Source: an uncultured Planctomycetales bacterium
Lineage (GTDB): Bacteria; Omnitrophota; Gorgyraeia; Zapsychrales; Zapsychraceae
NCBI GenBank assembly: GCA_964364455.1
Contig: CAYIMR010000001.1
Location: forward strand, 2,403 to 66,402
DNA: 64,000 bases
Direction of reading: 5' to 3'
Part shown: positions 1-64,000 of the stretch, one piece after another
Layout: the number at the start of each line of letters is the position of its first letter
How positions within the stretch are numbered: position 1 is the first letter of the stretch
Notes under the pieces: generated by a model
Database searches by the model: none
The model's input: the letters and a program-made list of their open reading frames with translations, nothing else
Told to the model about the DNA's origin: nothing
Translations under genes and position numbers: made by a program

Positions 1-1000
1 GATTGCGGAAATACTCCCTGCCGAATGCGAAACTCGCATTAGTCTCACCACCCATCCACGAATGTTTTTGAGGGGCGGCCGTCAGGCGTGCTTGGTTGAT
101 GATCTTACTGCGCAATTCCTTGATCTCGCTGTCTTCGGAGAGCCCTGGCAGGCCTGCCAGGATTGCCAACACAGCGAGGTAAGCGACGGCGAACCTAGTA
201 TTTCCATCCAATGACCAGCCCGTTCCAGAAATATATTCTGCCTGACGTTGGAATATCACCTGGGCGCGCTCCCGCAGCACTGCAGAAGGGACTCCTTGCA
301 TCGTCAATAAATCAAAAATCGCTGTATCATCTGATTCTAAATTGCCAAAGAACCACTGATTCAGCCGTATCAGCAACCCAGCGTTTTGACGCAGCATCCT
401 CAGTGAAGCGGTGTCACCACGGCCAGCCAGCCAAGTGATAATCTTAATCACATCCTGAGCATTTGGCGTTTCGCTCGCCAAGGTCGTGAGCTGTTCTGTC
501 GCCTCGAGTTCCTGTAACGCTTCGATGGCCAACTCAGATTTCGTCGCATGGCGGCCCAACTGAACCAGTTCAGGAAGCGCGTGGAGTTGTTGTAATGCTC
601 TCAACGCCTTGAAATCATCGAGGCGGTCGGGGGCGTCTGAAGAGAATGGAATGTCGGCTCCTGCCCTCTGAGCCAACTGTTTCACCAAGGCATCGTCGTT
701 TGCAAACTGCGCAAGCACGGATGGAAGGCGTCTAATCTCATAATCTACAATGGTGTCGCCAATCGTACGAAGCGACTTAGGATCTCCCGTGCGAGCTTGA
801 GCGAGTAGGCGTTCCAGGGCCACTTCAGGATCCTTCGTTCCATATTGGCCGTACTCGTAGTACCACGGGTTACGTTTGAACCATTCGAGGAGTTCGTTCT
901 TTGGTTCGGTCGGCTGGACTAAAACGGCTGGGTGAACAACGGGAATAACATCTATCGCTGCCTTGCGAGTTGTGTTCTCGTCTTTAGCTCTGCGTTCTGC
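1..1000 (-). other. Module: alpha-helical HEAT/ARM-like repeat region (C-terminal part of ORF-L, continues beyond the window)
   Basis: Translated stretch reads ...PELVQLGRHATKSELAIEALQELEATEQLTTLASETPNAQDVIKIITWLAGRGDTASLRMLRQNAGLL... The segment at 100-180 (AYLAVLAILAGLPGLSEDSEIKELRSKI) was verified by hand. Confidence 0.3.
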
Positions 1001-4000
1001 TTTCACTTCCAGCCAAATAATAATTACAATTTCTGCCAACACAGGCACAAACAAAACCGTAAGCCACCCGAATACATGATATAAAGCATAACCGGCAAGT
1101 CCCACGAAAATTACCATCGCGGTGGTCAATAGCACCATAACACCGTCTACGGCCTTATTCAGTGCCTTCGCTCGCTCAAATACTTTCTTTATCGACTTAA
1201 GCTGTGCCGCGAGCCACGCCGATCCAACCACGGGGCTGGAGGCGCGTAGATGCTTCTCCACCTCATGCAGCCTGATCTCCTTAAATCGCTGCGCCAGTTC
1301 TTCAAAACTTATGTTCAGATTTCCCCGGACAAATTCATACATCTGGCCATATTGTTTGACCAGCCGGATAATGCTGACTTTCTCGTGCCCTATCCTGTAA
1401 GAAGCTTCCATGATGGCCAGCCATCGGGCGTCTTGATGTTCTTGATGTGCGTAATACAATTGCGACACCTCCGTCAAATACTGCGCCAATAATTCCTGGG
1501 ATCTCTTGCGGTAATACTCCACGATCTGCTGTTTCTCCCGATAATGATCCGGCAGTTGCAAGAGCGTCACCACTTCCTCAAAACTGTACCCGCTGTCTTT
1601 AAACACATCCATCAGCCAGCCGTTCACGCCCGTCTCGACATACTCCTTCGGGCCTCCCGTATCCGTCGCGATGTTCGGATGCCCGTTAAACGACGCCCGT
1701 TGATCCGACGTACCCGCGGCCTCCCGCGTTGACCTCGGCATGCTCACCCACACGTCGCTGGCCTGCGTCGCCAGCTTCATGGCCTCCGTGCCTGAACCTT
1801 CCACAAATATAAACTTGCCTTCCAAATCTTCCCTTTTGGCCAAGGCTTTAAATTGCCGCACCCACTCCCGGCCGACGGTATCTCTTCCGACACCGCCGAC
1901 CAATAAATTCATTTCCAATCCGTATTTTCTGCCCAACGGTGTTTCGTATTCCTTGTCCCTGTCTCCTGTAATATACTCGATTAACCCAAACAGGATCCTT
2001 TGCTCCTTATACTCCACCAACCTCCTGACCAATCCGGCCAACGGACGCTCGATATGTCTGAATGCCGTCCCTGTTGTCTTCAGCAAATATTCATTCAACT
2101 TGCCCTTGGCATGCTGGCCGATTTCATACAAGTCAATACCTCTTACCCCTTTCCCGCTTCCCTCCAGATCCATTAGTTCCCCGCTCTTCCACAACCGCGG
2201 ATCCGATCCATTGGTGATCGCCAAGGTCTTTTCTCCGGCCCCCGGCAACACGGCTAACCTCGTCACCTCCCCATGCTCCTGGGCGACCGCGTTGATGACC
2301 GCGACCCGCGGATTCTCCGCCAACCTTCTCGCCAAATCCAAGCTGCCGTCCCGGATAACATAATCCGGCGCCAGACCTTCACCAACATGCATCCTTAACC
2401 AGGAAACACTGTCATACTTCGGCAAAGCCGCCGCCTCCGGTGTGTGCGTGGTGAGGACGACTTTCGTATCCCGGTAAATACTTGCTTCTTTGCGTAGCCT
2501 GAAATAACCATTCTCAAAATACTGAATGTCGTTCTCTACGGCCTGCACCAGGAAAAACAATTGCGGTTCATTCAACCTCAGGATATCCGGCGCGACGCCC
2601 AGCTGTTTGAATAATTCCACATACGTCCTGCCCAAGAACGCCATCTGCCGTAACTTGCCGGGCTCCTCCGGATACAACGCGTAATTAATCTCCGGCTGCC
2701 TGATCATCAATACCGGTGTCCCATGCGTGAGGACCATATACAACCGTACGTTGTACATAGATCCGTTAAATTCGACATCAAACCGGAAGGCCTCTTTCTT
2801 GTGTTCGGCAACAGATAATCTGCCGACCCCGGCCGTATGATCCCAGTCGATCCCGATATAAGTGCCGCCTCCGGCATGGTCCACATAATGTTCATACAAT
2901 GGCATCAAACCCACCACCCTTTGCCCGGTCTGTCCGTACGCGCCGTAGGTTTCGCCGGCGAGGAACCCTAATCCGCCGCTGGCCAACGCCTGTTGTGCCC
3001 GCGGATCCTTGATCTCATCCAGGAACGCCTCCATCGTCGCGTCCACCGCAAACGGCCCTTGCATTAAGTAAGATCGCAGATCCTCAACGCTGCGGATAGA
3101 TCCGGAGCAGATGTCAGTCTTCCGCGCCCCGGCTTGCGTTTGTTCCCTATGACTTTCCGGACTTAAAATCGGGCTGCTGGCCCCGAGCGAAGTCGGGGGG
3201 GAGGCGGTATCCGGGGCTGCCTGCCTTTCTCTTTCGGCTAAAGCCCTGACCGCCTGCAGGAACACTTCCTCGGGATGGTTCCATCCTTCGATAACAATGC
3301 CCGGGTCGATGCGCCGGACTGTTTCCCTGGCCTTCTCCATACTATCAATGCCGGAAAGTCTGTGCAGGCTGTATAAGAAAGATATCAGCAATGACCTCTT
3401 GAACTTCAACTTAAAATACTGGAATTCATCGGGCAGGTTATCCAGCAATGATTTACCGGTGTCACCGATCGGTGCTTCAATGAAATCTTTGATCGTTCCC
3501 TCAAACTGCTTACCGATAAATTCAGAAGTAATCGAAGCTTCGAAATCTTCAAGGTTGGAAACCCTGTCGACAAATTTGCCGATAATCGCACCGGGGCCAA
3601 ACTTGACAATCTCAAACAAGTAATCCGCGGCATCTTTTTTCTTTGTCAAAACCCAGACCAATTCCATCAATCTATCGAGATCAAAAGGTAAACCATGGAT
3701 ATCTTTCCCGATTGCCGCCAGTCCGTCAATGATTTGCGTTTTGATGAGTTCCAGGACCTCTCGCCTTTCTTCATCGCTAACAGGACGCTTGTTTTTATCT
3801 GTAAATTGCGCTCTTCTTTCTTCAGGAGGCAATTTATCATTACGGGCATTCGTAAAATATCGGATAGAATCCTCCACCGCGTCATGCAAAGGCAGCCCCA
3901 GCGCGACAAGAAGATCTCTTCCGGCCCATCTATTGACATACATGGCCAACACCCCCAGGGGATGAGCGATATAAGGGGCGCCACCCTGTCTTATCTGTCC

Positions 4001-7000
4001 GGAATGATGATACTGAGCTATCTTGTAAAAAATTTCAAAAATTTCTCTATCCAAACCCGGCATCAGGCTGCCTGTTCCTGTAAAATCATCGGGGCCGAAG
4101 AAAAGATACCCGGGCAATCCCCGGAGTTTTTCCTGCACAAAACGCTCCACGGTCCCCTCTGCCAGCTTTAAGGAAACCGGCCCCGTTGCTTCATCCATGA
4201 ACGACGCGCGGGCGAAAGCCAAAGCGACATCCTGGCGTTTAATTTTATGAAGCGATTCCAGAACCAATGTAATTCTTGCTTTTCCGTTACTTGATGTTCC
4301 GCTGAAAATCTTCGCGACATTGATTTGAGGGTCGAGCCGCCCGATGGTATCCAGGAGCCAGGAGAGCTGGCCGACCTTGTCAGGAATTTCCACCATAAAT
4401 TCTTCACGGTATATTTTCGTCCACAATAATTTAGGCAGCCACCAGGTTTTTGATACACTCGTTACATCGGCATCCGGAAGGGTACGTAAGGTCTGCGCAA
4501 TAGCTAATGCACGGGCGGCATCAATACCACGGATGGTAAGGTCGACAACGACTTTAACAAATCCTTTCATATTGGCGCGCAGCTCAGCCGGGATCTCTTT
4601 ATCGACATAAACCGTGAAAAAGCGTATATTGCCGCCAAGATTTTTTACCTCGCGGCTTACGGCGCGCAGCATGCCCGGCCTGTCGTGCCGTGCCCAGATT
4701 TGAAGACTAATTTCTCCATCGTAAAATTCTTTTGTGGTCCTGACAAAGATCTTTCTTTTATCCGAAGGCAGTCTTGCCTTGATCTGTTCCGGAGTAATCT
4801 GCTTGCTGCCGGCGGCCGCGATCAGGGAATCGACGTCTTTGAGATGTTCCTTTTCGAAGGTGAGCAAAAGCGTCTCCAGCCGGGCGAAATTATCAGATTT
4901 AGCAAGCTGTTGGCTGTTCTCTAAACTCAGGGCCTGAGCTACAATCTCTTCCCCTTGAATAAGCGCCTCGCGGTGAATATCCTGAACGGACAACAGATCC
5001 AAAGCGACGGCCAGATACAGCGCGTTCCAGTCAGCCAAGTCAAGTTTTCGGGCCAGCGGATCAAGAAAATCCTGCCTGTATGTTTCTAAAGAATGTATAT
5101 AATGGATCCGCATCAGCATCTTGTTCACATTATTGGCCGCATCATCGTTAAGCTTTCTTTTTTCTTCCACGCCCATACCAGCCAATGCCCCGGCAAGTTT
5201 CTCGGACAAATGATTAACCGGCGAGGAAGAAGAAACAGGGCTGGAGGAGGACGGCCCGTTCATCGCGTATTTCGCTCTCTCCAGGTCTTCCTTGATACGC
5301 TTTAACTCCTCCGCGGAAATCCCTTCGGGGTGTTTCAATGTCAACGCGACCGTCGCGAATTTGCCCTCCACTCTCGTTTTAATACTTAAAACATTGATCC
5401 GGGTATCCCTGTCCCAAAGAGCCCGTAACATGTTGACGAGAACCCCCGTTTTGTGTGGAATACGCTCAATTGAAACAGGGACTCTATTGGAATAAATGAA
5501 TTGGGCCATTTTCCGGGTAAAAGCCGGTTCGGGGACTTTGATATCCGGGATCGTTCCCAGGGCTTCCATAATATTATTGATCTTTTCCGGAGTTACGCCT
5601 TCCACCTCCAGGACAATGTTGACTTCTTTTGTCTCATCCGAATCAAAATCGCCAAGATTCGCCCCAAATTCTGAAATAATCTTTGCGACATCCAGAAAGA
5701 TGCCCGGCCAGTCATATCTGCCCGTAACGATGAGCCGCGCGCGGCCATCGCTCACCGCCCCCTCAAGCCTCACCTTGAGGTTGCCCGCTGAAAAGCGTTC
5801 ATTGATAACTTCCGCGTCGATCTGTTTCGTGCCGACCAAGGCATAAAGATCTTCCACGCTCTTTAACCTGAATGACGGGAACGTCCCTAAAAGACGCTCA
5901 AGCATAATGCGCGTATCGGGCAGACTGAAATCAAGCCGTGTCAATCGTTTCTTGAGCATCTGCCCGCCTATTTTGATAGCGCGCTCTTTGATCTGGTCTT
6001 TCGCGATAATTCCAAGCTCTACCGCCATCAATAATTCCCGCGCGTTTTTAAGCCCCAGGTCGAGCGCCATAGGGCCAAGGAATTGATCCGTGCAACTTAT
6101 GATCCCTTCCATCACTTGCGCATGTTCACGCTTGCCAAGACCAAGCATGCCAATGATTAACCGCGCGCGGTTTGTTTTGACCTTGCTGATTATATGCCTG
6201 TCGATGCTCTTGACGGCCTTCCCGCTGACCACCCGTACCGTTAACCCGTTAGATACCGGTTCTGTCGCTGATAACCATTTCTTTTGAGTAACTTCAAAAC
6301 CTTCTTCTCGTTCCACCGCCACAAAAGCCTCTACGCCGGCATATTGGTCATTGAAAAGATCTATATAGCGATGAGCGGCGATATCGGCCGAGATTGAATT
6401 TAAAGGCAGCCGGAGAGGCACAAACTCCCCTTCATTGACGTTGACCGTTACATAAATCCATTGTTTTTCCAGTTTTTGTAACGCTTCAAAATCTTTGGCA
6501 AAATTACCGCTCAATTTTAATTCGGGGATATTCCTGAAGCGCTGCTTGGATAACGTGGGTTCCTTGGATACATTGTAGATCCAATGCGCCCCGCCCGCTT
6601 CCGTGGAGTACTGATAAAGATCAAAATTGGCGGACGTCATGATCTGTATTTCAAAGGGCCTGGTTGAATCATCCCAATAATCTATATGTACCCCTTCGTA
6701 GTGATCCCCTTTTATCCGATTCCTAGGCTTTGCTCCCATCCAATGCCTGCCCGGCATTCTGACAAATTGGTCAATAAGGCCGATAACCTCTCCCATCAAC
6801 ATTTTGTCTTCACTCAAAATGACAAGACGAAATCCGAATAAATCGTTAATGTCATCAAGCGCAACCCCTTTGCGGGTCATCTTGTTCCTTATCGAAGCGG
6901 GGCCTTTAAACCGTCCGGTCACATAGAATTTGTCTGCCGGTATACTGGATTTAAGGTAAATGATCAGGTTCCGGAGTTCCAGGGCAAGGTATTCCTCGGA

Positions 7001-10000
7001 TTGTTCCCTGTTCAAGCCTGTCCGTTTTTTCAAGGCCTCCGCCAACTGCGTATATTCCTCATAATTGGTATAGTAAAACCATTTGTCTCTTAGAAAATCA
7101 GCCATGTCCCGGCGCCCTGACCGTTCAGCCAGCGGAATATAAACTTCCAGGATTTCATAAAGGATCCGCTCGCGCCGTTCCCCGGACGCGCTGGAAAGTG
7201 CCTCTATCTTATCGGCGCAGGCCAACAACAGGACTTTGGCGTTCGCCGCTGTTGTAATAATCATTCCCATCTGGTTGCGCACGACTTCACTTCCCTTAAC
7301 CACCGCCGCGCGTTTCCACAGATCACCAAAGAATGTGTTGATATTTTTAAGTCTCGGCGGATTATATTCAAGATTGCGTAACTCTTTAAGCCCGTTGAGC
7401 AGATCCCAGAGAGCAGTACCTTGGAATTCGGCAATCCCTCGACGGCGAAGTCCTTCCATCTTCGCGGCCTCAAGCAGACTCAACCACGCCGCCGCGACGA
7501 CATCGGCGGACCCGCCAAATGCTTCGACGTGGTTTGCTCTATGTTCCGCGGATTTGTATAATTTTTCATCATATCCTTCCCGGGCAATTTTTTTGGCCTT
7601 TTGAACGATCGGTTCTTCGTTATTTTCATTGACCACCGGACTGCTGGAAGAAAGCTTATCCCCTGCCGGAGAACTCGCATCATCAAGCATCAATGTCTTG
7701 GCCAGTATTCTGAAGTATTCCTGCCGTCCCATGGTGTATTTGAACAGGGCCTCGACGCTTTCGGATGTTTTTTCCCAGCTATTATCCGACATCAGCGCGT
7801 GTGCCCTGAGCGTATCCCACTGATCGTTCTCATTTCTGGCTTTCCACGCGGCGTATAACCGGTCAAAGGCGAACATGATATAGTCCACCGTCCTGTCCAC
7901 TCTGTATTCATCGACAGGGAATCTCGCTCCGTTGAAATCAGGTTCATTGTCATTGATACGGGTGATCCGCGCGAGTTCCGGAACATAGATCGATCTTATC
8001 GTAGATTTATGTCCCTGTTTGTCCGATACCAGCCCGGGGACACCAAAGGCCAAAGCTTCCATAGGTGATATTCCGCCCGGTTCCCACATGGAGAAAGAAT
8101 TGTAGAAATCGCCGATCCCGTAAACGTGATAATAGAGAGGCTTTTGATTGGAAACAAAATCGTTGTTGTATCCAACTCTCCCGGGAAACTCATAGATCAA
8201 CGCGTTGAGTTGCCCCATGAGAAGAGGATCTCCCACCCCGGCAAAGACAAACGACACATCCGGATACCGGCCGCTATACATGACCCTGCGGACAAACGGC
8301 ACCACATACTGAATGCCTTTTTGATCCGTAATACGTGAGACCAGATTACCGACGAAATAATTTTCATTGATATATTCCGATCTGCCGCCGGAGGCCGGCC
8401 AGAATTGAGGATATTCTTCGGCCATGATTATCCTCGACTCGATCTGCTTCTTGCGCTGGATTTTGAGGAACTTCTGCAAATCCTCCGGCGTATGGACGTC
8501 GAACATGGTCATGCCGAAGCGACCGCGCTGACGCTCCCGCAACGGGATACCGTTGGTCACCGAGAATAATCTGCGCGCCTGTTTCTTTTCAATGAACACA
8601 TGACGGAAGCCTTCGGCGCCGCCTTTGTCATCGGTCTGCACATAGTCCCTCAATTGTCCGGGGCTTACCGGCACAATGATGCCGGCGTGCCGGATAAAGG
8701 CGTGCATGAAATTGATCAAATCACTCCTGTGAGGATCAATAAACCATCCGTAATCTTCCGGCGCCAATCCCAGATTGCCCAAAAGATCAACGCCATTCTG
8801 ATAGCGTCCCACCTTGAACTGATAATCCTGCCCGTTGTTATGGATCCATCCGATCGTGCGCGCTTGTGAAAAATGCGGATCTCGCTTATATAAAGACCTG
8901 TCGGAATTAAGATGGGCCATCAGCGGCGCCGTCATCCAGTCGTTCCCGATAATGATGCTCGGATGGATATTAAGCGCCTTCATCGCTTCCAAAGCTCCCA
9001 GGGAGAGGAAGGCGGCGCGCAACGACTCGTGTTCCTTGCTGGATTGTCCGTATAAAGCATCCGCGAAATATGGATTGTCCAGAAAAACATAATCCACATC
9101 TTCAAAATATTTTTCCGCTATGGATCCGGCGACATGCCCGTGCCGCCCTAAGAAGATTTGCGCGACCTTTCCGGTGTACTGGACGGTGGACTTATCAAGA
9201 TTCTGATACTGCGGTAAAACGACATATACCTTTAATCCTGACTTAGCTAATACCATCGCCAACTCTCCAACCACATTGGCCATGCCCCCGGCCTTAAAGT
9301 ACGGCACCGCCTCGGGCGAAACGAAAACCGCCGCCCCGACATCCATCCAGCGGCGGACTTTCTGGGCCGCCTCCCTTACCAATTCATCTTCCGTGCGTTT
9401 CGTCAGGCTCTCCAGCATCCTTTTCATTTTGTCCGCTTCTTTAGGATGTTTAACTGCCATATCATGCATGATCACCGTCAGATCCGTCGTATTAAGCTGG
9501 CCTCGGGTTGCCCGACTCTCGACGATACGCGCTAAATAGGAAAATCGTTCATGGAAAAAGGCATAACTGCGGTGCAGGACGGCTTTTTCAAGCCATCGAA
9601 ACGCGTTATTGACCTTGATCCTTCGCGGCCGATACTGCTCGCTGTAGCGCTTGAGCGCGTCCCGCAGCGCCCGGCCGCGGGCATTCGTCGTAAGACTTCC
9701 GACACCATCGCTTAAATCATCTTTAAGCCCACGGACCTTCCTGACCGCCAGCACGGCCGGCTGATAAGATCCCAGCGTCAATCTTATCCCTTCGGCCAGC
9801 AACTCTTTCCCCGTAAAGACTTCCTCTCTGCCGTTTTCCAGATCCGTTACCATATAGAATTGTTTTGAAGAAGACTCTATCTCCAATTGCTTTTGCAACG
9901 GCGCAAGATCGATACCGGCGAAAGCCGTCTCCCACCATTCGTTGATAACAAATATCAATTTCTCTTTTTTGTTAAACCGCGCGATGGCAAAGATACGGTC

Positions 10001-13000
10001 GTGATGTGTATTGATGAGATATTCATTGCCCGTATGCAAGGATCCATACCGGCGATACGTATTTAACGCGCGCTGATAAAATTGCTGGACCGTTTCCTTG
10101 TAAAGGTTCTCGAATTCCAGTTGAGCGTAATAGCGCTGCCGGTCGGCCTCCGCGTAATTATGCCAGGTATAGTTATCGATACGAACGCGATGCACCTCGC
10201 CTTCTTCCTGGCGGTTATAAATCATGATCGGCCCGCGGGTCGTGGCCAGCCAGGTCCATATCGCCGCCTTGAGCCGGCGCGGCCCGTAATGCTGCCATCT
10301 GTCCATCACGCGGAAGAAGTCATGCGTCTCCAGCGCCCCGACCATTTGCGATCCTTTTGGCAATTCATTCGACAACCACCGGAAATGTCCGTTTAATATC
10401 GTCTGCGTGCTGCCGCCTTCCATAATGACCTTCTGCAGATCCGAATACGTCCCTGTCTCCATCGGCATAACACCGGACTTAAGCAGTTGAATGTCCTTCC
10501 CGTAATTTTCACCCACAAAAATGAAATCGGGATAATCTTTGGTGATGTGGGAAACCAGATACACCAAAAGCGGATTGCCTTCGCCGCCATGCCAATGGTT
10601 AACGACCTTGAATCCACCGTCTTGTTTGCGCTCCCAGGAAGTGACGTGACCGAATAATTTCTGCTTGCCGTTCAATGATCTTTCGGCCGGCAGCATGACA
10701 CCGAAATGATGCGCCACGTCGATGCGTGCCCCTTTAATACCATTTTTGGCCAAGCGCCGGATCAGCGTTTCATAGGCGTATAACACCCGGATATCCCGCC
10801 AGTTGATCACCACCGAATCGTGCCATTCAACCGGAAGCCCGTCCTCGTGGTTAACACTGCCATCGGTCGCCAATCGCCGGATGATCTTACCGAAGGATCT
10901 GGCCTTGACGATCGACCATTCAGGCAGCTGCTTAAAGTTCTGGTTCACGTGGGGGATGAGGTCGACCAAAATTTCTATGCCGTATTTTTCTTTAGCCTTT
11001 TTCACGAGTCTGCTCAATCCTTCTTCACCGCCCAATTCCTTGCTGATATTAAATTCCAGCGGCGAGAATAGCGACGCGTCCGGGCCAACCTGACCGATAA
11101 TGTTTTCCGGCCGATCGAGCTGGTAAACGCCCATCACATAAACGTACGCGAACCCTTGCGCATGGAGATACGGCAGTTTCTCTTCGATCGTCTTGAATGT
11201 CCCGGGAATGGCCCTGCCGTTCTCATCGTGAATAATCTTGCCGTCTTCTCCGTAAACACCCAAATACGCCGGCCAGCCTTGATAGATCATCTTCCCTCTC
11301 AAGTCGGGCTGGGCAAAAATCGTCACATTGGCTTGATCATTTTCAACGTACTGCCAGTCCATGCGCCCGTTATCCTGCAGTTGAACGGCGAGGTGGATAA
11401 CTCCTTTACGCGCCCTGAGAACACGGCTGCCTTCCGAAAAACTTAACCGTATGGAATTGTCCGTCTCCGGCACCACATTCAGCTTCCGGTATCTTTTTTG
11501 CCCGGAATAATTCGTTGCCGTGACCAGCCGCGCGTTGAATGTCTTTAATCTTTTCTTGTTCTTGAAGGGATTAAATCCCGCGTCAATGACCATATCACTG
11601 AACTCGACCGCTTCTCCCAGCTTCGCCATGCGTGTCTCGTGGGCCGCGGGGAATTCTTGCGGCCGGCCGCTATATAAATTGTTCAGGATCTTCTGCGTCA
11701 TCACCTGAATGTGATCGTCCTCAACGCCCAGCGCCGCGTTCAAGATGCGTTTGGCTTCTTCTCCCGCTTTGGGATGATGGACAAGTCCTTCCAGCTGCCG
11801 CACGGCATCGACCATTCTCTGGTGGTCTCCGGAATTTAACTCGTAGACGATCTTGTAAAGGGCGGGATGATTTTGGTAGCGCGCGAGGTCTTCGCGCATA
11901 TCGGAGACTTCCCGGGGATCGGTGATGACATCAACGCGCTGGCCATGCCCGAAGAATGACCGGATGTGGCGCGTATCCGTCAGATAATCCACAAAATGAG
12001 CAGGGGCGATCCTGACGATGGCCTGCTCATCTTTGTTCCATTTGTAATAAAGGTCAATATGCTCATCTTCAAAAAAGACCTCTTTAAATTGTTCGATCCT
12101 TTTACCGACGGCCTTCGGTATGTCCGCCCGCGGCAGGATCTGGCGCAGGATCGTTTGGATACGCGCTCTTCTGTCCACGCCCCGGCGCGCGGTTCTTGCC
12201 TCATAAATTTTCCGTATTAATTTTCGTTCAGCCAACATACGCCAAAACTCGAGGAAAAGCTGTTGCTTGCGGTCCCGTTCCCGCGCGTCCGTGCTCTCAA
12301 TCGGGGAGGAGCTGCGGCTGGAGGCGGAGTCGGCTGAGGTGAGCTCTCGACGGCGAAGTCCTTCCATCTTCGCGGCCTCAAGCAGACTCAACCACGCCGC
12401 CGCGACGACATCGGCGGACCCGCCAAATGCTTCGACGTGGTTTGCTCTATGTTCCGCGGATTTGTATAATTTTTCATCATATCCTTCCCGGGCAATTTTT
12501 TTGGCCTTTTGAACGATCGGTTCTTCGTTATTTTCATTGACCACCGGACTGCTGGAAGAATCATTCTGCCTCTTTAAAATAAGCATGCCCAGCGGCGGAA
12601 GTGTGAGATTCAGCGAATAAGGCCGGCCGTGCGTGGAGACAGGTTGCGCCATAACACCGCCGGAGTTTCCGATGTTGCCACCGCCGTAAATGTCCGCGTC
12701 GCTATTGAGGATTTTCTGCCAATATCCGCCCTGCGGCACGCCGATACGGTAATCCTGCCGGAGCAGGGGTGTGAAGTTCATAACCACCACGACGTTGCCT
12801 TGAGGATTTCGACCCCGGCGTATGAAGCTGATTACACTTTGCTCCCAATCACTAAAATCGATCCACTCAAAACCATGCCCTTCGAAATCCACCTCATGAA
12901 GGGCGGACTCGCGGCGGTAGAGACCGTTGAGATCCCGCACCCATCTCTGCGTCCCTTGATGGCCGGGATAATTCCGAAGATGCCATTCAATTGCTGTATT

Positions 13001-16000
13001 CGCGTCCCACTCTTTCGCCTGCCCGAATTCCCCGCCCATAAACAACAACTTCTTGCCGGGCATGGTAAACTGCAGACCGAAAAGTAATCTCAAGTTGGCA
13101 AAGACCTGCCGCTCGTCGCCAGGCATTCTTTCTTTCAGCGAGCGCTTGCCGTGAACGACTTCATCATGCGAAAGCGGAAGAACAAAATTCTCGGTAGAAG
13201 CGTAGACCAGATAAAATGTCAAAAGATGCTGGTTGAATTTCCGATAAATGGGATCGAGCTTCATATATTCCAGGGTATCGTGCATCCAGCCCATGGACCA
13301 TTTCATCGAAAAGCCGAGACCACCCATATCCGCCGGGCGGGAGACCATCGGCCAGGAAGTCGATTCTTCGGCGATGGTCAAAATGCCCGGATATTGCCCA
13401 TGCGCAGCGATGTTGAAATCTTTCAGAAACGCGACGGCTTCGAGGTTCTCCCTTCCGCCATAAACGTTGGGAATCCATTCGCCGTCTTTACGCGAATAAT
13501 CGCGGTAGAGCATTGATGCCACCGCGTCCACCCGCAGGCCGTCGATATGATACTTCTCAAGCCAGAAGAGAGCGTTGGCGATCAGAAAACTGCGCACCTC
13601 ATGGCGGCTGTAATTAAAGGTGTTTGTGCCCCAGTCCGGATGATCCCGTTCGCGCGCGTCGCTGTAGGAGAAAAGATGCGTGCCGTCAAAATTGTAAAGC
13701 CCGACTTCATCCTTCGGGAAATGCGCCGGCACCCAATCAACAAGGACTCCAATGCCCTGCTGATGCAGATGATCCACCAGATACATGAAATCCTGCGGCG
13801 TGCCGTAACGCGACGTCGGGGCATAGAAATTGCTGACCTGATAACCCCAGGAAGGATAATAAAGATGTTCCGCGACAGGCATAAATTCAACGTGGGTAAA
13901 GTTCATGTCTTTGACATATTGGGCCAGACGCGGCGCGATCTCGCGATAAGTTAACCATCGGTTGTTCTCCCCGCGCAGCCAGGATCCGAGGTGAATTTCA
14001 TAAACGGAAACCGGCGCGTCCAAGGCCTGCTTTCGGGCGCGCTCACCCATCCACTGCGCGTCTTGCCATTCGTAGTCCAGACCCCAGATAATCGAAGCGT
14101 TACTGGCGGGCTGTTCGCTCGTCGGGAACTGATTAAATGAAGCGCAGGGATCAGATTTCATGCGCGTTATACCATCCGCGCCCTTCACGGCGAATTTATA
14201 AACCGTGCCCGCGCCGATATTCGGGACAAAGATAGCCCAGATACCGGCGTCCAGACGCCAGAGGCAATGCGCACCCTGATCCCATTCATTGAAATCACCG
14301 ACCAGAGAAATTGCCTGCGCGTTGGGCGCCCACACGGCAAAATACGTGCCGATCGTCCGGCCGTCGGCCTGAATCAGATGCGCCCCAAGCTTCTCATAAA
14401 TACGGTAATGCGTCCCTTGGCCGACCAAAAGTTGTCTGTCGAAATCACTTAAATGGAGCTTTTGAATCTCTTTTAGAACCGCCGGATAAGACAGTTCTAC
14501 AATCCTGTTCTCGCGCTCCACAGAGGCAAGGAAGTTATTCAATTCCCGTGGATGAACCGCGTAATAAACATACATGATTTCCAACGCCGAAACCGGACTG
14601 GAAGAGGCTTCCGCAATAATCACCCGGCCGTTTTTGCCGAATCTGCTCACTAAGTTTAAATTTTTGCGTGGGGCAGGATCACCGGTAATGAAGACTTCTT
14701 CCCGATCCGTTTGAATCATCCCGGCCACATAGGAATCATGGCGGATATTCCCGGTTTCTAACGGCCGCCCATTAACTTCTATATTCTTAAGAAGAGTCTG
14801 CATGGCCCGGAGTTCATCCATAGAACTAGTGTCATCGGACAATTTTCTCCCGATCTTTTGCGCTATGGAAGCCAACCAATTAAGACCTGTGCTTCCAACA
14901 CCCTTACCCTGCAATTTTGCATCGACAAAATGATTTAGCACCAAAATACTGTTTTTTGAGACGAAGAACTCAAGAACGCCGATGGGCACGGATTTCTCTC
15001 CCATGGAATAATTGTAGGCGTAATATTGCACTCCATCACAAGAGGGCCTCTTTGCGCCGCGGCCTTGGATGGTAATCTTTTTAATCGAAGAATCTCCTTC
15101 AATGTTGTCCAATACCATGCGCGCGGGCAAAATAACCAAGCCCTTCCCGCTTCCTTGTACCGGTGAAGAGGAATACTTCCGTTCTCCCTTGGCCTGGACT
15201 TCGGCGACAACGGCGCGCGCGGGTATGGATCGATCGAGCGGAATGTTGATGAAGATCGACTCTTCCGCCGGTTTGGCATGAACTTCTTTAAATCGCTGGA
15301 CAACGCCTTGTGCGGAGTCACCAGACACACTCCGGGCACCGAACAGACCTCTGGAACCTGACATTGTCAAAATCGATTCTTCACCAGGAATTGTGCCGAT
15401 CGCAGGCGGATCGCGGAAGCTTAACTTGTGGCCGCGTCTGTTTTCAGCGAGGAGATAATTCCCGCCGTACCCAAGATAGCCGGCAATAGCCAGCCGGACA
15501 GCGGATGCGTCATGATGAGCTGGATTATCGATGGCAAGCCAGAGACCATACCATTGACCATTGACCATTGACCATTGACCATAAACTGATACCGGGATCA
15601 CGGCCGGAGTCTGCGGCAACGCCGCCGGTACCGCCGGAACGTTCGTTGTTGTATGGGCGGCTTTGAAGCTGAATTTCTTGGCATTGACCGCCATCTGTCC
15701 GGCCATATCCGCGATTACCTTGAGATCTTTGACGGAAACGATCTTTGTGCCGGCTGTGTTATGAGCGCGGACATATTCCGCCCAGACAAGATCATTGACA
15801 TCAACAACAGGCGAAGAAGAAGAGGCGACCACCGCGCCGACGGGCGAATTCGTTATTTCGTCTTTCGTCTTTCGTCCTTCGTCCGTCATTTCCTGTTCAC
15901 TGTACCCTGTCCCTGCACCAAGGGATACCCTGTCCCCTGCATCCATTGCTTCCTTCAGACTCAAAACAACCAGACCCTTCTTCTTGCGCTTAGGCTGGGT

Positions 16001-16039
16001 CTTCGCCCATTCGTCATAGCGCGGAAACCACAACGCCAT
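1..16039 (-). CDS. Giant multidomain fusion ORF (ORF-L). The C-terminal part continues past window position 1. The start is provisionally the ATG at 16037-16039 (MALWFPRYDEWAKTQ...), but the true start could lie as far up as about 16200.
   Basis: Hand translation of the reverse strand gives continuous protein-like sequence with the recognisable domains listed below. No stops were met in the followed frame, but continuity between anchors was not exhaustively checked. Plus-strand ORFs over this span in the track (e.g. 12629..13087, 13547..13954) look like antisense artefacts. Confidence 0.45.
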   Translation of the reverse strand, partial: MALWFPRYDEWAKTQPKRKKKGLVVLSLKEAMDAGDRVSLGAGTGYSEQEMTDEGRKTKDEITNSPVGAVVASSSSPVVDVNDLVWAEYVRAHNTAGTKIVSVKDLKVIADMAGQMAVNAKKFSFKAAHTTTNVPAVPAALPQTPAVIPVSVYGQWSMVNGQWYGLWLAIDNPAHHDASAVRLAIAGYLGYGGNYLLAENRRGHKLSFRDPPAIGTIPGEESILTMSGSRGLFGARSVSGDSAQGVVQRFKEVHAKPAEESIFINIPLDRSIPARAVVAEVQAKGERKYSSSPVQGSGKGLVILPARMVLDNIEGDSSIKKITIQGRGAKRPSCDGVQYYAYNYSMGEKSVPIGVLEFFVSKNSILVLNHFVDAKLQGKGVGSTGLNWLASIAQKIGRKLSDDTSSMDELRAMQTLLKNIEVNGRPLETGNIRHDSYVAGMIQTDREEVFITGDPAPRKNLNLVSRFGKNGRVIIAEASSSPVSALEIMYVYYAVHPRELNNFLASVERENRIVELSYPAVLKEIQKLHLSDFDRQLLVGQGTHYRIYEKLGAHLIQADGRTIGTYFAVWAPNAQAISLVGDFNEWDQGAHCLWRLDAGIWAIFVPNIGAGTVYKFAVKGADGITRMKSDPCASFNQFPTSEQPASNASIIWGLDYEWQDAQWMGERARKQALDAPVSVYEIHLGSWLRGENNRWLTYREIAPRLAQYVKDMNFTHVEFMPVAEHLYYPSWGYQVSNFYAPTSRYGTPQDFMYLVDHLHQQGIGVLVDWVPAHFPKDEVGLYNFDGTHLFSYSDARERDHPDWGTNTFNYSRHEVRSFLIANALFWLEKYHIDGLRVDAVASMLYRDYSRKDGEWIPNVYGGRENLEAVAFLKDFNIAAHGQYPGILTIAEESTSWPMVSRPADMGGLGFSMKWSMGWMHDTLEYMKLDPIYRKFNQHLLTFYLVYASTENFVLPLSHDEVVHGKRSLKERMPGDERQVFANLRLLFGLQFTMPGKKLLFMGGEFGQAKEWDANTAIEWHLRNYPGHQGTQRWVRDLNGLYRRESALHEVDFEGHGFEWIDFSDWEQSVISFIRRGRNPQGNVVVVMNFTPLLRQDYRIGVPQGGYWQKILNSDADIYGGGNIGNSGGVMAQPVSTHGRPYSLNLTLPPLGMLILKRQNDSSSSPVVNENNEEPIVQKAKKIAREGYDEKLYKSAEHRANHVEAFGGSADVVAAAWLSLLEAAKMEGLRRRELTSADSASSRSSSPIESTDARERDRKQQLFLEFWRMLAERKLIRKIYEARTARRGVDRRARIQTILRQILPRADIPKAVGKRIEQFKEVFFEDEHIDLYYKWNKDEQAIVRIAPAHFVDYLTDTRHIRSFFGHGQRVDVITDPREVSDMREDLARYQNHPALYKIVYELNSGDHQRMVDAVRQLEGLVHHPKAGEEAKRILNAALGVEDDHIQVMTQKILNNLYSGRPQEFPAAHETRMAKLGEAVEFSDMVIDAGFNPFKNKKRLKTFNARLVTATNYSGQKRYRKLNVVPETDNSIRLSFSEGSRVLRARKGVIHLAVQLQDNGRMDWQYVENDQANVTIFAQPDLRGKMIYQGWPAYLGVYGEDGKIIHDENGRAIPGTFKTIEEKLPYLHAQGFAYVYVMGVYQLDRPENIIGQVGPDASLFSPLEFNISKELGGEEGLSRLVKKAKEKYGIEILVDLIPHVNQNFKQLPEWSIVKARSFGKIIRRLATDGSVNHEDGLPVEWHDSVVINWRDIRVLYAYETLIRRLAKNGIKGARIDVAHHFGVMLPAERSLNGKQKLFGHVTSWERKQDGGFKVVNHWHGGEGNPLLVYLVSHITKDYPDFIFVGENYGKDIQLLKSGVMPMETGTYSDLQKVIMEGGSTQTILNGHFRWLSNELPKGSQMVGALETHDFFRVMDRWQHYGPRRLKAAIWTWLATTRGPIMIYNRQEEGEVHRVRIDNYTWHNYAEADRQRYYAQLEFENLYKETVQQFYQRALNTYRRYGSLHTGNEYLINTHHDRIFAIARFNKKEKLIFVINEWWETAFAGIDLAPLQKQLEIESSSKQFYMVTDLENGREEVFTGKELLAEGIRLTLGSYQPAVLAVRKVRGLKDDLSDGVGSLTTNARGRALRDALKRYSEQYRPRRIKVNNAFRWLEKAVLHRSYAFFHERFSYLARIVESRATRGQLNTTDLTVIMHDMAVKHPKEADKMKRMLESLTKRTEDELVREAAQKVRRWMDVGAAVFVSPEAVPYFKAGGMANVVGELAMVLAKSGLKVYVVLPQYQNLDKSTVQYTGKVAQIFLGRHGHVAGSIAEKYFEDVDYVFLDNPYFADALYGQSSKEHESLRAAFLSLGALEAMKALNIHPSIIIGNDWMTAPLMAHLNSDRSLYKRDPHFSQARTIGWIHNNGQDYQFKVGRYQNGVDLLGNLGLAPEDYGWFIDPHRSDLINFMHAFIRHAGIIVPVSPGQLRDYVQTDDKGGAEGFRHVFIEKKQARRLFSVTNGIPLRERQRGRFGMTMFDVHTPEDLQKFLKIQRKKQIESRIIMAEEYPQFWPASGGRSEYINENYFVGNLVSRITDQKGIQYVVPFVRRVMYSGRYPDVSFVFAGVGDPLLMGQLNALIYEFPGRVGYNNDFVSNQKPLYYHVYGIGDFYNSFSMWEPGGISPMEALAFGVPGLVSDKQGHKSTIRSIYVPELARITRINDNEPDFNGARFPVDEYRVDRTVDYIMFAFDRLYAAWKARNENDQWDTLRAHALMSDNSWEKTSESVEALFKYTMGRQEYFRILAKTLMLDDASSPAGDKLSSSSPVVNENNEEPIVQKAKKIAREGYDEKLYKSAEHRANHVEAFGGSADVVAAAWLSLLEAAKMEGLRRRGIAEFQGTALWDLLNGLKELRNLEYNPPRLKNINTFFGDLWKRAAVVKGSEVVRNQMGMIITTAANAKVLLLACADKIEALSSASGERRERILYEILEVYIPLAERSGRRDMADFLRDKWFYYTNYEEYTQLAEALKKRTGLNREQSEEYLALELRNLIIYLKSSIPADKFYVTGRFKGPASIRNKMTRKGVALDDINDLFGFRLVILSEDKMLMGEVIGLIDQFVRMPGRHWMGAKPRNRIKGDHYEGVHIDYWDDSTRPFEIQIMTSANFDLYQYSTEAGGAHWIYNVSKEPTLSKQRFRNIPELKLSGNFAKDFEALQKLEKQWIYVTVNVNEGEFVPLRLPLNSISADIAAHRYIDLFNDQYAGVEAFVAVEREEGFEVTQKKWLSATEPVSNGLTVRVVSGKAVKSIDRHIISKVKTNRARLIIGMLGLGKREHAQVMEGIISCTDQFLGPMALDLGLKNARELLMAVELGIIAKDQIKERAIKIGGQMLKKRLTRLDFSLPDTRIMLERLLGTFPSFRLKSVEDLYALVGTKQIDAEVINERFSAGNLKVRLEGAVSDGRARLIVTGRYDWPGIFLDVAKIISEFGANLGDFDSDETKEVNIVLEVEGVTPEKINNIMEALGTIPDIKVPEPAFTRKMAQFIYSNRVPVSIERIPHKTGVLVNMLRALWDRDTRINVLSIKTRVEGKFATVALTLKHPEGISAEELKRIKEDLERAKYAMNGPSSSSPVSSSSPVNHLSEKLAGALAGMGVEEKRKLNDDAANNVNKMLMRIHYIHSLETYRQDFLDPLARKLDLADWNALYLAVALDLLSVQDIHREALIQGEEIVAQALSLENSQQLAKSDNFARLETLLLTFEKEHLKDVDSLIAAAGSKQITPEQIKARLPSDKRKIFVRTTKEFYDGEISLQIWARHDRPGMLRAVSREVKNLGGNIRFFTVYVDKEIPAELRANMKGFVKVVVDLTIRGIDAARALAIAQTLRTLPDADVTSVSKTWWLPKLLWTKIYREEFMVEIPDKVGQLSWLLDTIGRLDPQINVAKIFSGTSSNGKARITLVLESLHKIKRQDVALAFARASFMDEATGPVSLKLAEGTVERFVQEKLRGLPGYLFFGPDDFTGTGSLMPGLDREIFEIFYKIAQYHHSGQIRQGGAPYIAHPLGVLAMYVNRWAGRDLLVALGLPLHDAVEDSIRYFTNARNDKLPPEERRAQFTDKNKRPVSDEERREVLELIKTQIIDGLAAIGKDIHGLPFDLDRLMELVWVLTKKKDAADYLFEIVKFGPGAIIGKFVDRVSNLEDFEASITSEFIGKQFEGTIKDFIEAPIGDTGKSLLDNLPDEFQYFKLKFKRSLLISFLYSLHRLSGIDSMEKARETVRRIDPGIVIEGWNHPEEVFLQAVRALAERERQAAPDTASPPTSLGASSPILSPESHREQTQAGARKTDICSGSIRSVEDLRSYLMQGPFAVDATMEAFLDEIKDPRAQQALASGGLGFLAGETYGAYGQTGQRVVGLMPLYEHYVDHAGGGTYIGIDWDHTAGVGRLSVAEHKKEAFRFDVEFNGSMYNVRLYMVLTHGTPVLMIRQPEINYALYPEEPGKLRQMAFLGRTYVELFKQLGVAPDILRLNEPQLFFLVQAVENDIQYFENGYFRLRKEASIYRDTKVVLTTHTPEAAALPKYDSVSWLRMHVGEGLAPDYVIRDGSLDLARRLAENPRVAVINAVAQEHGEVTRLAVLPGAGEKTLAITNGSDPRLWKSGELMDLEGSGKGVRGIDLYEIGQHAKGKLNEYLLKTTGTAFRHIERPLAGLVRRLVEYKEQRILFGLIEYITGDRDKEYETPLGRKYGLEMNLLVGGVGRDTVGREWVRQFKALAKREDLEGKFIFVEGSGTEAMKLATQASDVWVSMPRSTREAAGTSDQRASFNGHPNIATDTGGPKEYVETGVNGWLMDVFKDSGYSFEEVVTLLQLPDHYREKQQIVEYYRKRSQELLAQYLTEVSQLYYAHQEHQDARWLAIMEASYRIGHEKVSIIRLVKQYGQMYEFVRGNLNISFEELAQRFKEIRLHEVEKHLRASSPVVGSAWLAAQLKSIKKVFERAKALNKAVDGVMVLLTTAMVIFVGLAGYALYHVFGWLTVLFVPVLAEIVIIIWLEVKAERRAKDENTTRKAAIDVIPVVHPAVLVQPTEPKNELLEWFKRNPWYYEYGQYGTKDPEVALERLLAQARTGDPKSLRTIGDTIVDYEIRRLPSVLAQFANDDALVKQLAQRAGADIPFSSDAPDRLDDFKALRALQQLHALPELVQLGRHATKSELAIEALQELEATEQLTTLASETPNAQDVIKIITWLAGRGDTASLRMLRQNAGLLIRLNQWFFGNLESDDTAIFDLLTMQGVPSAVLRERAQVIFQRQAEYISGTGWSLDGNTRFAVAYLAVLAILAGLPGLSEDSEIKELRSKIINQARLTAAPQKHSWMGGETNASFAFGREYFRN
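1000..1200 (-). other. Module: two predicted transmembrane helices
   Basis: Translation reads VDGVMVLLTTAMVIFVGLAGYALYHVFGWLTVLFVPVLAEIVIIIWLEVKAERR. Confidence 0.4.
1500..3100 (-). other. Module: GT35-family alpha-glucan (glycogen/maltodextrin) phosphorylase-like
   Basis: Motifs ASGGLGFLAGETYG (verified at 2941-3000), VVLTTHTPEAAALPKYD (verified at 2401-2460), and a C-terminal ...SMPRSTREAAGTSDQRASFNGHPNIATDTGGPKEYVETGVNGWLM (EASGTSGMK-like, Lys not conserved). Confidence 0.55.
3200..4100 (-). other. Module: HD-superfamily (RelA/SpoT-type) hydrolase domain
   Basis: HHSGQIRQGGAPYIAHPLGVLAMYV...LHDAVEDS verified against plus-strand 3901-4020. A downstream ...KFVDRVSNLED matches the ADRLHNMRT-like motif. 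Confidence 0.6.
4100..5230 (-). other. Module: two ACT-like regulatory domains
   Basis: ISLQIWARHDRPGMLRAVSREVKNLGGNIRFFTV and MVEIPDKVGQLSWLLDTIGRLDPQINVAKIF.... Confidence 0.4.
5250..7440 (-). other. Module: RelA/SpoT-homologue (RSH) block containing a (p)ppGpp-synthetase-like domain, a TGS-like domain and an ACT domain, preceded by an HD-like helical segment
   Basis: Synthetase motif EIQIMTSANFDLYQYSTEAGGAHWIYN verified at about 6560-6680, and GRFKGPASIRNKMTRKG upstream. TGS-like at about 6370-6470. ACT GRARLIVTGRYDWPGIFLDVAKIISEFGANL at about 5300-5560. KVLLLACADKIEAL...ILYEILEVYIPLAERSG at about 7300-7420. Confidence 0.55.
7438..7655. repeat. Exact 216-bp direct repeat, copy A. It lies inside ORF-L coding sequence and encodes ...RRRLGEMKAAELLSLWAAAVVDASGGFAEVHNARHEASKYLKEDYGERAIKKAKQVIPEENNENVVPSSSS on the minus strand (given C- to N-terminus, i.e. 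in plus-strand coordinate order).
   Basis: Base-for-base identical to 12344-12561 by direct comparison. The flanks diverge immediately on both sides. Confidence 0.85.
7700..9600 (-). other. Module: GT5/GT4 glycogen(starch)-synthase-like glycosyltransferase
   Basis: AAVFVSPEAVPYFKAGGMANVVGELAMVLAKSGLKVYVVLP and ...SMWEPGGISPMEALAFGVPGLVSDKQG, matching the KTGGLADV and SxFEPCGLxQ motif positions. Confidence 0.45.
9700..12290 (-). other. Module: GH13 alpha-amylase-family catalytic domain with an N-terminal extension (GlgE/amylosucrase-like)
   Basis: Region I ILVDLIPHVNQN verified at 10931-10965. Region II GARIDVAHHFG verified at 10693-10731. Region III FIFVGENYG. Region IV GALETHDFF. Confidence 0.55.
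12344..12561. repeat. Exact 216-bp direct repeat, copy B
   Basis: Identical to 7438-7655. The upstream context differs (ELTSADSASSRSSSPI...). Confidence 0.85.
12600..14580 (-). other. glgB: Module: 1,4-alpha-glucan branching enzyme (GlgB, GH13_9)-like
   Basis: YEKLGAHL, VWAPNAQAISLVGDFNEWD, VYEIHLGSW, LRVDAVASMLY, HDEVVHGK. ...PGILTIAEESTSWPMVSRP verified at 13321-13380. Confidence 0.6.
14620..15160 (-). other. Module: GNAT-type N-acetyltransferase-like
   Basis: VDAKLQGKGVGSTGLNWLASIAQKIGRK matches GNAT motif A. The module is flanked by SSSPVQ (verified at about 15165-15185) and SSSPVS (about 14590). Confidence 0.4.
15553..15585. repeat. Tandem repeat (CCATTGAC)x4 inside coding sequence. 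It encodes a Gly-Gln-Trp repeat (YGQWSMVNGQWYGLW).
   Basis: Directly visible: ccattgaccattgaccattgaccattgacca. Confidence 0.8.
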
Positions 16040-16287
16040 CTGGAATTCCTTATCGGACAACTTGATCTTGACGGAATTCAACGCGGCGGACGCGCGGCCG
16101 CTGAAGTAAGCCCAAGCATCAACTAGGCTCAATTGAATCTTACCGTCGAAGCCGGGCACCAGAACGATTTCGGCAATCTTGACAATCCTGAAAGGCGCGA
16201 CTATACTTGGGATGAATATGAAAGGATTCTTTACTAATCGCAGGCGTGAACTGGTCGGCAAAAGTTTTGTGACTACCGAGGAATAAA

Positions 16288-16380
16288 ATGTTTTTAGCAG
16301 GCCTATTAGCGGTAGCCGCCATAGCCGTGGTAATTGCCGTGTGGTTTGGAATCGATCAATACCGCGCCCATCACCACTAA
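16288..16380 (+). CDS. Small hydrophobic peptide 1 (30 aa): MFLAGLLAVAAIAVVIAVWFGIDQYRAHHH
   Basis: ATG 16288 is preceded by GAGGA 7 nt upstream. One predicted TM helix followed by DQYR and a His3 tail. Paralogous to the next two peptides. Confidence 0.5.
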   Translation: MFLAGLLAVAAIAVVIAVWFGIDQYRAHHH

Positions 16381-16437
16381 TCATTGCCCCTAAAGGCGCC
16401 GCCCCACCCGGTATTCTCGGTTGCCCGGAAAGGAGTG

Positions 16438-16539
16438 ATGAATAAAATGTTATTCGTACTGGTAACGTTCTTGATGATCGGCCTGGCTTTCTTGATCTGG
16501 ATTGCCATCGACCAATACCGCCTGAAACATCATCATTGA
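16438..16539 (+). CDS. Small hydrophobic peptide 2 (33 aa): MNKMLFVLVTFLMIGLAFLIWIAIDQYRLKHHH
   Basis: AAAGGAG Shine-Dalgarno 3-9 nt upstream of the ATG. Same TM helix plus IDQYR plus HHH pattern. Confidence 0.5.
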   Translation: MNKMLFVLVTFLMIGLAFLIWIAIDQYRLKHHH

Positions 16540-16741
16540 CCGGGTCTGCTTCGTCCCTCGCCCCTCGTCCCTCGTCCTTCATGGCCTCAAAATTCGGCGC
16601 GTTGGTCTTTCGGGCCAGATCTTCCTGAATGCCGCCCTGCGCCAAGACGCCCAAAGAAGCCGTTCGGATTGAGCCGAAGGTTAAGTTGACGAGAGACCGC
16701 GGATATGTTATAGCTACACTGTTAAATCGGGAGGTGGGATA

Positions 16742-16843
16742 ATGGGAATATATATTTTGCTCGGCGGGTTTCTTATCTTCGCGCTTATTATCGCCGAGAT
16801 CGTGATCCGTCAGGACAGGGGCCGCCATCATCACGGAGCTTGA
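16742..16843 (+). CDS. Small hydrophobic peptide 3 (33 aa): MGIYILLGGFLIFALIIAEIVIRQDRGRHHHGA
   Basis: GGGAGG upstream of the ATG. Third paralogue, with a more diverged tail (RQDRGRHHH). Confidence 0.45.
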   Translation: MGIYILLGGFLIFALIIAEIVIRQDRGRHHHGA

Positions 16844-16967
16844 TCCGCGCGATCCTTCTCCGATCGAGGCCTTCTGCGGCTTAAATATAATTCCGCCTTG
16901 ACCATATCTCTCAGACATGTTAGGATTTGACGATAATTTAGAGTAATCTTTAAAAGGAACAGAAAAG

Positions 16968-17207
16968 ATGAAACGATTAAAAGTCTTTAATAATGACCAA
17001 TGGCTGACTAAGCACTTTAAAGAATTAGTAGATAAATACGCTGGTGGATTCATTATCGCGGTTAACGGCAAGATCGTATATACCAACAAAGACGGCTCAC
17101 CGCGCGATTTAGGGAAACGCGTCAAAAGAGAATTCCCTGATGCTACGCCCTTGTTTTTCCGAGTCCCATATCCCCATGAATTTATATGCGCTCTAATCAT
17201 TCTATAA
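16968..17207 (+). CDS. DUF5678-like small protein
   Basis: In the ORF track: MKRLKVFNNDQWLTKHFKELVDKYAGGFIIAVNGKIVYTNKDGSPRDLGKRVKREF.... AAGGAACAG sits upstream of the ATG. From memory this family is typically paired with a retropepsin-like protease. Confidence 0.6.
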   Translation: MKRLKVFNNDQWLTKHFKELVDKYAGGFIIAVNGKIVYTNKDGSPRDLGKRVKREFPDATPLFFRVPYPHEFICALIIL

Positions 17208-17587
17208 AATTCCCCTACAAAACCTACAATAACATACCCTGTCCGATCATCACTCTTGATATCCGCAAAACGGCCATTGACGCCTATATCGATTCCGGAG
17301 CTTTCTACTCTATTTTCTCCATCAAGGAGGCTGAATGGCTCGGCATAGACTACACCAAAGGCAGGCAAGGCGGCGCTATGGTAGGGGACGGAAATATAAT
17401 TCCAGTATATTTTCATATCCTCCCTATAAGTATCGGCGGGATTTCCCTCAACGCCACGATAGGATTTTCCCCCAAACTTAATATCGGCTTCAACCTTTTG
17501 GGCAGAAAAGACATCTTCAACCGTTTTGTCATTATCTTCGATGACGCCAAAAGAAGTGTCACGTTGATTCCCCGCAAACACCAATAA
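17186..17587 (+). CDS. Retropepsin-like (retroviral-type) aspartic protease
   Basis: In the ORF track: ...IITLDIRKTAIDAYIDSGAFYSIF... carries the D-S-G-A catalytic motif. The ORF overlaps the DUF5678 ORF by 22 nt in a different frame, suggesting translational coupling. Confidence 0.65.
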   Translation: MRSNHSIKFPYKTYNNIPCPIITLDIRKTAIDAYIDSGAFYSIFSIKEAEWLGIDYTKGRQGGAMVGDGNIIPVYFHILPISIGGISLNATIGFSPKLNIGFNLLGRKDIFNRFVIIFDDAKRSVTLIPRKHQ

Positions 17588-17599
17588 TTCTTCAGCGCC

Positions 17600-20500
17600 G
17601 GCGAAACCTGCATTATTTCCATTCGGCGCGTTGGTCAGACGCTCCAAAGCTTCTTTATTACCAATTTGCGCCAAGACACCCAATTGCTTGGCCGCGACAT
17701 AAACGATCCCCGCCGCCGCGACGAATGTTCCGGCAACCGCGTACGCTCCAACGCCGATGGCCGCCGTCGCAACAGCCGCAACACCCAGGCCGAGCAGGGT
17801 TTCAATCGTACCGAAGCCGGATTGCCGGGGGTCAATAACTGGGCTGGAACTCTTGCCGAAATTGTTGCTCTTAGCAGAATTTTCCCTTTTTTGTTTCAGG
17901 GTTTTTAAGGTTTCTTCATCCATGCCCATCTCAAACGACGGGTCATCCACAGGGGGGGAGGTTTTCTTTTCTGTGCCGATAAGGCCCAGGACTCTTTGCA
18001 GGTTGTTTTTCCAATTTTCAACCGCCCCATCCACAACATCCTGAGAAACATTTTTTATCGTAAAGAAATCATCAATGTCCGCCATCTGCCCTAGGATATC
18101 TAAATTGCCGATCGACCCATGCTGACCTTGCAAAATACCGGCCTTGAGGATAGCGTCCAAATTCCGGAGGTAATTGCCTCGCAACAACGAGGCGTACGCA
18201 TCCGGCGGCATACCCAATTCAGCGACGACGCCCCTTAGGATTTCCGGCCGCCCTTTATCATACGCGTCGAAGAACAGCGACAAACGGCGGTAATCCCCGA
18301 CCGGCAGGCGCATGACCACCCCGTATCGGTCAAACAGCGGCAAAACGCCGATCGTGTGCCGCGTTAACCGCCCGCCGCGTGAAAGCACCCGGCGTTCCCT
18401 TTCCATCATCCGCGAGATGCCTTGCGGGGTTTCCAACCCGACAGGTGTCCCGGATTGAAGCTGATGTTCCCAATCAAGGAATATCCCCGGTTTGCCGACG
18501 TGTTCTTTAAAAACAGTCGGCTCAAAGGTATCATTGAGATTATGCTTCGCGTAGCCTGGCGTCCCGGCGCCTTTAAACTCCAGGCCAAAGGCTTTGTGTT
18601 CTTTAGTCCCTGAGCCTTTGAGTTCTTCCCCTCTCGTGACAATAGCCCCTTCCTTATTGACACGGATCACCGCCGGCACCGGCAATAAAATCGACCGCCC
18701 GGCGATGCCCAGCATCGGCATCGTAAATGGCCGTTGTTGGGCGTCCACAACCCTCTTGAGCCCGAATCTTTTATACATCTCCTCGTCATTTAAGGCTCGT
18801 ATATACCGGGCCTGATGTAATAACGGCGCGCCTTTTTCGATTTCATAAGCCGGGCCAGCCAAAAACACAAACGATCCATTTTCATTATCAAGGACCCCGC
18901 TGAACTCCTCCGGCAACTGAACACCGGCGGGAATATTCCACCTTGACCCTTTTTTAACATAAACGTCGGCATCCAGATGCAAGAACGGCCTGCCGTGTTT
19001 GTAATATTTCCGCCCTCCTGTTTCTGGATCTGTAAATATGCCGGCCGCCTGATTTGTCAGGGCCTCATCCCGATACCGCCCTGCCACCTTTTGAAGGCAC
19101 GACAACTTTTCAAGATCAAACACCGGGCTGGAGGACTTAGACTTTCGGGCAACAACGTAATAATCAGAGTCATTGAAAAGCTCTACGCTGTATCGCGCGA
19201 ATAATGGATGCATCATCCGGTGGATCCGTTCTTCTGTCTGGAAGAATGTCCTAAACCACCCTCGTTCGGCAAAATGCTTAACAACCGCCGGTGCCAACAG
19301 CCCCTTCCTCCATAACCCCTGCAGAATCAAGAAAGCGGAAACCTTGTAAACGCCCCTCACATAACCGTTCGTCCTTGTGTAATGGCTCCAGGCTTTCTCC
19401 CTGGCCAGGAAGTTGCCGATAAACGTGCCGCCCGGCGCCAGCCTCCCTGCCATCATGCCCACCGCTTTGTCTAAATCAGAAAGGTGGAATAACGTGTCAA
19501 GCGAAACAACAACATCCACACCGCTGATAAGCTGAAGGACCCTGGAATCATAAATATCCATATTTAAGACAGTCACCTTGCCGGCATTGGGGCCTTGGAT
19601 CCTCTGGCGCAACCGCACCAATGCCTCGGCGTTGACATCCACCGCGTATATCGCTTTCACATTTTCTAACGCCGCCACCTTTTTGGTGAGCCCGCCGGCG
19701 CCGGATCCAAAATCAGCGACAACCAGCTTATCCCCGGCTTTTCTCACCTCTTCCACGGTTCTGTCTTCAAGTTTTGTGTGCATGCTAAAAATACTCTTTT
19801 CCGGCGTCACATCAAAAACACGATGTCCTTTACGCTCAATCCAATGAAGAATAGTATGCTTCGGCAAATCCTTAACCGGACTGCTGGTTACAGACACCTC
19901 TTTGATTAATTGAGCAAGTTTCTCCTTAACTTGAGAATCAGAAGCTGCCGGCGGATGAATATGGTCTATTTCCTCTTGGAGCAGGATAGTATACCCTGAC
20001 ATCTCGTTAACACCATAACCGCCTAGCATCTCATCGGGTTTCCTCTTGGACCTCGGGAATAAATGCGCACGCACCTGTCCATTCCCGATATCGACCCATT
20101 TGATATCGATCATGTTTTCCGTAATTCCACCGGAGAGCAATTGTTTAATCTTCTTGCTGGCATTATAGATAACCTCTCCCATCATGCCGCTGTAGACAAA
20201 ATTCACCGCAGGCCAATTAGGTACCTGCTGGCCGGCCTCAGAAACTAAGTCGACAACCTCCCTTTTATCAATGGGGAAGCGCCCTAAGAACCCTTGGAAA
20301 TGGGCATGATGTTTAATAGAACGCCCGGGGCCGTTCCAGTAAATGGTAGCATGAGGCATCACCACGGCAAGAAGCGCGCCAAGGCCCATAACCTTATTTA
20401 ATGATGGCTGAATGCCGTGTTTCCGATAGGCGATTACAAAACTCGGCGTTTTCCTTGCCTCATCTGTCCCCCAGAAAAATGGATTGATATACATTGCCCA

Positions 20501-23500
20501 ATCCTTCAATCCGGAATGGAACCGGCTTAGATCAATACCGCGTTCGGCCAACGGCATATAAGCCGCGCAGAGATTACATTTGCCATCTCCTTTAAAACGA
20601 AGATTAAATACCGATTTTAAGACCAAATCTCTCCATATCTGTTTAGCCGCCAAATAGGTCCCGTAAACAGTTTGCCCCCTGATATTGTTAAAAATATTTA
20701 AGATACCTAATGGGTTCTCAACAGATAAACCCTTTGCGTAATCAGCTCCACGATGTGCGGCATAAACGATTTGATAATCGTCACCGACAGGATAGACTGT
20801 AATACCATTTTCTAATTGCTCTTTTGCAATAAATCCTGCCGCAAGCTGCTGGCGGACCAGGTCCCTAAACTTTTCTTCTATCGTATTCCCTTTAAGGGGC
20901 CTTATCGCATTCCATAATAGAACCAAATTGTTTTTACTAAATATATTTAACGGGCTTGAGGTGTTATCATTTAATATCGGCGAGCTTATGACAGCTTCGG
21001 CATTATTGTTGTTTTGATGATCAAGTTCCTTACTTAACCAAGCATACACATTCATGTAATATCCCAAGCTTCGGTCCCAGCGATTGTCTGCCTGCATGGC
21101 ATTGGTGATCCTCTTATCCCAATTCCTAGGATTGTTTTTGTAAATATTAACTGCCCTCTCAATCGTTACATAAAGCTGACCCGTATTAATAGCCCGGCGA
21201 CGGATGTCTTCTTCGGGTGTGGCAAACGTTCGGCTGACCCCGGCAAAAACAAATCCCGTCGGCTTAGAACCAAGCTCAGCAACCGTATCGGCTAAGCCAC
21301 CGGTTTTGCGGACCAACGGAAGCGTCCCATAACGCATCGCTATCTGCTGATTGATACCGCTGGGCTCATAATCCGAGGGTACAAGAAGCATATCTGCCCC
21401 AGCATAAATCATCCGTGCCAGTTTGTCGCTAAAGGCCTTCACATAAACAGTCCGTTCCAGAGAATCTTTGCCCGCTAATTCAGCCAAATCGTCCTCAAGC
21501 CACTTTTCTCCCGTCCCTAAAATAACCAGATCAATACCTAAGCGTTCTTTTCGCCCGCGATGGATATCATCAATCATGTCGGCAAGGATATCGAACTGTT
21601 TCTGGTCGACCAGCCTTGAAACAACTCCAACCAGTATCCTATCAGGATGGCCATGGCCTAAGTGGCCGTATTGTTTATCCGTAACAAGGCCGATTTCCTG
21701 AATCCCGCCTCTCTTGGATAAAAGTTTCTTTAACACATCCTTGTTGATATTCTTGGCCTTTCGGATATCCTCAATAGCGTCTTTACTGATATCATAATTT
21801 TCCGCAAGCGCCGTGTCTGTCGCGGGGTTCCAAACCTCAAAATCAATCCCATTTAAGATCCCGCCAAAACGGTTGGAGACATCCTGTAGAAGCCTATCGA
21901 TTTCAAAATAGGTACCCCTGATTTCCTTGGCATAGGTTTCACTGACCGTGTTGATATAATTGCCCTTGCCTCCCAAACGCAATATCACCTCAGGGACTGT
22001 TGCCATAAAATTCAATCTCCCCGACTTGACGATAAAAGGCTCTATATTACTCAACCCGATCTCCGGCAACCATTCCACGGGATACTCGCCTTGGTATCCA
22101 ATATTATGAATGGTGAAGATACTCCCTGTCCGCGCGAAATAATCGCCAAATCCCGACCGCATATAAAGGGAAGCGAGGGCGGTATGGTGGTCGTTTGTAT
22201 GGATAATCTCCGGTCTTATCCCCAGTTGTTTAAATAATTCCAAGGCCCCGCGCGATAACAAGATCGATTCATAAAATTCTGTTTCCTTCCCGGAATATGG
22301 ATTAACAAACATATCTTCACTCTGAGCCACAAGCATATACACCGTAATGCCGTCTATGGCAGTCTTTTTAACCCTGAGAATTTCATCTTTCCTCCTATTA
22401 AACGGTATTTTTATTTCAACCCCCTCAACATCTTCAGCCTCATACCTCTCTAATTTCTCGACCATTGAGGCAAAATATGGCATAACAACACTCACATCCT
22501 TGCCTGCCTTGGCAAAGGCTTTAAATAATTCATGCATAACATCACCTTGGCCGCCTACTTTCACTAAAGGTCCAAATTCCATGCCGATGGCGGCAATGCT
22601 TCCCTCATATTGCTGCATAATTCCAACAAAACCATTACCGCTTTGTAAATCAGCCCATTCCAACTCTCCGTCAATTCCTTTAAAGGCAACCGTGTAATCA
22701 AAACTATCCGCGGAATTCATTTTAAGTTCATAGACTGCACGGCCATCCTCACGGTTTTCCACAAACTCAAACGGCGTTTCAAAGAATTTCCACGGGCCCT
22801 CTTCATTGCTTAACTTATACCAAAGCCTCACATCCCTATTGCCGTCAACATCCCCTCGATTGGCAATGGTCCGTAAAGTAATATTACCGCCTGCCGCACT
22901 CTGCCACACACGGCTTGCCTCTTCGATATATCCACCCCTTAATTCATCCGGCAGTACCACACCCAGACTTTTCGTCAACTCCTTATTTCCGATCATCAAG
23001 CTCCGCTTAACATTTTCCTGCAACACATAATTTAAGGATTGTTTAAGGCCGTAATCCTCCTGTATTTTTCGATAGAGTATCCGGCGGGCATCTTCCTCGT
23101 CCAAATGCGATAAAATCAAATGGCTGATTTCGTCAAACATAACCATTTTTAAAGCATTGAGCAGATGAGATGCGTATTGAATGTCCTTTTGTAGCTCATC
23201 AGGGATTTGAAGAAGCCGGTAAGATAAATAGATCACGCCTTCCTTGATATGGGCCGCATGCTCGGCCCGGCCGTGAAGCCGTATTGATACTGTCCTTTCT
23301 GATTTTCCTTCATCGTCTCCTTCAAAGAACATTTCTTTATGGCCCGGAAGCTGCTGGTCAAGGGCATATATCAGCGCCGATTCAACAGCCTCTTTAATCT
23401 TCGGCGTACTATCGCCTTCCACTTTGACTGTTATTTCCCCCGCCTCATTCATCTCAACCATTGCCTCTAGCGATACCCTCCTCTTTCCTGGCCACCTCTT

Positions 23501-26500
23501 CGCTTTCATCGGAAAAACGCCTTTTTCTTTCTTCGAAGAAATCTTTTGAACCGGTGAGGAGGTTTCTGCTTGTGGCAGGCCTTTGGACTGGACCAAAACA
23601 ATGTTGGAAATATAGCTGAAAGATCCTCCCGTCCATCCCATAGTGGTGGTTAGCTTATCAGTTTTAAATCCTAGTTTTTCACCATAGTCTGCCAATGTTT
23701 CAAAATCAACCCTGTGCGTGATATCGACCGAGGAAACTTGGCGGCCGAAAAGGCGTGTTAACGGCAAACTGATATTATAAACATAAACACTGGGCTGTCC
23801 GGGTTGCGTATAAACGTCTTCGCGCTTGAGCTCTCCGTAATCCAGCGTAATAACGTAACCGCGCCGCAAGGCACGGGAAACCTCTTTATTCCATCGCAGG
23901 GCCTCTAAATTAACCGCAAATTCCGTCCCTTCAGGAGGGATGACCTTATCCGCCCAGTTCGCAAAATACGCGGCAATGGTTTGATCGGAGATTCCTCCCT
24001 CAACTTCTTTATAAGTGCCATCTCTGTAATCGACATAAATTTCTTTTAGCCTACCTTGCCGGACAACCACGCGGTGGACAGGGAACGTATCCAAGAGCTC
24101 GTTGGAAAGGAAGATCCCCTCAACGCTTTCATCCTCAAACGGCAAATTCCTGGCTGAACCATTAAGAAGAGTGACCTTTTCTTTATAATCTTTTGCCTGT
24201 AGTTTTTCTTCGACTGTCTTAAGAAGTTCGGGGCTGATTTCCACATCGACGCACTTGATAGCGTTCCATAGATCTCTGTAACGGGCCTCCCCTTCCAGGG
24301 CCTCCATGAAATTCACCATAAGACTCCCGTCACCGCCGCCCATTTCGACAACTGTAAATTCATCAGGGCTCCCCATGTTCTTCCAATATTCAAAGATCTT
24401 AGCCACAACGCTTCTTATCCTTTCTTTATGCTTCGAATCTGTTTCAAAAGATATGTCCCTGTGGCCTGTGTAATAAGCACCTTCTGCGTAAAGAACTTCT
24501 TCCTGGAATTTGTCAAAGGTCATTACCTCGCGTCTCTTGACCTGAAGTGCGGCCTCTTTGGCCCTTTCCACCGGAGAAGAAGAGCCTTGCCGAAGGTTAT
24601 CTGCGTTATTTTCTATGATAATTTTCGTATCACGAAGGAATAACCTTCCATTTACTTTTCTGAACTCCCCTCTTTCGATGACGACAACGATATCTTGTCC
24701 TTCAGAGAGCGTGTTCAAATCCACTTCCATGCCTGTGTTGTTCTCAATTTCTATCTCTCCTTCCAACTCGGCATCCTTTAAGTGCACCACACCCTTAATC
24801 TCTATTCCCTTTAATTTCGCCACGCTGGCCCGGCCAAAGGCATTGATGACATGCATTGCATCCAAATAGAACTTGTCATGCAAATTAAACAGCGGCGGCG
24901 CGTGCCCGGCATACCTGTCCTCCAGCATCCACTTCCTCCGATTCAATTGATAATAATCACTATAGGCCTGCAGCCAGAAGTCAATGGCAAACTTAATCGG
25001 CGTAAAGAATTGCGTTCTTCGGGTGACATCAACATTGACAATTCTTAAAATTTTATCCACCTGGTATCTCTCTAAGATCGCTCTTACCATTGGGTTCTTG
25101 CTCGTCATAAAATAGTTGTGAACGTTCAAAAAGACAGTCCCAATTGGCCCTTCTAATTGAATATAATCCTTACCATCTTTTCCTTTTTTATCCGCAACAA
25201 TGAGGTCTGGCGCGAATATCTTTTGCAGCTCCTCCATGTTGCCTTCAAATACTTCGCTTCGTAAATCTTGTAAAATCTTGGCCAATAAACTGTAATTGAT
25301 AAGCGCGATGTTGGTATTGAAGTACTGCGCGCCTTCCTCTCCTTCTCCGCCTTTTAAGCCCACTTCCTGGAAAACCGTTTCTTGTTGATTATTCTTCGCT
25401 GAATTCAACTCTAACATCCTCACCGTTACTTTCCCGTCCGCTAAAAATTCAACGCCGATCATGCCTCCCTTGCGATCAATACCTGTCTTGGTAGTGGAGA
25501 CCATCACCAAGGGGACATTGCGCTTCAACATCCATTCCACAATATATCGGTCCGGCATATTGTTGGTGCCATCGCCATTATAAAACGCCACCACGATATT
25601 ACTCTCTTCAGACGCATAATCATGATCCAATGCCCCTCTTAAATACTTGAATCCCCATTCTCCGTGACTGGCCGAAGATTCTCTCGCGTAGGTCGCTTCC
25701 TTTGTCTGCGCATCCAGCGAGGGATAAAATGGCGCCACCTGCATCCTTACCTCTATACCTGACTCATCAAGGATCTGTTTATAACTGCGTTCCTCCGCGA
25801 TCAGTTTGCCCTCTAGCAGATCCGGCAAATACGGCCGTTCTAACAACGTTTCGTAGGATGGCTTGGAATCGTCGCTGACAATCGGCTGGAATACCACTTT
25901 CCCGTGATACTCTCTTCTTTGAACTTCTTGAATTAATCGCAATAACTTCACTTCTGCGACGCTTACGATCTTCTCCCCATAGATCCCTTCAAATCCAAGA
26001 TCCGTACCCTTGGCCCCCAGTTCGTTTCTTCCCCAGAATTTTTTTACATAACTCTCGCGTTCAAGGCTTGTTCCTAATCCGGCATCTAAATTCCCCAGCC
26101 TGATCTCGTAAACTCTTTTGGCTTCATCTGCTCTCATTTCCTCGACAATAGTTTCATAATCCTGGGCCCCTAACAAATCCCTGCGCTGATCTTCCGTCAA
26201 CAATGCCGAAGGATAAAAATTCCCCTGGTTATTTCTGGTTTTAATGATCAATTTCGGACGGTCAGCGGACGGGTTCCGATACAATCGCAAGAATGTCTTC
26301 CACAGATCCCTGCTGTAGTTATCCAATCCCCGTTGATCAAAAATTCTTTCAAGAGATTCATCGTCTTGCGCGTCCTCAACCGGTGAACTCGCGGCCGGCC
26401 CCATCAAATCAGCCAATAACCTCTTCACCTCGTCTCTGGCCTCGCCGGCAAGCCATTTCTGAATTCCTTGTTTGACCAATTCTTCGATGTTGGCCGTTCC

Positions 26501-29500
26501 GACGCCCGGGACACTGCGGATGACATTGACCTTGTGATCGTAAATATGGGTGATATTGACTCCCGTTTCCTGCAAGCTGTTGACCAACGCTCTTTCCAAC
26601 TCATCGAGCCTGTGGGCGGCGGCCATAATCCTGTCGCTGGCCCCCTCGCCAAAGTGGATATGCATGTCGATGTCACTGCCCTCAACCGCTTCGCCGCTTG
26701 GCACGGAACCGGCCGCGTATCCGCCGCGGATAAGGTCAGAACCGAACTCCTCTTGTAATTTTTTGACAAGGGCAAAACCTGACAGGGAGAGAACAACCGG
26801 ATAAATTCTTTGCCCCCACGCGGTGACGGCAGATTTTCTGATACTCTGGATGCCGGAGGCGTCGTCGTAGAGCTTGATGATTTCTTCTTCACCCGCCTTG
26901 GCGGCGATCATTTCTTTGATAACGCGGGCAACCTGATTGAAGTTGATCGGAGAGGAAGATTCTGCGGAAATATTCTTCTCTGTCCCCTGTGCTCCGTTGA
27001 AGCTGTAAACGACACCTTGATGGCGGGCGACTTCGGAATGCCAGAATGCCTTGGATTCTTCGACGAGCTCGGCGACCCTGCCCTTGAACTTGATCCTGGC
27101 CCGCTTCATCTGTTCCATGGCCTCATGATTGAGGCTCACGTTGACCGGCACGTATTTTCCATCCTGGGTGTAGAGAGGCAGGGCGTTGTAAAGGAGTCCG
27201 GCTTCCTGATGAACGCGCTTCTTGATGACTTCTTTGCGGTCCAGATCGCCCTGCGGAATGCCGAAGCTGTTTTCAACCAAATCTGAAAGCGCATTTTCCG
27301 CGAATTCCGCGACCAATTCAGCGCGGATATCCGTGTCGATAGTGATATGGAGCCGGTTCTCCACGCGGGCGATCAGCCAGTCGACCTGTTCGGCCGACAA
27401 GCGGACCGGCGAGGAAGACATTATCATCTTATTTATCCTATCAATTGTTTCCGGTATCCATATTGTCAACTCAGCGGCATTCAGGGGCAACTCACGTGTT
27501 TTTGTGCTTTCTAAAAAAGCCATAAGTTCTAATTCCAAACTTGTTGATTTACTCTCTGACGCTTGTAGTAACGCTCCGGGGAATCTCCTGTCATCCTGTC
27601 CGATAATATCCCCGTCTTTGCTCTTGACCAAAAATTTCCCGCTTTGATAATCGGTAACTACGACCAATTCTTGACCTGTGACGATAATCGTCCTGTTTCT
27701 TTCTTGCCCCTCATAATTTCTATCGACATTAACCGCAACTTTGATGCCTCCATAGTTAAATGTAGCCTTTGCTCTTTCCCCATTAGAATTCATTTCTGCC
27801 GCAAGCCGTGTCGGACTTCTGGTCCCCACCAAAACTTGAAGTACGCTTAAAAGATGCGGCAAAAGGTCCTGCACCACACTGACCGTTAGGTCTAATTTTC
27901 TTCCCTCCAGTGGATTTAACATGTTCAATTCTATTTCTTTGATTTTGCCAAAATTGGCACTGTGGATTGCCTGCTTAAGCATAGTAATAATCGGGTCATA
28001 CATGTACTCATACCCTACCGCTAGGAGGCGGCCACGTTGACGCGCCAATTCAACTAATTCTGCGGATTGTCCTTGTGTCGCGGCTAGAGGCTTCTCAACC
28101 AATACATCTTTGCCGGCTAAAAGCGCCTGTCTGGCCAATTCATAATGTGATGTTGATTCTGTGGTAATAATCACCACCTGACTATCGGGATTCTCTAATA
28201 CTTCTGTCCTGTAATCTTGGACATTGTGGATTCGAACGTTGCTTGGCAAGTCTTTGTGCTCCTCCCATTGAGGATAGTTGGATCGGGCGAAACCACGAAC
28301 AATAGAATATGGGAAACTCTTGGATAACACATTCAACATCACCCCACCGCCCCAACGGCCAAGACCCACTAAAGCAATTTGTTTGATTCCAAAATATCTT
28401 ATAGCAAGGCGGTCAAGAGCCGCAGGCTCGTTGATATCTCTTGCTCCCTCTAATAGCGGCTCGATTAATGCGTTCAAATTAAATTCAAAACGCGTACAAT
28501 CCGGACACTGGCTAACATCATGCTGCCATTTTCTCTGATCGCGCCAAATGCCCCAGAAATCAAAATTATCATTATTAATATCTCCCATCCCAAAGTGCTT
28601 AAAGTCTTCAATAGAAACCGACGTACATGGATAAACCTGGCCCCTTGCGCCAATCACGGGGATAAACTTGCAATGCTGGCATTGCGTAAACGGTTTCTCC
28701 GGCTGGTGAACATCGTCTTGCCGGATAAGGATATTGATTTTTCTCCGGCTGAATTCACGGGCAATGCCATTAATTTTGGCAATCATAATATCGGCAACAT
28801 TCTCATCGAGATCAAACTCTTTATTCTGGTGTGAGGGTTTAAGCGGCGCGCTAAAACGAATAGCATCAACACCAGCATTATCCGCCCATTGGATAATCGA
28901 GCGTAACTCATCCCCACCGCTGTTCCTTTCATTAAAAAGGTAAGTAATTTCTACGCCTAGCGGTGTGTTCCTGGCCTGACGTAATTTTAGCAACTGCTCC
29001 ATGTTTTGAATAATCTTAATGAAAGCCTTTGGATCAACAGGACGATGTGTCTTCTGATAAGACTCAACCGTTCCTGCGTCCAAGCTGATTCTAACCAAAT
29101 CACCTTTGGCAGCCAAAGAGGTGGCCACATCAAAAACTTTCTCCCCATAATAAAAATTACTGAACAACTTAAAGATCATCCCGGATTGCTTTATAGCCGC
29201 AATGACTTCTTGTATCCTTGGATAAACTAAAGGCTCTGTAGAATTACCAGATATAATGATACGCTTGATACCTTTGCCTTTCAGCGAACATATAAAGGCA
29301 ATTAATTTATCAGGTTCAATGCCTCTTTCTTGATTCTTCTGTAATGCAACTTTATCCTGCAGCCTCGTACACCACACGCAATAATTGTTGCACCCCATTT
29401 TTTGGGAAGCGTAATAAGGGTGAATTTCAATCTGTAACGGTTTCTCCGGTGTCTTGCCCTGGAGAATATCCAACAGGCCATCGCGGTAATCATGCATAAG

Positions 29501-32500
29501 CCACTTTAAGCGAATCGTCTGTTCATCAAGCCTATCTATTGGGGATGAGACCCTTGAGTTGCGATTATAATCTTCTGCTTTCATCTTCGGCAGATGAGAC
29601 ATTTGGGCATCGTAGGTACTGAATTGTATATAACTATTCTCATCCGGGATGGCTTTGCCATCTTTATCCTTAACAACTAATAAATCATTCACATGAACAT
29701 CGGAATCCTTAACATCCGGCACGAGGATCCAAAGCAGTCCGTTTGCCCAAGCCTTAAGTTCACTTTTCAATTTCTTCTGTCGATCTTTAAGCGCGGGTAA
29801 TCCTTCGCGTGGAGATTTCAGCCCTTCCGGCAAGCCATCTTCTATTTGGCTAATAATATTATCAGCGTCTCGCATAAAATTATTCCTAAGAAGCATCTCA
29901 ATTTCTTTCTGCGTTAATTCAATATCTTTCTGAGGTCTGAAACTATTACGCTGAACAGCAATCTTTCGGATAAACCGCTCATAATCATCCGGGGATGCCT
30001 TAATAAAATGCTCCAAAACGGTTTTATCGGAACCAAGCCCAAGCATACGCGCCAACAGGCTGTTGGGTGTAGTCAACATGCCCCAATCATAGAAGCCGCC
30101 GTTAATCATGCGCATGACCGGCCAGTGCGTTAGTTTCCGCAACATCTTTCGTACGGCCCTATCGGATATGCGCTCCTTATCCCCTAACATATTGAGTTTC
30201 CTCAATACATTACTTACCACCTCAACCCATTTGCCTTCCTTCATATCAAGCATTTTTGCCAGTTGGTCTTCGGTAAAGGTATAAATCCTATCCTTATTCT
30301 CTTTATCGGTAAGGAATGCTAAAAACTCATCTGAAGCGGCAATACCATATTCTTTAAACTTGCTGCGCAACTCATCAACTGTATATTCATGCAACGGCTT
30401 TTGCACATATCCTTGCGCGGCATCCTTGACCATAAGCAAATCGAAGAGTTTTCTTCGGGCTTTTTTCCGGGCACCGAAGCCATTGTTTGCCGCTATTTCA
30501 ATCAGCTCCACACCAACTATCACGCCCAGCCCGAGAATGAAGCACCAAAGCATGTTGATATAAATACCAGCCAGCACGGAAACCAACCCAATGCCTCTTA
30601 CGGCATTCTTGGCAATTCCTTGCTTCCATAACGGCACGATCATGTCCCTGGCAGACCATAACCACGACCGGACAAAGCCGCCACCGACATCCTTGGCCAC
30701 GGCACGATAATTCCTGTCAGATATAAATTTGATCAACAACGGCAGAAGCATCGTGACATCACCCAAGAAGAAGAACAGGAACAGGACAGCCGTCATGTGC
30801 CTTTCGAACGTCTTCTGCGCGAAGAACCGGGACATCTGGACCCTTGGTGTCCTGTTAAACCTATTGCGCAGGCCAAGCACTGTGAACCCGGCGTGAACCA
30901 CAATTAACCCCTTAAGAAGCCATACGGGAACAAGACTAAAGCCAGACCACAGTAAAAAGCCGAGACTTAGAACTGTTAGTAAATTGGCCCCCCAGTTCGT
31001 CATAGGTATATTGTAAACCGCCCTTGGCCTAAATAGATGCGGACCTATAATATATGCGAATACAAGCATCAAATAGAGAAATGCGCTAGCAAGGAATACT
31101 ATTGGATGATACGGCGCGAAAAATAAGATCAACGGTATAAGGACCGTGCCAATCTTTGGCCCCAACGTAAAGGTCTGATAGACATCTTTCGTGAACCGCC
31201 GGTCAGCTGGTGTCAAACGTTCAGCCGGGAGGAACACATCTTTACCTTGCACCGTATCCCTGGCAACGGACCAACCATAAAGCGGGTGCACGGATGTTGA
31301 AAAGATGGCGGCAGCGGGCTTAAAGAACAAGGCATTAAGGAATTTAAGGAATCCCCAAGGTGCTCCATACTTGGCATTCATCAATGTAATCAGATTTTGT
31401 ACAATGGAAAGAGCCAGGACAAACCCGGATGTCACAAAGGCGCCGGCAAACGGGAAGGAGTGAGCTGGATCGATAAACAGCACGACCTGCAATAAGACGA
31501 ATGTAATGACATTCACAAGAACCAAAGTCTTGAGCCCCCAGAAAGCGCCCGTGTTAAATAAATGCGTCCACTTCCATGATGTCGGCCCCTTATTGCTTAA
31601 ATTGAATAATTGTCCCAAGGTGTCATGTATCATTTCATAGTTATCCGCTGCGTATTTACTCTCAGTTCCCAAATCAGATTTATAATCCGTAACCTTAGCC
31701 CCACCGATAAACATCGCGTGGTTATACTTCACGTGGATGCCCTGGCCAAGCCCCAACAATGTCAGCGTTAAATCTTCGGCGTTTCTCGATAGAGGCGCAA
31801 TCCCGTAATTAAGCTCGTACTCTTCTTTGTGCATGTATTTGCCATATTCACCCACCTGCCCTGTGGCATTCATGAAGGATTGAACCATCATCGTCCAATT
31901 GGATTCGTTAAGATCTTTCGTGCGCGCCACATCGCTTAAGTATTTATCTGCGACATACATGGGGAAAATAAGCCCCATCGTATTGGATTTAGAAAGCTCA
32001 TCAATATCGTTGACAATCCACATACCTTCTTCCGGCTTGACCTCCATGATGGCGTCCATGCGCATGGAAACGTCAAACCGGTACCTTGAGAAGTTCGCAA
32101 TCGTCGTAGCCTTAAACGCGCCCGTCATCTCCGGCATACTTGCCGGCCCTAAGAGCCACGTTGCATCAGGCGCTCCCCTAAGTCCATCATTCCCAACCTG
32201 GGAGATTAAAATTCTGTTTTCCGGACGTGCAATATAGGCCGGGGCTCTGGAATCCGGGGCCGGAACAATGACGGTAAAGGCAAAGAATTTCTCGGCTACC
32301 CGCCGATCATAAAAGAGATCAAATTGCACAAATTCTTTTGCACGTTTATACTTAGCCAATAAGCCAGACTGAAGGACAACCGTTCGTTCATCCTTTGTTA
32401 ATAACATTAATGGCAACCATCCTGTTCTTGATATAACACCCTGAAGTTCTTTTAATCTGTCTTCCTTAAATATGTTTGAATTCCTGAGAACATTCAGCAT

Positions 32501-35500
32501 ATTCAAGGCTAATTTTCTTCTCGCATTTCCTTTAGACAAAGGCCCGTAGAACCGCTTCAATTGCTGATAGCGTGCGTTATAGAAACTGTATTCCGCCACG
32601 CTGCGGAAACCGGCAACTTCTTCTTTGATTCCCTCAAACGTCCGGTACAAAGTATTAAGATGCATATTCGCCCAATGGATCATTTGTTCCTTAACATGCT
32701 CCGCTCTTTCTTTTGAATCTAATTTTTTCTTAAGAGTTTCTATAAGCGCTGCCCCTTCAAAGGGAGTCTCGAATCTGGCGTGTCGCACGATATCCCTTAT
32801 TTCTTTTTGTGTTTCCGAAGAGATGGCCGGGCCCACCACTCTCTCGATGTCAAAAGTATCCGCGAATTTATGCCACCCATCATAAAAGAGATTAACCACA
32901 AGATTGTTCATCTCAGTTGGATATGCCTTTAAAATCCTGTCCCATTCTTTCTCCAGTTCTAATGAATTATTCAAGCCCTTTAATTTTGCTTTTAAGTCTT
33001 TGATGTCTTGCCCCTCTTCTCCACCCTTTTGCTTTAATTCATCCTCAGCCTTTTTAAGATCATCTATGGCTTGCTTAATCTCAGATGCAATCTTTTTTGC
33101 CTTACGCTCATCTTTATATTTAAAAGCTGTCCAACCGGTCATTTCTTCGTAAGACCAATCATGCCTCTCCTGATACCCAGCATGATAAAGTGTCGTAACT
33201 GGCCTTTCGGTCCATTCCCTGAAAAGCTCTGGCGTGTCTAAGTTGTAGAAGGATCCCAAAATACGTCGTATGCTGTCATGGAACTTCTCTTCATATCCTT
33301 TCGGCTTAACGTATTCGAATTTCAATAAGTTCTGCATGGCGATAGTATCGATAGTATTGTTACCCACTTTCGCCATAGACTTAATACGGTAATTCCATGA
33401 TTCCAGGGCACGTTCCCGTATCATCTCCGCATTTAGGCCATGTTCCGCAACCTTGTAGTGGAGCACATGAATGTTGTTGTAGAGCTCAAAAATACGGGTC
33501 AACCGCCACGTCCAATAACTTAATAAGACGATAAGGACAATCGGGCCGATAAGCGGTAGCATAACGGAATAGAGTGTAGCCATAAAGAACAGGCCGTTTA
33601 TTCCGATCTGGGTAAGGAGAGCAAGCTGAGGAGCGACAGAAAGAACATACCAAGCAGCGGTAGCTAGGGTCGTAACGCCGGAGACTATCGCGAGCCATCT
33701 GTAGAGATGCCGGTTAAACCATGCTTTGACCTTTGGATCATTTAATGACTTAGTGTCAGTTTCTTTGTTTAACTCAGCTTTGATGGCTTCCAGGGCATGT
33801 TTGATCTCGAAGTTGTGCCTGATGTAAAATCTCCGTTTTTTCTCAATCTCGCGTTTGTTAACGACAACCTGACCTAAATACATACCACCACGGAGCAAGA
33901 AGATAAAAGATAATCCTAATACAAAATGTGCAGGCAAGGCAACAAAGGTAAAGAATAATGTCAAATCAAAATAACCAGCGGTCAAACCAGCCACCTGCGA
34001 TAACACCGGCATGCTAAAGACCCACGATAACAATGGCACAATAATGTTGATCAAGGCTGGCCAGGACAGTGACGCCCTAGTTGTCCTTGCTGCCAATTGA
34101 TAAACGAATATGGCCGAAATGGCCGCCACTCCTGTGAACCATAGCGGCCATCCCAATGCCGCGTTCAAGCCGTAAAATATGATCCCGGCTAGTCCGACAG
34201 CAAGGATTTCTCTGGGCCATGGTACAATGCGGCCGTATTTGTAGTAATGTTTGACGCCAAAATCATCTTTTTTGACAACATCATCAGACCATGCCTTCTT
34301 CTCCTTCTCTGAAGCCGTATACTCCTTCTTAAACGTATTCAATAACTGATCCAACATGCCGTCAAAATAGCCGACCGGCTGTATCTTCCCTTTAGACTTC
34401 CTGAAGTCATAATCCACTTCATCGCCATTCTTTTCGGCTTGCCGTCTTTCGGCCAAAAGTTTCATCTTGGCAATCAACAAGAATAAAGTAATGGCAAACG
34501 GAGGCACCACCGATAAGTAAGAAAGCCCGAGCGGAAGAACGCCGGCAAGTAAGCTTACATACCCCAGGGCAAGGCCTGATCCGATGAAGCCGGTGAGCAA
34601 GACAGCGAAACTGAAGAAGTTTGCCATCAATTTGATAGTCCTTGTGACATTGATATATTTTGTCGGACGCGTGAAGAACGGATACTTGCCCTTCTTCATG
34701 CTCTTGATAAGATAGGGCATAAACTTATTGTCAATGATATTGCGCATAATCAATTTATGCAGGTCGGAGTTGCCCTTTATATTGTATTCATTATGGTGGT
34801 TAGCCCCTTTGGAGACCTGGAGGAAGGCCCGGATAAACGCGTGGCCCGGGAAGGCATGCAGAGCATTTTGACGTCTTGCCTCTTCGTATTGTTCTTTGAT
34901 GTTTTGATCAAGGCCTTCAAATCCATTGGTAATATCGGCTAAATCCTTCCACGTCAGCCCATAAGCGGCGAAAGGTTCATCATAGTCTTTGTGCTGCAAT
35001 AACCGTGTCATGAAGAATTCTTCCAGGTAAATCCTCCATATCCAGTTATCCGCAAGTCCTTTCCGTATTTCAACGGAAATGTTGTCGTATTCGTAATTCA
35101 ACGCATAGAGGACATTGGAGGTCCTGTTAACAACTTCCGGAACGATTTGCTCATATTGTCCCTTCCCTATTTTGTCTTCCGCCAACTTCAACAAGTGCCT
35201 CGTCCAGGCCACCTGTCCCTGCATATTCCCTGTCAGGTAAAGGAACATTTCCCGCAAGAAGAATTCCTCGTAGGAAATTTCAAACCAGCCCTCATAAGCC
35301 TTAGCACCCCTCGCCTCTAAGGCATCAATTTCTTCCTGGATGCGCTGCTTTTTCAGTTCATTCGTTTCCTTTGCTAATCTCTCTTTCAAAGTGGCCAATA
35401 CGGCGGATTCATAACTGCTATCCGAGCGCGCCCGTTCGACTTTCACCCAGAACAGGTCGTCAAAGGGTGAATTCTTAACGTTTCTGTCATCGTGATATCC

Positions 35501-38500
35501 GTAAACTCTCTCACTTGCCTTGGCCTCATCCGCAAAACGGGCAATAAGCTTAGACATGATTCTGTCAGAAATTAAATGCTGCAGGACATCAACACCTTTA
35601 TTCCCTTTGTAGTTAACAAAATTCATATCTTTAACTTTAATTTCCACAGCACCCGTTAACCGGTCCAAAAGCAGCTTTTGCGTAATAAGCCCTTTGAGCT
35701 TTTCTTCTTCGGTTTTTATTTGTGCACCCAAATCCTTGGATCGATCCGATTCCTTGGCCTCTTTACTGAATTCCTCTTTCAGCTCACGCAGCCTTGCACC
35801 AGATTCCTCGACTTGATGGACAATCTGTTTCCAGCGTGCCATCTGTTTATCGCTGCTTGTCCCCTTAAACCTCCAAACATCAATCTCTCTACCATCTAGT
35901 AAGACCTGCGTTGCCTTGTGTGCATCATCCAAACCATATTTCTGCGCCAATTCTTTAAAGATCGGTTCAAAAATGACTTTTGCCACATCTTGATAAATCA
36001 AACGCCCAACGGCATCCAGGTTCATGCTCTTAGGAAGTTCCCCATTGTTCGAACCTTTAACAGTGTTGATAACCTGCCTGAACTGCTCCCTCACCCATTC
36101 GGCATTCTGGTACTTCACCCCGATATTCAAAATATTTACTAGTCCGCTGGCGACATTGGCAATGTAGGAGGGATAACGCTGTTCAATGATCGCCTCAATT
36201 TGCCTGATTGCCTGAACGGCGTCCCCGGTCCGCAAGGCATTTTCAATCTCGGCAAAGAATTCATCGACACTGATTTGCTCCACCGCACCCGCCTGTGAAG
36301 TTTCGGTCTTCTTCTTTAGGGAAGGCGTGAATAACCTCTTTATCAGCTTGCCCATTTTCCAAACGAAAATCAGCACTATCCCTATGCCAAGGGCGATAAA
36401 GGAGGCCCCGACAGGCGAAATTCCATCCTCCGCTGTCATCAGCTTGTATTTCTCAACGAGATGATCCCTGTCTTCTCTCACATCGTTAAATCTCGTCCCC
36501 TCTCCCTCGCCAAAAGGACGATAATCATTATCGACATATCCCGCATTTTTAGGCGCTGATCCCCCGGTATCTCCATTGATCCCCGTGCCGTTATCAAATC
36601 CGTAGAAAGCGCGCACTTTCCAAACCACAAAATCCCAAGCGGAAGAAGCGATCTCTTTGATGTGGCGCACATATTGCGCCGCAAAGTTATTGACCCAGAA
36701 CCGGTCATAAGCTTCAGGACTTAACCTAGAAACAACTTCATCCGTTTCTTTGTTATAGCCCGGAACGGCTTGGGTATCTTTTGTCTCGGAACGATATTTG
36801 TTCCAATAGATCTTCATCAGCTTGCCATTAAAGTAAGTACGGTAAGGGATCCCGGTAAAGTCAAATATCCAATCGGAATTTTCTTCTTTGAATCTGCGGT
36901 AATCTGCCAGGAACTGGAAGGTCTGAGGCGTGGCATCCAGCTCATAAACATCCACGACGCCCTGGACATAGGTGCCATCCGGATTACGTCTTGGGACAGC
37001 AATAGAAATCTTGCTGGGTTTCTCTACGGGCAATTTAACGCCAAGCTCATTCTCTAAGATCATAATTTCGCTTGGTTTGTTGAAGCCATGATCGTATAAA
37101 CGCTGTTTTTGCGGCTCAAATCCGAACCCTCTGTATTCATTGTATAAAAGACGGCCGTCAAATCGCGTGGCCATTGTTGTCAAGGCGCGCTCCCCTTGAC
37201 GAGGCCGTTTGTCGATAACCTTATACTTTATAACAGCTTGGTCATGCGGGCCGTTTTCAATGTTTACATCATAAGAACGGGCAACCCAATCGCCATTGAA
37301 TATCCTTATCTCTTCACCTTTTTCATCAACTCCAAGACGGCTGTAAGCATTGATGTCCTTGATAACCTCGCCTTTTTTGTTAAACTTGACGTTATACGTG
37401 TAGCTTCCTCCGGCGATATCACGCTGTTGCGGGAAGCCGGCCCCGAGAACCGCATCTGCTGGGCCATTATTGAAATCCATGAAGGTGACGGTCCGTGCAA
37501 TGCCCGTGGCGAACTGTGTTTCCTTATCTAAACTATTATGATCTTTTATTCTGGCATATAATCTTCCTGAACCGAGCTCAATCTCCTCCCAAGCATCCAA
37601 GGTAAAGTCAAATTTTATAATACCATTTGTTTTCTGAATAAAATCTTCCAGCAGAATGTGCCATGAATCCTCATCTGTCTTGTTCAAGGCATTCGCTAAC
37701 TCTTTAGAAATATTACCCCGCTTGACAAAGAAGTATAACCGCCGGTCCTCCAAATTCGTATTAGTAGAGAAGGTATAAACTTTATCTTCTCTATCAAACG
37801 CGAATGTCTTGGTTGCTATGTCAAATGATCCGTATTTTAATTTCCCACGTTCGACGCCTATTTCATAAAAACTATAAATGCTCAATTGAATAATAAACTT
37901 ATTCCCTTCAAGATATCCAAAATGCTTTTCACCTACATTACCTTTGCCATCACGGACTTCTTGATAATTAACTCCACTAATAAATTTACCCTCTTTGTCG
38001 TTAAACAAATGTTCCCCTTGGTATCTGATTCTTTTGTTAACGTCAAACAGCTTAGTAATATCCACATTATTGATATCTGTTATGATGCTGCCATCGGCAT
38101 ACGTCAGCCAACTGCGGTCGATCAAAAGGCCTTTAACCCATTTCGTATTCGTCTTTTCGTCAACATACAGGAGATCATCCTTTTTCACTTCTTCAGAGGC
38201 CGATACAATACGGACCAAATAGGTCTCCGAATGGCTGGCCATGTCGATGGCGCCCGGGACGCCCTCGTAAAACGATTTGGTCACTTCGTTGGGGAAGAGG
38301 TTGCCTTGGGCATCCACGCGGCCTTTATAGCTTTCGATAATCCGGCCGCGGCCGTCTTTGACGATGTGCCGGACGATGCCGAGGAAGTCTCTTTCCATCC
38401 GGATACGCAGGGTGCCGTCTTTGATGCCCTGGGTCTCCGACTCGGAATAAAGCGTGTCTTCCCTCGCCCCCCGTTCATTCAGAACGTAGGTTTCTTCCGT

Positions 38501-41500
38501 CGCCGGGACCTCGTAGCGGCTGAAGCCAAAGTTATCGTAACGCGGCTCGGACTCCCTCCGGCGCAGGAATCCTACCTCATATTCCCTCCCCCTGATCTCC
38601 ACCCCGCGGCCGCTCTTATGCAGATCCCCGATCCTCTCGTTCTCCTTCACCGGCACAAGACCGGACGCGCCGGCGGCATCGCCCGTCCGCGTGGATTGAT
38701 AGACCTTTTCCCCGCGCAGGAAGACGCGGATCCCTTCATACTTCTTCACCGGCCTGTCGTCGGCATCCTTCAATCCCTGCCAGACGGGTCCGTTGAGATA
38801 ATCCACGGCCTCATCCGTCACCGCGCCTGTGTCAGGATCGACTTTGAGAACCTCCGTGGCCTTCCAGAGGATGCCCCTGGATCCGGGTTTCTTCGCGTCG
38901 TAGAGATACGTCGAGGCCTCCCAGAGGGGCTTATGATCCAGGCCAAGGACAGGGCTGCGGTAATATTCCGTGACATGGGTGCGCTCGAATCCGCCCGCGG
39001 CATTGACCAATCCGTCGTATTTAAACTCCTTGTTGCCGCCGGCGTCCAGGACCTCCTGCCAGACAAGATTCCTTAAAACACCGTCTGCGCCCAGCACTTT
39101 AAATTTATGGCTGGTGATCTCGGCCGTGACGCTCCCCGTCAGCGGATCATGGCCGAGCGTCCTGCCGGAGGCGATGTGCTCGTCCTTGAGGAGGTCTCCC
39201 GTCTTTGCGTCGCGCCTCATCACCCAGGCCTCGCCATTGTCCGGCTTGCCGTAGCGGGCATTGAACGACCCCTTTTCATTGCCGTAAAAATAATATATCC
39301 TCGTATTTTTGATATCGAAGGTGCCGGCGTCGTTGGCCTGTTCCCACATCTTCTTGGATACGTCCTCTTTCAGATAGGCCTCGCTCCTGGACTTGTAGAC
39401 GCGGCCCTGAGGATTCAGATAATCCTTGCGCACAACGACCGCGGGTTTCCCTGCGACGGCGTCATCCCTTTGCGTCAGCGACCTTGCGATGAGGGCGTCC
39501 GTATCGGGCGACGCATCCTCCTTCATGGGATAAATTCTCGACACGCCCTCGCCCATCACCTGCTCCCAGTCGGAATAAACCATCTCCGTCCCGAGATAAA
39601 TCCTGGCCAGCTTACGGTTCCCCATGCCAAAACGCATGACCTGTTTAGCCTCGGCGCGGATCGAATCCAGATCCAGGGCCATCTCCCTTCCGGTGACGTA
39701 ATAAGAGACGTCGTCTTTTCTCACGACAAGGAAGTTATCTTTCTGGATGCCGCCGAACAATGCCCTGCCCTTGCGGCCGAGTTCCAGGATGCCCTTGACC
39801 TCTGGTCCCACCCCAAGCGCCTTATCTTCAATCGCCTCGGAAAGCCTGCGCGGAATGTCCAGGGAATGCTCAAGCTCGCGGATCTCCACTTTGAGCTTAT
39901 CCATTTGCTTTAACGCCTCTCTCCTTTGCCGCGCGGACCAGCCCTCGGCGAGGTCCTGCTTCGCAGACGGCACTGCCCCGGATTCAGAAACCTTGGACGG
40001 CTCCGTCTGCCGCTTCGCAGGCTCAGGCGCCTCCTTCCCTGTCCACAATTTCCGCAGGGCATAAAAGGCCTCTTTGGGATTGCGGTTGATGTCCACAACG
40101 CCCCACCACTCCTCGTTGACCTCCATGTCCTCGGGGATGGAGAACGCCCGCCCGCTTGTCTCATGGCGATCCGGCCGTCCAGCCTTCCACCACTCGTCGC
40201 TGAACGTCATAAATGTCGCGCCCAGGAAGCTCTTTCCATCCGCATGTGCGACGATCTTCTTCCACGTCCTCTCGACAACGGAGGCCTGCATGGGCTGGCT
40301 CTCGCGGCCCGCCCTGCCGTCAAAGGAATCCGTCCCGGTCTCGGAGATATACCACTGCAGGCTCTCCGGAATATCCTTATCCGCCAGGATCCCCTTCCAT
40401 TCCTCAAAGGCCTTCTCGATATGATCATTCTCGTAGAAATTGACGCCCCAGACGTCGATAAGGGAAACGCCGTCCTTGACGAACCTCTTGACGACCTCTC
40501 TGGACGGCATGCCGCCGTGGGCCGTGGTCACCTTACGGGACGGATCAATCTCCTTAGTCCGCCGGGCGGCCTCTTTCAGGGCCGCGTACCAATTGTCAAC
40601 GTCGTTATCAAACTCCCTCTCAAGGTCGTTATAGTCATTGCCGAAGGACCACATGAGGATCGCGGGATGATCTTTGTGCTTCTTAATATAGTCTATGTAC
40701 CCGCCGCCGAGCATGTCCGGACCGCGGTTGCGCGTATTGTCAAAATACGGGAAGCCCACAATCACCTTGATGCCGTTCTCCGCCAGCTTGTCCAGAAACG
40801 CCTTTGACGTAATCGGATAATAGGTCCTGATGACCCTGACCCCCATTTCCTTCATAAGGTCGATGTCCCGCAGATGGCTGCCCCAGACGGTATGGCTTCT
40901 GAGATCCACGCCCTTTTCCGTCGGAGAATAGGTCAGCCCCCGTATCCGGAGGATCTTGTCCGGCTCCGCGGCGGACAAGGCCTGCGTCTGCCCGCGGGCG
41001 CCTTCGGTCTTTTGCGGCTGTTCAGGCTTATCACCGGCAGGCGCCAGCGCAGCCAGTTCCTGCGCGGCCGGCACGGCAGGCATATCCTTTATCTTCCTCT
41101 CGACTTCCTGCAATTCACCCCAGAGCTGCTTAATCCTCTCCAGCTTCTCTCTCATGGCTTCTCTGTCTTTCTGCGACAGATCATTGCCCTCCAGCCGCTT
41201 CTCAATGGCCTTGATGACCTCTTCCCTGTATCGCGGCATATCCACCGCCACCTGGCTCTTGAGCGGCAGATACCCTTCCAGCCAGGAGGCGTTGGGCTGG
41301 GGCTCATAAATAACAGTATGGCTTTCAACGGCATCCTCATACTTGCCGGACTGATTGAGATCCCTGTAATACGGATAACCCCTGCCCGGGACTTCCTTAT
41401 GGACGTCCGCCAGCTCAAAGCGCTTATCGTAACGGCGCGACGACTCCGTCAGGATTTCTTCCGTCGCCGGGACAGCCGGGGCGTCCTCTTTACGCAGGAC

Positions 41501-44500
41501 GCCGTAACCCTGGGCGAATTCCAGTTCCTGCTTCATGGTCATGAGATTCGGTTCAATGATAAGGGGATACTTGCTGTCGACGGGAACGCTGAGCCTGCCG
41601 AAATCCTCGGGCAGAATCACCATGAATGCGCCTTTCACCGAGGCGCCGGCCTTGTCGAGATAACGGACGGCCTCTCTGACGTGCCCGCTCTCATCCGTGT
41701 AAGAGAACCTGATATAATACCCGCGGCTGTTTTTGTCTATGCCGTACTGCATCAATTTCTCGATGGATATTCGATTGGCCGGCCTGCCGAGGGCATAATC
41801 CTCGGGGGAGAGCTCAACGGACATCCTGCCGTCAAAGAAACGGCCTATGCCGCCGCCCGCAGGGCCGTCTCTAAGAATCTTTATGCCGCCCTGTATCATA
41901 TCAAGCGACGGCATGACGATCCTGCCCTGCGGATCAACCAGCGTCCTGCCCTCGTAAGCATCCTCAGGCACGCCGACCTCAAAACGGGTATACTGCCATT
42001 CGGGCTTTGTCTGGTCGGGAAGGATGCTCTTGTCCTGCTCGGTCAACGGCGCCCTGACAAACGGAATCTCCTTCTTGTTCTCCTTGCTGTCTTTCTTCCA
42101 GAAGGAGATAAAGTCCTTGAAGCCCTTAAAGCTCAGGAGATTATACTTCGCGTAAGCAGAGGGAGTGCCTGACGTCGCGAGATCCGCCCCAACGCTGGTG
42201 CTCTCGGAGACGTCGTACTTTGTGGAAAGCGTGCCCTTATAATTGTCATTTGAGTCTTTGCTGACGCCGATCTTCACGTCTTTGTTGATATTCAGGCCGA
42301 CCCCGTAGGTCTCGGCTCCCTTAACGTTGCTGTAGGAGACATTCAGATTCTTGTAGCGGCCCGTCAGGCTGAAGCGGTTCGATCCGATGGCCTGCTCGGC
42401 CGTGAAATACACAGGCCCGAGATTGACATCCGCGCCGACGGAGGCGTAATATTCCTCGCGCTCCGGCCAGAGGTCGAGGTAGCCTTTCTCGTGCTCCCTG
42501 TTGAGGGAGAAATTCAGCGTGACGTTCTTGTTGAGCTCGTGCTTGAGGGTCAGCTTCTGGAAGTTATAGGCGTCCTTGCTCTTGAATTCGACGTTGCTCT
42601 GATCCGCGACCGTCTTTCCTGTGGCGGTGTCGGTAATAGTGATATTGTCAATGGTCGTCCTCTGGGCATCGGCATAACCTATCTTCAGGACAAGCCGGTT
42701 CTTTTCGCTCGCCTGATAATCCACAACGCCTTCAACGGCCCGCGTCTGCGAATTATCGCCGGCGGCGTTCACCTTGATGAATCCGGCAATCCCCAGATAG
42801 ACGTTGTTGCCCTGAACGCCGATGCTGTCCAGGATAAGGATGGCGTGCTCTGTCTTGGTGACGCCGCCCCCCGTGGCATACTCTTCGTATCTCTCCGACT
42901 TATTGTGCCCCACGGCAATCCTGTGAATAATGCCGTCGTTGTCCACGCCCGTTGTGGTGATATTCGCCAGGAAATAACTGTTGTCCGGGCTGCCGGTGTA
43001 GGAGGCCTTTGACGTCCCGACGTAGAGATCGACCCCAGGCAGGAGGTTCTGCGTGGCGAACTGCTGGAAGGTTGGAACCAGGCCCTTTCCGTCTTCCTTG
43101 ATATCCGTGAGGCTTATCTCAGAAGCCTCTGTGACAGACCTTCCGTTGAGTGCGGCCATGCGGCCGTAAGGCCTGACGTAGACGTAATACTCGTCTCCGA
43201 TTTGGACAACCGCCGGCGGGGCCCGGGTCATCCGCGCCACGTAACTTCTCAAGGCATTGAACCTGTCCGCCGTAAATTCTTGTATCCCGGCCTTCTCAAG
43301 GTTGATCTTCATCAGATGATCCGTCAAGAGAAGCACCCTGCGGTTATAATCACTGGATGCCCCGGCGAGCTCAGCAAGGGCCTTTTTGGCCTTTGTCTTG
43401 GCGTCGTCAAGGGCCTTTCCTGCCTCTTTAATGACCTTGTTTTCACGCAGGCGCGTCTGATTGGTTTCATTCGATGTCCCAAGCGATTTCAGGACATCCT
43501 CGAGCGGATTCTTGCCTGCCCCGGTGAGCGCGTCTATGGTATCAACCGCTTTCAGGAGATTCTTTTCCTCAATATCCATAATGTTCTTGACGCTCTCACC
43601 GACCCCGTCGGCGAAATATTTGCCTGTGGCGACAAGCTGATTGACCGCGTCAACAATCCTGATGCGCTCCTGAACAATCTTGAGATCTTCCCTGGCCAGC
43701 TTGAGCTTGCGTTCGATGACCTGCGCGGGCGTCTCGGAGGCGCCCTTGGACTCGACATATTTATCGTCCAGATCGGCCTGACGATGAACGCCCCAGGCAG
43801 GATTGTCGTGGTATTCTTTCTCCTGGTCAAGCGTCGGGAGCCACTGCGTGATAAGATTCCTGGTTCCCTCGGAAAACATCTTTTTATTCTCGGCCGCGAT
43901 CTTAAGATATTTCCTGTTTTCTTCTATGCGGCTCAACCGGCCCATCACCTTGGTGGTCCTCGGCTCCTTGTCATCTTCATGCCAGTAGCTCCGGACAGCC
44001 TGCCTGTCCTTGAAAATGGGCACCTTATTCTCGTAATCGGGGACGTCGACCGTCAAAGACGCCTTCAACATCTTGATCGTTCTGTCTAAGTAGGGGATTT
44101 CATTGATAAGAACATTCTTGCGCTCATTGAGAATCTCCTGCGGCGTCTGGAAGAACGTGCCTTTATCCTTGGCGTCCCATGCCAGCTTCTGATTCTTCAG
44201 CATGGGCAATCGCGTGTTCTCCAGGGCAAGCCTTTGCTCGCTCAGCGCAAGAAGCTCCTGGACAAAGGACAGCCACTTGGCATTGCCATTGGCCTTCTTG
44301 ATCTCGCCCTGCAAGTACGGGATGGTCTCGGTTCTCAGTTGATTGATGAGTTTGTTGGTATCGGACAGCCATTTCTCGACGTCCGCGCGGGGCAGGAGGA
44401 TAGTAGCATAATCTTTCTCTCGAAGCATCCTGTCGATCTCATCTCTCCCCTTCTCATCCTCCGCCTTCTTTTCCTGCGTATTGCTGATCGCCACGGCAAT

Positions 44501-47500
44501 GGCCCTCTCAACGGGCCGGAGCATATCGCCGTTGGCGTCCTTGGCCCCAAGCTGATAGCCCTCCGCGGCCGTCTTGGTGCCGGGATTGCGCAACATCCCC
44601 TCCATGTCCGCGATGTTCTTGGCAATCTCGGAACGTTTATCCTGCAGTCTGCTTGAATCCGGACCGAATATCGAGGCCGTGGCGCGATCCGCGTAGGCCT
44701 TGATCTCTTCTTTCAGCGCCGCCACAATGCCGCCGTTCTTGGCCTTTTCCCTAAGCTCGCTCATAAATTTCTCGCCGTTGGTGTCCGTGGGATCTTTGTC
44801 GAGCGCAATGGTCCTGAGACCCTTCAGGAGGTAGTTGCCGTTCATCAGCTTCACGTCCATCTTGCTCACGCCGGCCTCTATCAAATTCCCTATGGCCTTA
44901 GTCTCTTTCAGGAAGGCCTCTTTGTCGTTGCTTTTCCTGGCATCCTCCGCCTTCTTGAGGCCTTCGTACAACTCACGGGCCAGTTTCTCCTCCTTTTTAT
45001 AATCGGCTTCTTTTTGGCTCATGTTGAGATTCTCCTTCTGAACGTCGGAAAGCATCTTCTCATATGCCTTGTCCGTCTTTAATCCCGCGCCTTTCAGGAA
45101 TCCTGTGAGATCGTCGACCGAGGCCTTCATGCCGTACCTGGCCTCCGGCGAAAGCCTGTCGGCAGGCTGTTTGTCTTTTTGAACCTCATATTCAACCTCT
45201 TCCACAGGAGGCATATATCCGTCCGGCAGCCGCCTGGAAGATCCGTTCTTTTCCTGCACAAGCGCGGCAGCGGGATCGTTTTTCTGCTTGTCGGGATAAT
45301 TGGCGCCGAACCCAAGGATACGGGCCTCTCCACTGAAGCTGTCTATGTCAGGGCCTTCCACGATGATGTTGGCCGGCTGCCTGCTGCCCTGAGGCGCCGC
45401 AATAATTTTATGGGCCACAAGCGTCCCGTCGGGTTTACGCCACATGAACTTCACGTCCTTGCCTTCCTCCTGCGGCCATGTCACGTAATCGGCAACATCT
45501 TTTTCGGTAAAGAGATACCGCGAGCCTGTTCCCAAATCAGCGGCAATCGGAATCCTTTGCAACCTCTTCTCAAAGATGGCCACCTCACCCTCAACGGCCT
45601 TGGCGTCCGTATCCTTGTCCTTGCCGCTGTTCCTGATGCCCCAGACATAGGGGAGGTCCTTTGCCTTAACGTCACCCGCATCGACAACCCTGCCTTCGAT
45701 GCCGGCAATGCCCGTGACCATAACCGTGCCCTCCGGCAGCGGCGTTTCGTTGATTATCGTATCAGCCGCGCTCTTGATAATGCCTGCTTCAAACCGCGAG
45801 AACCTCTTAAAGTCGTCGCCATTTAACTCGCGCACCGGTGCCGGCCCGTTAAAATTCGCTGCCGTCTTATTAATCTCCCTGGGATTATTCATGTCAGGAA
45901 TATCGGCCCTGACCACCAGGACTGTCCGGTCTTTAATCTCCGCGGCCCAATCCTCTATCTTGACCGGCCCCTTCGACGTCCCGGCCTTTATCTTGACGAT
46001 CATGACAGGCTCGGTCATCGTCTCTGACTGGTCGACGACAACCATGTCAATCCCTGTCCTCTGCTCTTCTGGAATTGCCGCCAGGATCTTCTGCGTCTGC
46101 CACGAGCTCAAATGAAGCTCATCGGCGTTAAACATCACGGTCTGAGCGGCCTTGCCTTCCCCGTCCTTAATGTCGACGGACTCTATCCTGTTGGGCACCG
46201 GCACAAGGACTGTCTTCTTCTCTCTGATGCCGTCTTTGTTCTTCAGCCATTTCAACCGGAAGGCCTCCTTTTCAACGTCTTCCGGCCTGCCGGTATAGGG
46301 CATGGTGCGCAGATATTCGCCGCGGCTGTTGAGCACAATAAGATGCCCCGTGACGTCCGAAGGATTGACGCTTGACCGCAGGTCTTCAGGGACAAGCGGA
46401 TTCTCAAACCAGTAATGAAGTCTGGCCCCCTCGCGGCTGACGATGACAATCGGATGAACATAGCGGGCATCTCCGTCTTTCAATTCGCCTGAAATAACGC
46501 CGGGATTAACGGGGACCTTCACCTTGTTCCTTCCAAAATAAACCGTCATGCCGTCGCGCTCATATCCCCTTGAGGGGATAGTCAGCGGCATGCCCTCCCA
46601 GTCATAATGCCTGATAAATTTAAACGCTGCCGGATCCCATGTCGCGCCCAATATGATGCCGTTCTGATCTTTTCCGGAGCGGATTTCATGCAGCTCCCTC
46701 AGCCGCGGGACATCCGCCTTGGAAGGCATGATGTACTCCTGGCCTTCCGTCATCATCTGGCCGACGTCTTCAAGGTATTCCTTGGCCGCCGGCTCGGTCT
46801 CGCCCTCAAGTGTATAAAAATGGGGAACGGCGAACCGGACGCGTTTCTCCCAGATGCCGTCCTGGCCGCGGACATATTGATAGCCAAAGAGGAACCATTC
46901 GGGATGCTCTGTGTTTTTGCCATCAACCTCTATCTTGTCCCCTTCGCGGCCTCTGTATAGGGCATAAACTTTGTTCGGATCCTCATTCTCCCTTGCATCA
47001 GTCATGAAGACGACCTGCTGCGCCCCAGGAATCGGCACCGCGCCGTACTTATGCCCTCTTAACACAGAGCTGTCTTTTGGCTTACCGACAATATCGCCGA
47101 GAACCGGCAGATCGCCAAACAGGGAACTCAGCAGATCCGCAGGGAGGTCCTCCAGGATCTGGGCGGGCGTAATGACTATCTCCCTGGCCTTCTTCATGTC
47201 GGTGAAACGGTATTCGCCGGTTGTCTCATCCTTGACCATGGGCAGGGCGCTCATCTTAAGCGTCGTGGCGTCGACAAAGACCCTCGCGGCATCCAATGGC
47301 CCCTGCCATTTATCCACCCGCCAGAACGGATGTTTGCGCGTGATCACAAGGCCGCCTCTCAACGGCCACTCAAGCTGTTTGGCGCGCAGCTCATTGTAAA
47401 TCTTGGCCAGGACCTGGACGTAGGCCAGATACCCCAGGGTCATGGTGGCCGGCGAGGCCTTCGAGAGATCGTTCAAACCAATGCTCTGGACAATCAGGTC

Positions 47501-50500
47501 GAAATAGAGGCTGTAGCTGTTATCTATGCCGACGTTAAAATCTATGGAAAGATCGTTGACCTTGTTGAGGTATTTTCTGAAATTGTAAATGCTGTTGCCG
47601 GGTTTCCAGTTGAGGCCGACGCCGGCGAAGAGCCGGGTCTTGTCCTTTTCTGACAACTCCTCGTATTGCCTGAAAAGGTTGTCGATAAACGAGTACGGAT
47701 CCGTATGAATGGCCTCTGCCGATGCCTTGATAAGGCCGTAACGGGCCTCTTGCTCAAAACGCTTCTGGTCGGCATCGCCGCCCTTGGCCTGGTTGAGTTT
47801 TTTCTCTGCCTTGGCCAGATCTTTATGAAGCCTGGCTATATCCTTGATGATGCGGGCTTCTTTATGCAGGGTTGCCAGCAGCCGGGCAACCTCCGGGCGT
47901 CTGACCACATCCGCGGTCTCAGGCGCGGCCTTCGCCAACTCTTCCATGCTCTTAAATGCCCCTGCATTGCCGTCTCTGAGACGATCGATGTCCTCGGAAA
48001 TCTTGTTGATCTCTGCCTCGAAAAGTCCGGCCTCCTGGGCCCCCTGCAATAAGACCTCCCTGATTGTTGAAACGCCGACAGATTCAAGAACATCAATGGC
48101 CTTAAGCTCAGCGGACGCTTCGGCGAACCGGCCCGTCTCCTTGAGGAAATTATCGTATAAACCGCCGTAGACGCGGCCCATGACGTCCGCGGCAGCCGCC
48201 TTCGATTTCAATAACCGCGCCTCATAGGCCTCGCCGCTCGCCTCGCCCAAATCAGAATCCGTAAGCTTTAACCTGAACAGATAATGCGCCCCTCTCTTTT
48301 CTGCCCCGGCAAATGCCCCGGCTGTTCCGAGAACCGCGCCCGGCTTGATCTCGCCGCCCTGCGTGATCTCAACCGCGCCCAGATGGCCGAAGACCTGTTT
48401 AATCTTGATGCCCTCCTGGCTGGTTGACTCGACGGTAATTTCATAACCGCGCGGCCCGCGCTCGACGGCCGTGACCCTGCCGTCCAGGATGCTGCGCACG
48501 CGTGTCCCTTCCGGCACCACGTGCTCGCGGATGCCTTTCTCATAAGGAATAATCTTATAATCCGGGGAATCGCGCACCGCCATCGTCTCTGAGGTCTGTG
48601 ATTCCAGGAACCTCGGCAGGTCCACTTTTTCCTTGTCGCCGCCTTCCAGGAACGGACTCACCGGATGCCTAGAGAAGATAACGAGACTGCTTGTCATGCT
48701 GTCCGTCCCTGTGGCCTTATTCACAGTCCTAAAGAATCCTTTAAGGATCCGGCCAAGGGCATCGTTGTCTTTGATAATATCCTTGTCCGATATCACGAGG
48801 ACCAGACCCTTTCGGGCGCCTTCCTGATCTTTCAGTCCCTTCCTGGCTAAAATGTCCTCAATGCTGGCCTTTAATGCCCCGGGCAGATGATCAGCCGGCT
48901 CAATGCCTTTGTCTGTGAGCTTCATCAGGCCGCCGTCTTTTCCTTTGAACACCAAATACGGTTCCGGCATATTCAGGCCGGGCTCGCCGGAGAGGCGCAG
49001 GGCCTTGCCCTCAACCATCAATGTCTCAACAACAGGGAATATAACCTCTTTGCCGGACTCCTTCCTGGTCAGCCTGACCCTCTCTTCAATCGGCAGTTTA
49101 TATCCCGCCTCGGACGGGACATCGGCCGGCGCAACCGGACGTTTGCCCTCGGCAGCCATCTTGCGCTCAGCCACGCTGAATTCGCCCGTCCCTGACAAAT
49201 ACTCCGTGTAGCCTGCGGCTTTATCCTGGACAAAGAGCCGGCCGAGCTTGTCCTTGTCAATGTTTTTATACATGGCGATGATCTTCCTGACGTAATCCGG
49301 CGTTTCGTGGTTGCCGCTGATCTGGCCGTTAACCACCTTTGGATAATAGCTGTCGGAATGATCCGGCCCTGCGTTATATCCGGCCAGGCTGTACTGCAGC
49401 AGCTCTTTAAGCGTAGCCTTGGGATACCTGCGGCTCATCTTTTCCATAACCTCCGCCAGATAACTCACGCCTACGGTCACGTTCTTGCGCGGGTCAAAGA
49501 CATCCGGTTCGTACGGCCAGGCCTCGGGGATAACGCCCTCGCGCGCGAGACGCTGGACCGTCGCCTCCCACGTCGTGGCAATAATCTGCATGAGCCCCCT
49601 GGCGCCCTTGGGGCTGACGGCCTTCGGGTTAAACCGGCTTTCCGCGTAAACCGTCGCAAGGACCAATTTGTTAAAATCATCAAAGCTGAAGCCGAATTTC
49701 TTCTCCATGTGCCGGAATATGGCGTACCTGCCCCAGGCCTGCTTCTTAATGGGCATGAGGATATCTTCTTCAAACGACTCGGCGCTCATGACCTCATTCT
49801 CCGCCGCAGCCTTCTTGGCCTTTTCTGCGTCGGATTTCCGGGTGTTCATGCGCTCTATGTCTGCGTCCATACTGTTGAGCGCCTGACGGACGGCGAATTC
49901 CTGGGTCTTCATATCCCAGCGGCCCGTCTCCTCGATCCCAAGGTTTTTCTGCATCTCTTTCACGCGCTGTTTCAGGGCTTCCGTGTAAACGTCCGCGTTG
50001 GCCTCGGCGTCATGCTTAAACGCCATCATCTGCGCCATGTTTTGATAAACGGCCTTTTCATCGCCGGCCGGTTTGTTCGCCTCGGCGAGCCTTACGATCT
50101 GGCGGATGTGACGGACCTGCCAGCCTTTGTCACCCGCGTCAAACGTCTTTGTGTTGCGCCGGCCGAACTCCTCGGTCTCTTTCTTCATGCCCTCAAGACC
50201 AAGCATCTCCTGCTGATCGGCCAGGCTTTGCAACTGCTCTTTGATCCGCTCTTTCTCCCGCGCGTTCTCCGCCAGTTCCATCTGGGCGTTGAGCTTTTGC
50301 CGTTGTAAATCCATCCTTGCCTTGTCCTGTTCCCCGGCGGAGACCTTGCTCACCTCTGCCTCCAAATCCTTCTCGGCAAGATGAATGGCAGCTAAGTAAA
50401 ATTCTTTCTCTTTTCTTTGCAGCGTATTCCGCGCTTGTTTGAGCTGTTCCTTCGCGGCGGTGGAATCTTCCTTTTGCTGTTGAATGCGGTTGACTTCGAG

Positions 50501-53500
50501 TCCGGCCTCGATGATCGCTTTGCGAAGATCCCTTAACTCCGGCTGGACGTCTTTGAGCCTGGCCATCGCGGCTAAAAGCGCCTTTCTTTCTTTCATGGAA
50601 GGATCTGTCCGGCCTTCATATTTTGCTATGATCTCTTTTTCCACGAGGATCTGACGGTCTTCCTTCGTAAAGACATTCGCGTTCTCATCCCTGCCATGCG
50701 TCCTGAAGAAAATTTTGGTCACGTCCCTTAAAGGCATCTCATCGACCGGATAATCCGCTTCCCTTAACATCTCTTTGAGCTGCTTGATATCTTTCCCGTA
50801 TCCGAGGGCGAGGTTAAACCGGCCGAGGGAAATTTCCTCTTCTGCCGAGGCAAGCGCCCGGGCCGAGTCAAGGATTTTCTTCTGAAGCGCCCCTGTCTTT
50901 TCTGTCAGCGCCGCGGCCTTTTGTTCCGAATCCCTGGCATCCTTTTCCGCCGCTTTGAGTGCCCTGGCCTTTGCCTCGAAAGACGTCTTCAGGCTCCACT
51001 GTATTTCCCGCAAGCGGCGGTCTTCCGCTTCGTCTTTGTCGGCTTTCTTCTCACGCGCCGCCGCGCTTTCTTCCACGGCGGTAATGATCTCCTCATGGAG
51101 GCTTCGAAGCTCCTGCTCTTTCTGGTGAATTTCCTCCCGGACCTTAATCATCGCGTCCTCTGCCGGAGTTTCTGCTGACTGGGCGGCGCCTTGAACAGGC
51201 AAGGATGCGTAAGATTTCTTATACAATTCACTGAGCTCTTTAGTGACGCGCTCCGCCTGCATCTGTTTTAAGACAATCGTCTCATCGGGCGTTCTGTCCG
51301 GCTTATTCTGTAATTTCTCGATTTTCTTCACTAAGTCATTCTGTGTAACAGCTTCCATCATGCGGGACAGCTCGCCCTGCATCTCCATCAGCCTGCCTTT
51401 ATGCTCAACATCCAGCGTCTTGCCGTTCTCCAGCTCCTGCATCTGACGGATAATGTTCCTTGCCTTGGATCTTTGATCATAAGGCAGCGCATCCACCAGC
51501 CCCTCGACGCCCTGCCGGTTCTGCCCGCCGGAGGCGAGAGAAGCCATCGATCCTTCGCGCATCTGAGGAAGCTCAACGCCAAACCGGCTTAAGGCATGCT
51601 CATTGGCAAAAGACGTTGCCTGGCCCGCGGCCTCCTCGGCCACGCCAAAGATATCCTTGCCGATGTTCAAGATGCCTTTCGGACCTTCGAGGGCCTGCGT
51701 CCAGACATGGAACGGCCCGCCTATCAATTCGCCGGCAACGGTCACCGCGTGAATCTCTGCGCTGATGAGCCACAGGCCAAGAACACCTTCCCAGAACCGC
51801 CTCGCGATTCTAAGGTTAAACCAGATGTCTGCGGAAACAGATTCGCCGCTGCGATACGCGTCATAAATGCGGATGAGATTGGCAAAAAGACCGACGGAGA
51901 TAAGGTATAACGTCTTTGCCACGGCCTGCGGATAATACCGGAGGGTTGTTTTAAGGCGGGCGATTCTTCTTTTTGCCGCCGGAGGCGCCCTTGGCTGCTC
52001 AACGCGCATTTGAGCGCTCAGGGCATTGAATTCCTCCTCAAGGATGTACCGCAGGTGCCTGCCGGTCGTATAGAAAATTTTTCCTTCCCCTGCGTAAAGA
52101 ACCTTGAATACAGATTTGACATAATTTTCTCCTTGACCGCTCAACTCTGCCCCTGTCTTTCTAAACGCTCTTAATTGGGTAATAACCGCCCCTGCGTCAA
52201 TATCCATACTCGTGCGTTTCTGCAGTGTCTGTTTGTAAACTTCTTTGATCAAAGGACGCAGATTCATGAGCAGGGCTATGACAATCGTATGGAAAATCCC
52301 ACCGATCGTGAAAGAAAGTTTCAAACCGCCCTCGCCGACAAAATGGGCAGCCTGGACTGCCTTCAGCGGCGATACGAACAGCCTCAAGAGATGTTCCAGG
52401 ACATCCCATTGAATAAACACCCCGCCCAAGAGGTATGCGCCGGCGCCGGCGGCGAGGATACCGCTAACGATATACAGTGTCAGACGGGACGCTGTAAAGT
52501 CGACCATGCTGGCCAGCATGGGCACCTGCCACCACAGCGCGCGTAGCCGCCGGCTGAGCCAGCCAATCACTCCGGCTTTCATCCATCCGGATCCGCTCCT
52601 GACCTCAGCCACAACGCCTCGAATATGGTCTTGCGCGGATACCTTCTGCCTTGTGGTTCTTTGCCATGAATCGACCAGTTTCTCGAACCAGTTATCCTGT
52701 AATTTCAGTGCCACAAAGCCAAATCTGCCGGACGGTTTCATGGCAAAGAACCACCAGAAACTATGCAACAACATCTCCCCTGCGCCCGTCAACACGGCCA
52801 GCGGCATAGAAATCGTTCCGTACCGGGAATAAAGCCTGCGGGTGTATTTGATTTTGGATTCACCTTGCTGCGATTTCTTAAACATCTTATAAGATTCTTT
52901 AATCAATCTTAATTCGACCTCTTCCTGTTCTGCCGCGGAAAGGCCTGCGAGCAAATGAGCGTTCTTACCGGAAACCGCCGGCTTGACCTTTTCCTTCCAG
53001 GAAGCCGTCTCGCCACTCCACAGCCTCCAGCCGAGGACCGTGATAATGCCCATGAAGGAAAACAGAACCATGCCCAGCGCTATAAGCGATGTGACCTCAA
53101 AAGAGAATATGGAAAAGAGCACTGCCGGAAGCCATGAAAAACCGACAGCGGCGGTCATAATACCCGCAAGGAGCCCTGCTGATAAGATGCTGACGGCCTC
53201 TCTTGAAAGAAATCTTTCCTTCAAATGTCTCCATCGCCCGGTCTCTTGTGCCCCCTGCACTTCCACAGGACTTGAAACGCGCATCCCTGCGGCTTTCTTC
53301 TCTCGTCCCTCGTCCTTCATCCTTTGTTCCCCAACCGGGCTGGAAGCAAAAAGCCGTGGTGCTGGATTTGCAAACTCCCCGCCGTCTTTATCCAAACGTA
53401 TCTTCTCAAATCCTCTTCTTCTTAAAATACTGGCTATATCGTAGGCAGTCTGCGCGCATTCGTTATCGACAGAGAATCTGACCGCGTCGACATAATAAAT

Positions 53501-56500
53501 CACACTGTCTAACAGACTCGTAAATATGCCCTGTCCTTCGACATTGTATTGCCTCATATCAAAGCCGCCCAAATCAAGAATATTCCTTCCTTCTTCACTT
53601 CTTAGGCCAAAAAGTATATATGGATGCTCCGGCAGGGTACTTTCTTCCGGAAGTCGTGTATAAAGTTCCTCTTCGACAGAAACAGCCTCAAGATAAATCA
53701 CTTTTTCATTTCCCCATAACTGGATGGAAACAATGACGTTATATTCCCTCCCATCCTTTGCCGTAAACCTTGCGCCTTCGAAATATTTTTGGATCATCTC
53801 TTCGGTTATTCTTGCTTTTTCTGCTGAAGTTCGTTTTCTCACGGGGCTGGAACTCTTCACCGGCGAGGAGGCCTTGTCTTCTTGATGATCTTTCTTTTCT
53901 GCCGTATCCTGCATCTTGAACAATGCGCCTTCTTGCGTCTCCTTGGAACCCCGTCTTTCTAACACGAAAAGAACTGCCTTGGATACAACAGTAAAGACAA
54001 CAAAGACGAATCCGTAATAGGCGCGCGGATACAGGGACCGCAATGCCCTGAAGGCCGCTCCCGCCACAATGACTGAAACCCCCGTCCCAAACATCCCTTC
54101 TGTAAAGAAATAGCCCCCGGCCAAAAGGCTGGTCAGGCTGAAACCCCCTCCATAAACGCGCAATAGGATCTTCAGGCCCGCAAGAGCTGAAATCACAGGC
54201 AAAGACAAAAGTCCGAGGATAATCAAGAACGCCGCCGCTGCTGCCTGAAGCCTGTTGGCAATCAGGCTCTTCCATACGCCGGCCACGCGGCCTATCCCGC
54301 GGCGAGAGGCGCCTTTCGAATCAACAGGGCTGGAGGCGTTTTCAACGATAGACAAAGGATGAGGGATAAAAGATACGGCCATCCCTCGTCCCTCATCCTT
54401 CGTCCCTCGTCCTTCGTTAATTGAGCGCGCTGGTTGAGGTTCGGTAGCGCGGAATTCGCTTGTCACTAAAAGCTTCACAGACAAGTTGCTGGATACGGCT
54501 TTCGCTGAAGCCATCGAGTTCTTCCCAGGTTTGGTTGATACCATTGCGTTGGTACGCACGGTTCTCACCGGTGAGAACAAGATAGACCTTAAGGCGGTTA
54601 TGATCTTTGTCTTTTGCTGTAACAATGACGCAATTCGACGTGGGAACGTAGACAAAATGCTTGACTTCAAGGTTTGCACAGCTTGTGTTAAGTCGGACCA
54701 TGACAGACCTCCTTTGTTTTCGTCGCTCGTCGCTCGTATTTCGTATTTCGTAACGGGACGAACAACAGAAAGGGCATGATCAGTCCCAACCAAAACACCG
54801 GGACCAACCAGACCCTTTCGATTAACCACTTGATTTAATTTATCCTGTGCCCAAATAACTAAACGAGATACGAGATACGAGATACGAGATACGGCATTAG
54901 GTAAGCGGGCAAAGTAAGCAGCAAGCAGCACGGATAATAAGGCGATCAGGATCGTATTATTATCCATATTGCCTTTTAAAGCGGAGACAGACGGAATAAT
55001 ACTGAAGAGGGCGGTTAAACCCCTGGCGGTATTCGCGTTAACTCCTTCGGACACACGACGAGAAACATCCGAACGCTCACGCGAATCTTGAAGCGGTAAT
55101 CCAATCGGACTTGCGGCTGCACTAAACCAGCTCTCCCTGGACTCGCGGCTTCCAGCTACACCTTCAGAAGCTTCACGTGCTCCAAGGACGTTTCTGTATT
55201 GATCAACAAGGCCTACATTCGTAGAACCTTGATTGTATCCAACCCTATCAGCAGCATTGCCGTTGATTCCAATAGTCCTTACATCTATAACTACGGACCA
55301 GAGAACCTCAACAGCTTCGTTCCTGGTTAAGGCCTGCCCTACTTCTAATCCAGCAGACACTCCAAGAACTCGAACGATCCTATACCCATCATTTCTGATG
55401 GACACAGACCGCGCACTGCTTTTTCCACTTATAAGAACCACATACTGAGCTAATCCAGACCCAACTGTCGCAGGGCCAGATTCAGAATTCTTCTTATCAG
55501 CCAATTCTGAAATGGCTTCAACTTCACCAGCTGTCCTATATTCACGAGATCCCTTCCTGTTAACCAGGACGAATTCGTGTCCATAGTACTTCAGCACTTG
55601 CGCTACTAACTCCGCTACTTCTGCCAACCGTCCTCTAACATATATATATATCAGAGTAGATTGGGTACTTCTGCTGCTATTCACTCCATTCGCCACTCTT
55701 ACTGCCTGAGACACACTTCGAGAATCAGCTACTCCTTCATTTTGACCATTATGGCTTAACCCATTATGATCTGATGAGTTAGAAACATACACTTCTGACT
55801 TCTCTACTGCAAACACCACTTCTACTGTATTCTTTATCCGCTCTCCTGCCTTTTGCACTGCCTGATCCACTGCGGAAGTGGACGGCAGCTTCCAAATGCC
55901 CGGACTAGGACCGCTTCTGCCAAAGTTTGTACTAGTGTCCTGAGAAACCTGCCTGATTGGGTTATGTGCCCTGGAAACTTCTTCCTTTATATCAGGAGCC
56001 TCACCAATGCTGTTTTTCTTAATCTGGGCATACCAATCATTATGACTTGGGGCCTTTTTCACCACCTGGACTATCGGAACATCCCCAACAACACGACTGG
56101 GCGGAATGCCACCGACCGCTATTGCGGGGATGGCGGTAGCAGGCCGATCATCCCGGCCAAATGGTAACGCATCTGTTCTGGTTCCCGTATCCGCCTTGGT
56201 CGTCATAGACCCACGATCAAGCTCGTAGGTTCCCTTGATATTGCCTTTCTGATCGATCTTAAAAGGTGTCTTTCGGTCACGAGCGAGGCCAAGCTGCATA
56301 ACAGGCAATGACAGGATAGGTGCGATAACTGGCGTTCCAGGACCAAAATCTGGCGGCATAATAATAATAGGTGTTGGCGGAACAGGCAGTATGGCCTTCT
56401 CTGGGGCTAAAGAAGGTGTCATGGTCTTGAGTGCCGGCTGACCGTCAGCGGCTGTTGTTGCGGATGATTCCACCGCCGCTGACTCTTTATTCTTGCCCGA

Positions 56501-59500
56501 GAAAAACTGTTTCAAATCTTCGAAGAATTGCCCCACCCCGCGCAAGAGCGCCGGCACAGCGTATAATTCCTTCATGCGTTGCGCCGTTTCCGCGGCTTTT
56601 CCGGAAACTACCGGCGAAGAGGCGCCGCCTTCAGCCTCAACCAGCGAGCTGGCTACCTTGTTTCCATCAACCTGCAATTCCCCAATTTCAGAATCGAATT
56701 CAATTATCCTGGTTGCGAGGCGGCCCTCGTTCATGTATTCCGCGTAATTCCCTCCTACCTCCTTTAGCTCATCCCTAACTACATTGACAAACTTATCAAA
56801 GCCGTAATCTTCGCTGGTTTCATTTAAAACCAACCGTACCTTTAAATTATTAAGGCCAGCCCCTGAACCTTTAAATTTATTTAACATCACGCCATTAATA
56901 AAATTCTTCGTATATTTTTGCATCTCGGCCGCAGAAGCCATCGAAAGAGGAGGGGTTAAATGCCCTAAAACCGCAACTTTATTATTGAGATCATATACAA
57001 GAACTCCCAAGCTTCCGGCTAAATTCCGTGTGGTTAATTTCCCCTTGCCTGTTTCGGCACCCCCGACAGGAACCTCAACGGGGAGAAAAGGAGTCACCTC
57101 ATTTACCGCCTGCTGAATCTTTTGATTAAATTCCCGGATCTCTTCTTTAGTGATGTTTCCTTCCTCCGCGCGTAAGCGCCGCTTGCGAATATCCTCTTCG
57201 GAGTCAAACTTGATTTGTTTTGTTCCAATGTCATCAATGACCCTTCTTACCAGCATCGCGGCGGCCACAGATGCCTTGATGCCATCTCGCAAGAAACTTT
57301 GTTTTTCACGGCCATCCAACAAACCCACATACAGTTGTTCATTCGCCTCAATGTTCTGTAAGGAATCTCTATAGCTCGCCTCAACCCGCCTGTTGGCCTG
57401 CTGGAGCATGCCTTCATAAAAATCCTTTGACCGCGTTTTCACATCCACCAAACCCAACAGATCAGATACGACATTCTCCCTTTGAGCAAACAACTCTTCG
57501 CTGCCGATGTATAAGAAAGCGAGGGCGTTCATTAACCTATCCTTATCCTTCTGCTCAATCTTACCGATATCTTTTCTCTCCTGATAATAAGTCCTATTAA
57601 TAACCTTGTAATCAACCGGCCCTAAGTCTGTTTCCCATCTGCCGTTTATAAGACCGCGCGTATCATCGGGCAGTTCCGCGACAATAACAACATCAACATC
57701 TTTCCACAGGCTGCTTCCATGGGCCGCGGCATACACAATTTCTGCCTTTTCACCTAATTCCGCGCGCACATTATTCGGGACAATTTCTTTCAACCTTCTC
57801 TTTTCAGCTTCGGTCATCGGGCTGGAGGCGCCCTTGGACTGGGCCAAAACAATTCTTCTTTGCGCCGCGCTGGTATTTTGCGCCTGACGAATCATCCATT
57901 CTCCAATGGCTTGCTCAGGGGCCGTCATCTCTTTGCCGGGTAAACTTTGGATTTCCGTCGGCGTGAAAGGTTCAGCCTCGGCCACCATGCGGTTGAGAGG
58001 GATCTTTCCCTCATTTAATAACTGATAAGGCTTAACCTCCTTATTTTTAACCTCTTCCCCTTTGGCATCAGCGCGTCCTTGACCATAGGCAATGTCCCTA
58101 TTATCAATTAACTCAGCTGGCACACCTTTTAGCGGTATGCGCACAAAACCACCTGTGACAGCCGGCAATGTTTCCGTATGACTTGTTAATTGGGAAAGGT
58201 TGAAATTCCCCTGGGACCTGATCTTCTGATATTGCTGCGAAGAAATCTTCAATATATTCGCGTCCCGGGCTTCCACTTTAATTTCATAATCATTCACCCG
58301 TTCTGCCTTAAGGCCTATTGCTGTTGCCTGGATATTTCTCCCCTTGGCATCCTTGATCACCGGAACAGGGATATCCGCGTATTCGCTATTAATCCTTTGA
58401 CTATCAAAGGCAACCTCATAAAGATCGCCGGTAACACGGTCAACGAGATGGATTTCAGGAGCCCCCGCCTGAGGAGATACCTTTGATCGGCGCGGCATTC
58501 GCACAACCACTTCCGGCTGTGCAATGGCATATTCAACAGGTGTTAAATTATCCGGATGATCAAATTCCTGCCGCATAACCCTTGGCAAATTATGTTGAAT
58601 GTATGCGCCCACATCCATTGATGTCTGCCCAATAGCCTCTTGAGCGACTAAATCAGCCACCGTTAACTGACGGTCAATGATCTCATCACCGGCCTGACGG
58701 CCATGAACATTTGAGATGGCCCCGATATTATTGCCATCCAGGCGATAAACCAGGATATCCTGGTTAGCGGCATCCCAAACAACAATGCCATATTCGTCCG
58801 AACCCGGCCCCATCCTTGAAACAATGGCCAAATTCTCCGCAGGGCGTGTACGGGCCACCATATTGATGAAGGCCTTATAGTTATCATTACCGACAAAAAT
58901 ATTCTGTTTACCGGGTATTCGAGAGCTTGTATAACTCGCCTGGCTGGCAATCATCGAATCAATAATTTTCTTTGCCCCGGGGATATCCCCAAAATCAACC
59001 GCATCATAAAACGCTTCTTCTGTCTCTCCGGGGATCTGTCCTGAATACCCTTGCGAGAGAGTATCAAACCCGAAGTCCTCTATGCCGATAACCTTTGCCT
59101 CACGGATCGCTTGTTGCATATCCGGCGTATACGTCGCAACCGCGCTCATCGGCGCCGTCTTGGATTCTTTCAATAATGGTTCTCGAATTTTTATTAACCG
59201 TTGGTTCACTGTCTTATCTGTTCCCGGAGCGTCCGGCCTTTTTAGCGCCTCCTCGACAATCGCCTGCCGCGTTTGCGGCAATTTGTTGCTGAATTCACTT
59301 AATTGGACATACTTCCCTGCCTGGAGAGCCTCGCTATAAAGATTATCGGCTATTTGCTTGGCTTCTGTTAAATTGACTTCTGCCCCACCGGTATAAACCG
59401 GTGAAATACCCGCGTAAAAATTCAAATCCCCTGCCCCAAAGGCATCCACCTTCTCTTTTAATTCCGGATGCTCTTCCGCGATCTCTGTTTTAATACGGTT

Positions 59501-62500
59501 AACAATTTTATTCCTGAAATTATCGGTCACCGCGTCTGTCCTCAAGAGAACATTGCTTAAAACATCCTCGGTGAAACTAACCCCTCTTTCCGCGCGGGCA
59601 TTTCTTTCTCTATACCCGGCTACTTGTGCCTGCCGCGGGACCATTACTTGAGGAGCGCCCTCGAAAACAACAGCATAATTAGGCCCGGCCTTATAGATAT
59701 CAAAATCAATATCTTCTTCATTTAACGGTGCCTCGCCCTCTTTAACCGTTTGATTGTAACTCTTGACCGTCTCGCGAATGGCTTCTCGAATCGCACCATT
59801 TATCTCAGGGCCGGTATACGCCAGGACCTTATCCCCTATTTCATGGCCAACCCCTAATTCTTCACCCAGGGTATTAAGCCATTTCAGATCCTGAAGTTTG
59901 ATCATTGAAATACTAACGGCCTCCTTCCCCTTCTTCACTCGCGATATTAAATCCTCCTGGAGTTTAGAATAACTCTTGACTCCACCCGTTCTCGTAAATC
60001 TTTGTTGAAGGCTCTCAAATGTTTTGACAACGCCGCTAATAGCTGACTTGTCAACCGGGGATCTGGCCTTGACCGGCGAACTGGACGCCTGAGGGTTCAA
60101 AACATCTTTGATCTTCGGCGAAATGGTGATTTTCATATCGCGGGCCGGTTCCACCGGGCTGCTGGACGACGGGCCTTGAACCAATTCGGGCGGCGCCGCC
60201 TGAATTGACTGTCCCATGACCGGCGAGCTGGAAAGTTTAATAGTGACAAGACTTCCTTCCGCCCAACCCCGGGCATTGAAAGACCCAAAGGATCCGTCGT
60301 CAAACTTCACGTGAACGACAAACGTGTTAATACCGTATCCCCTCGGCATAAATCTGAAACTATGAATCGTGCCTAACCCCTGAGCGGTGTGCTTAACTCT
60401 TGCGCCTTTCACAACACCCTTTTCTCTCAGAGAGCCCAGCAATTCCCGTGCCCCCTCTTTTTCCTCTGGAGTCAACTTCACCGGCGAGGCCGCGGATTGA
60501 GGTTCCCTGCGCCCGATCACCACTGCACCCCAATTGGGCCCTCTCGAAATGGGCACATTTGCTACAACTTTTAACCCGGATTCTTCCATTTCAGAGACAG
60601 AATCAAAATGCCTCGTCTCTCCGCGTCCACCACTATTCATCACAACATGCCCGCCCGGGCGCAGATTCGAAACAACTTTTTTGAAAAGATCCCCGCCTAA
60701 GAAAGGAGAATAACTCACATATAAAACATCATAACCGCTGGCACCGTCGAGAGAATCGCTGGTAACTTCAGGAGGCACAAATGACGCAGCGTCTTTGTTG
60801 ACATAGTAAATGATCTCACGATTTTTTATCCTGCCATCTGTCGCCGGAAGGCCGAACGTAAAGACGGCCCTGGAGGCATCGCTCAAATCCATATTCAAAT
60901 CAACGGCTCCTACCCCTCGCAGTTGTTTCTCGATGGCCGTGAAGTTATCCAGTCCGTTCGTATCTCCCATGAACTGCCGGGAGAGATCTACAAATACATA
61001 ACGCGAGGCATCTGTTGCGGCCAAAGGTCCAAGCACATCAAATCCAGCGCCGGGATAATAAACCGTGATATCCCTGCTGCCATCAGGATTGATTGCCGAA
61101 GGGCCGATCCTCCCCAGCATCTCAATCTCAAACGCCCTAACGGGCCGTGTCTCTTCGGTCAGCTCAGGCCCAAAATTCACGCCGCCTTTTAGACGTTCAA
61201 TAAAATGTTTCCTATTCCCAGGTTGCCCCACAGGGCTGCTGGAAGCGATAAGGTCACGGGCCGCGGCTGCATAATCTCTCTCTTTTGCAGGAAGCCTTAC
61301 AAGATACGCCTCATCAATGCTTGCGGCCAACTGCTTAATAAACGTTTCAGAAACATGCCCGCCCCAGGGACTGTTCTGCCTAATACTTGCCATAAGGGCA
61401 TCCGTGCCCTCAATCTTTTCAACCGTCTGAGAGGTATAATCCGGGCTGACGTCAAGCAGAACAACCTTGTCCACCGTAACAAACTCGGGCCTCTGATTCA
61501 CATCTGCTCTGATAAGCTTGCCGTTCTGCTCCCTGTCCCTGTAAGGCAATCTCCCAGCACCTTTAACATAGTTGGGGCCGGCAATAAAAGTTTCATCAAA
61601 GAAAAATCCGACAGGGATGTCATCAATTACCAGGGCATAATCGCGTGGGTTCAAGTCAAAAATTTCACGGCTCAAAGTAGATTTGCCGCTTTCCGGAACG
61701 CCCAGAATCAGCACCCCTCCATTTGTCCGATTGTCAACGAGGACATTGCCGTGTATCGAATAGACATCCGCATCTTTCAATCCAAGGTCACGCAGCTCCT
61801 GCTTTAATGCCACAGGGAGACTGACATTCTTCAAATTATCCAAGCCGGTTTTAACCTTTTTGTATATCCGGTTGGAAAGATTCAGCACATCTTTCAGGGT
61901 CACCGGCGAGGAGGCGGCAAGATAGGCCGCGGCGGCCGCGTAATCCTTCTTTTCTTCATTTTCAGGAAATTTCACAAGGTACGCTTCATCAATGCTCGCG
62001 GCCAACTGCTTAAGAAATTCCTCAGAGACATGCCCGCCCCAGGGACTGTTCCGCCTGATGATTTCTATAATAGCCTCGGGTGAATTAATTTTCTCAACTG
62101 TCTGGGAGGTGTACGCGGGGCTGACTTCAAGCAAAACAACCTTCTTAACCCTTACAAATTCAGGCATCCGATTTACGTCCGCATCATTTATGAGTTTTCC
62201 TGTCCGATCTCTGTAAGGCAACGTCCGCGCCCCTTTGACATAGTTAGGACCGGCGATGAATGTCTTCTCATCAAAGAAGAACCCAACAGGAATATCGTCA
62301 ACAACCAGGGCGTGGCGGCGGCTCAAATTCAGAATCTCATGGCTCAGTAAGGATTTTCCACTTTCCGGGGCCCCCAAAATCAGAACACCCTTGTCTGTCT
62401 GAGTGTCAACGAGAACATTGCCATGCATCGGATACACCTTCCGATGGAGTTTTTCCTCTAATGTCGTTGGGAGGCTGACATTTCTTAGATCATCTAATCC

Positions 62501-64000
62501 CTCCTTTATTTCTTTATATGTTGTATCGGCCGTATTGAGGACTTCTCGCAATTGGGATTTGAATCCGTCATCGTCTCGACGGCCTGAGGACAGCCTGCCA
62601 GCTTTTCTGAAATAATAACTATTCTCACCCAGCGGCTTGAATCCTAATCCCTTGAAGAATCCTTCCCAGGCCGCTTGCGCTCCCGATTCTTCTCCTAAAT
62701 AGACAAGATTCGTACCCAAAGAATAGTCTGTGCCAAATTCTTGAACAAATTTACGTACCAGCTCTCTGCCGTACCCATTACCGCCCGCTTGCGTCCCGAC
62801 CTCGACATGATACAAATTGAGGAACTTGTCATTGTCCGGATTAGGCTGAATGGCCACAAGGACGGCGTCGGGACGTTTGCTGTCTCCCATGTAGAGAACT
62901 TCTACTTTTGTATTTTGCTTAAAGGCTTCTAAAATATTTTGATCATTGCTGCCGACCTTTCTTTCTAACCGGCTAAAGGCTTTAAAATTATCCAGGATAT
63001 TCTTGACGTCATTTTGATCCGCGGCTCTATTCACAACAGGGCTGCTGGAGATTTCCATATTTGTAGTAACTGAACTCTCATAATACTTATCAATGAGGCT
63101 TGCCAACTGGCCCAATGTGCTGTCATTATTGTCCTCAACGACAGCGGCGGGCATGAATTCGGCAAATTCTTTCTTATAATCAACAACATCCAGCGTCTGC
63201 GCGTCCTTAGAACTAAACGCCAGCGCGCGGAGAGAATTGATGATCTTCTCACCCGCGAGATCCACAATGTTCTTTTGCTCGTCGCGTACGGCTTGAGTAT
63301 CGGCCGTCGCGGAAAGAATTTCCGCCTGCCTGGTCCATTGAGGATTGATGGCGATCCGCGCCTCGAGGCCTTCTCCCTGGATATACGCGTCGGAACTGAC
63401 AATAAGCGCGTGGCTTTCTGTGCCATCCGCCAACGGTGTGCTGACAATAATCGCTCTCTGCAAACGGGCGCGCGACACATCGACATTGCCGCTGCCGGAA
63501 ATCTTCTCCAAGATCGTATTAAATTGACCCGGGCTGACGCGCTTGACCTGCCCTTCGGCGATCGTGATCCCCTGCTTGATCCCGATGTTCAGGGCGACCG
63601 CGTAATCCCTGTCTCCTTGCGGAAGATTAAATTTGCTGTTTTCCTTCCACGCGTCCACGGGAAGCGCCCTGGCAAGGATGCGCGATCGCCAATCGGACGG
63701 GATCCGGATGTCCGGTTCGCCGACAAGAACCGCCGCGTTTTTCTCAACTTCATCAAACGTCACTTCGTTGCCCCCGGTATCGTAAAACACCTGGCGCGTG
63801 ATCGTCTTCTGGACCTTATGGATACTGCCCGCTTCGTCTTTCTGTTCTTCCACCACGGTTTCCAGGACGATCTTCCCCGTGAAGATCTTCCGGCTGTCGA
63901 CCCCTATCGACCCGATATAATCTCTGACGGCCTCTGCCGTCTGGTTATCCGGGACAGGGACAAGGGTCAGCCGGCCGGTCCTGCCGAGGGTAACCGCTTT
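17600..64000 (-). CDS. Giant multidomain fusion ORF (ORF-R). The N-terminus lies beyond window end 64000. An in-frame ATG at 54380-54382 has an open frame upstream of it. One apparent frame discontinuity was verified at about 40735-40745, and at least one more is implied. The C-terminal end near 17600-17840 is unresolved.
   Basis: Hand translation of the reverse strand gives continuous protein with the modules listed below, and many motifs were verified against the plus strand. Not in the supplied ORF track. Confidence 0.45.
17640..17830 (-). other. Module: Gly/Ala-rich hydrophobic segment (possible C-terminal membrane anchor), following SSSPVID
   Basis: GTIETLLGLGVAAVATAAIGVGAYAVAGTFVAAAGIVYVAAKQLGVL verified at 17701-17840. 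Confidence 0.35.
19140..19860 (-). other. Module: class I SAM-dependent methyltransferase
   Basis: VVADFGSGAGGLT (motif I, verified at 19686-19724) and GVDVVVSLDTLFHL. Confidence 0.55.
19900..20950 (-). other. Module: HIT-superfamily GalT-like nucleotidyltransferase
   Basis: YWNGPGRSIKHHAHFQGFLGRFPIDKREVVDL verified at 20221-20340 (His-phi-His-phi-His HIT signature). An upstream Cys pair GDGKCNLCAAY is present. Confidence 0.5.
21000..22600 (-). other. glgA: Module: glycogen synthase (GlgA, GT5)-like
   Basis: MEFGPLVKVGGQGDVMHELFKAFAKAGKDVSVVMPYF, IIHTNDHHTALA, NGIDFEVWNPATD. ...AMRYGTLPLVRKTGGLADTV verified at 21281-21340. Confidence 0.6.
23560..24570 (-). other. Module: MidA/NDUFAF7-like (DUF185) SAM-dependent methyltransferase
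   Basis: VVEMGGGDGSLMVNFMEAL and SNELLDTFPVHRVV. Preceded by RQGSSSPVE (verified at 24575-24595). Confidence 0.4.
24600..26370 (-). other. Module: UDPGP-family UDP-sugar pyrophosphorylase (UGPase/UAP-like)
   Basis: LGNLDAGLGTSLERESYVK verified at 26041-26100 (LNGGLGTSMG signature position). Confidence 0.5.
26400..27400 (-). other. Module: Pol-beta-superfamily nucleotidyltransferase
   Basis: GGYAAGSVPSGEAVEGSDIDMHIHFGEG verified at 26641-26700 (GS...DxD motif). Confidence 0.5.
27430..28420 (-). other. Module: Gfo/Idh/MocA-family NAD(P)-dependent oxidoreductase
   Basis: IALVGLGRWGGGVMLNVL (verified at 28322-28390) and HYELARQALLAGKDVLVEKPLA. Confidence 0.5.
28450..29600 (-). other. Module: radical SAM domain with a C-terminal Cys-rich (SPASM/twitch-like) extension
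   Basis: MGCNNYCVWCTRL (CxxxCxxC) verified at 29371-29400. Downstream Cys clusters: FTQCQHCKF...YPCTSVS and QCPDCTRF. Confidence 0.55.
30500..34700 (-). other. Module: polytopic integral-membrane blocks (many predicted TM helices; possible GT-C or transporter-like fold)
   Basis: Long runs of hydrophobic helices, e.g. MANFFSFAVLLTGFIGSGLALGYVSLLAGVLPLGLSYLSVVPPFAITLFLLIA and LVLVNVITFVLLQVVLFIDPAHSFPFAGAFVTSGFVLALSIV. No fold could be assigned by eye. Confidence 0.4.
39950..40900 (-). other. Module: TIM-barrel glycoside-hydrolase-like domain (clan GH-A-like). The frame breaks inside it.
   Basis: HLRDIDLMKEMGVRVIRTYYPITSKAFLDKLAENGIKVIVGFPYF (frame A, verified 40741-40920), then DNTRNRGPDMLGGGYIDYIKKHKDHPAILMWSFGNDYNDL (frame B, verified 40621-40740). 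The NE-type catalytic position reads ND. Confidence 0.45.
42200..43100 (-). other. Module: beta-barrel-like segment with alternating hydrophobic pattern (porin/OMP-like)
   Basis: ...NVTLNFSLNREHEKGYLDLW...YFTAEQAIGSNRFSLTGRYKNLNVSYSNVKGAETYGVGLNINKDVKIGVSKD...YAKYNLLSF. Based on composition and pattern only. Confidence 0.3.
48250..48650 (-). other. Module: LytM/M23-like beta-fold domain (catalytic motifs degenerate)
   Basis: GTRVRSILDGRVTAVERGPRGYEITVESTSQEGIKIKQVFGHLGAVEI...GAHYLFRLKL verified at 48181-48300. Confidence 0.4.
49350..49900 (-). other. Module: soluble lytic transglycosylase (SLT) domain
   Basis: AESRFNPKAVSPKGARGLMQIIATTW verified at 49561-49680 (ES...GLMQI signature), and ...LAGYNAGP downstream. 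Confidence 0.65.
50000..51900 (-). other. Module: long coiled-coil region
   Basis: About 600 residues of E/K/R/A/Q/L-rich heptad-like sequence (e.g. ELRSLHEEIITAVEESAAAREKKADKDEAEDRRLREIQ...). Confidence 0.4.
52200..54382 (-). other. N-terminal region after the in-frame ATG at 54380-54382. It contains clustered SSPV motifs and two blocks of TM helices.
   Basis: MAVSFIPHPLSIVENASSPVDSK..., TM helices (FLIILGLLSLPVISALAGLKILL, LSAGLLAGIMTAAVGFSWLPAVLFSIF). ASSPVKSSSPV verified at 53843-53870. Confidence 0.4.
54385..54420 (-). promoter_or_regulatory. Purine-rich GGACGAGG-type tandem repeats immediately upstream of the in-frame ATG at 54382 (Shine-Dalgarno-like)
   Basis: Minus strand reads aacgaaggacgagggacgaaggatgagggacgagggATG. 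The same repeat family occurs at 15845-15885, 16545-16580, 53295-53325 and 54721-54750. Confidence 0.3.
54417..54701 (-). CDS. Small ORF (94 aa, MVRLNTSCANLEVKHFVYVPTSNCVIVTAKDKDHNRLKVYLVLTGENRAYQRNGINQTWEELDGFSESRIQQLVCEAFSDK...). It overlaps the giant reading frame in a +1 frame.
   Basis: In the ORF track. The AAAGGAGG Shine-Dalgarno sits 6 nt upstream of the ATG (verified at 54702-54716). The sequence is globular-looking, whereas the giant frame is low-complexity over the same span. Confidence 0.4.
   Translation of the reverse strand: MVRLNTSCANLEVKHFVYVPTSNCVIVTAKDKDHNRLKVYLVLTGENRAYQRNGINQTWEELDGFSESRIQQLVCEAFSDKRIPRYRTSTSALN
54858..54890. repeat. Tandem heptamer repeat (GAGATAC)x4
   Basis: Directly visible: gagatacgagatacgagatacgagatacgg. 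It encodes (SRISYLV)-like residues in the giant frame. Confidence 0.8.
56640..57820 (-). other. Module: unassigned alpha/beta module between ASSPMT (about 57815-57835) and ASSPVV (verified 56610-56635)
   Basis: Protein-like translation (…VDVVIVAELPDDTRGLINGRWETDLGPVDYKVINRTYYQ…VEVPVGGAETGKGKLTTRNLAGSLGVLVYD…). No confident family assignment. Confidence 0.25.
60480..61220 (-). other. Module: Rossmann-fold methyltransferase-like
   Basis: ITVYYPGAGFDVLGPLAATDASRYVFVDLS...GYDVLYVSYSPF. Assignment is tentative. Confidence 0.3.
61240..61890 (-). other. Module: HprK-C-like P-loop kinase/phosphorylase domain, copy 2
   Basis: NGGVLILGVPESGKSTLSREIFDL verified at 61653-61705. Confidence 0.5.
61900..62600 (-). 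other. Module: HprK-C-like P-loop domain, copy 1 (tandem paralogue, about 80% nt identity to copy 2)
   Basis: KGVLILGAPESGKSLLSHEILNL verified at 62326-62378. The duplication is visible at DNA level when 61261-61400 is compared with 61921-62070. Confidence 0.5.
62640..63030 (-). other. Module: GNAT-type acetyltransferase-like
   Basis: HVEVGTQAGGNGYGRELVRKFVQE verified at 62761-62815. It follows MEISSSPVVN (63038-63058). Confidence 0.4.

What the first reader, a model, noticed from the sequence alone, without database searches (positions are those of the whole stretch)
47000..51900. Cell-wall remodelling block: coiled coil, SLT lytic transglycosylase and LytM-like fold in the giant ORF
A verified SLT signature (ES..GLMQI) and an M23/LytM-like beta domain are separated by hundreds of residues of coiled coil, after N-terminal TM helices. 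This matches a surface-exposed murein-cleaving machine, possibly for attacking or attaching to other cells.
Basis: partly seen in the sequence, partly recalled or inferred. Interest (0 to 1): 0.6.

Follow-up and report, generated by a model that had tools for sequence, protein, structure and literature searches.

The report
Wall-cutting cassette inside a giant gene
Inside a bacterial gene so long that it fills the whole 64-kb window, there is a real cell-wall-cutting enzyme domain next to a catalytically dead helper domain, and this pair belongs to a larger module shared by giant-gene bacteria of the phylum Omnitrophota, so it is a new example of a kind of system already described.

Summary
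The whole window is one stop-free frame on the minus strand (21,333 codons, open at both ends). Within the flagged span, the SLT lytic-transglycosylase domain is real (aa 4778-4882; Pfam 63 bits; ES, GLMQ and YNAG motifs intact). The M23/LytM domain is also real (aa ~5144-5250; Pfam just above threshold; the AF2 model matches only M23 structures). However, it has lost its zinc ligands, so it is a degenerate, probably regulatory LytM and not a second hydrolase.

The coiled coil lies before the SLT, not between the two domains, which are separated by an unknown alpha/beta domain. The TM helices are internal (aa 3016-4090), not N-terminal.

The block is the membrane-proximal part of a conserved cassette: TM anchor, stalk, SLT, dLytM, X, Y, GH-like domain. 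In my searches, named homologues and all GTDB loci were Omnitrophota. In other genomes it occurs as separate ORFs. Here it sits in a GC3-rich island that is about 95% identical to another metagenome's contigs, while the upstream flank is about 76%.

An extracytoplasmic location is supported indirectly. Whether it cuts the producer's own wall or a prey wall is unresolved. This is a new variant of a known kind. In passing, an [AS]SSPV motif is 126-fold enriched.

The parts
1..64000 (-). One continuous open reading frame, 21,333 codons, open at both ends. Codon 1 = nt 64000-63998; aa i starts at nt 64000-3(i-1).
   Evidence: 0 stops in minus-strand frame 0; translation. Pfam domains along the whole frame.
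51731..54955 (-). Cluster of 9-12 predicted TM helices (aa 3016-4090). The last four hydrophobic segments (aa 3843-4090) are conserved in homologues.
   Evidence: hydropathy and a TopPred-like scan; alignment with P0170, P0027, P0036 and P0032.
51653..51694 (-). Conserved juxtamembrane motif ALEGxxGxxxxGQ/K (aa 4103-4116), directly after the last hydrophobic segment.
   Evidence: alignment.
49766..51196 (-). Charged, Pro/Gly-poor, heptad-like helical stretches (aa 4269-4391, 4464-4552, 4564-4598, 4647-4745). Putative coiled-coil stalk between the anchor and the SLT.
   Evidence: home-made heptad and composition scan. No structure model was made.
49901..49996 (-). Possible half PG_binding_1-like element (aa 4669-4700), below the Pfam threshold.
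   Evidence: 19.9 bits against a cutoff of 23; phrog_669 match covers aa 4668-4916.
49355..49669 (-). SLT / family-1 lytic transglycosylase (GH23) domain, aa 4778-4882. Catalytic Glu E4787 is at nt 49640-49642.
48581..49093 (-). Alpha/beta domain of unknown fold (aa ~4970-5140) between SLT and LytM. Conserved in six cassette homologues.
   Evidence: pLDDT mostly above 90; no PDB or BFVD match to this part; alignment.
48251..48571 (-). Degenerate LytM (M23-fold) domain, aa ~5144-5250. Zinc ligands are lost (E5154, E5159, L5241); H5206 and H5239 are kept.
47648..48232 (-). Long helical region after the LytM domain (aa ~5257-5451), including a heptad-like stretch at aa 5368-5445.
   Evidence: DSSP on a low-confidence model..
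46181..47773 (-). Domain X (aa ~5410-5940). Function unknown. Found only next to peptidoglycan-hydrolase domains in Omnitrophota proteins.
   Evidence: no PDB relative.
41450..45592 (-). Region Y (aa ~6137-7517). Function unknown. Collinear with P0024, P0038, P0170 and L003 ORF3.
   Evidence: no PDB relative.
40394..40690 (-). Glycoside-hydrolase clan GH-A TIM-barrel-like segment (aa 7771-7869).
   Evidence: Glyco_hydro_2_C 23.1 bits against a cutoff of 21. GH158 and GH2 structures, E from 1e-6.
38230..51820 (-). Compositional island: GC3 0.71 against 0.53 in the rest of the ORF (aa ~4060-8590). The right edge is very sharp.
36359..36421 (-). Lone TM helix (aa 9194-9214) that closes the ~5,100-aa TM-free segment. 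The charge bias suggests N-out/C-in.

Best explanation
**What it is.** The block is the membrane-proximal part of a large extracytoplasmic loop (aa ~4091-9193) of a polytopic giant protein from an Omnitrophota-type bacterium.

**Architecture.** A cluster of TM helices anchors the loop. A ~500-residue charged helical, coiled-coil-like stalk holds a family-1 lytic transglycosylase (SLT) away from the membrane. The SLT is followed in cis by an unknown alpha/beta domain and a catalytically dead LytM domain.

**How it most likely works.** The SLT cuts the glycan strands of murein. The dead LytM does not cut peptide cross-links. It more likely binds murein or gates the SLT, as the degenerate LytM domains of PrgK, DipM and EnvC do for their partner hydrolases.

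**Most likely target.** I think the first substrate is the producer's own sacculus. The module would open a local gap so that the remaining ~4,000 residues of the loop (X, Y, GH-like domain) can pass through or sit in the wall. This is the role of the dedicated transglycosylases of flagella and of type III and IV secretion systems.

**Shown:**
- the domains, their motifs and their fold;
- the conserved cassette and its restriction to Omnitrophota among named homologues and GTDB loci;
- the compositional island.

**Inferred:**
- the location outside the cytoplasm;
- the stalk function;
- the regulatory role of the LytM domain;
- which wall is cut.
For: **SLT domain.**
- Pfam 63.4 bits.
- The catalytic Glu aligns with those of Slt70 and MltC.
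- ES, GLMQ and YNAG motifs are present.
- NCBIfam matches include a flagellar-assembly lytic transglycosylase.

**LytM domain.**
- The M23 fold is supported.
- The metal ligands are lost here and in all six homologues of this cassette type.
- By sequence, SpoIIQ is the best PDB match, and the regulators DipM and EnvC score alongside active M23 peptidases.

**Precedents.**
- PrgK has a TM anchor, a degenerate LytM and an SLT, and its LytM domain down-regulates the SLT (PMC11323569).
- The DipM LytM domain interacts with the lytic transglycosylases SdpA and SdpB (PMC10336132).

**Location outside the cytoplasm.**
- There is no TM helix and no cofactor-dependent enzyme domain between aa 4091 and 9193. 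Radical SAM, GlgA-, GlgB- and RelA/SpoT-type domains lie beyond the later TM clusters.
- The lone TM at aa 9194 has C-flank KR 6 / DE 1 against N-flank KR 5 / DE 7.
- P0035 carries a positively charged N-terminus, one TM and an ARA|D site directly before SLT-dLytM.
- Relatives place SecA-like domains and TM clusters upstream of the lytic domains.

**Conserved collinear cassette.**
Against: - TM parity from my hydropathy and TopPred-like scans is ambiguous. There are 9-12 helices in the first cluster, and the last two hydrophobic segments are only 'putative'. If both span the membrane, the block would be cytoplasmic.
- No proper topology predictor was available.
- The coiled coil rests on a home-made heptad scan only.
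- Relatives P0029, P0032 and L004 ORF1 carry M23 domains that score well on Pfam, next to the SLT. P0029's has intact metal ligands and is accompanied by an M15-like peptidase. This looks more like a lytic arsenal than a discreet space-maker.
- A GH-like domain in the same loop also fits digestion of foreign polymers.
- No activity data exist.
- PrgK's 'SLT' turned out to be a muramidase, so the chemistry is not certain either.
Confidence: 0.45

Rival explanations
1. Prey-directed weapon. The loop is exposed at the predator's surface or at a contact site, and the SLT, together with X, Y and the GH-like domain, digests the wall of a bacterial prey or host.
For: - West-Roberts et al. 2023 propose prey adhesion and wall digestion for Omnitrophota giant proteins and list SLT as a less common domain.
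- The cassette family pairs X/Y with varied lytic domains: SLT, well-scoring M23, M15-like, and one member that NCBI names an amidase.
- A GH-A-like domain sits in the same loop.
- The closest viral analogues are wall-penetrating proteins, namely phage internal (ejection) proteins and tape measures with SLT plus M23.
Against: - The loop is anchored in the producer's membrane at both ends. The SLT sits only ~700 residues from the anchor.
- No outer-membrane-crossing or secretion signal was found in the window.
- The LytM domain here is dead, so cross-links cannot be cut by this block.
- The only cultured relative preys on an archaeon. From general knowledge, an SLT would not be expected to cut an archaeal wall.
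Confidence: 0.3
2. Cytoplasmic or vestigial module. The last two hydrophobic segments both span the membrane, so the block stays inside the cell. The SLT and LytM domains are then decaying relics or have a function unrelated to murein.
For: - TM parity is ambiguous.
- The 2026 preprint reports that 46% of long Omnitrophota proteins are predicted 'TM-only', with the bulk on the cytoplasmic face.
- West-Roberts et al. note unreliable topology calls.
- The LytM domain is already degenerate, and one homologue (P0024) has lost the SLT catalytic Glu.
Against: - All SLT signature motifs are intact here and in most homologues despite ~25% overall identity.
- A short homologue has a signal or anchor directly upstream.
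- The lone TM at aa 9194 is oriented N-out/C-in.
- No cytoplasm-only domain lies in the 5,100-aa segment.
Confidence: 0.08
3. Captured phage or conjugative-element module. The SLT-LytM unit derives from a tape-measure, ejection or polyvalent protein, or from a T4SS hydrolase, and still serves DNA or protein transfer.
For: - The SLT plus M23 pairing is typical of such proteins.
- The block lies in a GC3 island with a sharp edge, and the island is nearly identical in otherwise diverged copies.
Against: - tblastn of the non-SLT part (aa 4918-5945) found nothing in 50,697 phage records or 72,556 plasmid records.
- Every homologue that carries a source name is Omnitrophota, except one named Pacearchaeota, and all three GTDB loci are Omnitrophota.
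- No phage or transfer genes are in the window, because it is all one ORF.
Confidence: 0.07

Closest known systems
Omnitrophota giant multi-enzyme membrane proteins ('Archaeovorin' type of West-Roberts et al. 2023; 'multi-enzyme metabolic' class of the 2026 preprint 10.64898/2026.06.07.730766)
   Same: - A stop-free ORF of more than 64 kb with many TM helices.
- The same domain set: starch synthase, GT1, methyltransferases, radical SAM, glycoside hydrolase, HD.
- SLT is listed there as an occasional domain.
- Homologues of the cassette are Omnitrophota.
   Different: - Neither paper, in term searches of its main text, mentions a LytM/M23 partner, a GC3 island, or the [AS]SSPV motif. I also did not see the conserved anchor-SLT-dLytM-X-Y cassette in the sections I read.
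- No SecA_DEAD, C39 or NUDIX domain was found inside this window. They may lie outside it.
PrgK, the cell-wall hydrolase of the pCF10 type IV secretion system (PMC11323569)
   Same: A membrane-anchored protein with a degenerate, metal-free LytM domain and an active SLT-family domain in one chain. The LytM domain modulates the SLT.
   Different: - The order is reversed: PrgK lists LytM before SLT, here SLT comes before LytM.
- There is no CHAP domain.
- An extra alpha/beta domain and a long stalk are present.
- The block is embedded in a polytopic ORF of more than 21,000 aa.
- There is no T4SS context, and the likely host is Gram-negative-type.
LytM factors DipM and EnvC
   Same: - A degenerate M23 fold without zinc ligands.
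- From general knowledge, EnvC also combines a coiled coil with the LytM domain.
- DipM acts on soluble lytic transglycosylases (PMC10336132).
- Both are among the PDB matches.
   Different: Those are separate small periplasmic proteins that act in trans on division hydrolases. Here the LytM is fused in cis to the transglycosylase, and there is no link to the division machinery.
Phage wall-penetrating proteins with SLT plus M23 (cyanophage internal/ejection proteins such as the A4 pre-ejectosome 9k2v, tape measure proteins, phrog_669)
   Same: The same two domain families occur in one long, partly helical protein that has to cross a murein layer.
   Different: - I did not check whether their M23 domains keep the metal ligands.
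- There is no similarity outside the two domains.
- They are not membrane-anchored at both ends.
Dedicated lytic transglycosylases of trans-envelope machines (FlgJ/BB0259-type, EtgA, VirB1)
   Same: An SLT-family enzyme is attached to a large envelope-spanning assembly and is thought to make a local gap in the producer's wall. The NCBIfam 'flagellar assembly lytic transglycosylase' model matches.
   Different: The match is far below that family's cutoff (37.7 against 234 bits). Those enzymes are small proteins recruited to the machine, not domains of it.

Membership tests
SLT / family-1 lytic transglycosylase (Pfam PF01464, GH23) | Profile match above the curated threshold | tested here: met
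   63.4 bits against 21.3, E 1.8e-17, aa 4778-4882.
SLT / family-1 lytic transglycosylase (Pfam PF01464, GH23) | Catalytic Glu in the E-S motif, plus the G-L-M-Q and A/G-Y-N-x-G motifs | tested here: met
   the alignment places query AES on QES of Slt70 and on IES/TES of the two MltC chains. E4787, GLMQ at 4802, YNAG at 4875.
SLT / family-1 lytic transglycosylase (Pfam PF01464, GH23) | Lysozyme-like alpha-helical fold | not tested
Only sequence matches to solved MltC, Slt70 and EmtA are available.
SLT / family-1 lytic transglycosylase (Pfam PF01464, GH23) | Non-hydrolytic cleavage giving 1,6-anhydro-MurNAc products | not testable with these tools
   This needs an enzyme assay. PrgK's SLT-family domain proved to be a muramidase.
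Peptidase M23 (active zinc endopeptidase) | Profile match above the curated threshold | tested here: met
   31.0 bits against 28.7 (marginal).
Peptidase M23 (active zinc endopeptidase) | M23 beta-sheet core fold | tested here: met
   model pLDDT 80.5; 46 PDB matches at E<=1e-3, all M23/LytM, TM-score on the target 0.5-0.6.
Peptidase M23 (active zinc endopeptidase) | Zinc ligands H-x3-D and the second His of H-x-H | tested here: not met
   His replaced by E5154, Asp by E5159 (with a one-residue insertion), and the second His of HxH by L5241. Only H5206 and H5239 remain. So this is not an active M23 peptidase.
Degenerate LytM factors (EnvC, NlpD, DipM, SpoIIQ, PrgK-LytM type) | M23 fold with lost metal ligands | tested here: met
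   The same degeneracy is seen in six cassette homologues.
Degenerate LytM factors (EnvC, NlpD, DipM, SpoIIQ, PrgK-LytM type) | Binds and regulates a partner cell-wall hydrolase | not testable with these tools
   Inferred only, from PMC11323569 and PMC10336132.
Omnitrophota giant 'Archaeovorin'/multi-enzyme proteins | Giant single ORF (published set: more than 30,000 aa) with many TM helices | tested here: inconclusive
   At least 21,333 aa and about 40 hydrophobic segments. The true length is unknown because the ORF leaves the window at both ends.
Omnitrophota giant 'Archaeovorin'/multi-enzyme proteins | Domain set of glycosyltransferases, methyltransferases, glycoside hydrolases, peptidase-like domains and radical SAM | tested here: met
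   compared.
Omnitrophota giant 'Archaeovorin'/multi-enzyme proteins | Divergent SecA DEAD-like domain; C39 or S8 peptidase near the N-terminus | tested here: not met
   None was found in the window. They may lie outside it. A relative's cassette locus does carry SecA_DEAD.
Omnitrophota giant 'Archaeovorin'/multi-enzyme proteins | Encoded in an Omnitrophota genome | tested here: inconclusive
   The source genome was not found. Named cassette homologues and all three GTDB loci are Omnitrophota, but at only 23-31% identity.
PrgK-type T4SS hydrolases | LytM-SLT-CHAP order next to T4SS genes | tested here: not met
   There is no CHAP domain, the order is reversed, and there is no T4SS context.

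The most novel reading that the evidence does not exclude
The wall-cutting block is the front end of a self-contained 13.6-16.5-kb in-frame cassette: TM anchor, stalk, SLT, dead LytM, X, Y, GH-like domain. Omnitrophota swap this cassette between giant genes, in a form of bacterial domain shuffling at the 10-kb scale.

The giant ORF itself would be a polyprotein whose cytoplasmic enzyme modules are separated by [AS]SSPV linker or processing sites. These sites are absent from aa 3577-12195, which covers the exported loop and the TM clusters after it.

If true, this would supply the missing 'cleavage point' information for giant proteins. It would also show how such genes are assembled.
Probability: 0.2. 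Interest if true: 0.8.

Novelty: new variant of a known kind. Interest (0 to 1): 0.55.

Why it matters
Giant genes of Omnitrophota are known, but their function is not. The leading idea, prey cell-wall digestion, rests on scattered domain hits.

This window gives a concrete, testable unit. It contains an intact transglycosylase with a dead LytM partner, on a stalk, inside a 5,100-residue TM-free segment bounded by TM helices. The unit recurs in Omnitrophota genomes, either fused into one ORF or split across separate ORFs. That makes it small enough to express and assay, unlike the whole protein.

Two side observations bear on questions the literature leaves open: how giant genes are built, and whether they are processed.
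- A peptide motif marks the boundaries between enzyme modules.

Tried and rejected
- **Close relatives of the SLT-LytM block.** The word-index protein search found only generic SLT proteins. Scans of GTDB genomes and JGI metagenomes found nothing.
- **Profile searches with A1 and A2.** These were swamped by SLT proteins or returned only near-identical fragments. The long homologues came only from the full HMMER scan.
- **TM parity.** Kyte-Doolittle and a TopPred-like enumeration gave conflicting counts, so I do not use parity as evidence.
- **First AF2 job.** The model of aa 4918-5945 had mean pLDDT 50. Only the LytM part was recognisable, and X stayed unidentified.
- **X and Y.** They have no PDB sequence relatives.
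- **Phage or plasmid origin.** No tblastn match was found for the non-SLT part.
- **Repeats at the island edges.** Only short matches that look like chance were found.
- **Junction of contig_433 with hisD/hisG/aroA.** Those genes have GC 0.67 and GC3 0.83-0.93. I therefore treat the junction as an assembly chimera and ignore it.
- **dN/dS against the near-identical contigs.** Not attempted, because those contigs are full of indel errors.
- **SSPV as a DNA repeat.** Rejected, because the 27 sites use 23 different codon strings.

Full report
**1. What is in the window**

The ORF listing shows no large ORF. That is only because the tool omits ORFs that run off the ends. Counting stop codons by frame shows that minus-strand frame 0 has none in 21,333 codons, while the other five frames have 531-1,358 stops each. 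At the lower of the two other minus-strand frames' stop rates, this has a probability near 1e-421. The whole window is therefore an internal piece of one giant gene. I number residues from the first codon at nt 64000. The finding (nt 47000-51900) is aa 4034-5667.

**2. Checking the observation**

*SLT domain.*
- Pfam gives SLT at aa 4778-4882 (63.4 bits, threshold 21.3).
- phmmer against the PDB aligns it to MltC, Slt70 and EmtA (E from 3.6e-7). The catalytic Glu of those enzymes aligns with E4787.
- The ES, GLMQ (4802) and YNAG (4875) motifs are present.

*LytM domain.*
- Pfam gives Peptidase_M23 at aa 5162-5243 (31.0 bits, threshold 28.7).
- By sequence, the best PDB match is SpoIIQ. The regulatory, catalytically dead DipM and EnvC score alongside active M23 enzymes.
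- An AF2 model of aa 4960-5262, built on a 13-row alignment, reached mean pLDDT 80.5.
- Foldseek against the PDB returned 46 matches at E<=1e-3, and all were M23/LytM domains.
- The alignment with canonical M23 sequences shows three changes. The His of HxxxD is E5154. The Asp is E5159, with a one-residue insertion. The second His of HxH is L5241. H5206 and H5239 remain.
- The domain is therefore a degenerate LytM, not an active peptidase.

*Coiled coil and the inter-domain region.*
- My heptad and composition scan flags aa 4269-4391, 4464-4552, 4564-4598 and 4647-4745. All of these lie before the SLT.
- It also flags aa 5368-5445, after the LytM.
- The 280 residues between the two domains are rich in Pro and Gly. 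They model as a confident alpha/beta domain (aa ~4970-5140) with no PDB or viral match.

*TM helices.*
- They lie at aa 3016-4090, with at least 3,000 codons of the same ORF in front of them.
- A weak half PG_binding_1 match sits just before the SLT (19.9 bits, below threshold).

**3. The rest of the ORF**

- After the TM cluster there is no hydrophobic helix for 5,100 residues, up to a lone TM at aa 9194.
- Two dense TM clusters follow, at aa 9795-10163 and 10824-11171.
- Beyond them the ORF carries domains that need cytoplasmic cofactors: radical SAM, GFO/IDH/MocA, UDPGP, SAM methyltransferases, two starch-synthase/GT1 units, a CBM48/alpha-amylase branching-enzyme-like unit, and HD + RelA/SpoT + ACT.
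- Between aa 4091 and 9193, Pfam finds only SLT, M23, the weak PG-binding element, and a GH2_C-like TIM-barrel segment at aa 7771-7869. That last segment also matches GH158 and GH2 structures.

**4. Relatives**

*Searches.*
- The word-index search and the GTDB and JGI scans found no close relative of the block.
- The exhaustive HMMER scan found short 63-97% identical fragments. It also found distant long proteins that are collinear with the giant over thousands of residues.

*Collinear homologues.*
- P0024 residues 1175-2268 and 2281-3442 align to giant aa 4751-5939 and 6137-7243.
- P0170 (5,342 aa) has a TM cluster, SLT-dLytM, X, Y, and then a lone TM near its end.
- P0038 has X, Y and a lone TM.
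- P0035 (606 aa) has only a signal or anchor, then SLT, the alpha/beta domain and dLytM.

*Taxonomy.*
- Every homologue that carries a source name is Candidatus Omnitrophota, including Ca. Zapsychrus exili. The one exception is named Pacearchaeota.
- A GTDB scan with an X-domain alignment returned three loci, all Omnitrophota.

*Stand-alone versions of the cassette.*
- In L003 the cassette is three adjacent ORFs. ORF1 has SecA_DEAD, SecA_PP_bind and a P-loop SecA domain, followed by a TM cluster. ORF2 is X. ORF3 is Y plus the GH region.
- In L004, ORF1 ends with M23 then SLT, and ORF2 is X, Y and a lone TM.

*Two variants.*
- One variant is SLT, alpha/beta domain, dead LytM (this window and six homologues).
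- The other has an M23 that scores well on Pfam before the SLT (P0029, P0032, L004 ORF1). P0029's M23 has intact metal ligands, and it also carries an M15-like peptidase.

X and Y have no solved relatives. They have no phage or plasmid matches either.

**5. Which side of the membrane**

Parity counts from two home-made scans disagree, so I set them aside. The last two hydrophobic segments (aa 4023-4043 and 4070-4090) are conserved but only moderately hydrophobic.

Independent hints favour an outside location:
- The lone TM at aa 9194 has a net negative N-flank (KR 5 / DE 7) and a strongly positive C-flank (KR 6 / DE 1). P0038's lone TM is followed by RIIKRIILRFR.
- P0035 has a KR-rich N-terminus, one hydrophobic helix and an ARA|D site directly before the SLT.
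- The segment lacks any cofactor-dependent enzyme domain, while the segments beyond the later TM clusters are full of them.
- Relatives carry a SecA-like motor upstream in the same ORF. West-Roberts et al. suggested such a motor exports the giant protein itself.
- The SLT signature is conserved at ~25% overall identity. That is hard to explain for a domain that never meets murein.

None of these is proof.

**6. Mechanism**

*Shown:* an intact lytic-transglycosylase-type domain and a dead LytM domain in cis, downstream of a TM cluster and long helical stretches, inside a conserved Omnitrophota cassette.

*Inferred:*
- The stalk spaces the SLT from the membrane towards the sacculus.
- The dead LytM regulates or targets the SLT.

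Two precedents support the second inference. PrgK has a TM anchor, a metal-free LytM and an active SLT-family domain, and its LytM and CHAP domains down-regulate that activity (PMC11323569). [quoted passage not shown]

Because the loop is held in the producer's membrane at both ends, and the SLT is close to the anchor, I favour local opening of the producer's own wall. That would let the rest of the loop pass or embed.

The prey-wall reading remains a serious rival. It is supported by the well-scoring M23 and M15-like domains in sister cassettes, by the GH-like domain, and by the similarity of the domain pair to phage wall-penetrating proteins.

**7. Comparison with what is known**

- The ORF's size, TM content and enzyme set match the published Omnitrophota giant proteins.
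- West-Roberts et al. already list SLT as a less common domain and propose wall degradation.
- In term searches of their main texts, neither that preprint nor the 2026 one mentions M23/LytM, a compositional island, or SSPV. I also did not see the cassette described in the sections I read.
- The block is not a member of the active M23 family, because the ligands were tested and not met.
- It is not a PrgK-type protein either, because it has no CHAP domain, the order is reversed, and there is no T4SS context.

**8. Seen in passing**

*Compositional island.* GC3 is 0.71 for aa ~4060-8590 against 0.53 elsewhere. The right edge is sharp, at nt ~38,230.

*Mosaic identity to another metagenome.*
- Two indel-rich contigs of ENA assembly ERZ1286166 match window nt 54,719-39,554 (L001) and 54,687-38,803 (L002, to the end of the locus) at about 95%.
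- Upstream of nt ~54,700 identity drops to about 76% or nothing.
- Together with the island, this suggests that the cassette is exchanged between diverged giant genes.

*[AS]SSPV motif.*
- SSPV occurs 27 times against 0.21 expected, the most over-represented tetrapeptide.
- The sites are encoded by 23 different codon strings, so the motif is selected at the peptide level.
- Most sites in the C-terminal half that I compared with the Pfam coordinates lie between recognisable enzyme domains.
- The motif is absent from aa 3577-12195.
- It recurs upstream of the TM anchors of P0170 and P0027.
- West-Roberts et al. state that missing cleavage-point information blocked their analysis, so this motif is a candidate worth testing.

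*Perfect repeat.* A 215-nt direct repeat starts in the SSSSPV codons.

**9. Verdict**

- This is a new variant of a known kind.
- Interest is moderate. It would be higher if the cassette-exchange and processing-motif leads hold.

Noticed in passing
Whole window, minus strand. Sites at aa 319, 697, 921, 1258, 1280, 1307, 2461, 3223, 3378, 3384, 3553, 3576, 12196, 12538, 13141, 13481, 14706, 14957, 15385, 16062, 16278, 16467, 17150, 18786, 19586, 19592, 20921 (nt = 64000-3(aa-1)).: The peptide motif [AS]SSPV occurs 27 times against 0.21 expected (126-fold), the most over-represented tetrapeptide. The sites are encoded by 23 different codon strings, so the motif is selected at the peptide level. 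Most sites in the C-terminal half that I compared with the Pfam coordinates lie between recognisable enzyme domains. None lies in aa 3577-12195, which covers the wall cassette and the TM clusters. The motif also occurs three times each in P0170 and P0027, upstream of their TM anchors. It is a candidate linker, processing or modification site.
   Followed up: partly
window 38230-51820 (extended to ~54700): There is a codon-composition island inside the ORF: GC3 0.71 against 0.53 elsewhere. The edge near nt 38,230 is very sharp, falling from 0.76 to 0.35 within ~150 codons.
   Followed up: partly
window 38803-54719 compared with L001 and L002 (ENA ERZ1286166 contig_433 and contig_6208): Two indel-rich contigs carry this segment at about 95% raw nucleotide identity. 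Upstream of nt ~54,700 identity falls to about 76% or nothing. This mosaic pattern suggests exchange of the cassette between diverged giant genes. In those contigs the gene is called as many small ORFs.
   Followed up: partly
L001 18316-21113: hisD, hisG and aroA at the end of contig_433 have GC 0.67 and GC3 0.83-0.93, against ~0.5 GC for the giant gene. The junction looks like an assembly chimera.
   Followed up: yes
window 12346-12560 and 7438-7652: A perfect 215-nt direct repeat lies 4,908 nt apart inside the ORF (71 identical residues, aa 17148-17218 = 18784-18854). It starts in the SSSSPV codons. One copy follows the alpha-amylase C-terminal domain and the other precedes the HD/RelA-SpoT unit.
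   Followed up: partly
window 2-29400, minus strand (aa ~11536-21000): The same ORF strings together enzymes of cytoplasmic type: radical SAM, GFO/IDH/MocA, UDPGP, Methyltransf_28 and Methyltransf_11, two starch-synthase/GT1 units, a CBM48 + alpha-amylase (GlgB-like) unit, and HD + RelA/SpoT + ACT.
   Followed up: no
window 48581-49093 (aa ~4970-5140): A confidently modelled alpha/beta domain (pLDDT mostly above 90) lies between SLT and dLytM. It has no match in the PDB or BFVD and is conserved in six cassette homologues.
   Followed up: partly
window 51653-51694 (aa 4103-4116): The motif ALEGxxGxxxxGQ/K, right after the last hydrophobic segment, is conserved in P0170, P0027, P0036 and P0032. 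The preceding segment keeps a conserved Glu (WLISxEI).
   Followed up: no
L003 156-20436; L004 81-19486: In other Omnitrophota genomes the cassette is split into two or three adjacent large ORFs. L003 ORF1 carries SecA_DEAD, SecA_PP_bind and P-loop_SecA before its TM cluster. L004 ORF1 ends with an M23 that scores well on Pfam, then SLT.
   Followed up: partly
window 61600-62430 (aa ~525-790): There are only weak P-loop-type matches (HPr kinase C, AAA_29, AAA_16, all below threshold) in the 3,000 residues before the TM cluster. No SecA-like domain was detected there.
   Followed up: no

Follow-up and report, generated by a model that had tools for sequence, protein, structure and literature searches.

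We have identified a conserved 94-residue gene with its own ribosome-binding site that lies out of frame inside a giant reading frame of an Omnitrophota genome. The giant frame is free of stop and cysteine codons across this gene in all 10 nested loci examined, which suggests that ribosomes read such giant frames straight through. We estimate the probability of this reading, in which the giant frame is translated through the gene as a spacer, at roughly 0.6.

A small gene nested in a giant reading frame

The window analysed here, a stretch of 64,000 nucleotides, contains on its minus strand a frame (first codon base at coordinates ≡1 mod 3) without a single stop codon over 21,333 codons at 50.2% G+C. 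The frame is open at both window ends, and a near-identical contig (L003) keeps it open for about 700 nt beyond the window end. An apparent frameshift in L003 near 45,400 is a scaffold gap of Ns, and the only indel between two near-identical strains is 3 nt. The features relevant to this study, all on the minus strand, are:

1..64000 (-), giant stop-free reading frame of the multi-enzyme type
54905..56617 (-), upstream giant-frame module X, from ASSPV to ...LLSVLLAAYFAR
54338..54904 (-), giant-frame spacer of 189 codons that overlaps the whole small-gene unit, with no stops, no cysteine codons and no conserved amino-acid sequence
54863..54893 (-), heptamer tandem array (AUCUCGU, 4.4 copies)
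54768..54819 (-), conserved stem-loop upstream of the Shine-Dalgarno (SD) sequence, followed by a U-rich tract, UUCUGUUGUU, at about 54757-54767
54720..54752 (-), heptamer arrays (ACGAAAU x2.7 and ACGAGCG x2.6) just upstream of the SD
54708..54715 (-), SD sequence AAAGGAGG, 6 nt upstream of the ATG
54417..54701 (-), small ORF of 94 aa (ATG...TAA; MVRLNTSCANLEVKHF...TSTSALN), in frame +2 relative to the giant frame
54345..54413 (-), stem-loop of about 30 bp (-46 kcal/mol) just after the small ORF's stop codon
54323..54337 (-), ASSPV junction motif in the giant frame, the first such motif after the small gene, marking the start of the downstream module

The original prediction, made from the sequence alone, described a small ORF with a perfect SD within a giant frame open from 54383 past 54910, and this observation is confirmed by the sequence, the ORF list and the translation. 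The giant-frame peptide given with it (...LSTFPRRIASLLQQKTKIITALRSILFSPV...) is exact, and ATG 54382 is indeed in the giant frame. One correction is required: nothing ends near 54900, since what ends at about 54905 is the amino-acid conservation of module X and not the reading frame. The prediction offered two interpretations, either two genes (ending near 54900 and restarting at ATG 54382) separated by a small gene or a genuine overlapping gene inside a giant ORF. It is partly supported, in that the second alternative fits the evidence and the first does not.

The frame is tiled by many distinct enzyme domains, as judged by Pfam matches to SLT, M23, Radical_SAM, GFO_IDH_MocA, UDPGP, methyltransferases, Glyco_transf_5 (x2), CBM_48 with alpha-amylase, HD_4 with RelA_SpoT, and ACT. 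The closest genome loci belong to Candidatus Omnitrophota/Omnitrophica MAGs, at 90% and 65% identity of the small protein (the taxon comes from loci L009 and L011), while one locus at 79% is labelled Planctomycetales; the window's own contig is from Hainich groundwater.

The small ORF is under strong purifying selection in its own frame

Among 10 sequences, substitutions fall 561:350:1796 on codon positions 1, 2 and 3 of the small ORF, and amino-acid identity is 0.62-0.92 in its own frame against 0.31-0.77 in the giant frame, the latter being equal to that of the stop-laden third frame. The absence of any homologue had been named beforehand as grounds for rejecting the gene, but the family comprises 20 close clusters (72-100% identical, 88-96 aa long) and 91 clusters at 50% identity, all from Omnitrophota where a source is named. 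The ATG is conserved, as is AAGGAGG at the same spacing in all aligned relatives. The AlphaFold2 model is confident (pLDDT 85.5, pTM 0.74), with strands b1-b5, a helix and a sixth strand, but the protein has no match in Pfam, NCBIfam, PHROGs, PADLOC, PDB sequences, or the PDB and BFVD fold libraries.

Distant members of the family are ordinary stand-alone genes located between mraZ and rsmH in the dcw (division/cell-wall) cluster. Homology to this family is supported by profile-profile alignment (hhalign probability 97.1%, E = 5.3e-11), and one protein (P0079) scores E = 3.4e-7 against the narrow profile in 1.8 billion sequences. The window copy, in contrast, follows module X inside the giant frame, with no MraZ or Methyltransf_5 domain nearby.

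The giant frame is free of stops and cysteine across the small gene

To determine whether the open frame could arise by chance, we resampled synonymous codons of the small protein using the host's codon usage. This predicts 3.2-5.3 stops in the giant frame, with a stop-free outcome in 0-1.2% of samples per locus, whereas none is observed in the window or in eight other distinct homologues, against 6-11 in the remaining frame. By this measure the open frame is more than chance. A tenth nested locus (L019, representing a subgroup at 43% identity) is also stop-free, although it was not included in the resampling. The frame is open on both sides for 10-18 kb in L009, L011 and L012. As a control, the dcw-type homologues L014, L016 and L018 carry stops in both alternative frames. 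However, with the small ORFs' own, already shaped, codon usage, a stop-free +1 frame is expected 29-49% of the time, so that the test depends on taking the giant frame's usage as the host norm; in addition, the loci are related and are not 10 independent trials. One locus that seemed to lack an upstream giant frame (L020) proved to be a contig with an inverted duplication.

A second constraint acts at the peptide level. Across about 1,550 spacer codons in 9 loci, the giant frame has 0 Cys and 0 stops, while each other frame has 3-10 Cys and 4-16 stops per locus. All 19 NTG codons of the nested small ORFs are followed by G, giving TGG, and none is followed by A (stop) or by C/T (Cys), whereas the dcw homologues show a mixture. 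Cys avoidance inside the ORF is partly confounded with TGA avoidance, but the giant frame as a whole has 0.10% Cys against 1.17% in conventional Omnitrophota genes.

These compositional constraints might suggest true dual coding, in which the giant-frame peptide is itself a functional part of the giant protein, for example a flexible tail or linker of required composition; the spacer does follow a hydrophobic helix at the end of module X. We consider this unlikely, because giant-frame identity between relatives equals that of the non-coding third frame and because the spacer varies in length (432-624 nt) and sequence, with different hairpins and heptamer units. An FSPV/SSSPV reading inside the small ORF, considered as a conserved junction motif, was likewise rejected: only L007 reads SSSPV, the others reading FSLV, SLPV, SLLV or SLPA, and it is a by-product of the conserved L-T-G-E of the small protein.

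The same pattern appears at a second place in the window. At 15847-17845 the giant frame runs antisense through a DUF5678-like gene and an aspartyl-protease gene, with 0 stops and 1 Cys in 666 codons, while the other frames there have 18-46 stops. Long plus-strand ORFs at 37.9-44.1 kb and elsewhere were rejected as further nested genes, since they have no Pfam hits and the giant frame is coding there.

Flanking structures and the two-gene model

The small gene is flanked by repeats and predicted RNA structures. The heptamer array at 54863-54893 is predicted to pair with the arrays at 54720-54752 (replaced in L007 by a different heptamer, GGCCACT x3) and to form the outer stem around the conserved hairpin; the fold of 54300-54930 gives z = -5.7. 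For the hairpin itself, RNAalifold on 10 loci predicts 19 pairs, 8 of them with compensatory double changes, and its inner stem was flagged as terminator-like. The 5' arm of the downstream stem-loop is the heptamer array 54382-54417, and ATG 54382 sits in the loop; relatives carry a different hairpin at this position (GGACUG/GAGGCCC...GGGCCUC/CAGUCC). An A-[S/P]-S-P motif directly follows the hairpin in 9 of 10 nested loci. Hairpins are not a general feature of SSPV junctions, as the mean folding energy at 32 sites equals that of random positions. No Rfam covariance model reached its gathering score anywhere in the window, the only signals at the locus being spurious, sub-threshold miRNA-precursor look-alikes at 54343-54422, and no tRNA or tmRNA was found. 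A promoter scan of 53800-55400 revealed no sigma-70-like site, which is uninformative for this phylum.

The conserved GC-rich stem-loop with its U-rich tail resembles an intrinsic terminator and could end many transcripts before the small gene. This would be consistent with a two-gene model, in which the upstream giant gene effectively ends at the hairpin, a second giant gene restarts after the small gene, and the open frame between them is never translated. In line with this, gene callers start a giant gene 20-80 nt after the small ORF on relatives' contigs, downstream modules differ between loci directly after the small gene, and the giant-frame peptide over it is not conserved. Nevertheless, no relative has an in-frame stop after module X, although one point mutation would create it, and an untranslated frame has no reason to be free of stops or of cysteine. 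ATG 54382 is ACG in L009, and no in-frame start is conserved between the small gene's stop and the ASSP motif. A conserved AAGGACUGU...AUG after the stop in other relatives was also rejected as a start site: RNAalifold pairs its GGACUG with the CAGUCC of the ASSP codons, and the AUG is out of frame in most of them or absent (L010). The gene callers' starts arise because those contigs begin just upstream. The downstream heptamer array differs between the window and L009 by exactly 3 units, that is, 21 nt. The two-gene model is therefore not supported and appears unlikely.

A trans-frame product, made by giant-frame ribosomes shifting into the small frame near the SD or heptamer repeats so that the small protein becomes the C-terminal domain of module X and terminates at TAA, as in potyvirus P3N-PIPO or dnaX-type frameshifting, is very unlikely. 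Internal SD-like sequences and flanking hairpins stimulate frameshifting in prfB and dnaX, and one database protein (P0021, 332 aa) joins the giant frame to the small frame. However, the small frame is closed by a stop 15-81 nt upstream of its ATG in every locus (in L013 only 5 codons upstream, next to the SD), and the ATG at ideal SD spacing and the N-terminus MV..NT are conserved family-wide, including in stand-alone dcw copies. No X XXY YYZ slippery site is conserved, and the P0021 junction lies inside the ORF and fits a 1-nt insertion in the DNA, which is not a translational event.

Module X precedes the small gene in every locus with upstream sequence, as shown by a protein alignment of 5 loci and by BLASTP matches. 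It is weakly constrained and matches no Pfam family, with only a sub-threshold RapH_N hit. We suspected a non-coding RNA, since its codon score is about 0, its nucleotide conservation is high with weak periodicity, and its fold z-score is -3.7 against -1.3 for a control. This was rejected as the main reading because a consistent third-position excess of 1.4-1.5x appears in four comparisons, protein-level similarity extends to L011 at 30% identity, and there is no Rfam hit.

With regard to origin, the small gene with its flanking hairpins and arrays may be, or have been, a mobile or recombination-prone cassette that was tolerated in the giant ORF after its stops were purged, a view compatible with our favored model. 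Identical small genes are joined to different downstream sequences (window versus L006), many contigs break 15-190 nt upstream of the gene, and the second island with its unrelated antisense genes is also flanked by heptamer arrays. This origin remains doubtful: the gene always follows the same module X and was found once per genome in the genome scan, no transposase, integrase or terminal inverted repeats are present, and nesting is retained down to 43% identity, so that it is old and stable.

Proposed reading of the giant frame

Based on the above data, we propose that the 94-aa ORF is an ordinary gene that initiates independently at its own strong SD and ATG and ends at its own TAA. It would be a paralogue of an uncharacterized small protein specific to Omnitrophota, whose canonical copy lies between mraZ and rsmH. 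Ribosomes translating the giant frame would come out of module X, whose conserved part ends ...YFAR at 54905, read the whole small-gene unit (two stem-loops, the SD and the ORF) in the other frame as a sequence-unconstrained spacer of about 190 residues, and continue into the next module at the ASSPV motif (54337). In this view, selection on the giant frame over the spacer is only compositional: no stop codons, so that translation and expression of the downstream modules are not interrupted, and no cysteine, the rule for the whole giant polypeptide. The arrangement would thus be overlap with a translated spacer rather than two functional proteins encoded in one stretch. The conservation of the small gene and the stop- and Cys-free state of the giant frame across 10 nested loci are established by the sequences themselves, whereas read-through translation is inferred from these sequence constraints alone, as are the expression of both products and the later removal of the spacer at [A/S]SSP[V/I] junctions; a role of the small protein in envelope or division-related regulation is the weakest of these inferences.

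A more speculative, rather improbable possibility is that giant Omnitrophota 'proteins' are stop-less operons, in which ribosomes run without terminating through dozens of enzyme-sized modules joined by [A/S]SSP[V/I], which would be a co- or post-translational separation signal. Ordinary genes, out of frame on the same strand or antisense, would survive nested in translated-through spacers purged of stop and cysteine codons. On this reading the small gene would be the first natural in-genome evidence that the whole frame is read, and its dcw-related product may act on the giant protein or its processing.

The nested gene provides an internal test of whether such frames are translated as a single chain. 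Over about 190 codons without amino-acid conservation, the giant frame is kept free of stops and of cysteine in every lineage sampled, down to 43% identity of the nested protein, which is hard to explain unless ribosomes traverse it. It also shows that 'giant protein' annotations can hide real conventional genes, at least three of them in this window. The locus (54300-54930) supplies concrete peptides of both frames, such as IASLLQQK, SILFSPVR, AVSSNLSVK and LLVTSEFR for the spacer, and VYLVLTGENR, NGINQTWEELDGFSESR and IQQLVCEAFSDK for the small protein.

Comparison with known systems

The host frame corresponds to the 'multi-enzyme metabolic cluster' class of Omnitrophota giant ORFs (bioRxiv 10.64898/2026.06.07.730766, section 8; West-Roberts et al. 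2023, bioRxiv 10.1101/2023.11.21.568195) in phylum, in domain content (starch synthase, GT1, radical SAM, methyltransferases, HD/RelA, and SLT/M23) and in being stop-free for tens of kb. The 2026 preprint covers 176 complete Omnitrophota genomes. Both papers treat the ORFs as uninterrupted proteins and leave open whether frames of 30,000-147,000 codons are translated as a single chain and whether and where that chain is cut, the 2023 paper leaving open whether they are cleaved. Keyword searches of the two papers, with some terms applied to only one of them, found no description of nested genes, of a junction motif or of cysteine depletion.

The copies between mraZ and rsmH in Omnitrophota dcw clusters (P0129, P0132, P0133 and relatives) are homologous to the nested protein, have the same length and share the motifs F-x-H-x-[VI]-x-[VL]-P...C...RNG[IL]..W.E...[IV]P.[FY]. 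Their identity is 24-33%, however, and they are stand-alone genes in a conventional operon with stops in both overlapping frames. One source labels one of them 'Hfq', but no Pfam match supports that name.

In viral polyprotein ORFs (potyvirus PIPO in P3N-PIPO, alphavirus TF), a short alternative-frame ORF is embedded in a long frame whose modules are separated after translation. The viral ORFs lack their own start and are reached by slippage or frameshifting, whereas the ORF described here has an SD and an ATG and its frame is closed upstream; polyprotein processing is only hypothetical here.

The arrangement is also comparable to comS of Bacillus subtilis, a small regulatory gene reported to lie out of frame inside the very large NRPS gene srfAB of the srfA operon (D'Souza et al. 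1994; Hamoen et al. 1995). In both cases a small ORF on the same strand lies wholly inside a very long ORF in another frame, with its own ribosome-binding site. What is new here is that the long frame is a sequence-unconstrained spacer, whereas the srfAB sequence overlapped by comS encodes a functional synthetase domain; that the host frame exceeds 21,000 codons and is made of fused enzymes; and that the nested protein, of 94 aa, has a confident predicted fold and stand-alone paralogues.

Results

A 94-codon gene nested in a giant reading frame

The minus strand carries an ORF with an ATG start and a TAA stop that lies in the +2 frame of a minus-strand frame with no stop codon in the entire 64,000-base window, that is, 21,333 codons at 50.2% G+C. 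The observation made in the original prediction holds, and the giant-frame peptide it reported for this region is exact. The giant frame is open at both ends of the window, and a near-identical contig from Hainich groundwater (L003) keeps it open for at least about 700 nt further; the one apparent frame break in L003 is a scaffold gap of Ns. The features of the junction, all on the minus strand, are the following:

54905 (approximately) to 56617, minus strand: module X of the giant frame, from ASSPV at 56617 to ...LLSVLLAAYFAR
54863-54893 and 54720-54752, minus strand: heptamer arrays upstream of the small ORF
54768-54819, minus strand: upstream stem-loop
54708-54715, minus strand: Shine-Dalgarno (SD) sequence AAAGGAGG, 6 nt upstream of the ATG
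54417-54701, minus strand: small ORF of 94 codons
54382-54417, minus strand: downstream heptamer array
54345-54413, minus strand: downstream stem-loop
54323-54337, minus strand: ASSPV motif

The giant frame encodes recognizable enzymes, all in phase. These include SLT and M23 peptidase, radical SAM, a GFO/IDH/MocA oxidoreductase and UDPGP, together with several methyltransferases, two glycogen/starch synthases, a branching enzyme (GlgB), an amylase, and RelA/SpoT with ACT domains. Between 62500 and 61300 (minus strand) lie two tandem paralogous modules with an HPr-kinase-like P-loop (GAPESGKS and GVPESGKS), each preceded by an SSPV junction. An exact 215-nt direct repeat occurs at 7438-7652 and 12346-12560, 4.9 kb apart inside the giant frame; it encodes SSSSPVVNENNEEPIVQKAKKIAREGYDEKLYKSAEHRANHVEAFGG..., and each copy begins at a junction motif. 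On the plus strand, a run of long ORFs (173-432 aa) lies in a single frame at 37886-44089, antisense to the giant frame. These have no Pfam hits and are most likely shadow ORFs caused by the rarity of TTA, CTA and TCA codons in the giant frame there.

The small ORF is a real gene. It has 20 close homologue clusters that are 72-100% identical and 88-96 aa long, and a profile search finds 91 clusters at 50% identity, nearly all of 77-130 aa. Among 10 sequences from the homologous loci, substitutions fall 561:350:1796 on its codon positions 1, 2 and 3. Amino-acid identity is 0.62-0.92 in its own frame, as opposed to 0.31-0.77 in the giant frame, which is no better than in the remaining, stop-laden frame. 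A window-trained codon score also switches to the small frame at 54500-54650. The AlphaFold2 model, obtained with an 86-sequence alignment, has a pLDDT of 85.5 and a pTM of 0.74, and its predicted fold consists of five strands, a long helix and a final strand. Searches of Pfam, NCBIfam, PHROGs and PADLOC, of PDB sequences and folds, and of the BFVD fold library returned no informative match.

Distant members of the family are 24-33% identical, with an hhalign probability of 97%, and are stand-alone genes between mraZ and rsmH in the dcw clusters of other Omnitrophota. In three such loci (L014, L016 and L018, at about 10001-10288) the gene is uncharacterized and encodes 87-95 aa; one source annotates one of these as 'Hfq', with no Pfam support. 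The nested gene is therefore a paralogue of a lineage-specific protein linked to the dcw cluster, and this context of its paralogues is the only functional lead for the small protein.

The giant frame is kept open and free of cysteine across the small gene

In every nested locus the giant frame is the small frame +1 and has no stop across the small ORF, whereas the remaining frame has 6-11 stops. This holds for the window and for the homologous loci L001, L002/L012, L006, L007, L008, L009, L010, L011 and L013, although these loci are related and do not represent independent trials. Resampling of synonymous codons with the host usage, a norm that was taken from the giant frame itself because the window has almost no conventional genes, predicts 3.2-5.3 stops, with a stop-free outcome in 0-1.2% of samples per locus. 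The frame is open for 10-18 kb on both sides in L009, L011 and L012, and the 43%-identity subgroup (L019) is nested in the same way. The dcw-type homologues have stops in both alternative frames, so that the property is not intrinsic to the protein family.

The giant frame is also strikingly poor in cysteine, with 22 Cys in 21,333 residues (0.10%), several of them in the radical-SAM region. The retained residues include a spaced trio at 29392, 29380 and 29371, which we take, by spacing and location, to be the radical-SAM CxxxCxxC. The relatives have 0-0.18% Cys, as opposed to 1.17% in conventional Omnitrophota genes. This depletion extends to the otherwise unconstrained spacer, which runs from the end of module X to the ASSP motif and is 432-624 nt long. 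Across nine loci its giant frame has 0 Cys and 0 stops, while each of the other two frames has 3-10 Cys and 4-16 stops per locus. All 19 NTG codons in the nested small ORFs are followed by G, giving TGG, and none is followed by A (TGA) or by C/T (Cys), whereas the dcw-type homologues show a mixture. Cysteine avoidance is a property of a polypeptide and not merely of an open frame, and this is our main argument that the spacer is translated.

Anatomy of the junction

Module X is found in every locus that has upstream sequence and shows a weak but consistent third-position excess of 1.4-1.5x. The stem-loop at 54768-54819 has 19 predicted pairs, 8 of them with compensatory changes across 10 loci, and is followed by a U-rich tract. 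In the window, heptamer arrays are predicted to form an outer stem around this hairpin. After the TAA comes a second strong stem-loop (54345-54413, −46 kcal/mol); other relatives have a different hairpin here, whose 3′ arm encodes A-S-S-P.

Tandem heptamer arrays (15550-15582, 15856-15883, 16551-16577, 54382-54417, 54720-54752 and 54863-54893) occur in the window only at this junction and at the second nested-gene island described below, and arrays are predicted to pair with each other to form long stems. The unit sequence differs between relatives at the same position (GGCCACT in L007, AGAAGTA/ACTTCTT in L019). The downstream array has 5 units in the window and 8 in L009, a difference of 3 units (21 nt) that preserves the frame.

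The module that follows the ASSPV motif differs between loci, even between strains with identical small proteins. Module order is shuffled between relatives, with breakpoints at the small gene's stop codon and the ASSP motif, as seen in L013 and L010 versus window 3409-1229 and in L006/L008 versus window 54416 downward. For example, the glucan-phosphorylase-like module lies 51 kb downstream in the window but directly follows the small gene in L013. A restart of the giant frame after the small gene finds no support in the start codons, since ATG 54382 sits in the hairpin loop and is ACG in L009, and no in-frame start is conserved.

A second nested island and a recurrent junction motif

At 15847-17845 the giant frame runs antisense through two plus-strand genes:

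16968-17207, plus strand: DUF5678-like gene (E = 0.004)
17186-17587, plus strand: retropepsin-like aspartyl protease gene (Asp_protease_2 at 24.5 bits against a cutoff of 24.3)

The giant frame there has 0 stops and 1 Cys in 666 codons, while the other frames have 18-46 stops. Heptamer arrays flank this island as well. By eye, further small plus-strand membrane-peptide ORFs may lie at about 16384-16539 and 16745-16850.

The peptide motif [A/S]SSP[V/I] occurs 32 times in the window (for example at 56620, 54334, 24580, 14602, 12553, 7645 and 1240, minus strand), as opposed to 0.39 expected from composition by our calculation. It is encoded by both serine codon families (AGY and TCN), delimits enzyme-sized units with a median spacing of 240 residues, and is enriched 30-80-fold in the giant frames of all relatives. 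It is not generally associated with hairpins. This makes it a candidate boundary or processing (cleavage) signal between modules.

Discussion

Based on the above data, we propose, with a probability of about 0.6, that the small gene is translated independently from its own SD and ATG, and that giant-frame ribosomes read the same stretch in another frame as a spacer with no constraint on its sequence and continue into the next module. The conservation of the small gene and the absence of stop and cysteine codons from the giant frame across it are directly observed, whereas expression of the small gene and translation of the spacer are inferred from sequence alone. The terminator-like hairpin upstream of the small gene is not explained by this proposal.

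The original prediction offered two alternatives, a pair of giant genes with a small gene between them or a genuine overlapping gene inside a giant ORF, and its interpretation is partly supported. The two-gene model is disfavored, because no lineage uses the trivially available stop codon after module X and an untranslated frame would not be purged of Cys codons. A frameshift or trans-frame product is unlikely, as the small frame is closed 15-81 nt upstream of its conserved ATG. It is worth noting that one predicted database protein (P0021, 332 aa) joins the giant-frame spacer to the small ORF frame at ...QQKTK/DHNRLKVYL. This is consistent with a 1-nt insertion in AAAGACAAAGA, which could be either a sequencing error or a real truncating allele.

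Term searches of the two papers on giant Omnitrophota genes (bioRxiv 10.64898/2026.06.07.730766 and West-Roberts et al. 2023) found no mention of nested genes or of a junction motif. The closest genome loci to the window are Candidatus Omnitrophota MAGs, and the in-phase series of enzymes in its giant frame matches both the 'multi-enzyme metabolic cluster' class of Omnitrophota giant proteins described in the former paper and the giant genes of the latter.

Follow-up and report, generated by a model that had tools for sequence, protein, structure and literature searches.

Twin modules with a predicted HprK/P fold, closed by a recurrent SSPV junction motif, in a giant bacterial multi-enzyme reading frame

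The window, a stretch of 64,000 nucleotides analysed here in full, is occupied on its minus strand by one giant multi-enzyme ORF, within which two adjacent and divergent copies of a module with the predicted fold of an HprK/P P-loop kinase each end in the short motif [A/S]SSPV. The joint reading that best accounts for the data, to which we assign a probability of roughly 0.7, is that the twin modules are parts of a protein whose cassettes are replaced at SSPV junctions, that the modules would transfer phosphate, that the motif would be kept through recognition, and that the two copies would have come to lie side by side through a recombination patch between haplotypes. Residues are numbered in a frame that starts at base 64000, with residue i beginning at 64000-3(i-1). 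The features on which the argument turns are the following.

2..64000, minus strand: single stop-free reading frame, the giant multi-enzyme ORF; 21,333 codons, running past both ends of the window
61901..62569, minus strand: HprK/P-fold module copy 1 (K1), residues 478-700, 223 aa, with C-terminal ASSPV
61229..61900, minus strand: HprK/P-fold module copy 2 (K2), residues 701-924, 224 aa, with C-terminal SSSPV
63035..63046, minus strand: preceding SSPV, residues 319-322, which opens the unit made up of a GNAT-like segment and K1
62570..63034, minus strand: weak GNAT-like segment, residues 323-477, in one SSPV-bounded unit with K1
61901..61912, minus strand: SSPV codons at the K1/K2 junction, residues 697-700; exact breakpoint relative to contig_433, contig_299 and contig_6124
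61229..61240, minus strand: SSPV codons closing K2, residues 921-924
60230..61228, minus strand: SSPV-bounded orphan unit after K2, residues 925-1257, following the SSPV that closes K2
56609..56620, minus strand: SSPV codons, residues 2461-2464, the exact point at which contig_433 becomes homologous to the window again

With tens of thousands of codons and many unrelated enzyme domains, the window ORF is of the kind reported for Omnitrophota as 'Archaeovorins' (bioRxiv 10.1101/2023.11.21.568195) and 'multi-enzyme metabolic clusters' (bioRxiv 10.64898/2026.06.07.730766). It shares with them a frame that stays free of stops for more than 64 kb and the company of SLT/M23 cell-wall hydrolases with starch synthase, GT1, radical SAM, methyltransferases and GNAT; neither report mentions HPr-kinase-like domains, SSPV or defined cassette junctions. 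Pfam matches along the 21,333 codons include SLT, M23, GH2, radical SAM, GFO_IDH, UDPGP, methyltransferases, GlgB, HD-RelA/SpoT-ACT and, in three places, GT5+GT1.

An earlier note, made from the letters of this DNA, had described two copies of about 660 bp with roughly 80% nucleotide identity. Two such copies are present, as modules of 223 and 224 aa on the minus strand, but their DNA is 70% identical overall, over 214 aligned codons; direct-repeat DNA blocks spaced 672-675 nt are 72-82% identical. The peptides quoted for the modules (GVLILGAPESGKSLLS and GVLILGVPESGKSTLS) were all found on the same strand, as were VDDIPVGFFFDE in K1, IDDIPVGFFFDE in K2, NSPWGGHVSE in both, and the linkers LAASSPVT between K1 and K2 and LIASSSPVG after K2. 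At the protein level the copies share 66% identity over 227 alignment columns (E 4e-98), and the similarity extends across the whole unit of about 224 aa and is not that of a short low-complexity stretch. Each module consists of an N-terminal helical hairpin, a core with His, Walker A and Asp-Asp, C-terminal helices and the terminal [A/S]SSPV.

Identity between the copies at codon positions 1, 2 and 3 is 78, 83 and 49%, which identifies the minus frame as the one under selection. With a dN of 0.20, a saturated dS of 1.93 and a dN/dS of 0.11, K1 and K2 are, judged by their substitution pattern, old paralogues that have both been kept by purifying selection. A family HMM gives the two window copies 269 and 273.5 bits and detects no third copy in the window. 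Tandem Repeats Finder reported no repeat at the locus, because the period is longer than the program allows and the copies have diverged.

Relatives of the module are few. An exhaustive HMMER search of 1.84 billion representatives (ten matches) yielded only near-identical fragments and five genuine distant homologues, all five in large proteins. P0007, P0008 and P0010 come from Candidatus Omnitrophota MAGs, an indirect pointer to that phylum for the window. One homologue, P0006, passes the cut-off of the Pfam family Hpr_kinase_C (56.2 versus 33.3 bits), and another, P0009, has the module flanked on either side by RSETR, a motif that recurs in this protein. P0005, also a match, was set aside as spurious, being a repetitive beta-helix-like protein. 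A word-indexed protein search with one copy retrieved nothing beyond a frameshifted piece of that same sequence, and scans with back-translated patterns brought up no relative of the module in GTDB genomes or JGI metagenomes. The family adds to the HPr-kinase fold a highly diverged branch that had not been annotated before and has to date been found almost only inside giant proteins.

That the modules resemble the C-terminal domain of HPr kinase, as the earlier note had proposed, holds at the level of fold and superfamily and not as membership of the Pfam family. Against the whole-protein gathering cut-off of 33.3 bits for Hpr_kinase_C (PF07475), K1 scores 22.3, K2 11.7 and both together 26.5 bits. 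Despite this, Hpr_kinase_C is their best Pfam match, and the best NCBIfam matches are HPr kinase models. If the likeness came from the Walker A motif alone, the modules would be generic P-loop NTPases; consistent with this, the Pfam match is limited to profile positions 9-52, and several AAA and P-loop families score alike for K2. We consider this very improbable, because the likeness reaches well beyond the motif. A profile of the eight-member family aligns with short HprK-C proteins at a probability of 98.9% (hhalign, E 2.5e-17) over 96 columns that take in the His, Walker A, the Asp-Asp pair, the signature Arg and the strand that follows it. A search of PDB sequences with the same profile places HprK/P in all of the top five positions (4.4e-10 to 8e-6), about 10^5- to 10^6-fold better than the ABC ATPases that come next at 1e-4 or weaker; a profile of two sequences had drawn nothing but generic P-loop noise from the PDB. 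Among 5.8 billion sequences, the family profile retrieved 17 proteins, all of PF07475.

The structural prediction points in the same direction. An AlphaFold (AF2) model built from the eight-sequence alignment reaches a pLDDT of 85.5 and a pTM of 0.86 (the two window copies alone gave an unusable model, pLDDT 42). Its top Foldseek matches are the HprK/P structures 1kkm, 1kkl, 2qmh, 1knx, 3tqf and 1ko7, followed by PEPCK; those to HprK/P have, at the top, an E of 2e-7 and a TMt of 0.57-0.59, and span about 180 of 223 residues against the HprK/P C-domains, with TM-scores that are moderate overall (0.46-0.59). Profile and model together support an HprK/P (PEPCK-like) P-loop kinase fold for the modules. 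With the HprK/P C-terminal domain (PF07475; L. casei 1JB1/1KKL; the short stand-alone HprK of Alphaproteobacteria) they have in common this Foldseek fold, profile homology and the motif series HG...G-x4-GKS...DD...R, and like the short forms they lack the MurE-like N-terminal domain. They differ in an identity of only about 18%, in an extra N-terminal helical hairpin, and in their double occurrence inside a protein longer than 21,000 aa, where no HPr partner is seen.

The residues expected of the active site can be located in both copies.

62351..62374, minus strand: Walker A of K1, GAPESGKS, residues 543-550, aligned to GDSGVGKS of L. casei HprK/P
61679..61702, minus strand: Walker A of K2, GVPESGKS, residues 767-774, from the K1/K2 alignment
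62423..62425, minus strand: K1 His526 in MHGNVLVD, matching HprK/P His140 by alignment
61751..61753, minus strand: K2 His750 in IHGNVLVD, from the K1/K2 alignment
62294..62299, minus strand: K1 Asp568-Asp569 (VVDD), matching HprK/P Asp178-Asp179
61619..61624, minus strand: K2 Asp793-Asp794 (VIDD), from the K1/K2 alignment

MHGN and IHGN align with SMHG, and VVDD and VIDD with IADD, of L. casei HprK/P, in which His140 and Asp178/Asp179 are the proton acceptor/donor residues (PMC9399212). Both Walker A motifs satisfy GxxxxGK[ST] and retain the counterparts of Lys161/Ser162. The Lys/Ser and the Asp-Asp pair are kept in both copies; the P-loop reads GxPESGKS and not GxSGxGKS, the HprK-specific Gly at its fourth position being Glu in the modules. 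HprK/P enzymes also carry the Mg-binding Glu204 within the ExRGxG signature (residues 203-212; PMC9399212), receive an Arg245 loop (RLP) from the neighbouring subunit and assemble as hexamers. In the modules LPYRDR aligns with LEIRGLG, so that of the RGxG signature only the Arg remains; both K1 and K2 have Pro where HprK/P has Glu204; and the family alignment shows no conserved Arg after the VVLLE/DV strand, and hence no evident counterpart of Arg245/RLP.

It is possible, though we hold it doubtful, that these losses have left the modules with the HprK/P fold but catalytically dead, as pseudo-kinases that serve as nucleotide- or phosphate-binding sensors or as scaffolds. In favour of this would be the Pro at the Glu204 position, the lost RGxG, the lack of an evident Arg245 equivalent, the exchanged P-loop Gly and the absence of a PTS-HPr substrate domain from the Pfam matches across all 21,333 aa. 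On the other hand, both copies have kept the His, the Walker A Lys/Ser, the Asp-Asp pair and the signature Arg, although synonymous divergence between them is saturated. Those acidic and Arg positions at which the modules depart from HprK/P vary within the family too (the Glu204 position reads P/P/D/T/D/R/K/E across the eight members), and the family may therefore use other residues. Active modules, the reading we prefer, would each bind ATP (or pyrophosphate) via the P-loop and phosphorylate a protein or peptide on a Ser/Thr hydroxyl, in the manner of HprK/P and of the HprK homologues from lasso-peptide clusters; this substrate could lie within the giant protein. The paeninodin-type homologues have a divergent HprK fold and phosphorylate a Ser of a non-HPr peptide (PMC8498205), which indicates that the fold has been re-used for other Ser substrates. 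The comparison is one of fold and analogy and not of sequence, and their RiPP context is absent here: the window is one ORF and contains no RiPP-cluster domains (precursor peptide, B/C enzymes or PqqD-like).

The motif that closes the modules is a property of the entire ORF. [A/S]SSPV occurs 27 times in the window ORF, compared with about 0.2 (0.21) expected, and no SSPV lies within a Pfam match; whole enzymes are located between successive motifs, and multi-domain enzymes stay whole within one unit. By its distribution along the sequence, [A/S]SSPV thus marks the junctions throughout the ORF. The earlier note had each module bounded by SSPV. Both do end in it, and only K2 is bounded on two sides; K1 does not begin at SSPV, the previous motif lying at residue 319 with the GNAT-like segment in between. 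The codons for the motif differ (TCC-TCG, TCC-AGC, AGC-AGC, AGC-AGT and others), with a subset sharing TCCTCGCCGGTG, and because of this variation SSPV was rejected as a fixed DNA-level recombination signal. We infer that SSPV has been preserved through recognition, for example by a processing or modifying enzyme; the need for a flexible spacer of a generic kind would leave it unexplained.

The role of the motif as a boundary is borne out by three related contigs from one ENA metagenome, ERZ1286166 (contig_433, contig_299 and contig_6124), in which K1 or K2 is present alone and never paired. Contig_433 tracks the window up to the ...ASSPV after K1, continues with three SSPV-bounded cassettes of unrelated sequence and returns to the window exactly at the SSPV of residue 2461. 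A different cassette, of 0.86 kb, is present in contig_299 and contig_6124, which meet the window exactly at ASSPV697 and contain K2 only. Since these single-copy contigs break exactly at SSPV, cassette-like evolution with swaps at the motif between related haplotypes is strongly supported by the sequence comparison, as is the earlier suggestion that duplication respects the linker; the RSETR motifs on either side of the module in P0009 fit this too. Some changes of haplotype identity lie off SSPV (a patchy region at residues 2500-3090 and a left breakpoint near residue 300).

K1 beside K2, an adjacency present in the window assembly only, is one haplotype-specific cassette arrangement. The module duplication noted before stands as two homologous copies, and we do not extend it to a simple in-place tandem duplication: related haplotypes hold one copy each, and the adjacency may stem from cassette recombination instead. 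Left of SSPV697 the window is H1-like (98.6%) and right of it H2-like (99.5%). Most economically, a recombination patch would have brought an H1-like allele with K1 next to an H2-like allele with K2, ending at the SSPV codons. A plausible, if less favoured, history is local tandem duplication of the module with its SSPV, the single-copy haplotypes being later cassette replacements. The copies do lie head to tail with the junction directly after SSPV, and cassette replacement clearly happens in this gene. Such a history, however, would need two independent replacements from unknown donors, as opposed to a single patch event, and leaves the H1-like to H2-like change at SSPV697 to be accounted for; in addition, a dS of about 1.9 makes the paralogues far older than the differences between haplotypes.

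The same coincidence could reflect an assembly chimera of two co-occurring strains, joined at a short shared SSPV-coding stretch, given that the haplotype switch falls exactly on the K1/K2 junction and that about 14 nt (GCCTCCTCGCCGGT) are common to both haplotypes there. Several observations make this improbable. Overlap or normal k-mer joins would need more than 14 nt of identity, an exact splice of the two contigs would not give the junction sequence, and the frame stays open through 64 kb. A mis-join through the similarity of K1 and K2 would have produced one hybrid copy and not a tandem pair. Moreover, the left part of the window differs from contig_433 by about 1% substitutions, compared with about 0.2% on the right, which indicates that the window was not built from those same sequences.

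More generally, the junction motif matters more than the module family. The preprint describing giant Omnitrophota genes stated that the absence of cleavage-point information blocked analysis of protein processing. [A/S]SSPV offers concrete candidate boundaries, as it is enriched more than 100-fold, spares domains, brackets enzymes and matches swap breakpoints to the residue. These boundaries are testable by proteomics, could be used to cut giant proteins into units for structure prediction, and give a handle on how giant genes are built and diversify. Whole enzymes in one frame, split by a short, strictly conserved and lineage-specific peptide (SSPV here, RSETR in P0009), recall viral and other polyproteins, a likeness that is one of analogy. 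Taken further, giant Omnitrophota-type ORFs might be true bacterial polyproteins, in which a strictly conserved, lineage-specific pentapeptide ([A/S]SSPV; RSE[T/A]R in another giant protein) would be the recognition site of a processing or modifying enzyme, dividing the product into discrete enzymes, and would also set the unit of cassette duplication, swap and loss between strains; HprK-fold Ser-kinase modules could then act on the Ser-rich junctions and control processing. We regard this broader hypothesis as rather unlikely.

The units around the modules are less clearly assigned. Three GNAT Pfam families match the GNAT-like segment, all below threshold (best E 9e-4). The unit at residues 925-1257 has no homologue in Pfam, PDB or database searches; its reading by eye as a class I methyltransferase (YYPGAGFD..., LRPGGHVV) was dropped, as no homologue backs it. 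A methyltransferase adjoins the module in P0006 and P0010, and a kinase-methyltransferase pairing is not claimed within the window. Elsewhere in the ORF, the GlgB unit (684 aa) aligns with free-standing GlgB genes over residues 51-681 and is equidistant (51-60%) from many phyla, which makes it uninformative on taxonomy. A plus-strand ORF at 61205-61807 runs antisense to K2, where codon-position conservation favours the minus frame.

On the minus strand, one frame of 21,333 codons spans window positions 2-64000 with no stop and is open at either end (aa, residues of this frame). Its cysteine content is only 0.1%; that of P0009, a giant protein related to it through a homologous module, is 0.03%. 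The domain content, listed here with two adjoining modules, K1 and K2, near the N-terminal end of the visible part, matches the architecture reported for giant multi-enzyme genes of Omnitrophota.

Window 61901-62569, minus strand, aa 478-700: K1, first module copy
Window 61229-61900, minus strand, aa 701-924: K2, second module copy
Along the giant ORF: Pfam matches to SLT, PG_binding, M23 peptidase and GH2
Along the giant ORF: Pfam matches to radical SAM, GFO/IDH oxidoreductase, UDPGP and several methyltransferases
Within the giant ORF: three GT5+GT1 glycogen-synthase-like pairs (Pfam)
Within the giant ORF: a complete branching enzyme, CBM48/alpha-amylase/Amy_C (Pfam)
Within the giant ORF: HD-RelA/SpoT-ACT (Pfam)

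K1 and K2 correspond to direct repeats spaced 672-675 nt. The earlier note had described two copies of about 80% nucleotide identity; the repeat and all of the quoted peptide strings were found in the minus-strand frame, but nucleotide identity is 70% over 214 aligned codons (78, 83, and 49% at codon positions 1, 2, and 3). At the protein level, identity is 66% (227 columns, E 4e-98), and the possibility that the similarity was confined to a short low-complexity stretch failed on these figures. Because dN is 0.20, dS is saturated at 1.93, and dN/dS is 0.11, the sequences indicate an old duplication with strong purifying selection on both copies. These figures rule out a recent tandem expansion, an assembly artefact, and a low-complexity match. 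A family HMM found no third copy in the window. A 200-aa ATG ORF on the plus strand (window 61205-61807), antisense to K2, is probably spurious because codon-position conservation fits the minus frame.

The modules had been proposed to be HprK-like, a proposal that held at the level of the fold. HPr kinase models rank first in both Pfam and NCBIfam, although far under their cut-offs and over the P-loop only. When 1.84 billion representative proteins were scanned exhaustively with HMMER, there were just ten matches: four fragments with frameshifts, in essence this same sequence, one spurious match, and five genuine distant homologues (23-25% identity). All five are within large proteins; in three cases the protein is giant, incomplete, and derived from a Candidatus Omnitrophota MAG. 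One homologue, P0006, is arranged as module, methyltransferase, module, and exceeds the Pfam Hpr_kinase_C cut-off. A profile of eight modules (alignment A2), run against 5.8 billion sequences, retrieved nothing but PF07475 proteins and matched an alignment of these with an hhalign probability of 98.9% (E 2.5e-17); against PDB sequences its top five matches were HprK/P (4.4e-10 to 8e-6), followed by ABC ATPases at 1e-4 or weaker. With A2 as input, shallow at eight modules, AlphaFold gave a pLDDT of 85.5 and a pTM of 0.86; with K1 and K2 alone, the pLDDT was 42. The best PDB matches of this model in Foldseek were HprK/P (1KKM, 1KKL, 2QMH, 1KNX, 3TQF, and 1KO7), ahead of PEPCK, which has the same fold. 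We conclude that the modules are a new, divergent branch of the HprK/P fold superfamily and do not class them as HprK/P enzymes. Neither giant-gene paper on Omnitrophota mentions HPr-kinase-like domains.

Active sites were compared using the residue roles in PMC9399212. Both copies retain the His140 equivalent (MHGN/IHGN), Walker A Lys161/Ser162 (GAPESGKS/GVPESGKS), Asp178-Asp179 (VVDD/VIDD), and the signature Arg (LPYR). The Glu204 position, variable across the family, is Pro in both, one HprK-specific P-loop glycine is Glu, and the family alignment shows neither the RGxG glycines nor an evident Arg245/RLP loop in K1 or K2. The title of a reference cited in PMC9399212 terms HprK/P a 'Walker motif A-containing' enzyme, and a classical Walker B test is therefore inapplicable; of the suggested Walker A/B integrity check, Walker A stood, and an acidic residue ends a hydrophobic strand (VVLLE/VVLLD). 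By analogy with HprK/P and lasso-peptide HprK homologues, the modules would most likely act as kinases on Ser/Thr of a protein or peptide, the main alternative being that they serve as non-catalytic sensors.

The junction motif SSPV occurs 27 times in the ORF, compared to 0.21 expected from composition, usually as [S/A]SSPV ([A/S/T]SSPV window-wide), with five SSPI. Sites lie at aa 319 to 3576 and 12196 to 20921; none, SSPI included, falls in aa 3577-11484, the stretch with SLT, PG_binding, M23, and GH2. Codons differ among sites, and selection therefore acts at the peptide level. No SSPV lies inside a Pfam match in the ORF, multi-domain enzymes are never split, and whole enzymes occur one per unit: unit 16467-17150 (684 aa) is a complete branching enzyme whose residues 51-681 align with ordinary free-standing GlgB genes, and an HD-RelA/SpoT-ACT enzyme, also complete, makes up unit 18786-19586. 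K2 exactly fills unit 697-921, and unit 319-697 holds K1 and a weak GNAT-like segment. In the AlphaFold model, the SSPV residues lie in the low-confidence tail, as a linker would. SSPV is mentioned in neither giant-gene paper.

The near relatives of the window are only three error-prone contigs from a single sample (ENA assembly ERZ1286166), in which window segments are replaced by cassettes without similarity to the ORF.

L003 (contig_433) 11347-14896: alternative cassettes
L001 (contig_6124) 8947-9806: alternative cassette
L004 (contig_299) 9038-9898: alternative cassette

Contig_433 is 98.6% identical to the window through K1 as far as ASSPV, continues with 3.5 kb unlike anything in the window, which SSPV splits into three units, and rejoins precisely at ASSPV2461. 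Contig_299 and contig_6124 match the first ~300 aa at ~90%, then carry a different 0.86-kb cassette with ASSPV at its end, and the match resumes from exactly this SSPV (99.5% over 8.6 kb in contig_299); K2 is present, and the GNAT-like segment and K1 are absent. K1 and K2 are therefore each found alone in other haplotypes. Their junction is unlikely to be an assembly chimera: only ~14 nt are common to the haplotypes there, ~1% substitutions separate the left part from contig_433, against 0.2% on the right, splicing the two contigs exactly does not reproduce the junction, and the reading frame is kept. The window looks like a K2-only gene that carries a patch of the K1-only type ending, on the right, at the SSPV codons. 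Haplotype identity is a patchwork of 40-98% at aa 2461-3090 and ~100% at aa 3090-4560, and some identity changes are not on an SSPV. The cassette-like evolution proposed in the earlier note is upheld and extended by homology breaks exactly at SSPV in all three contigs: as judged from sequence, the ORF evolves as whole cassettes, bounded by a conserved pentapeptide, are gained, lost, or exchanged.

In P0009 (L002 3001-25572), an otherwise unrelated giant protein, a homologous module is flanked on both sides by RSETR, a motif that recurs in this protein (RSE[T/A]R, nine compared to 0.1 expected). A 215-nt direct repeat, 100% identical (window ~12346-12560 and ~7438-7652), starts exactly at SSSSPV codons; its first copy forms an 81-aa unit that ends in SSSPI and repeats the opening 69 aa of the RelA/SpoT unit. 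Either part of a cassette was duplicated very recently or the repeat is an assembly artefact. Both the repeat start and the RSETR-flanked module fit the same cassette-boundary rule. As to why this particular peptide is conserved and not any linker, the most interesting possibility is that SSPV is recognised during processing or modification; published work on Omnitrophota giant genes names absent knowledge of cleavage points as an obstacle. In P0008, another giant protein from the family search, the recurrent motif is NFNFA, which comes after a transmembrane helix four times.

K2 is followed by an SSPV-bounded unit (window 60230-61228, aa 925-1257) that has methyltransferase-like motifs by eye (YYPGAGFD, LRPGGHVV), but searches of Pfam, the PDB, and 5.8 billion proteins detected no homologue of it; in P0006 and P0010, a Pfam-supported methyltransferase adjoins the module. 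A weak GGDEF-like (diguanylate-cyclase) match lies at window ~59780-60000 (aa ~1334-1407; NCBIfam DgcS, E 4e-4, far under cut-off). Internal paralogy of ~28% identity links two GT5 glycogen-synthase-like domains (window 22004-22603 and 8705-9337) and, at window 5381-6082 and 4307-5068, two stretches of aa 19307-19898, the region of the ACT-domain matches.
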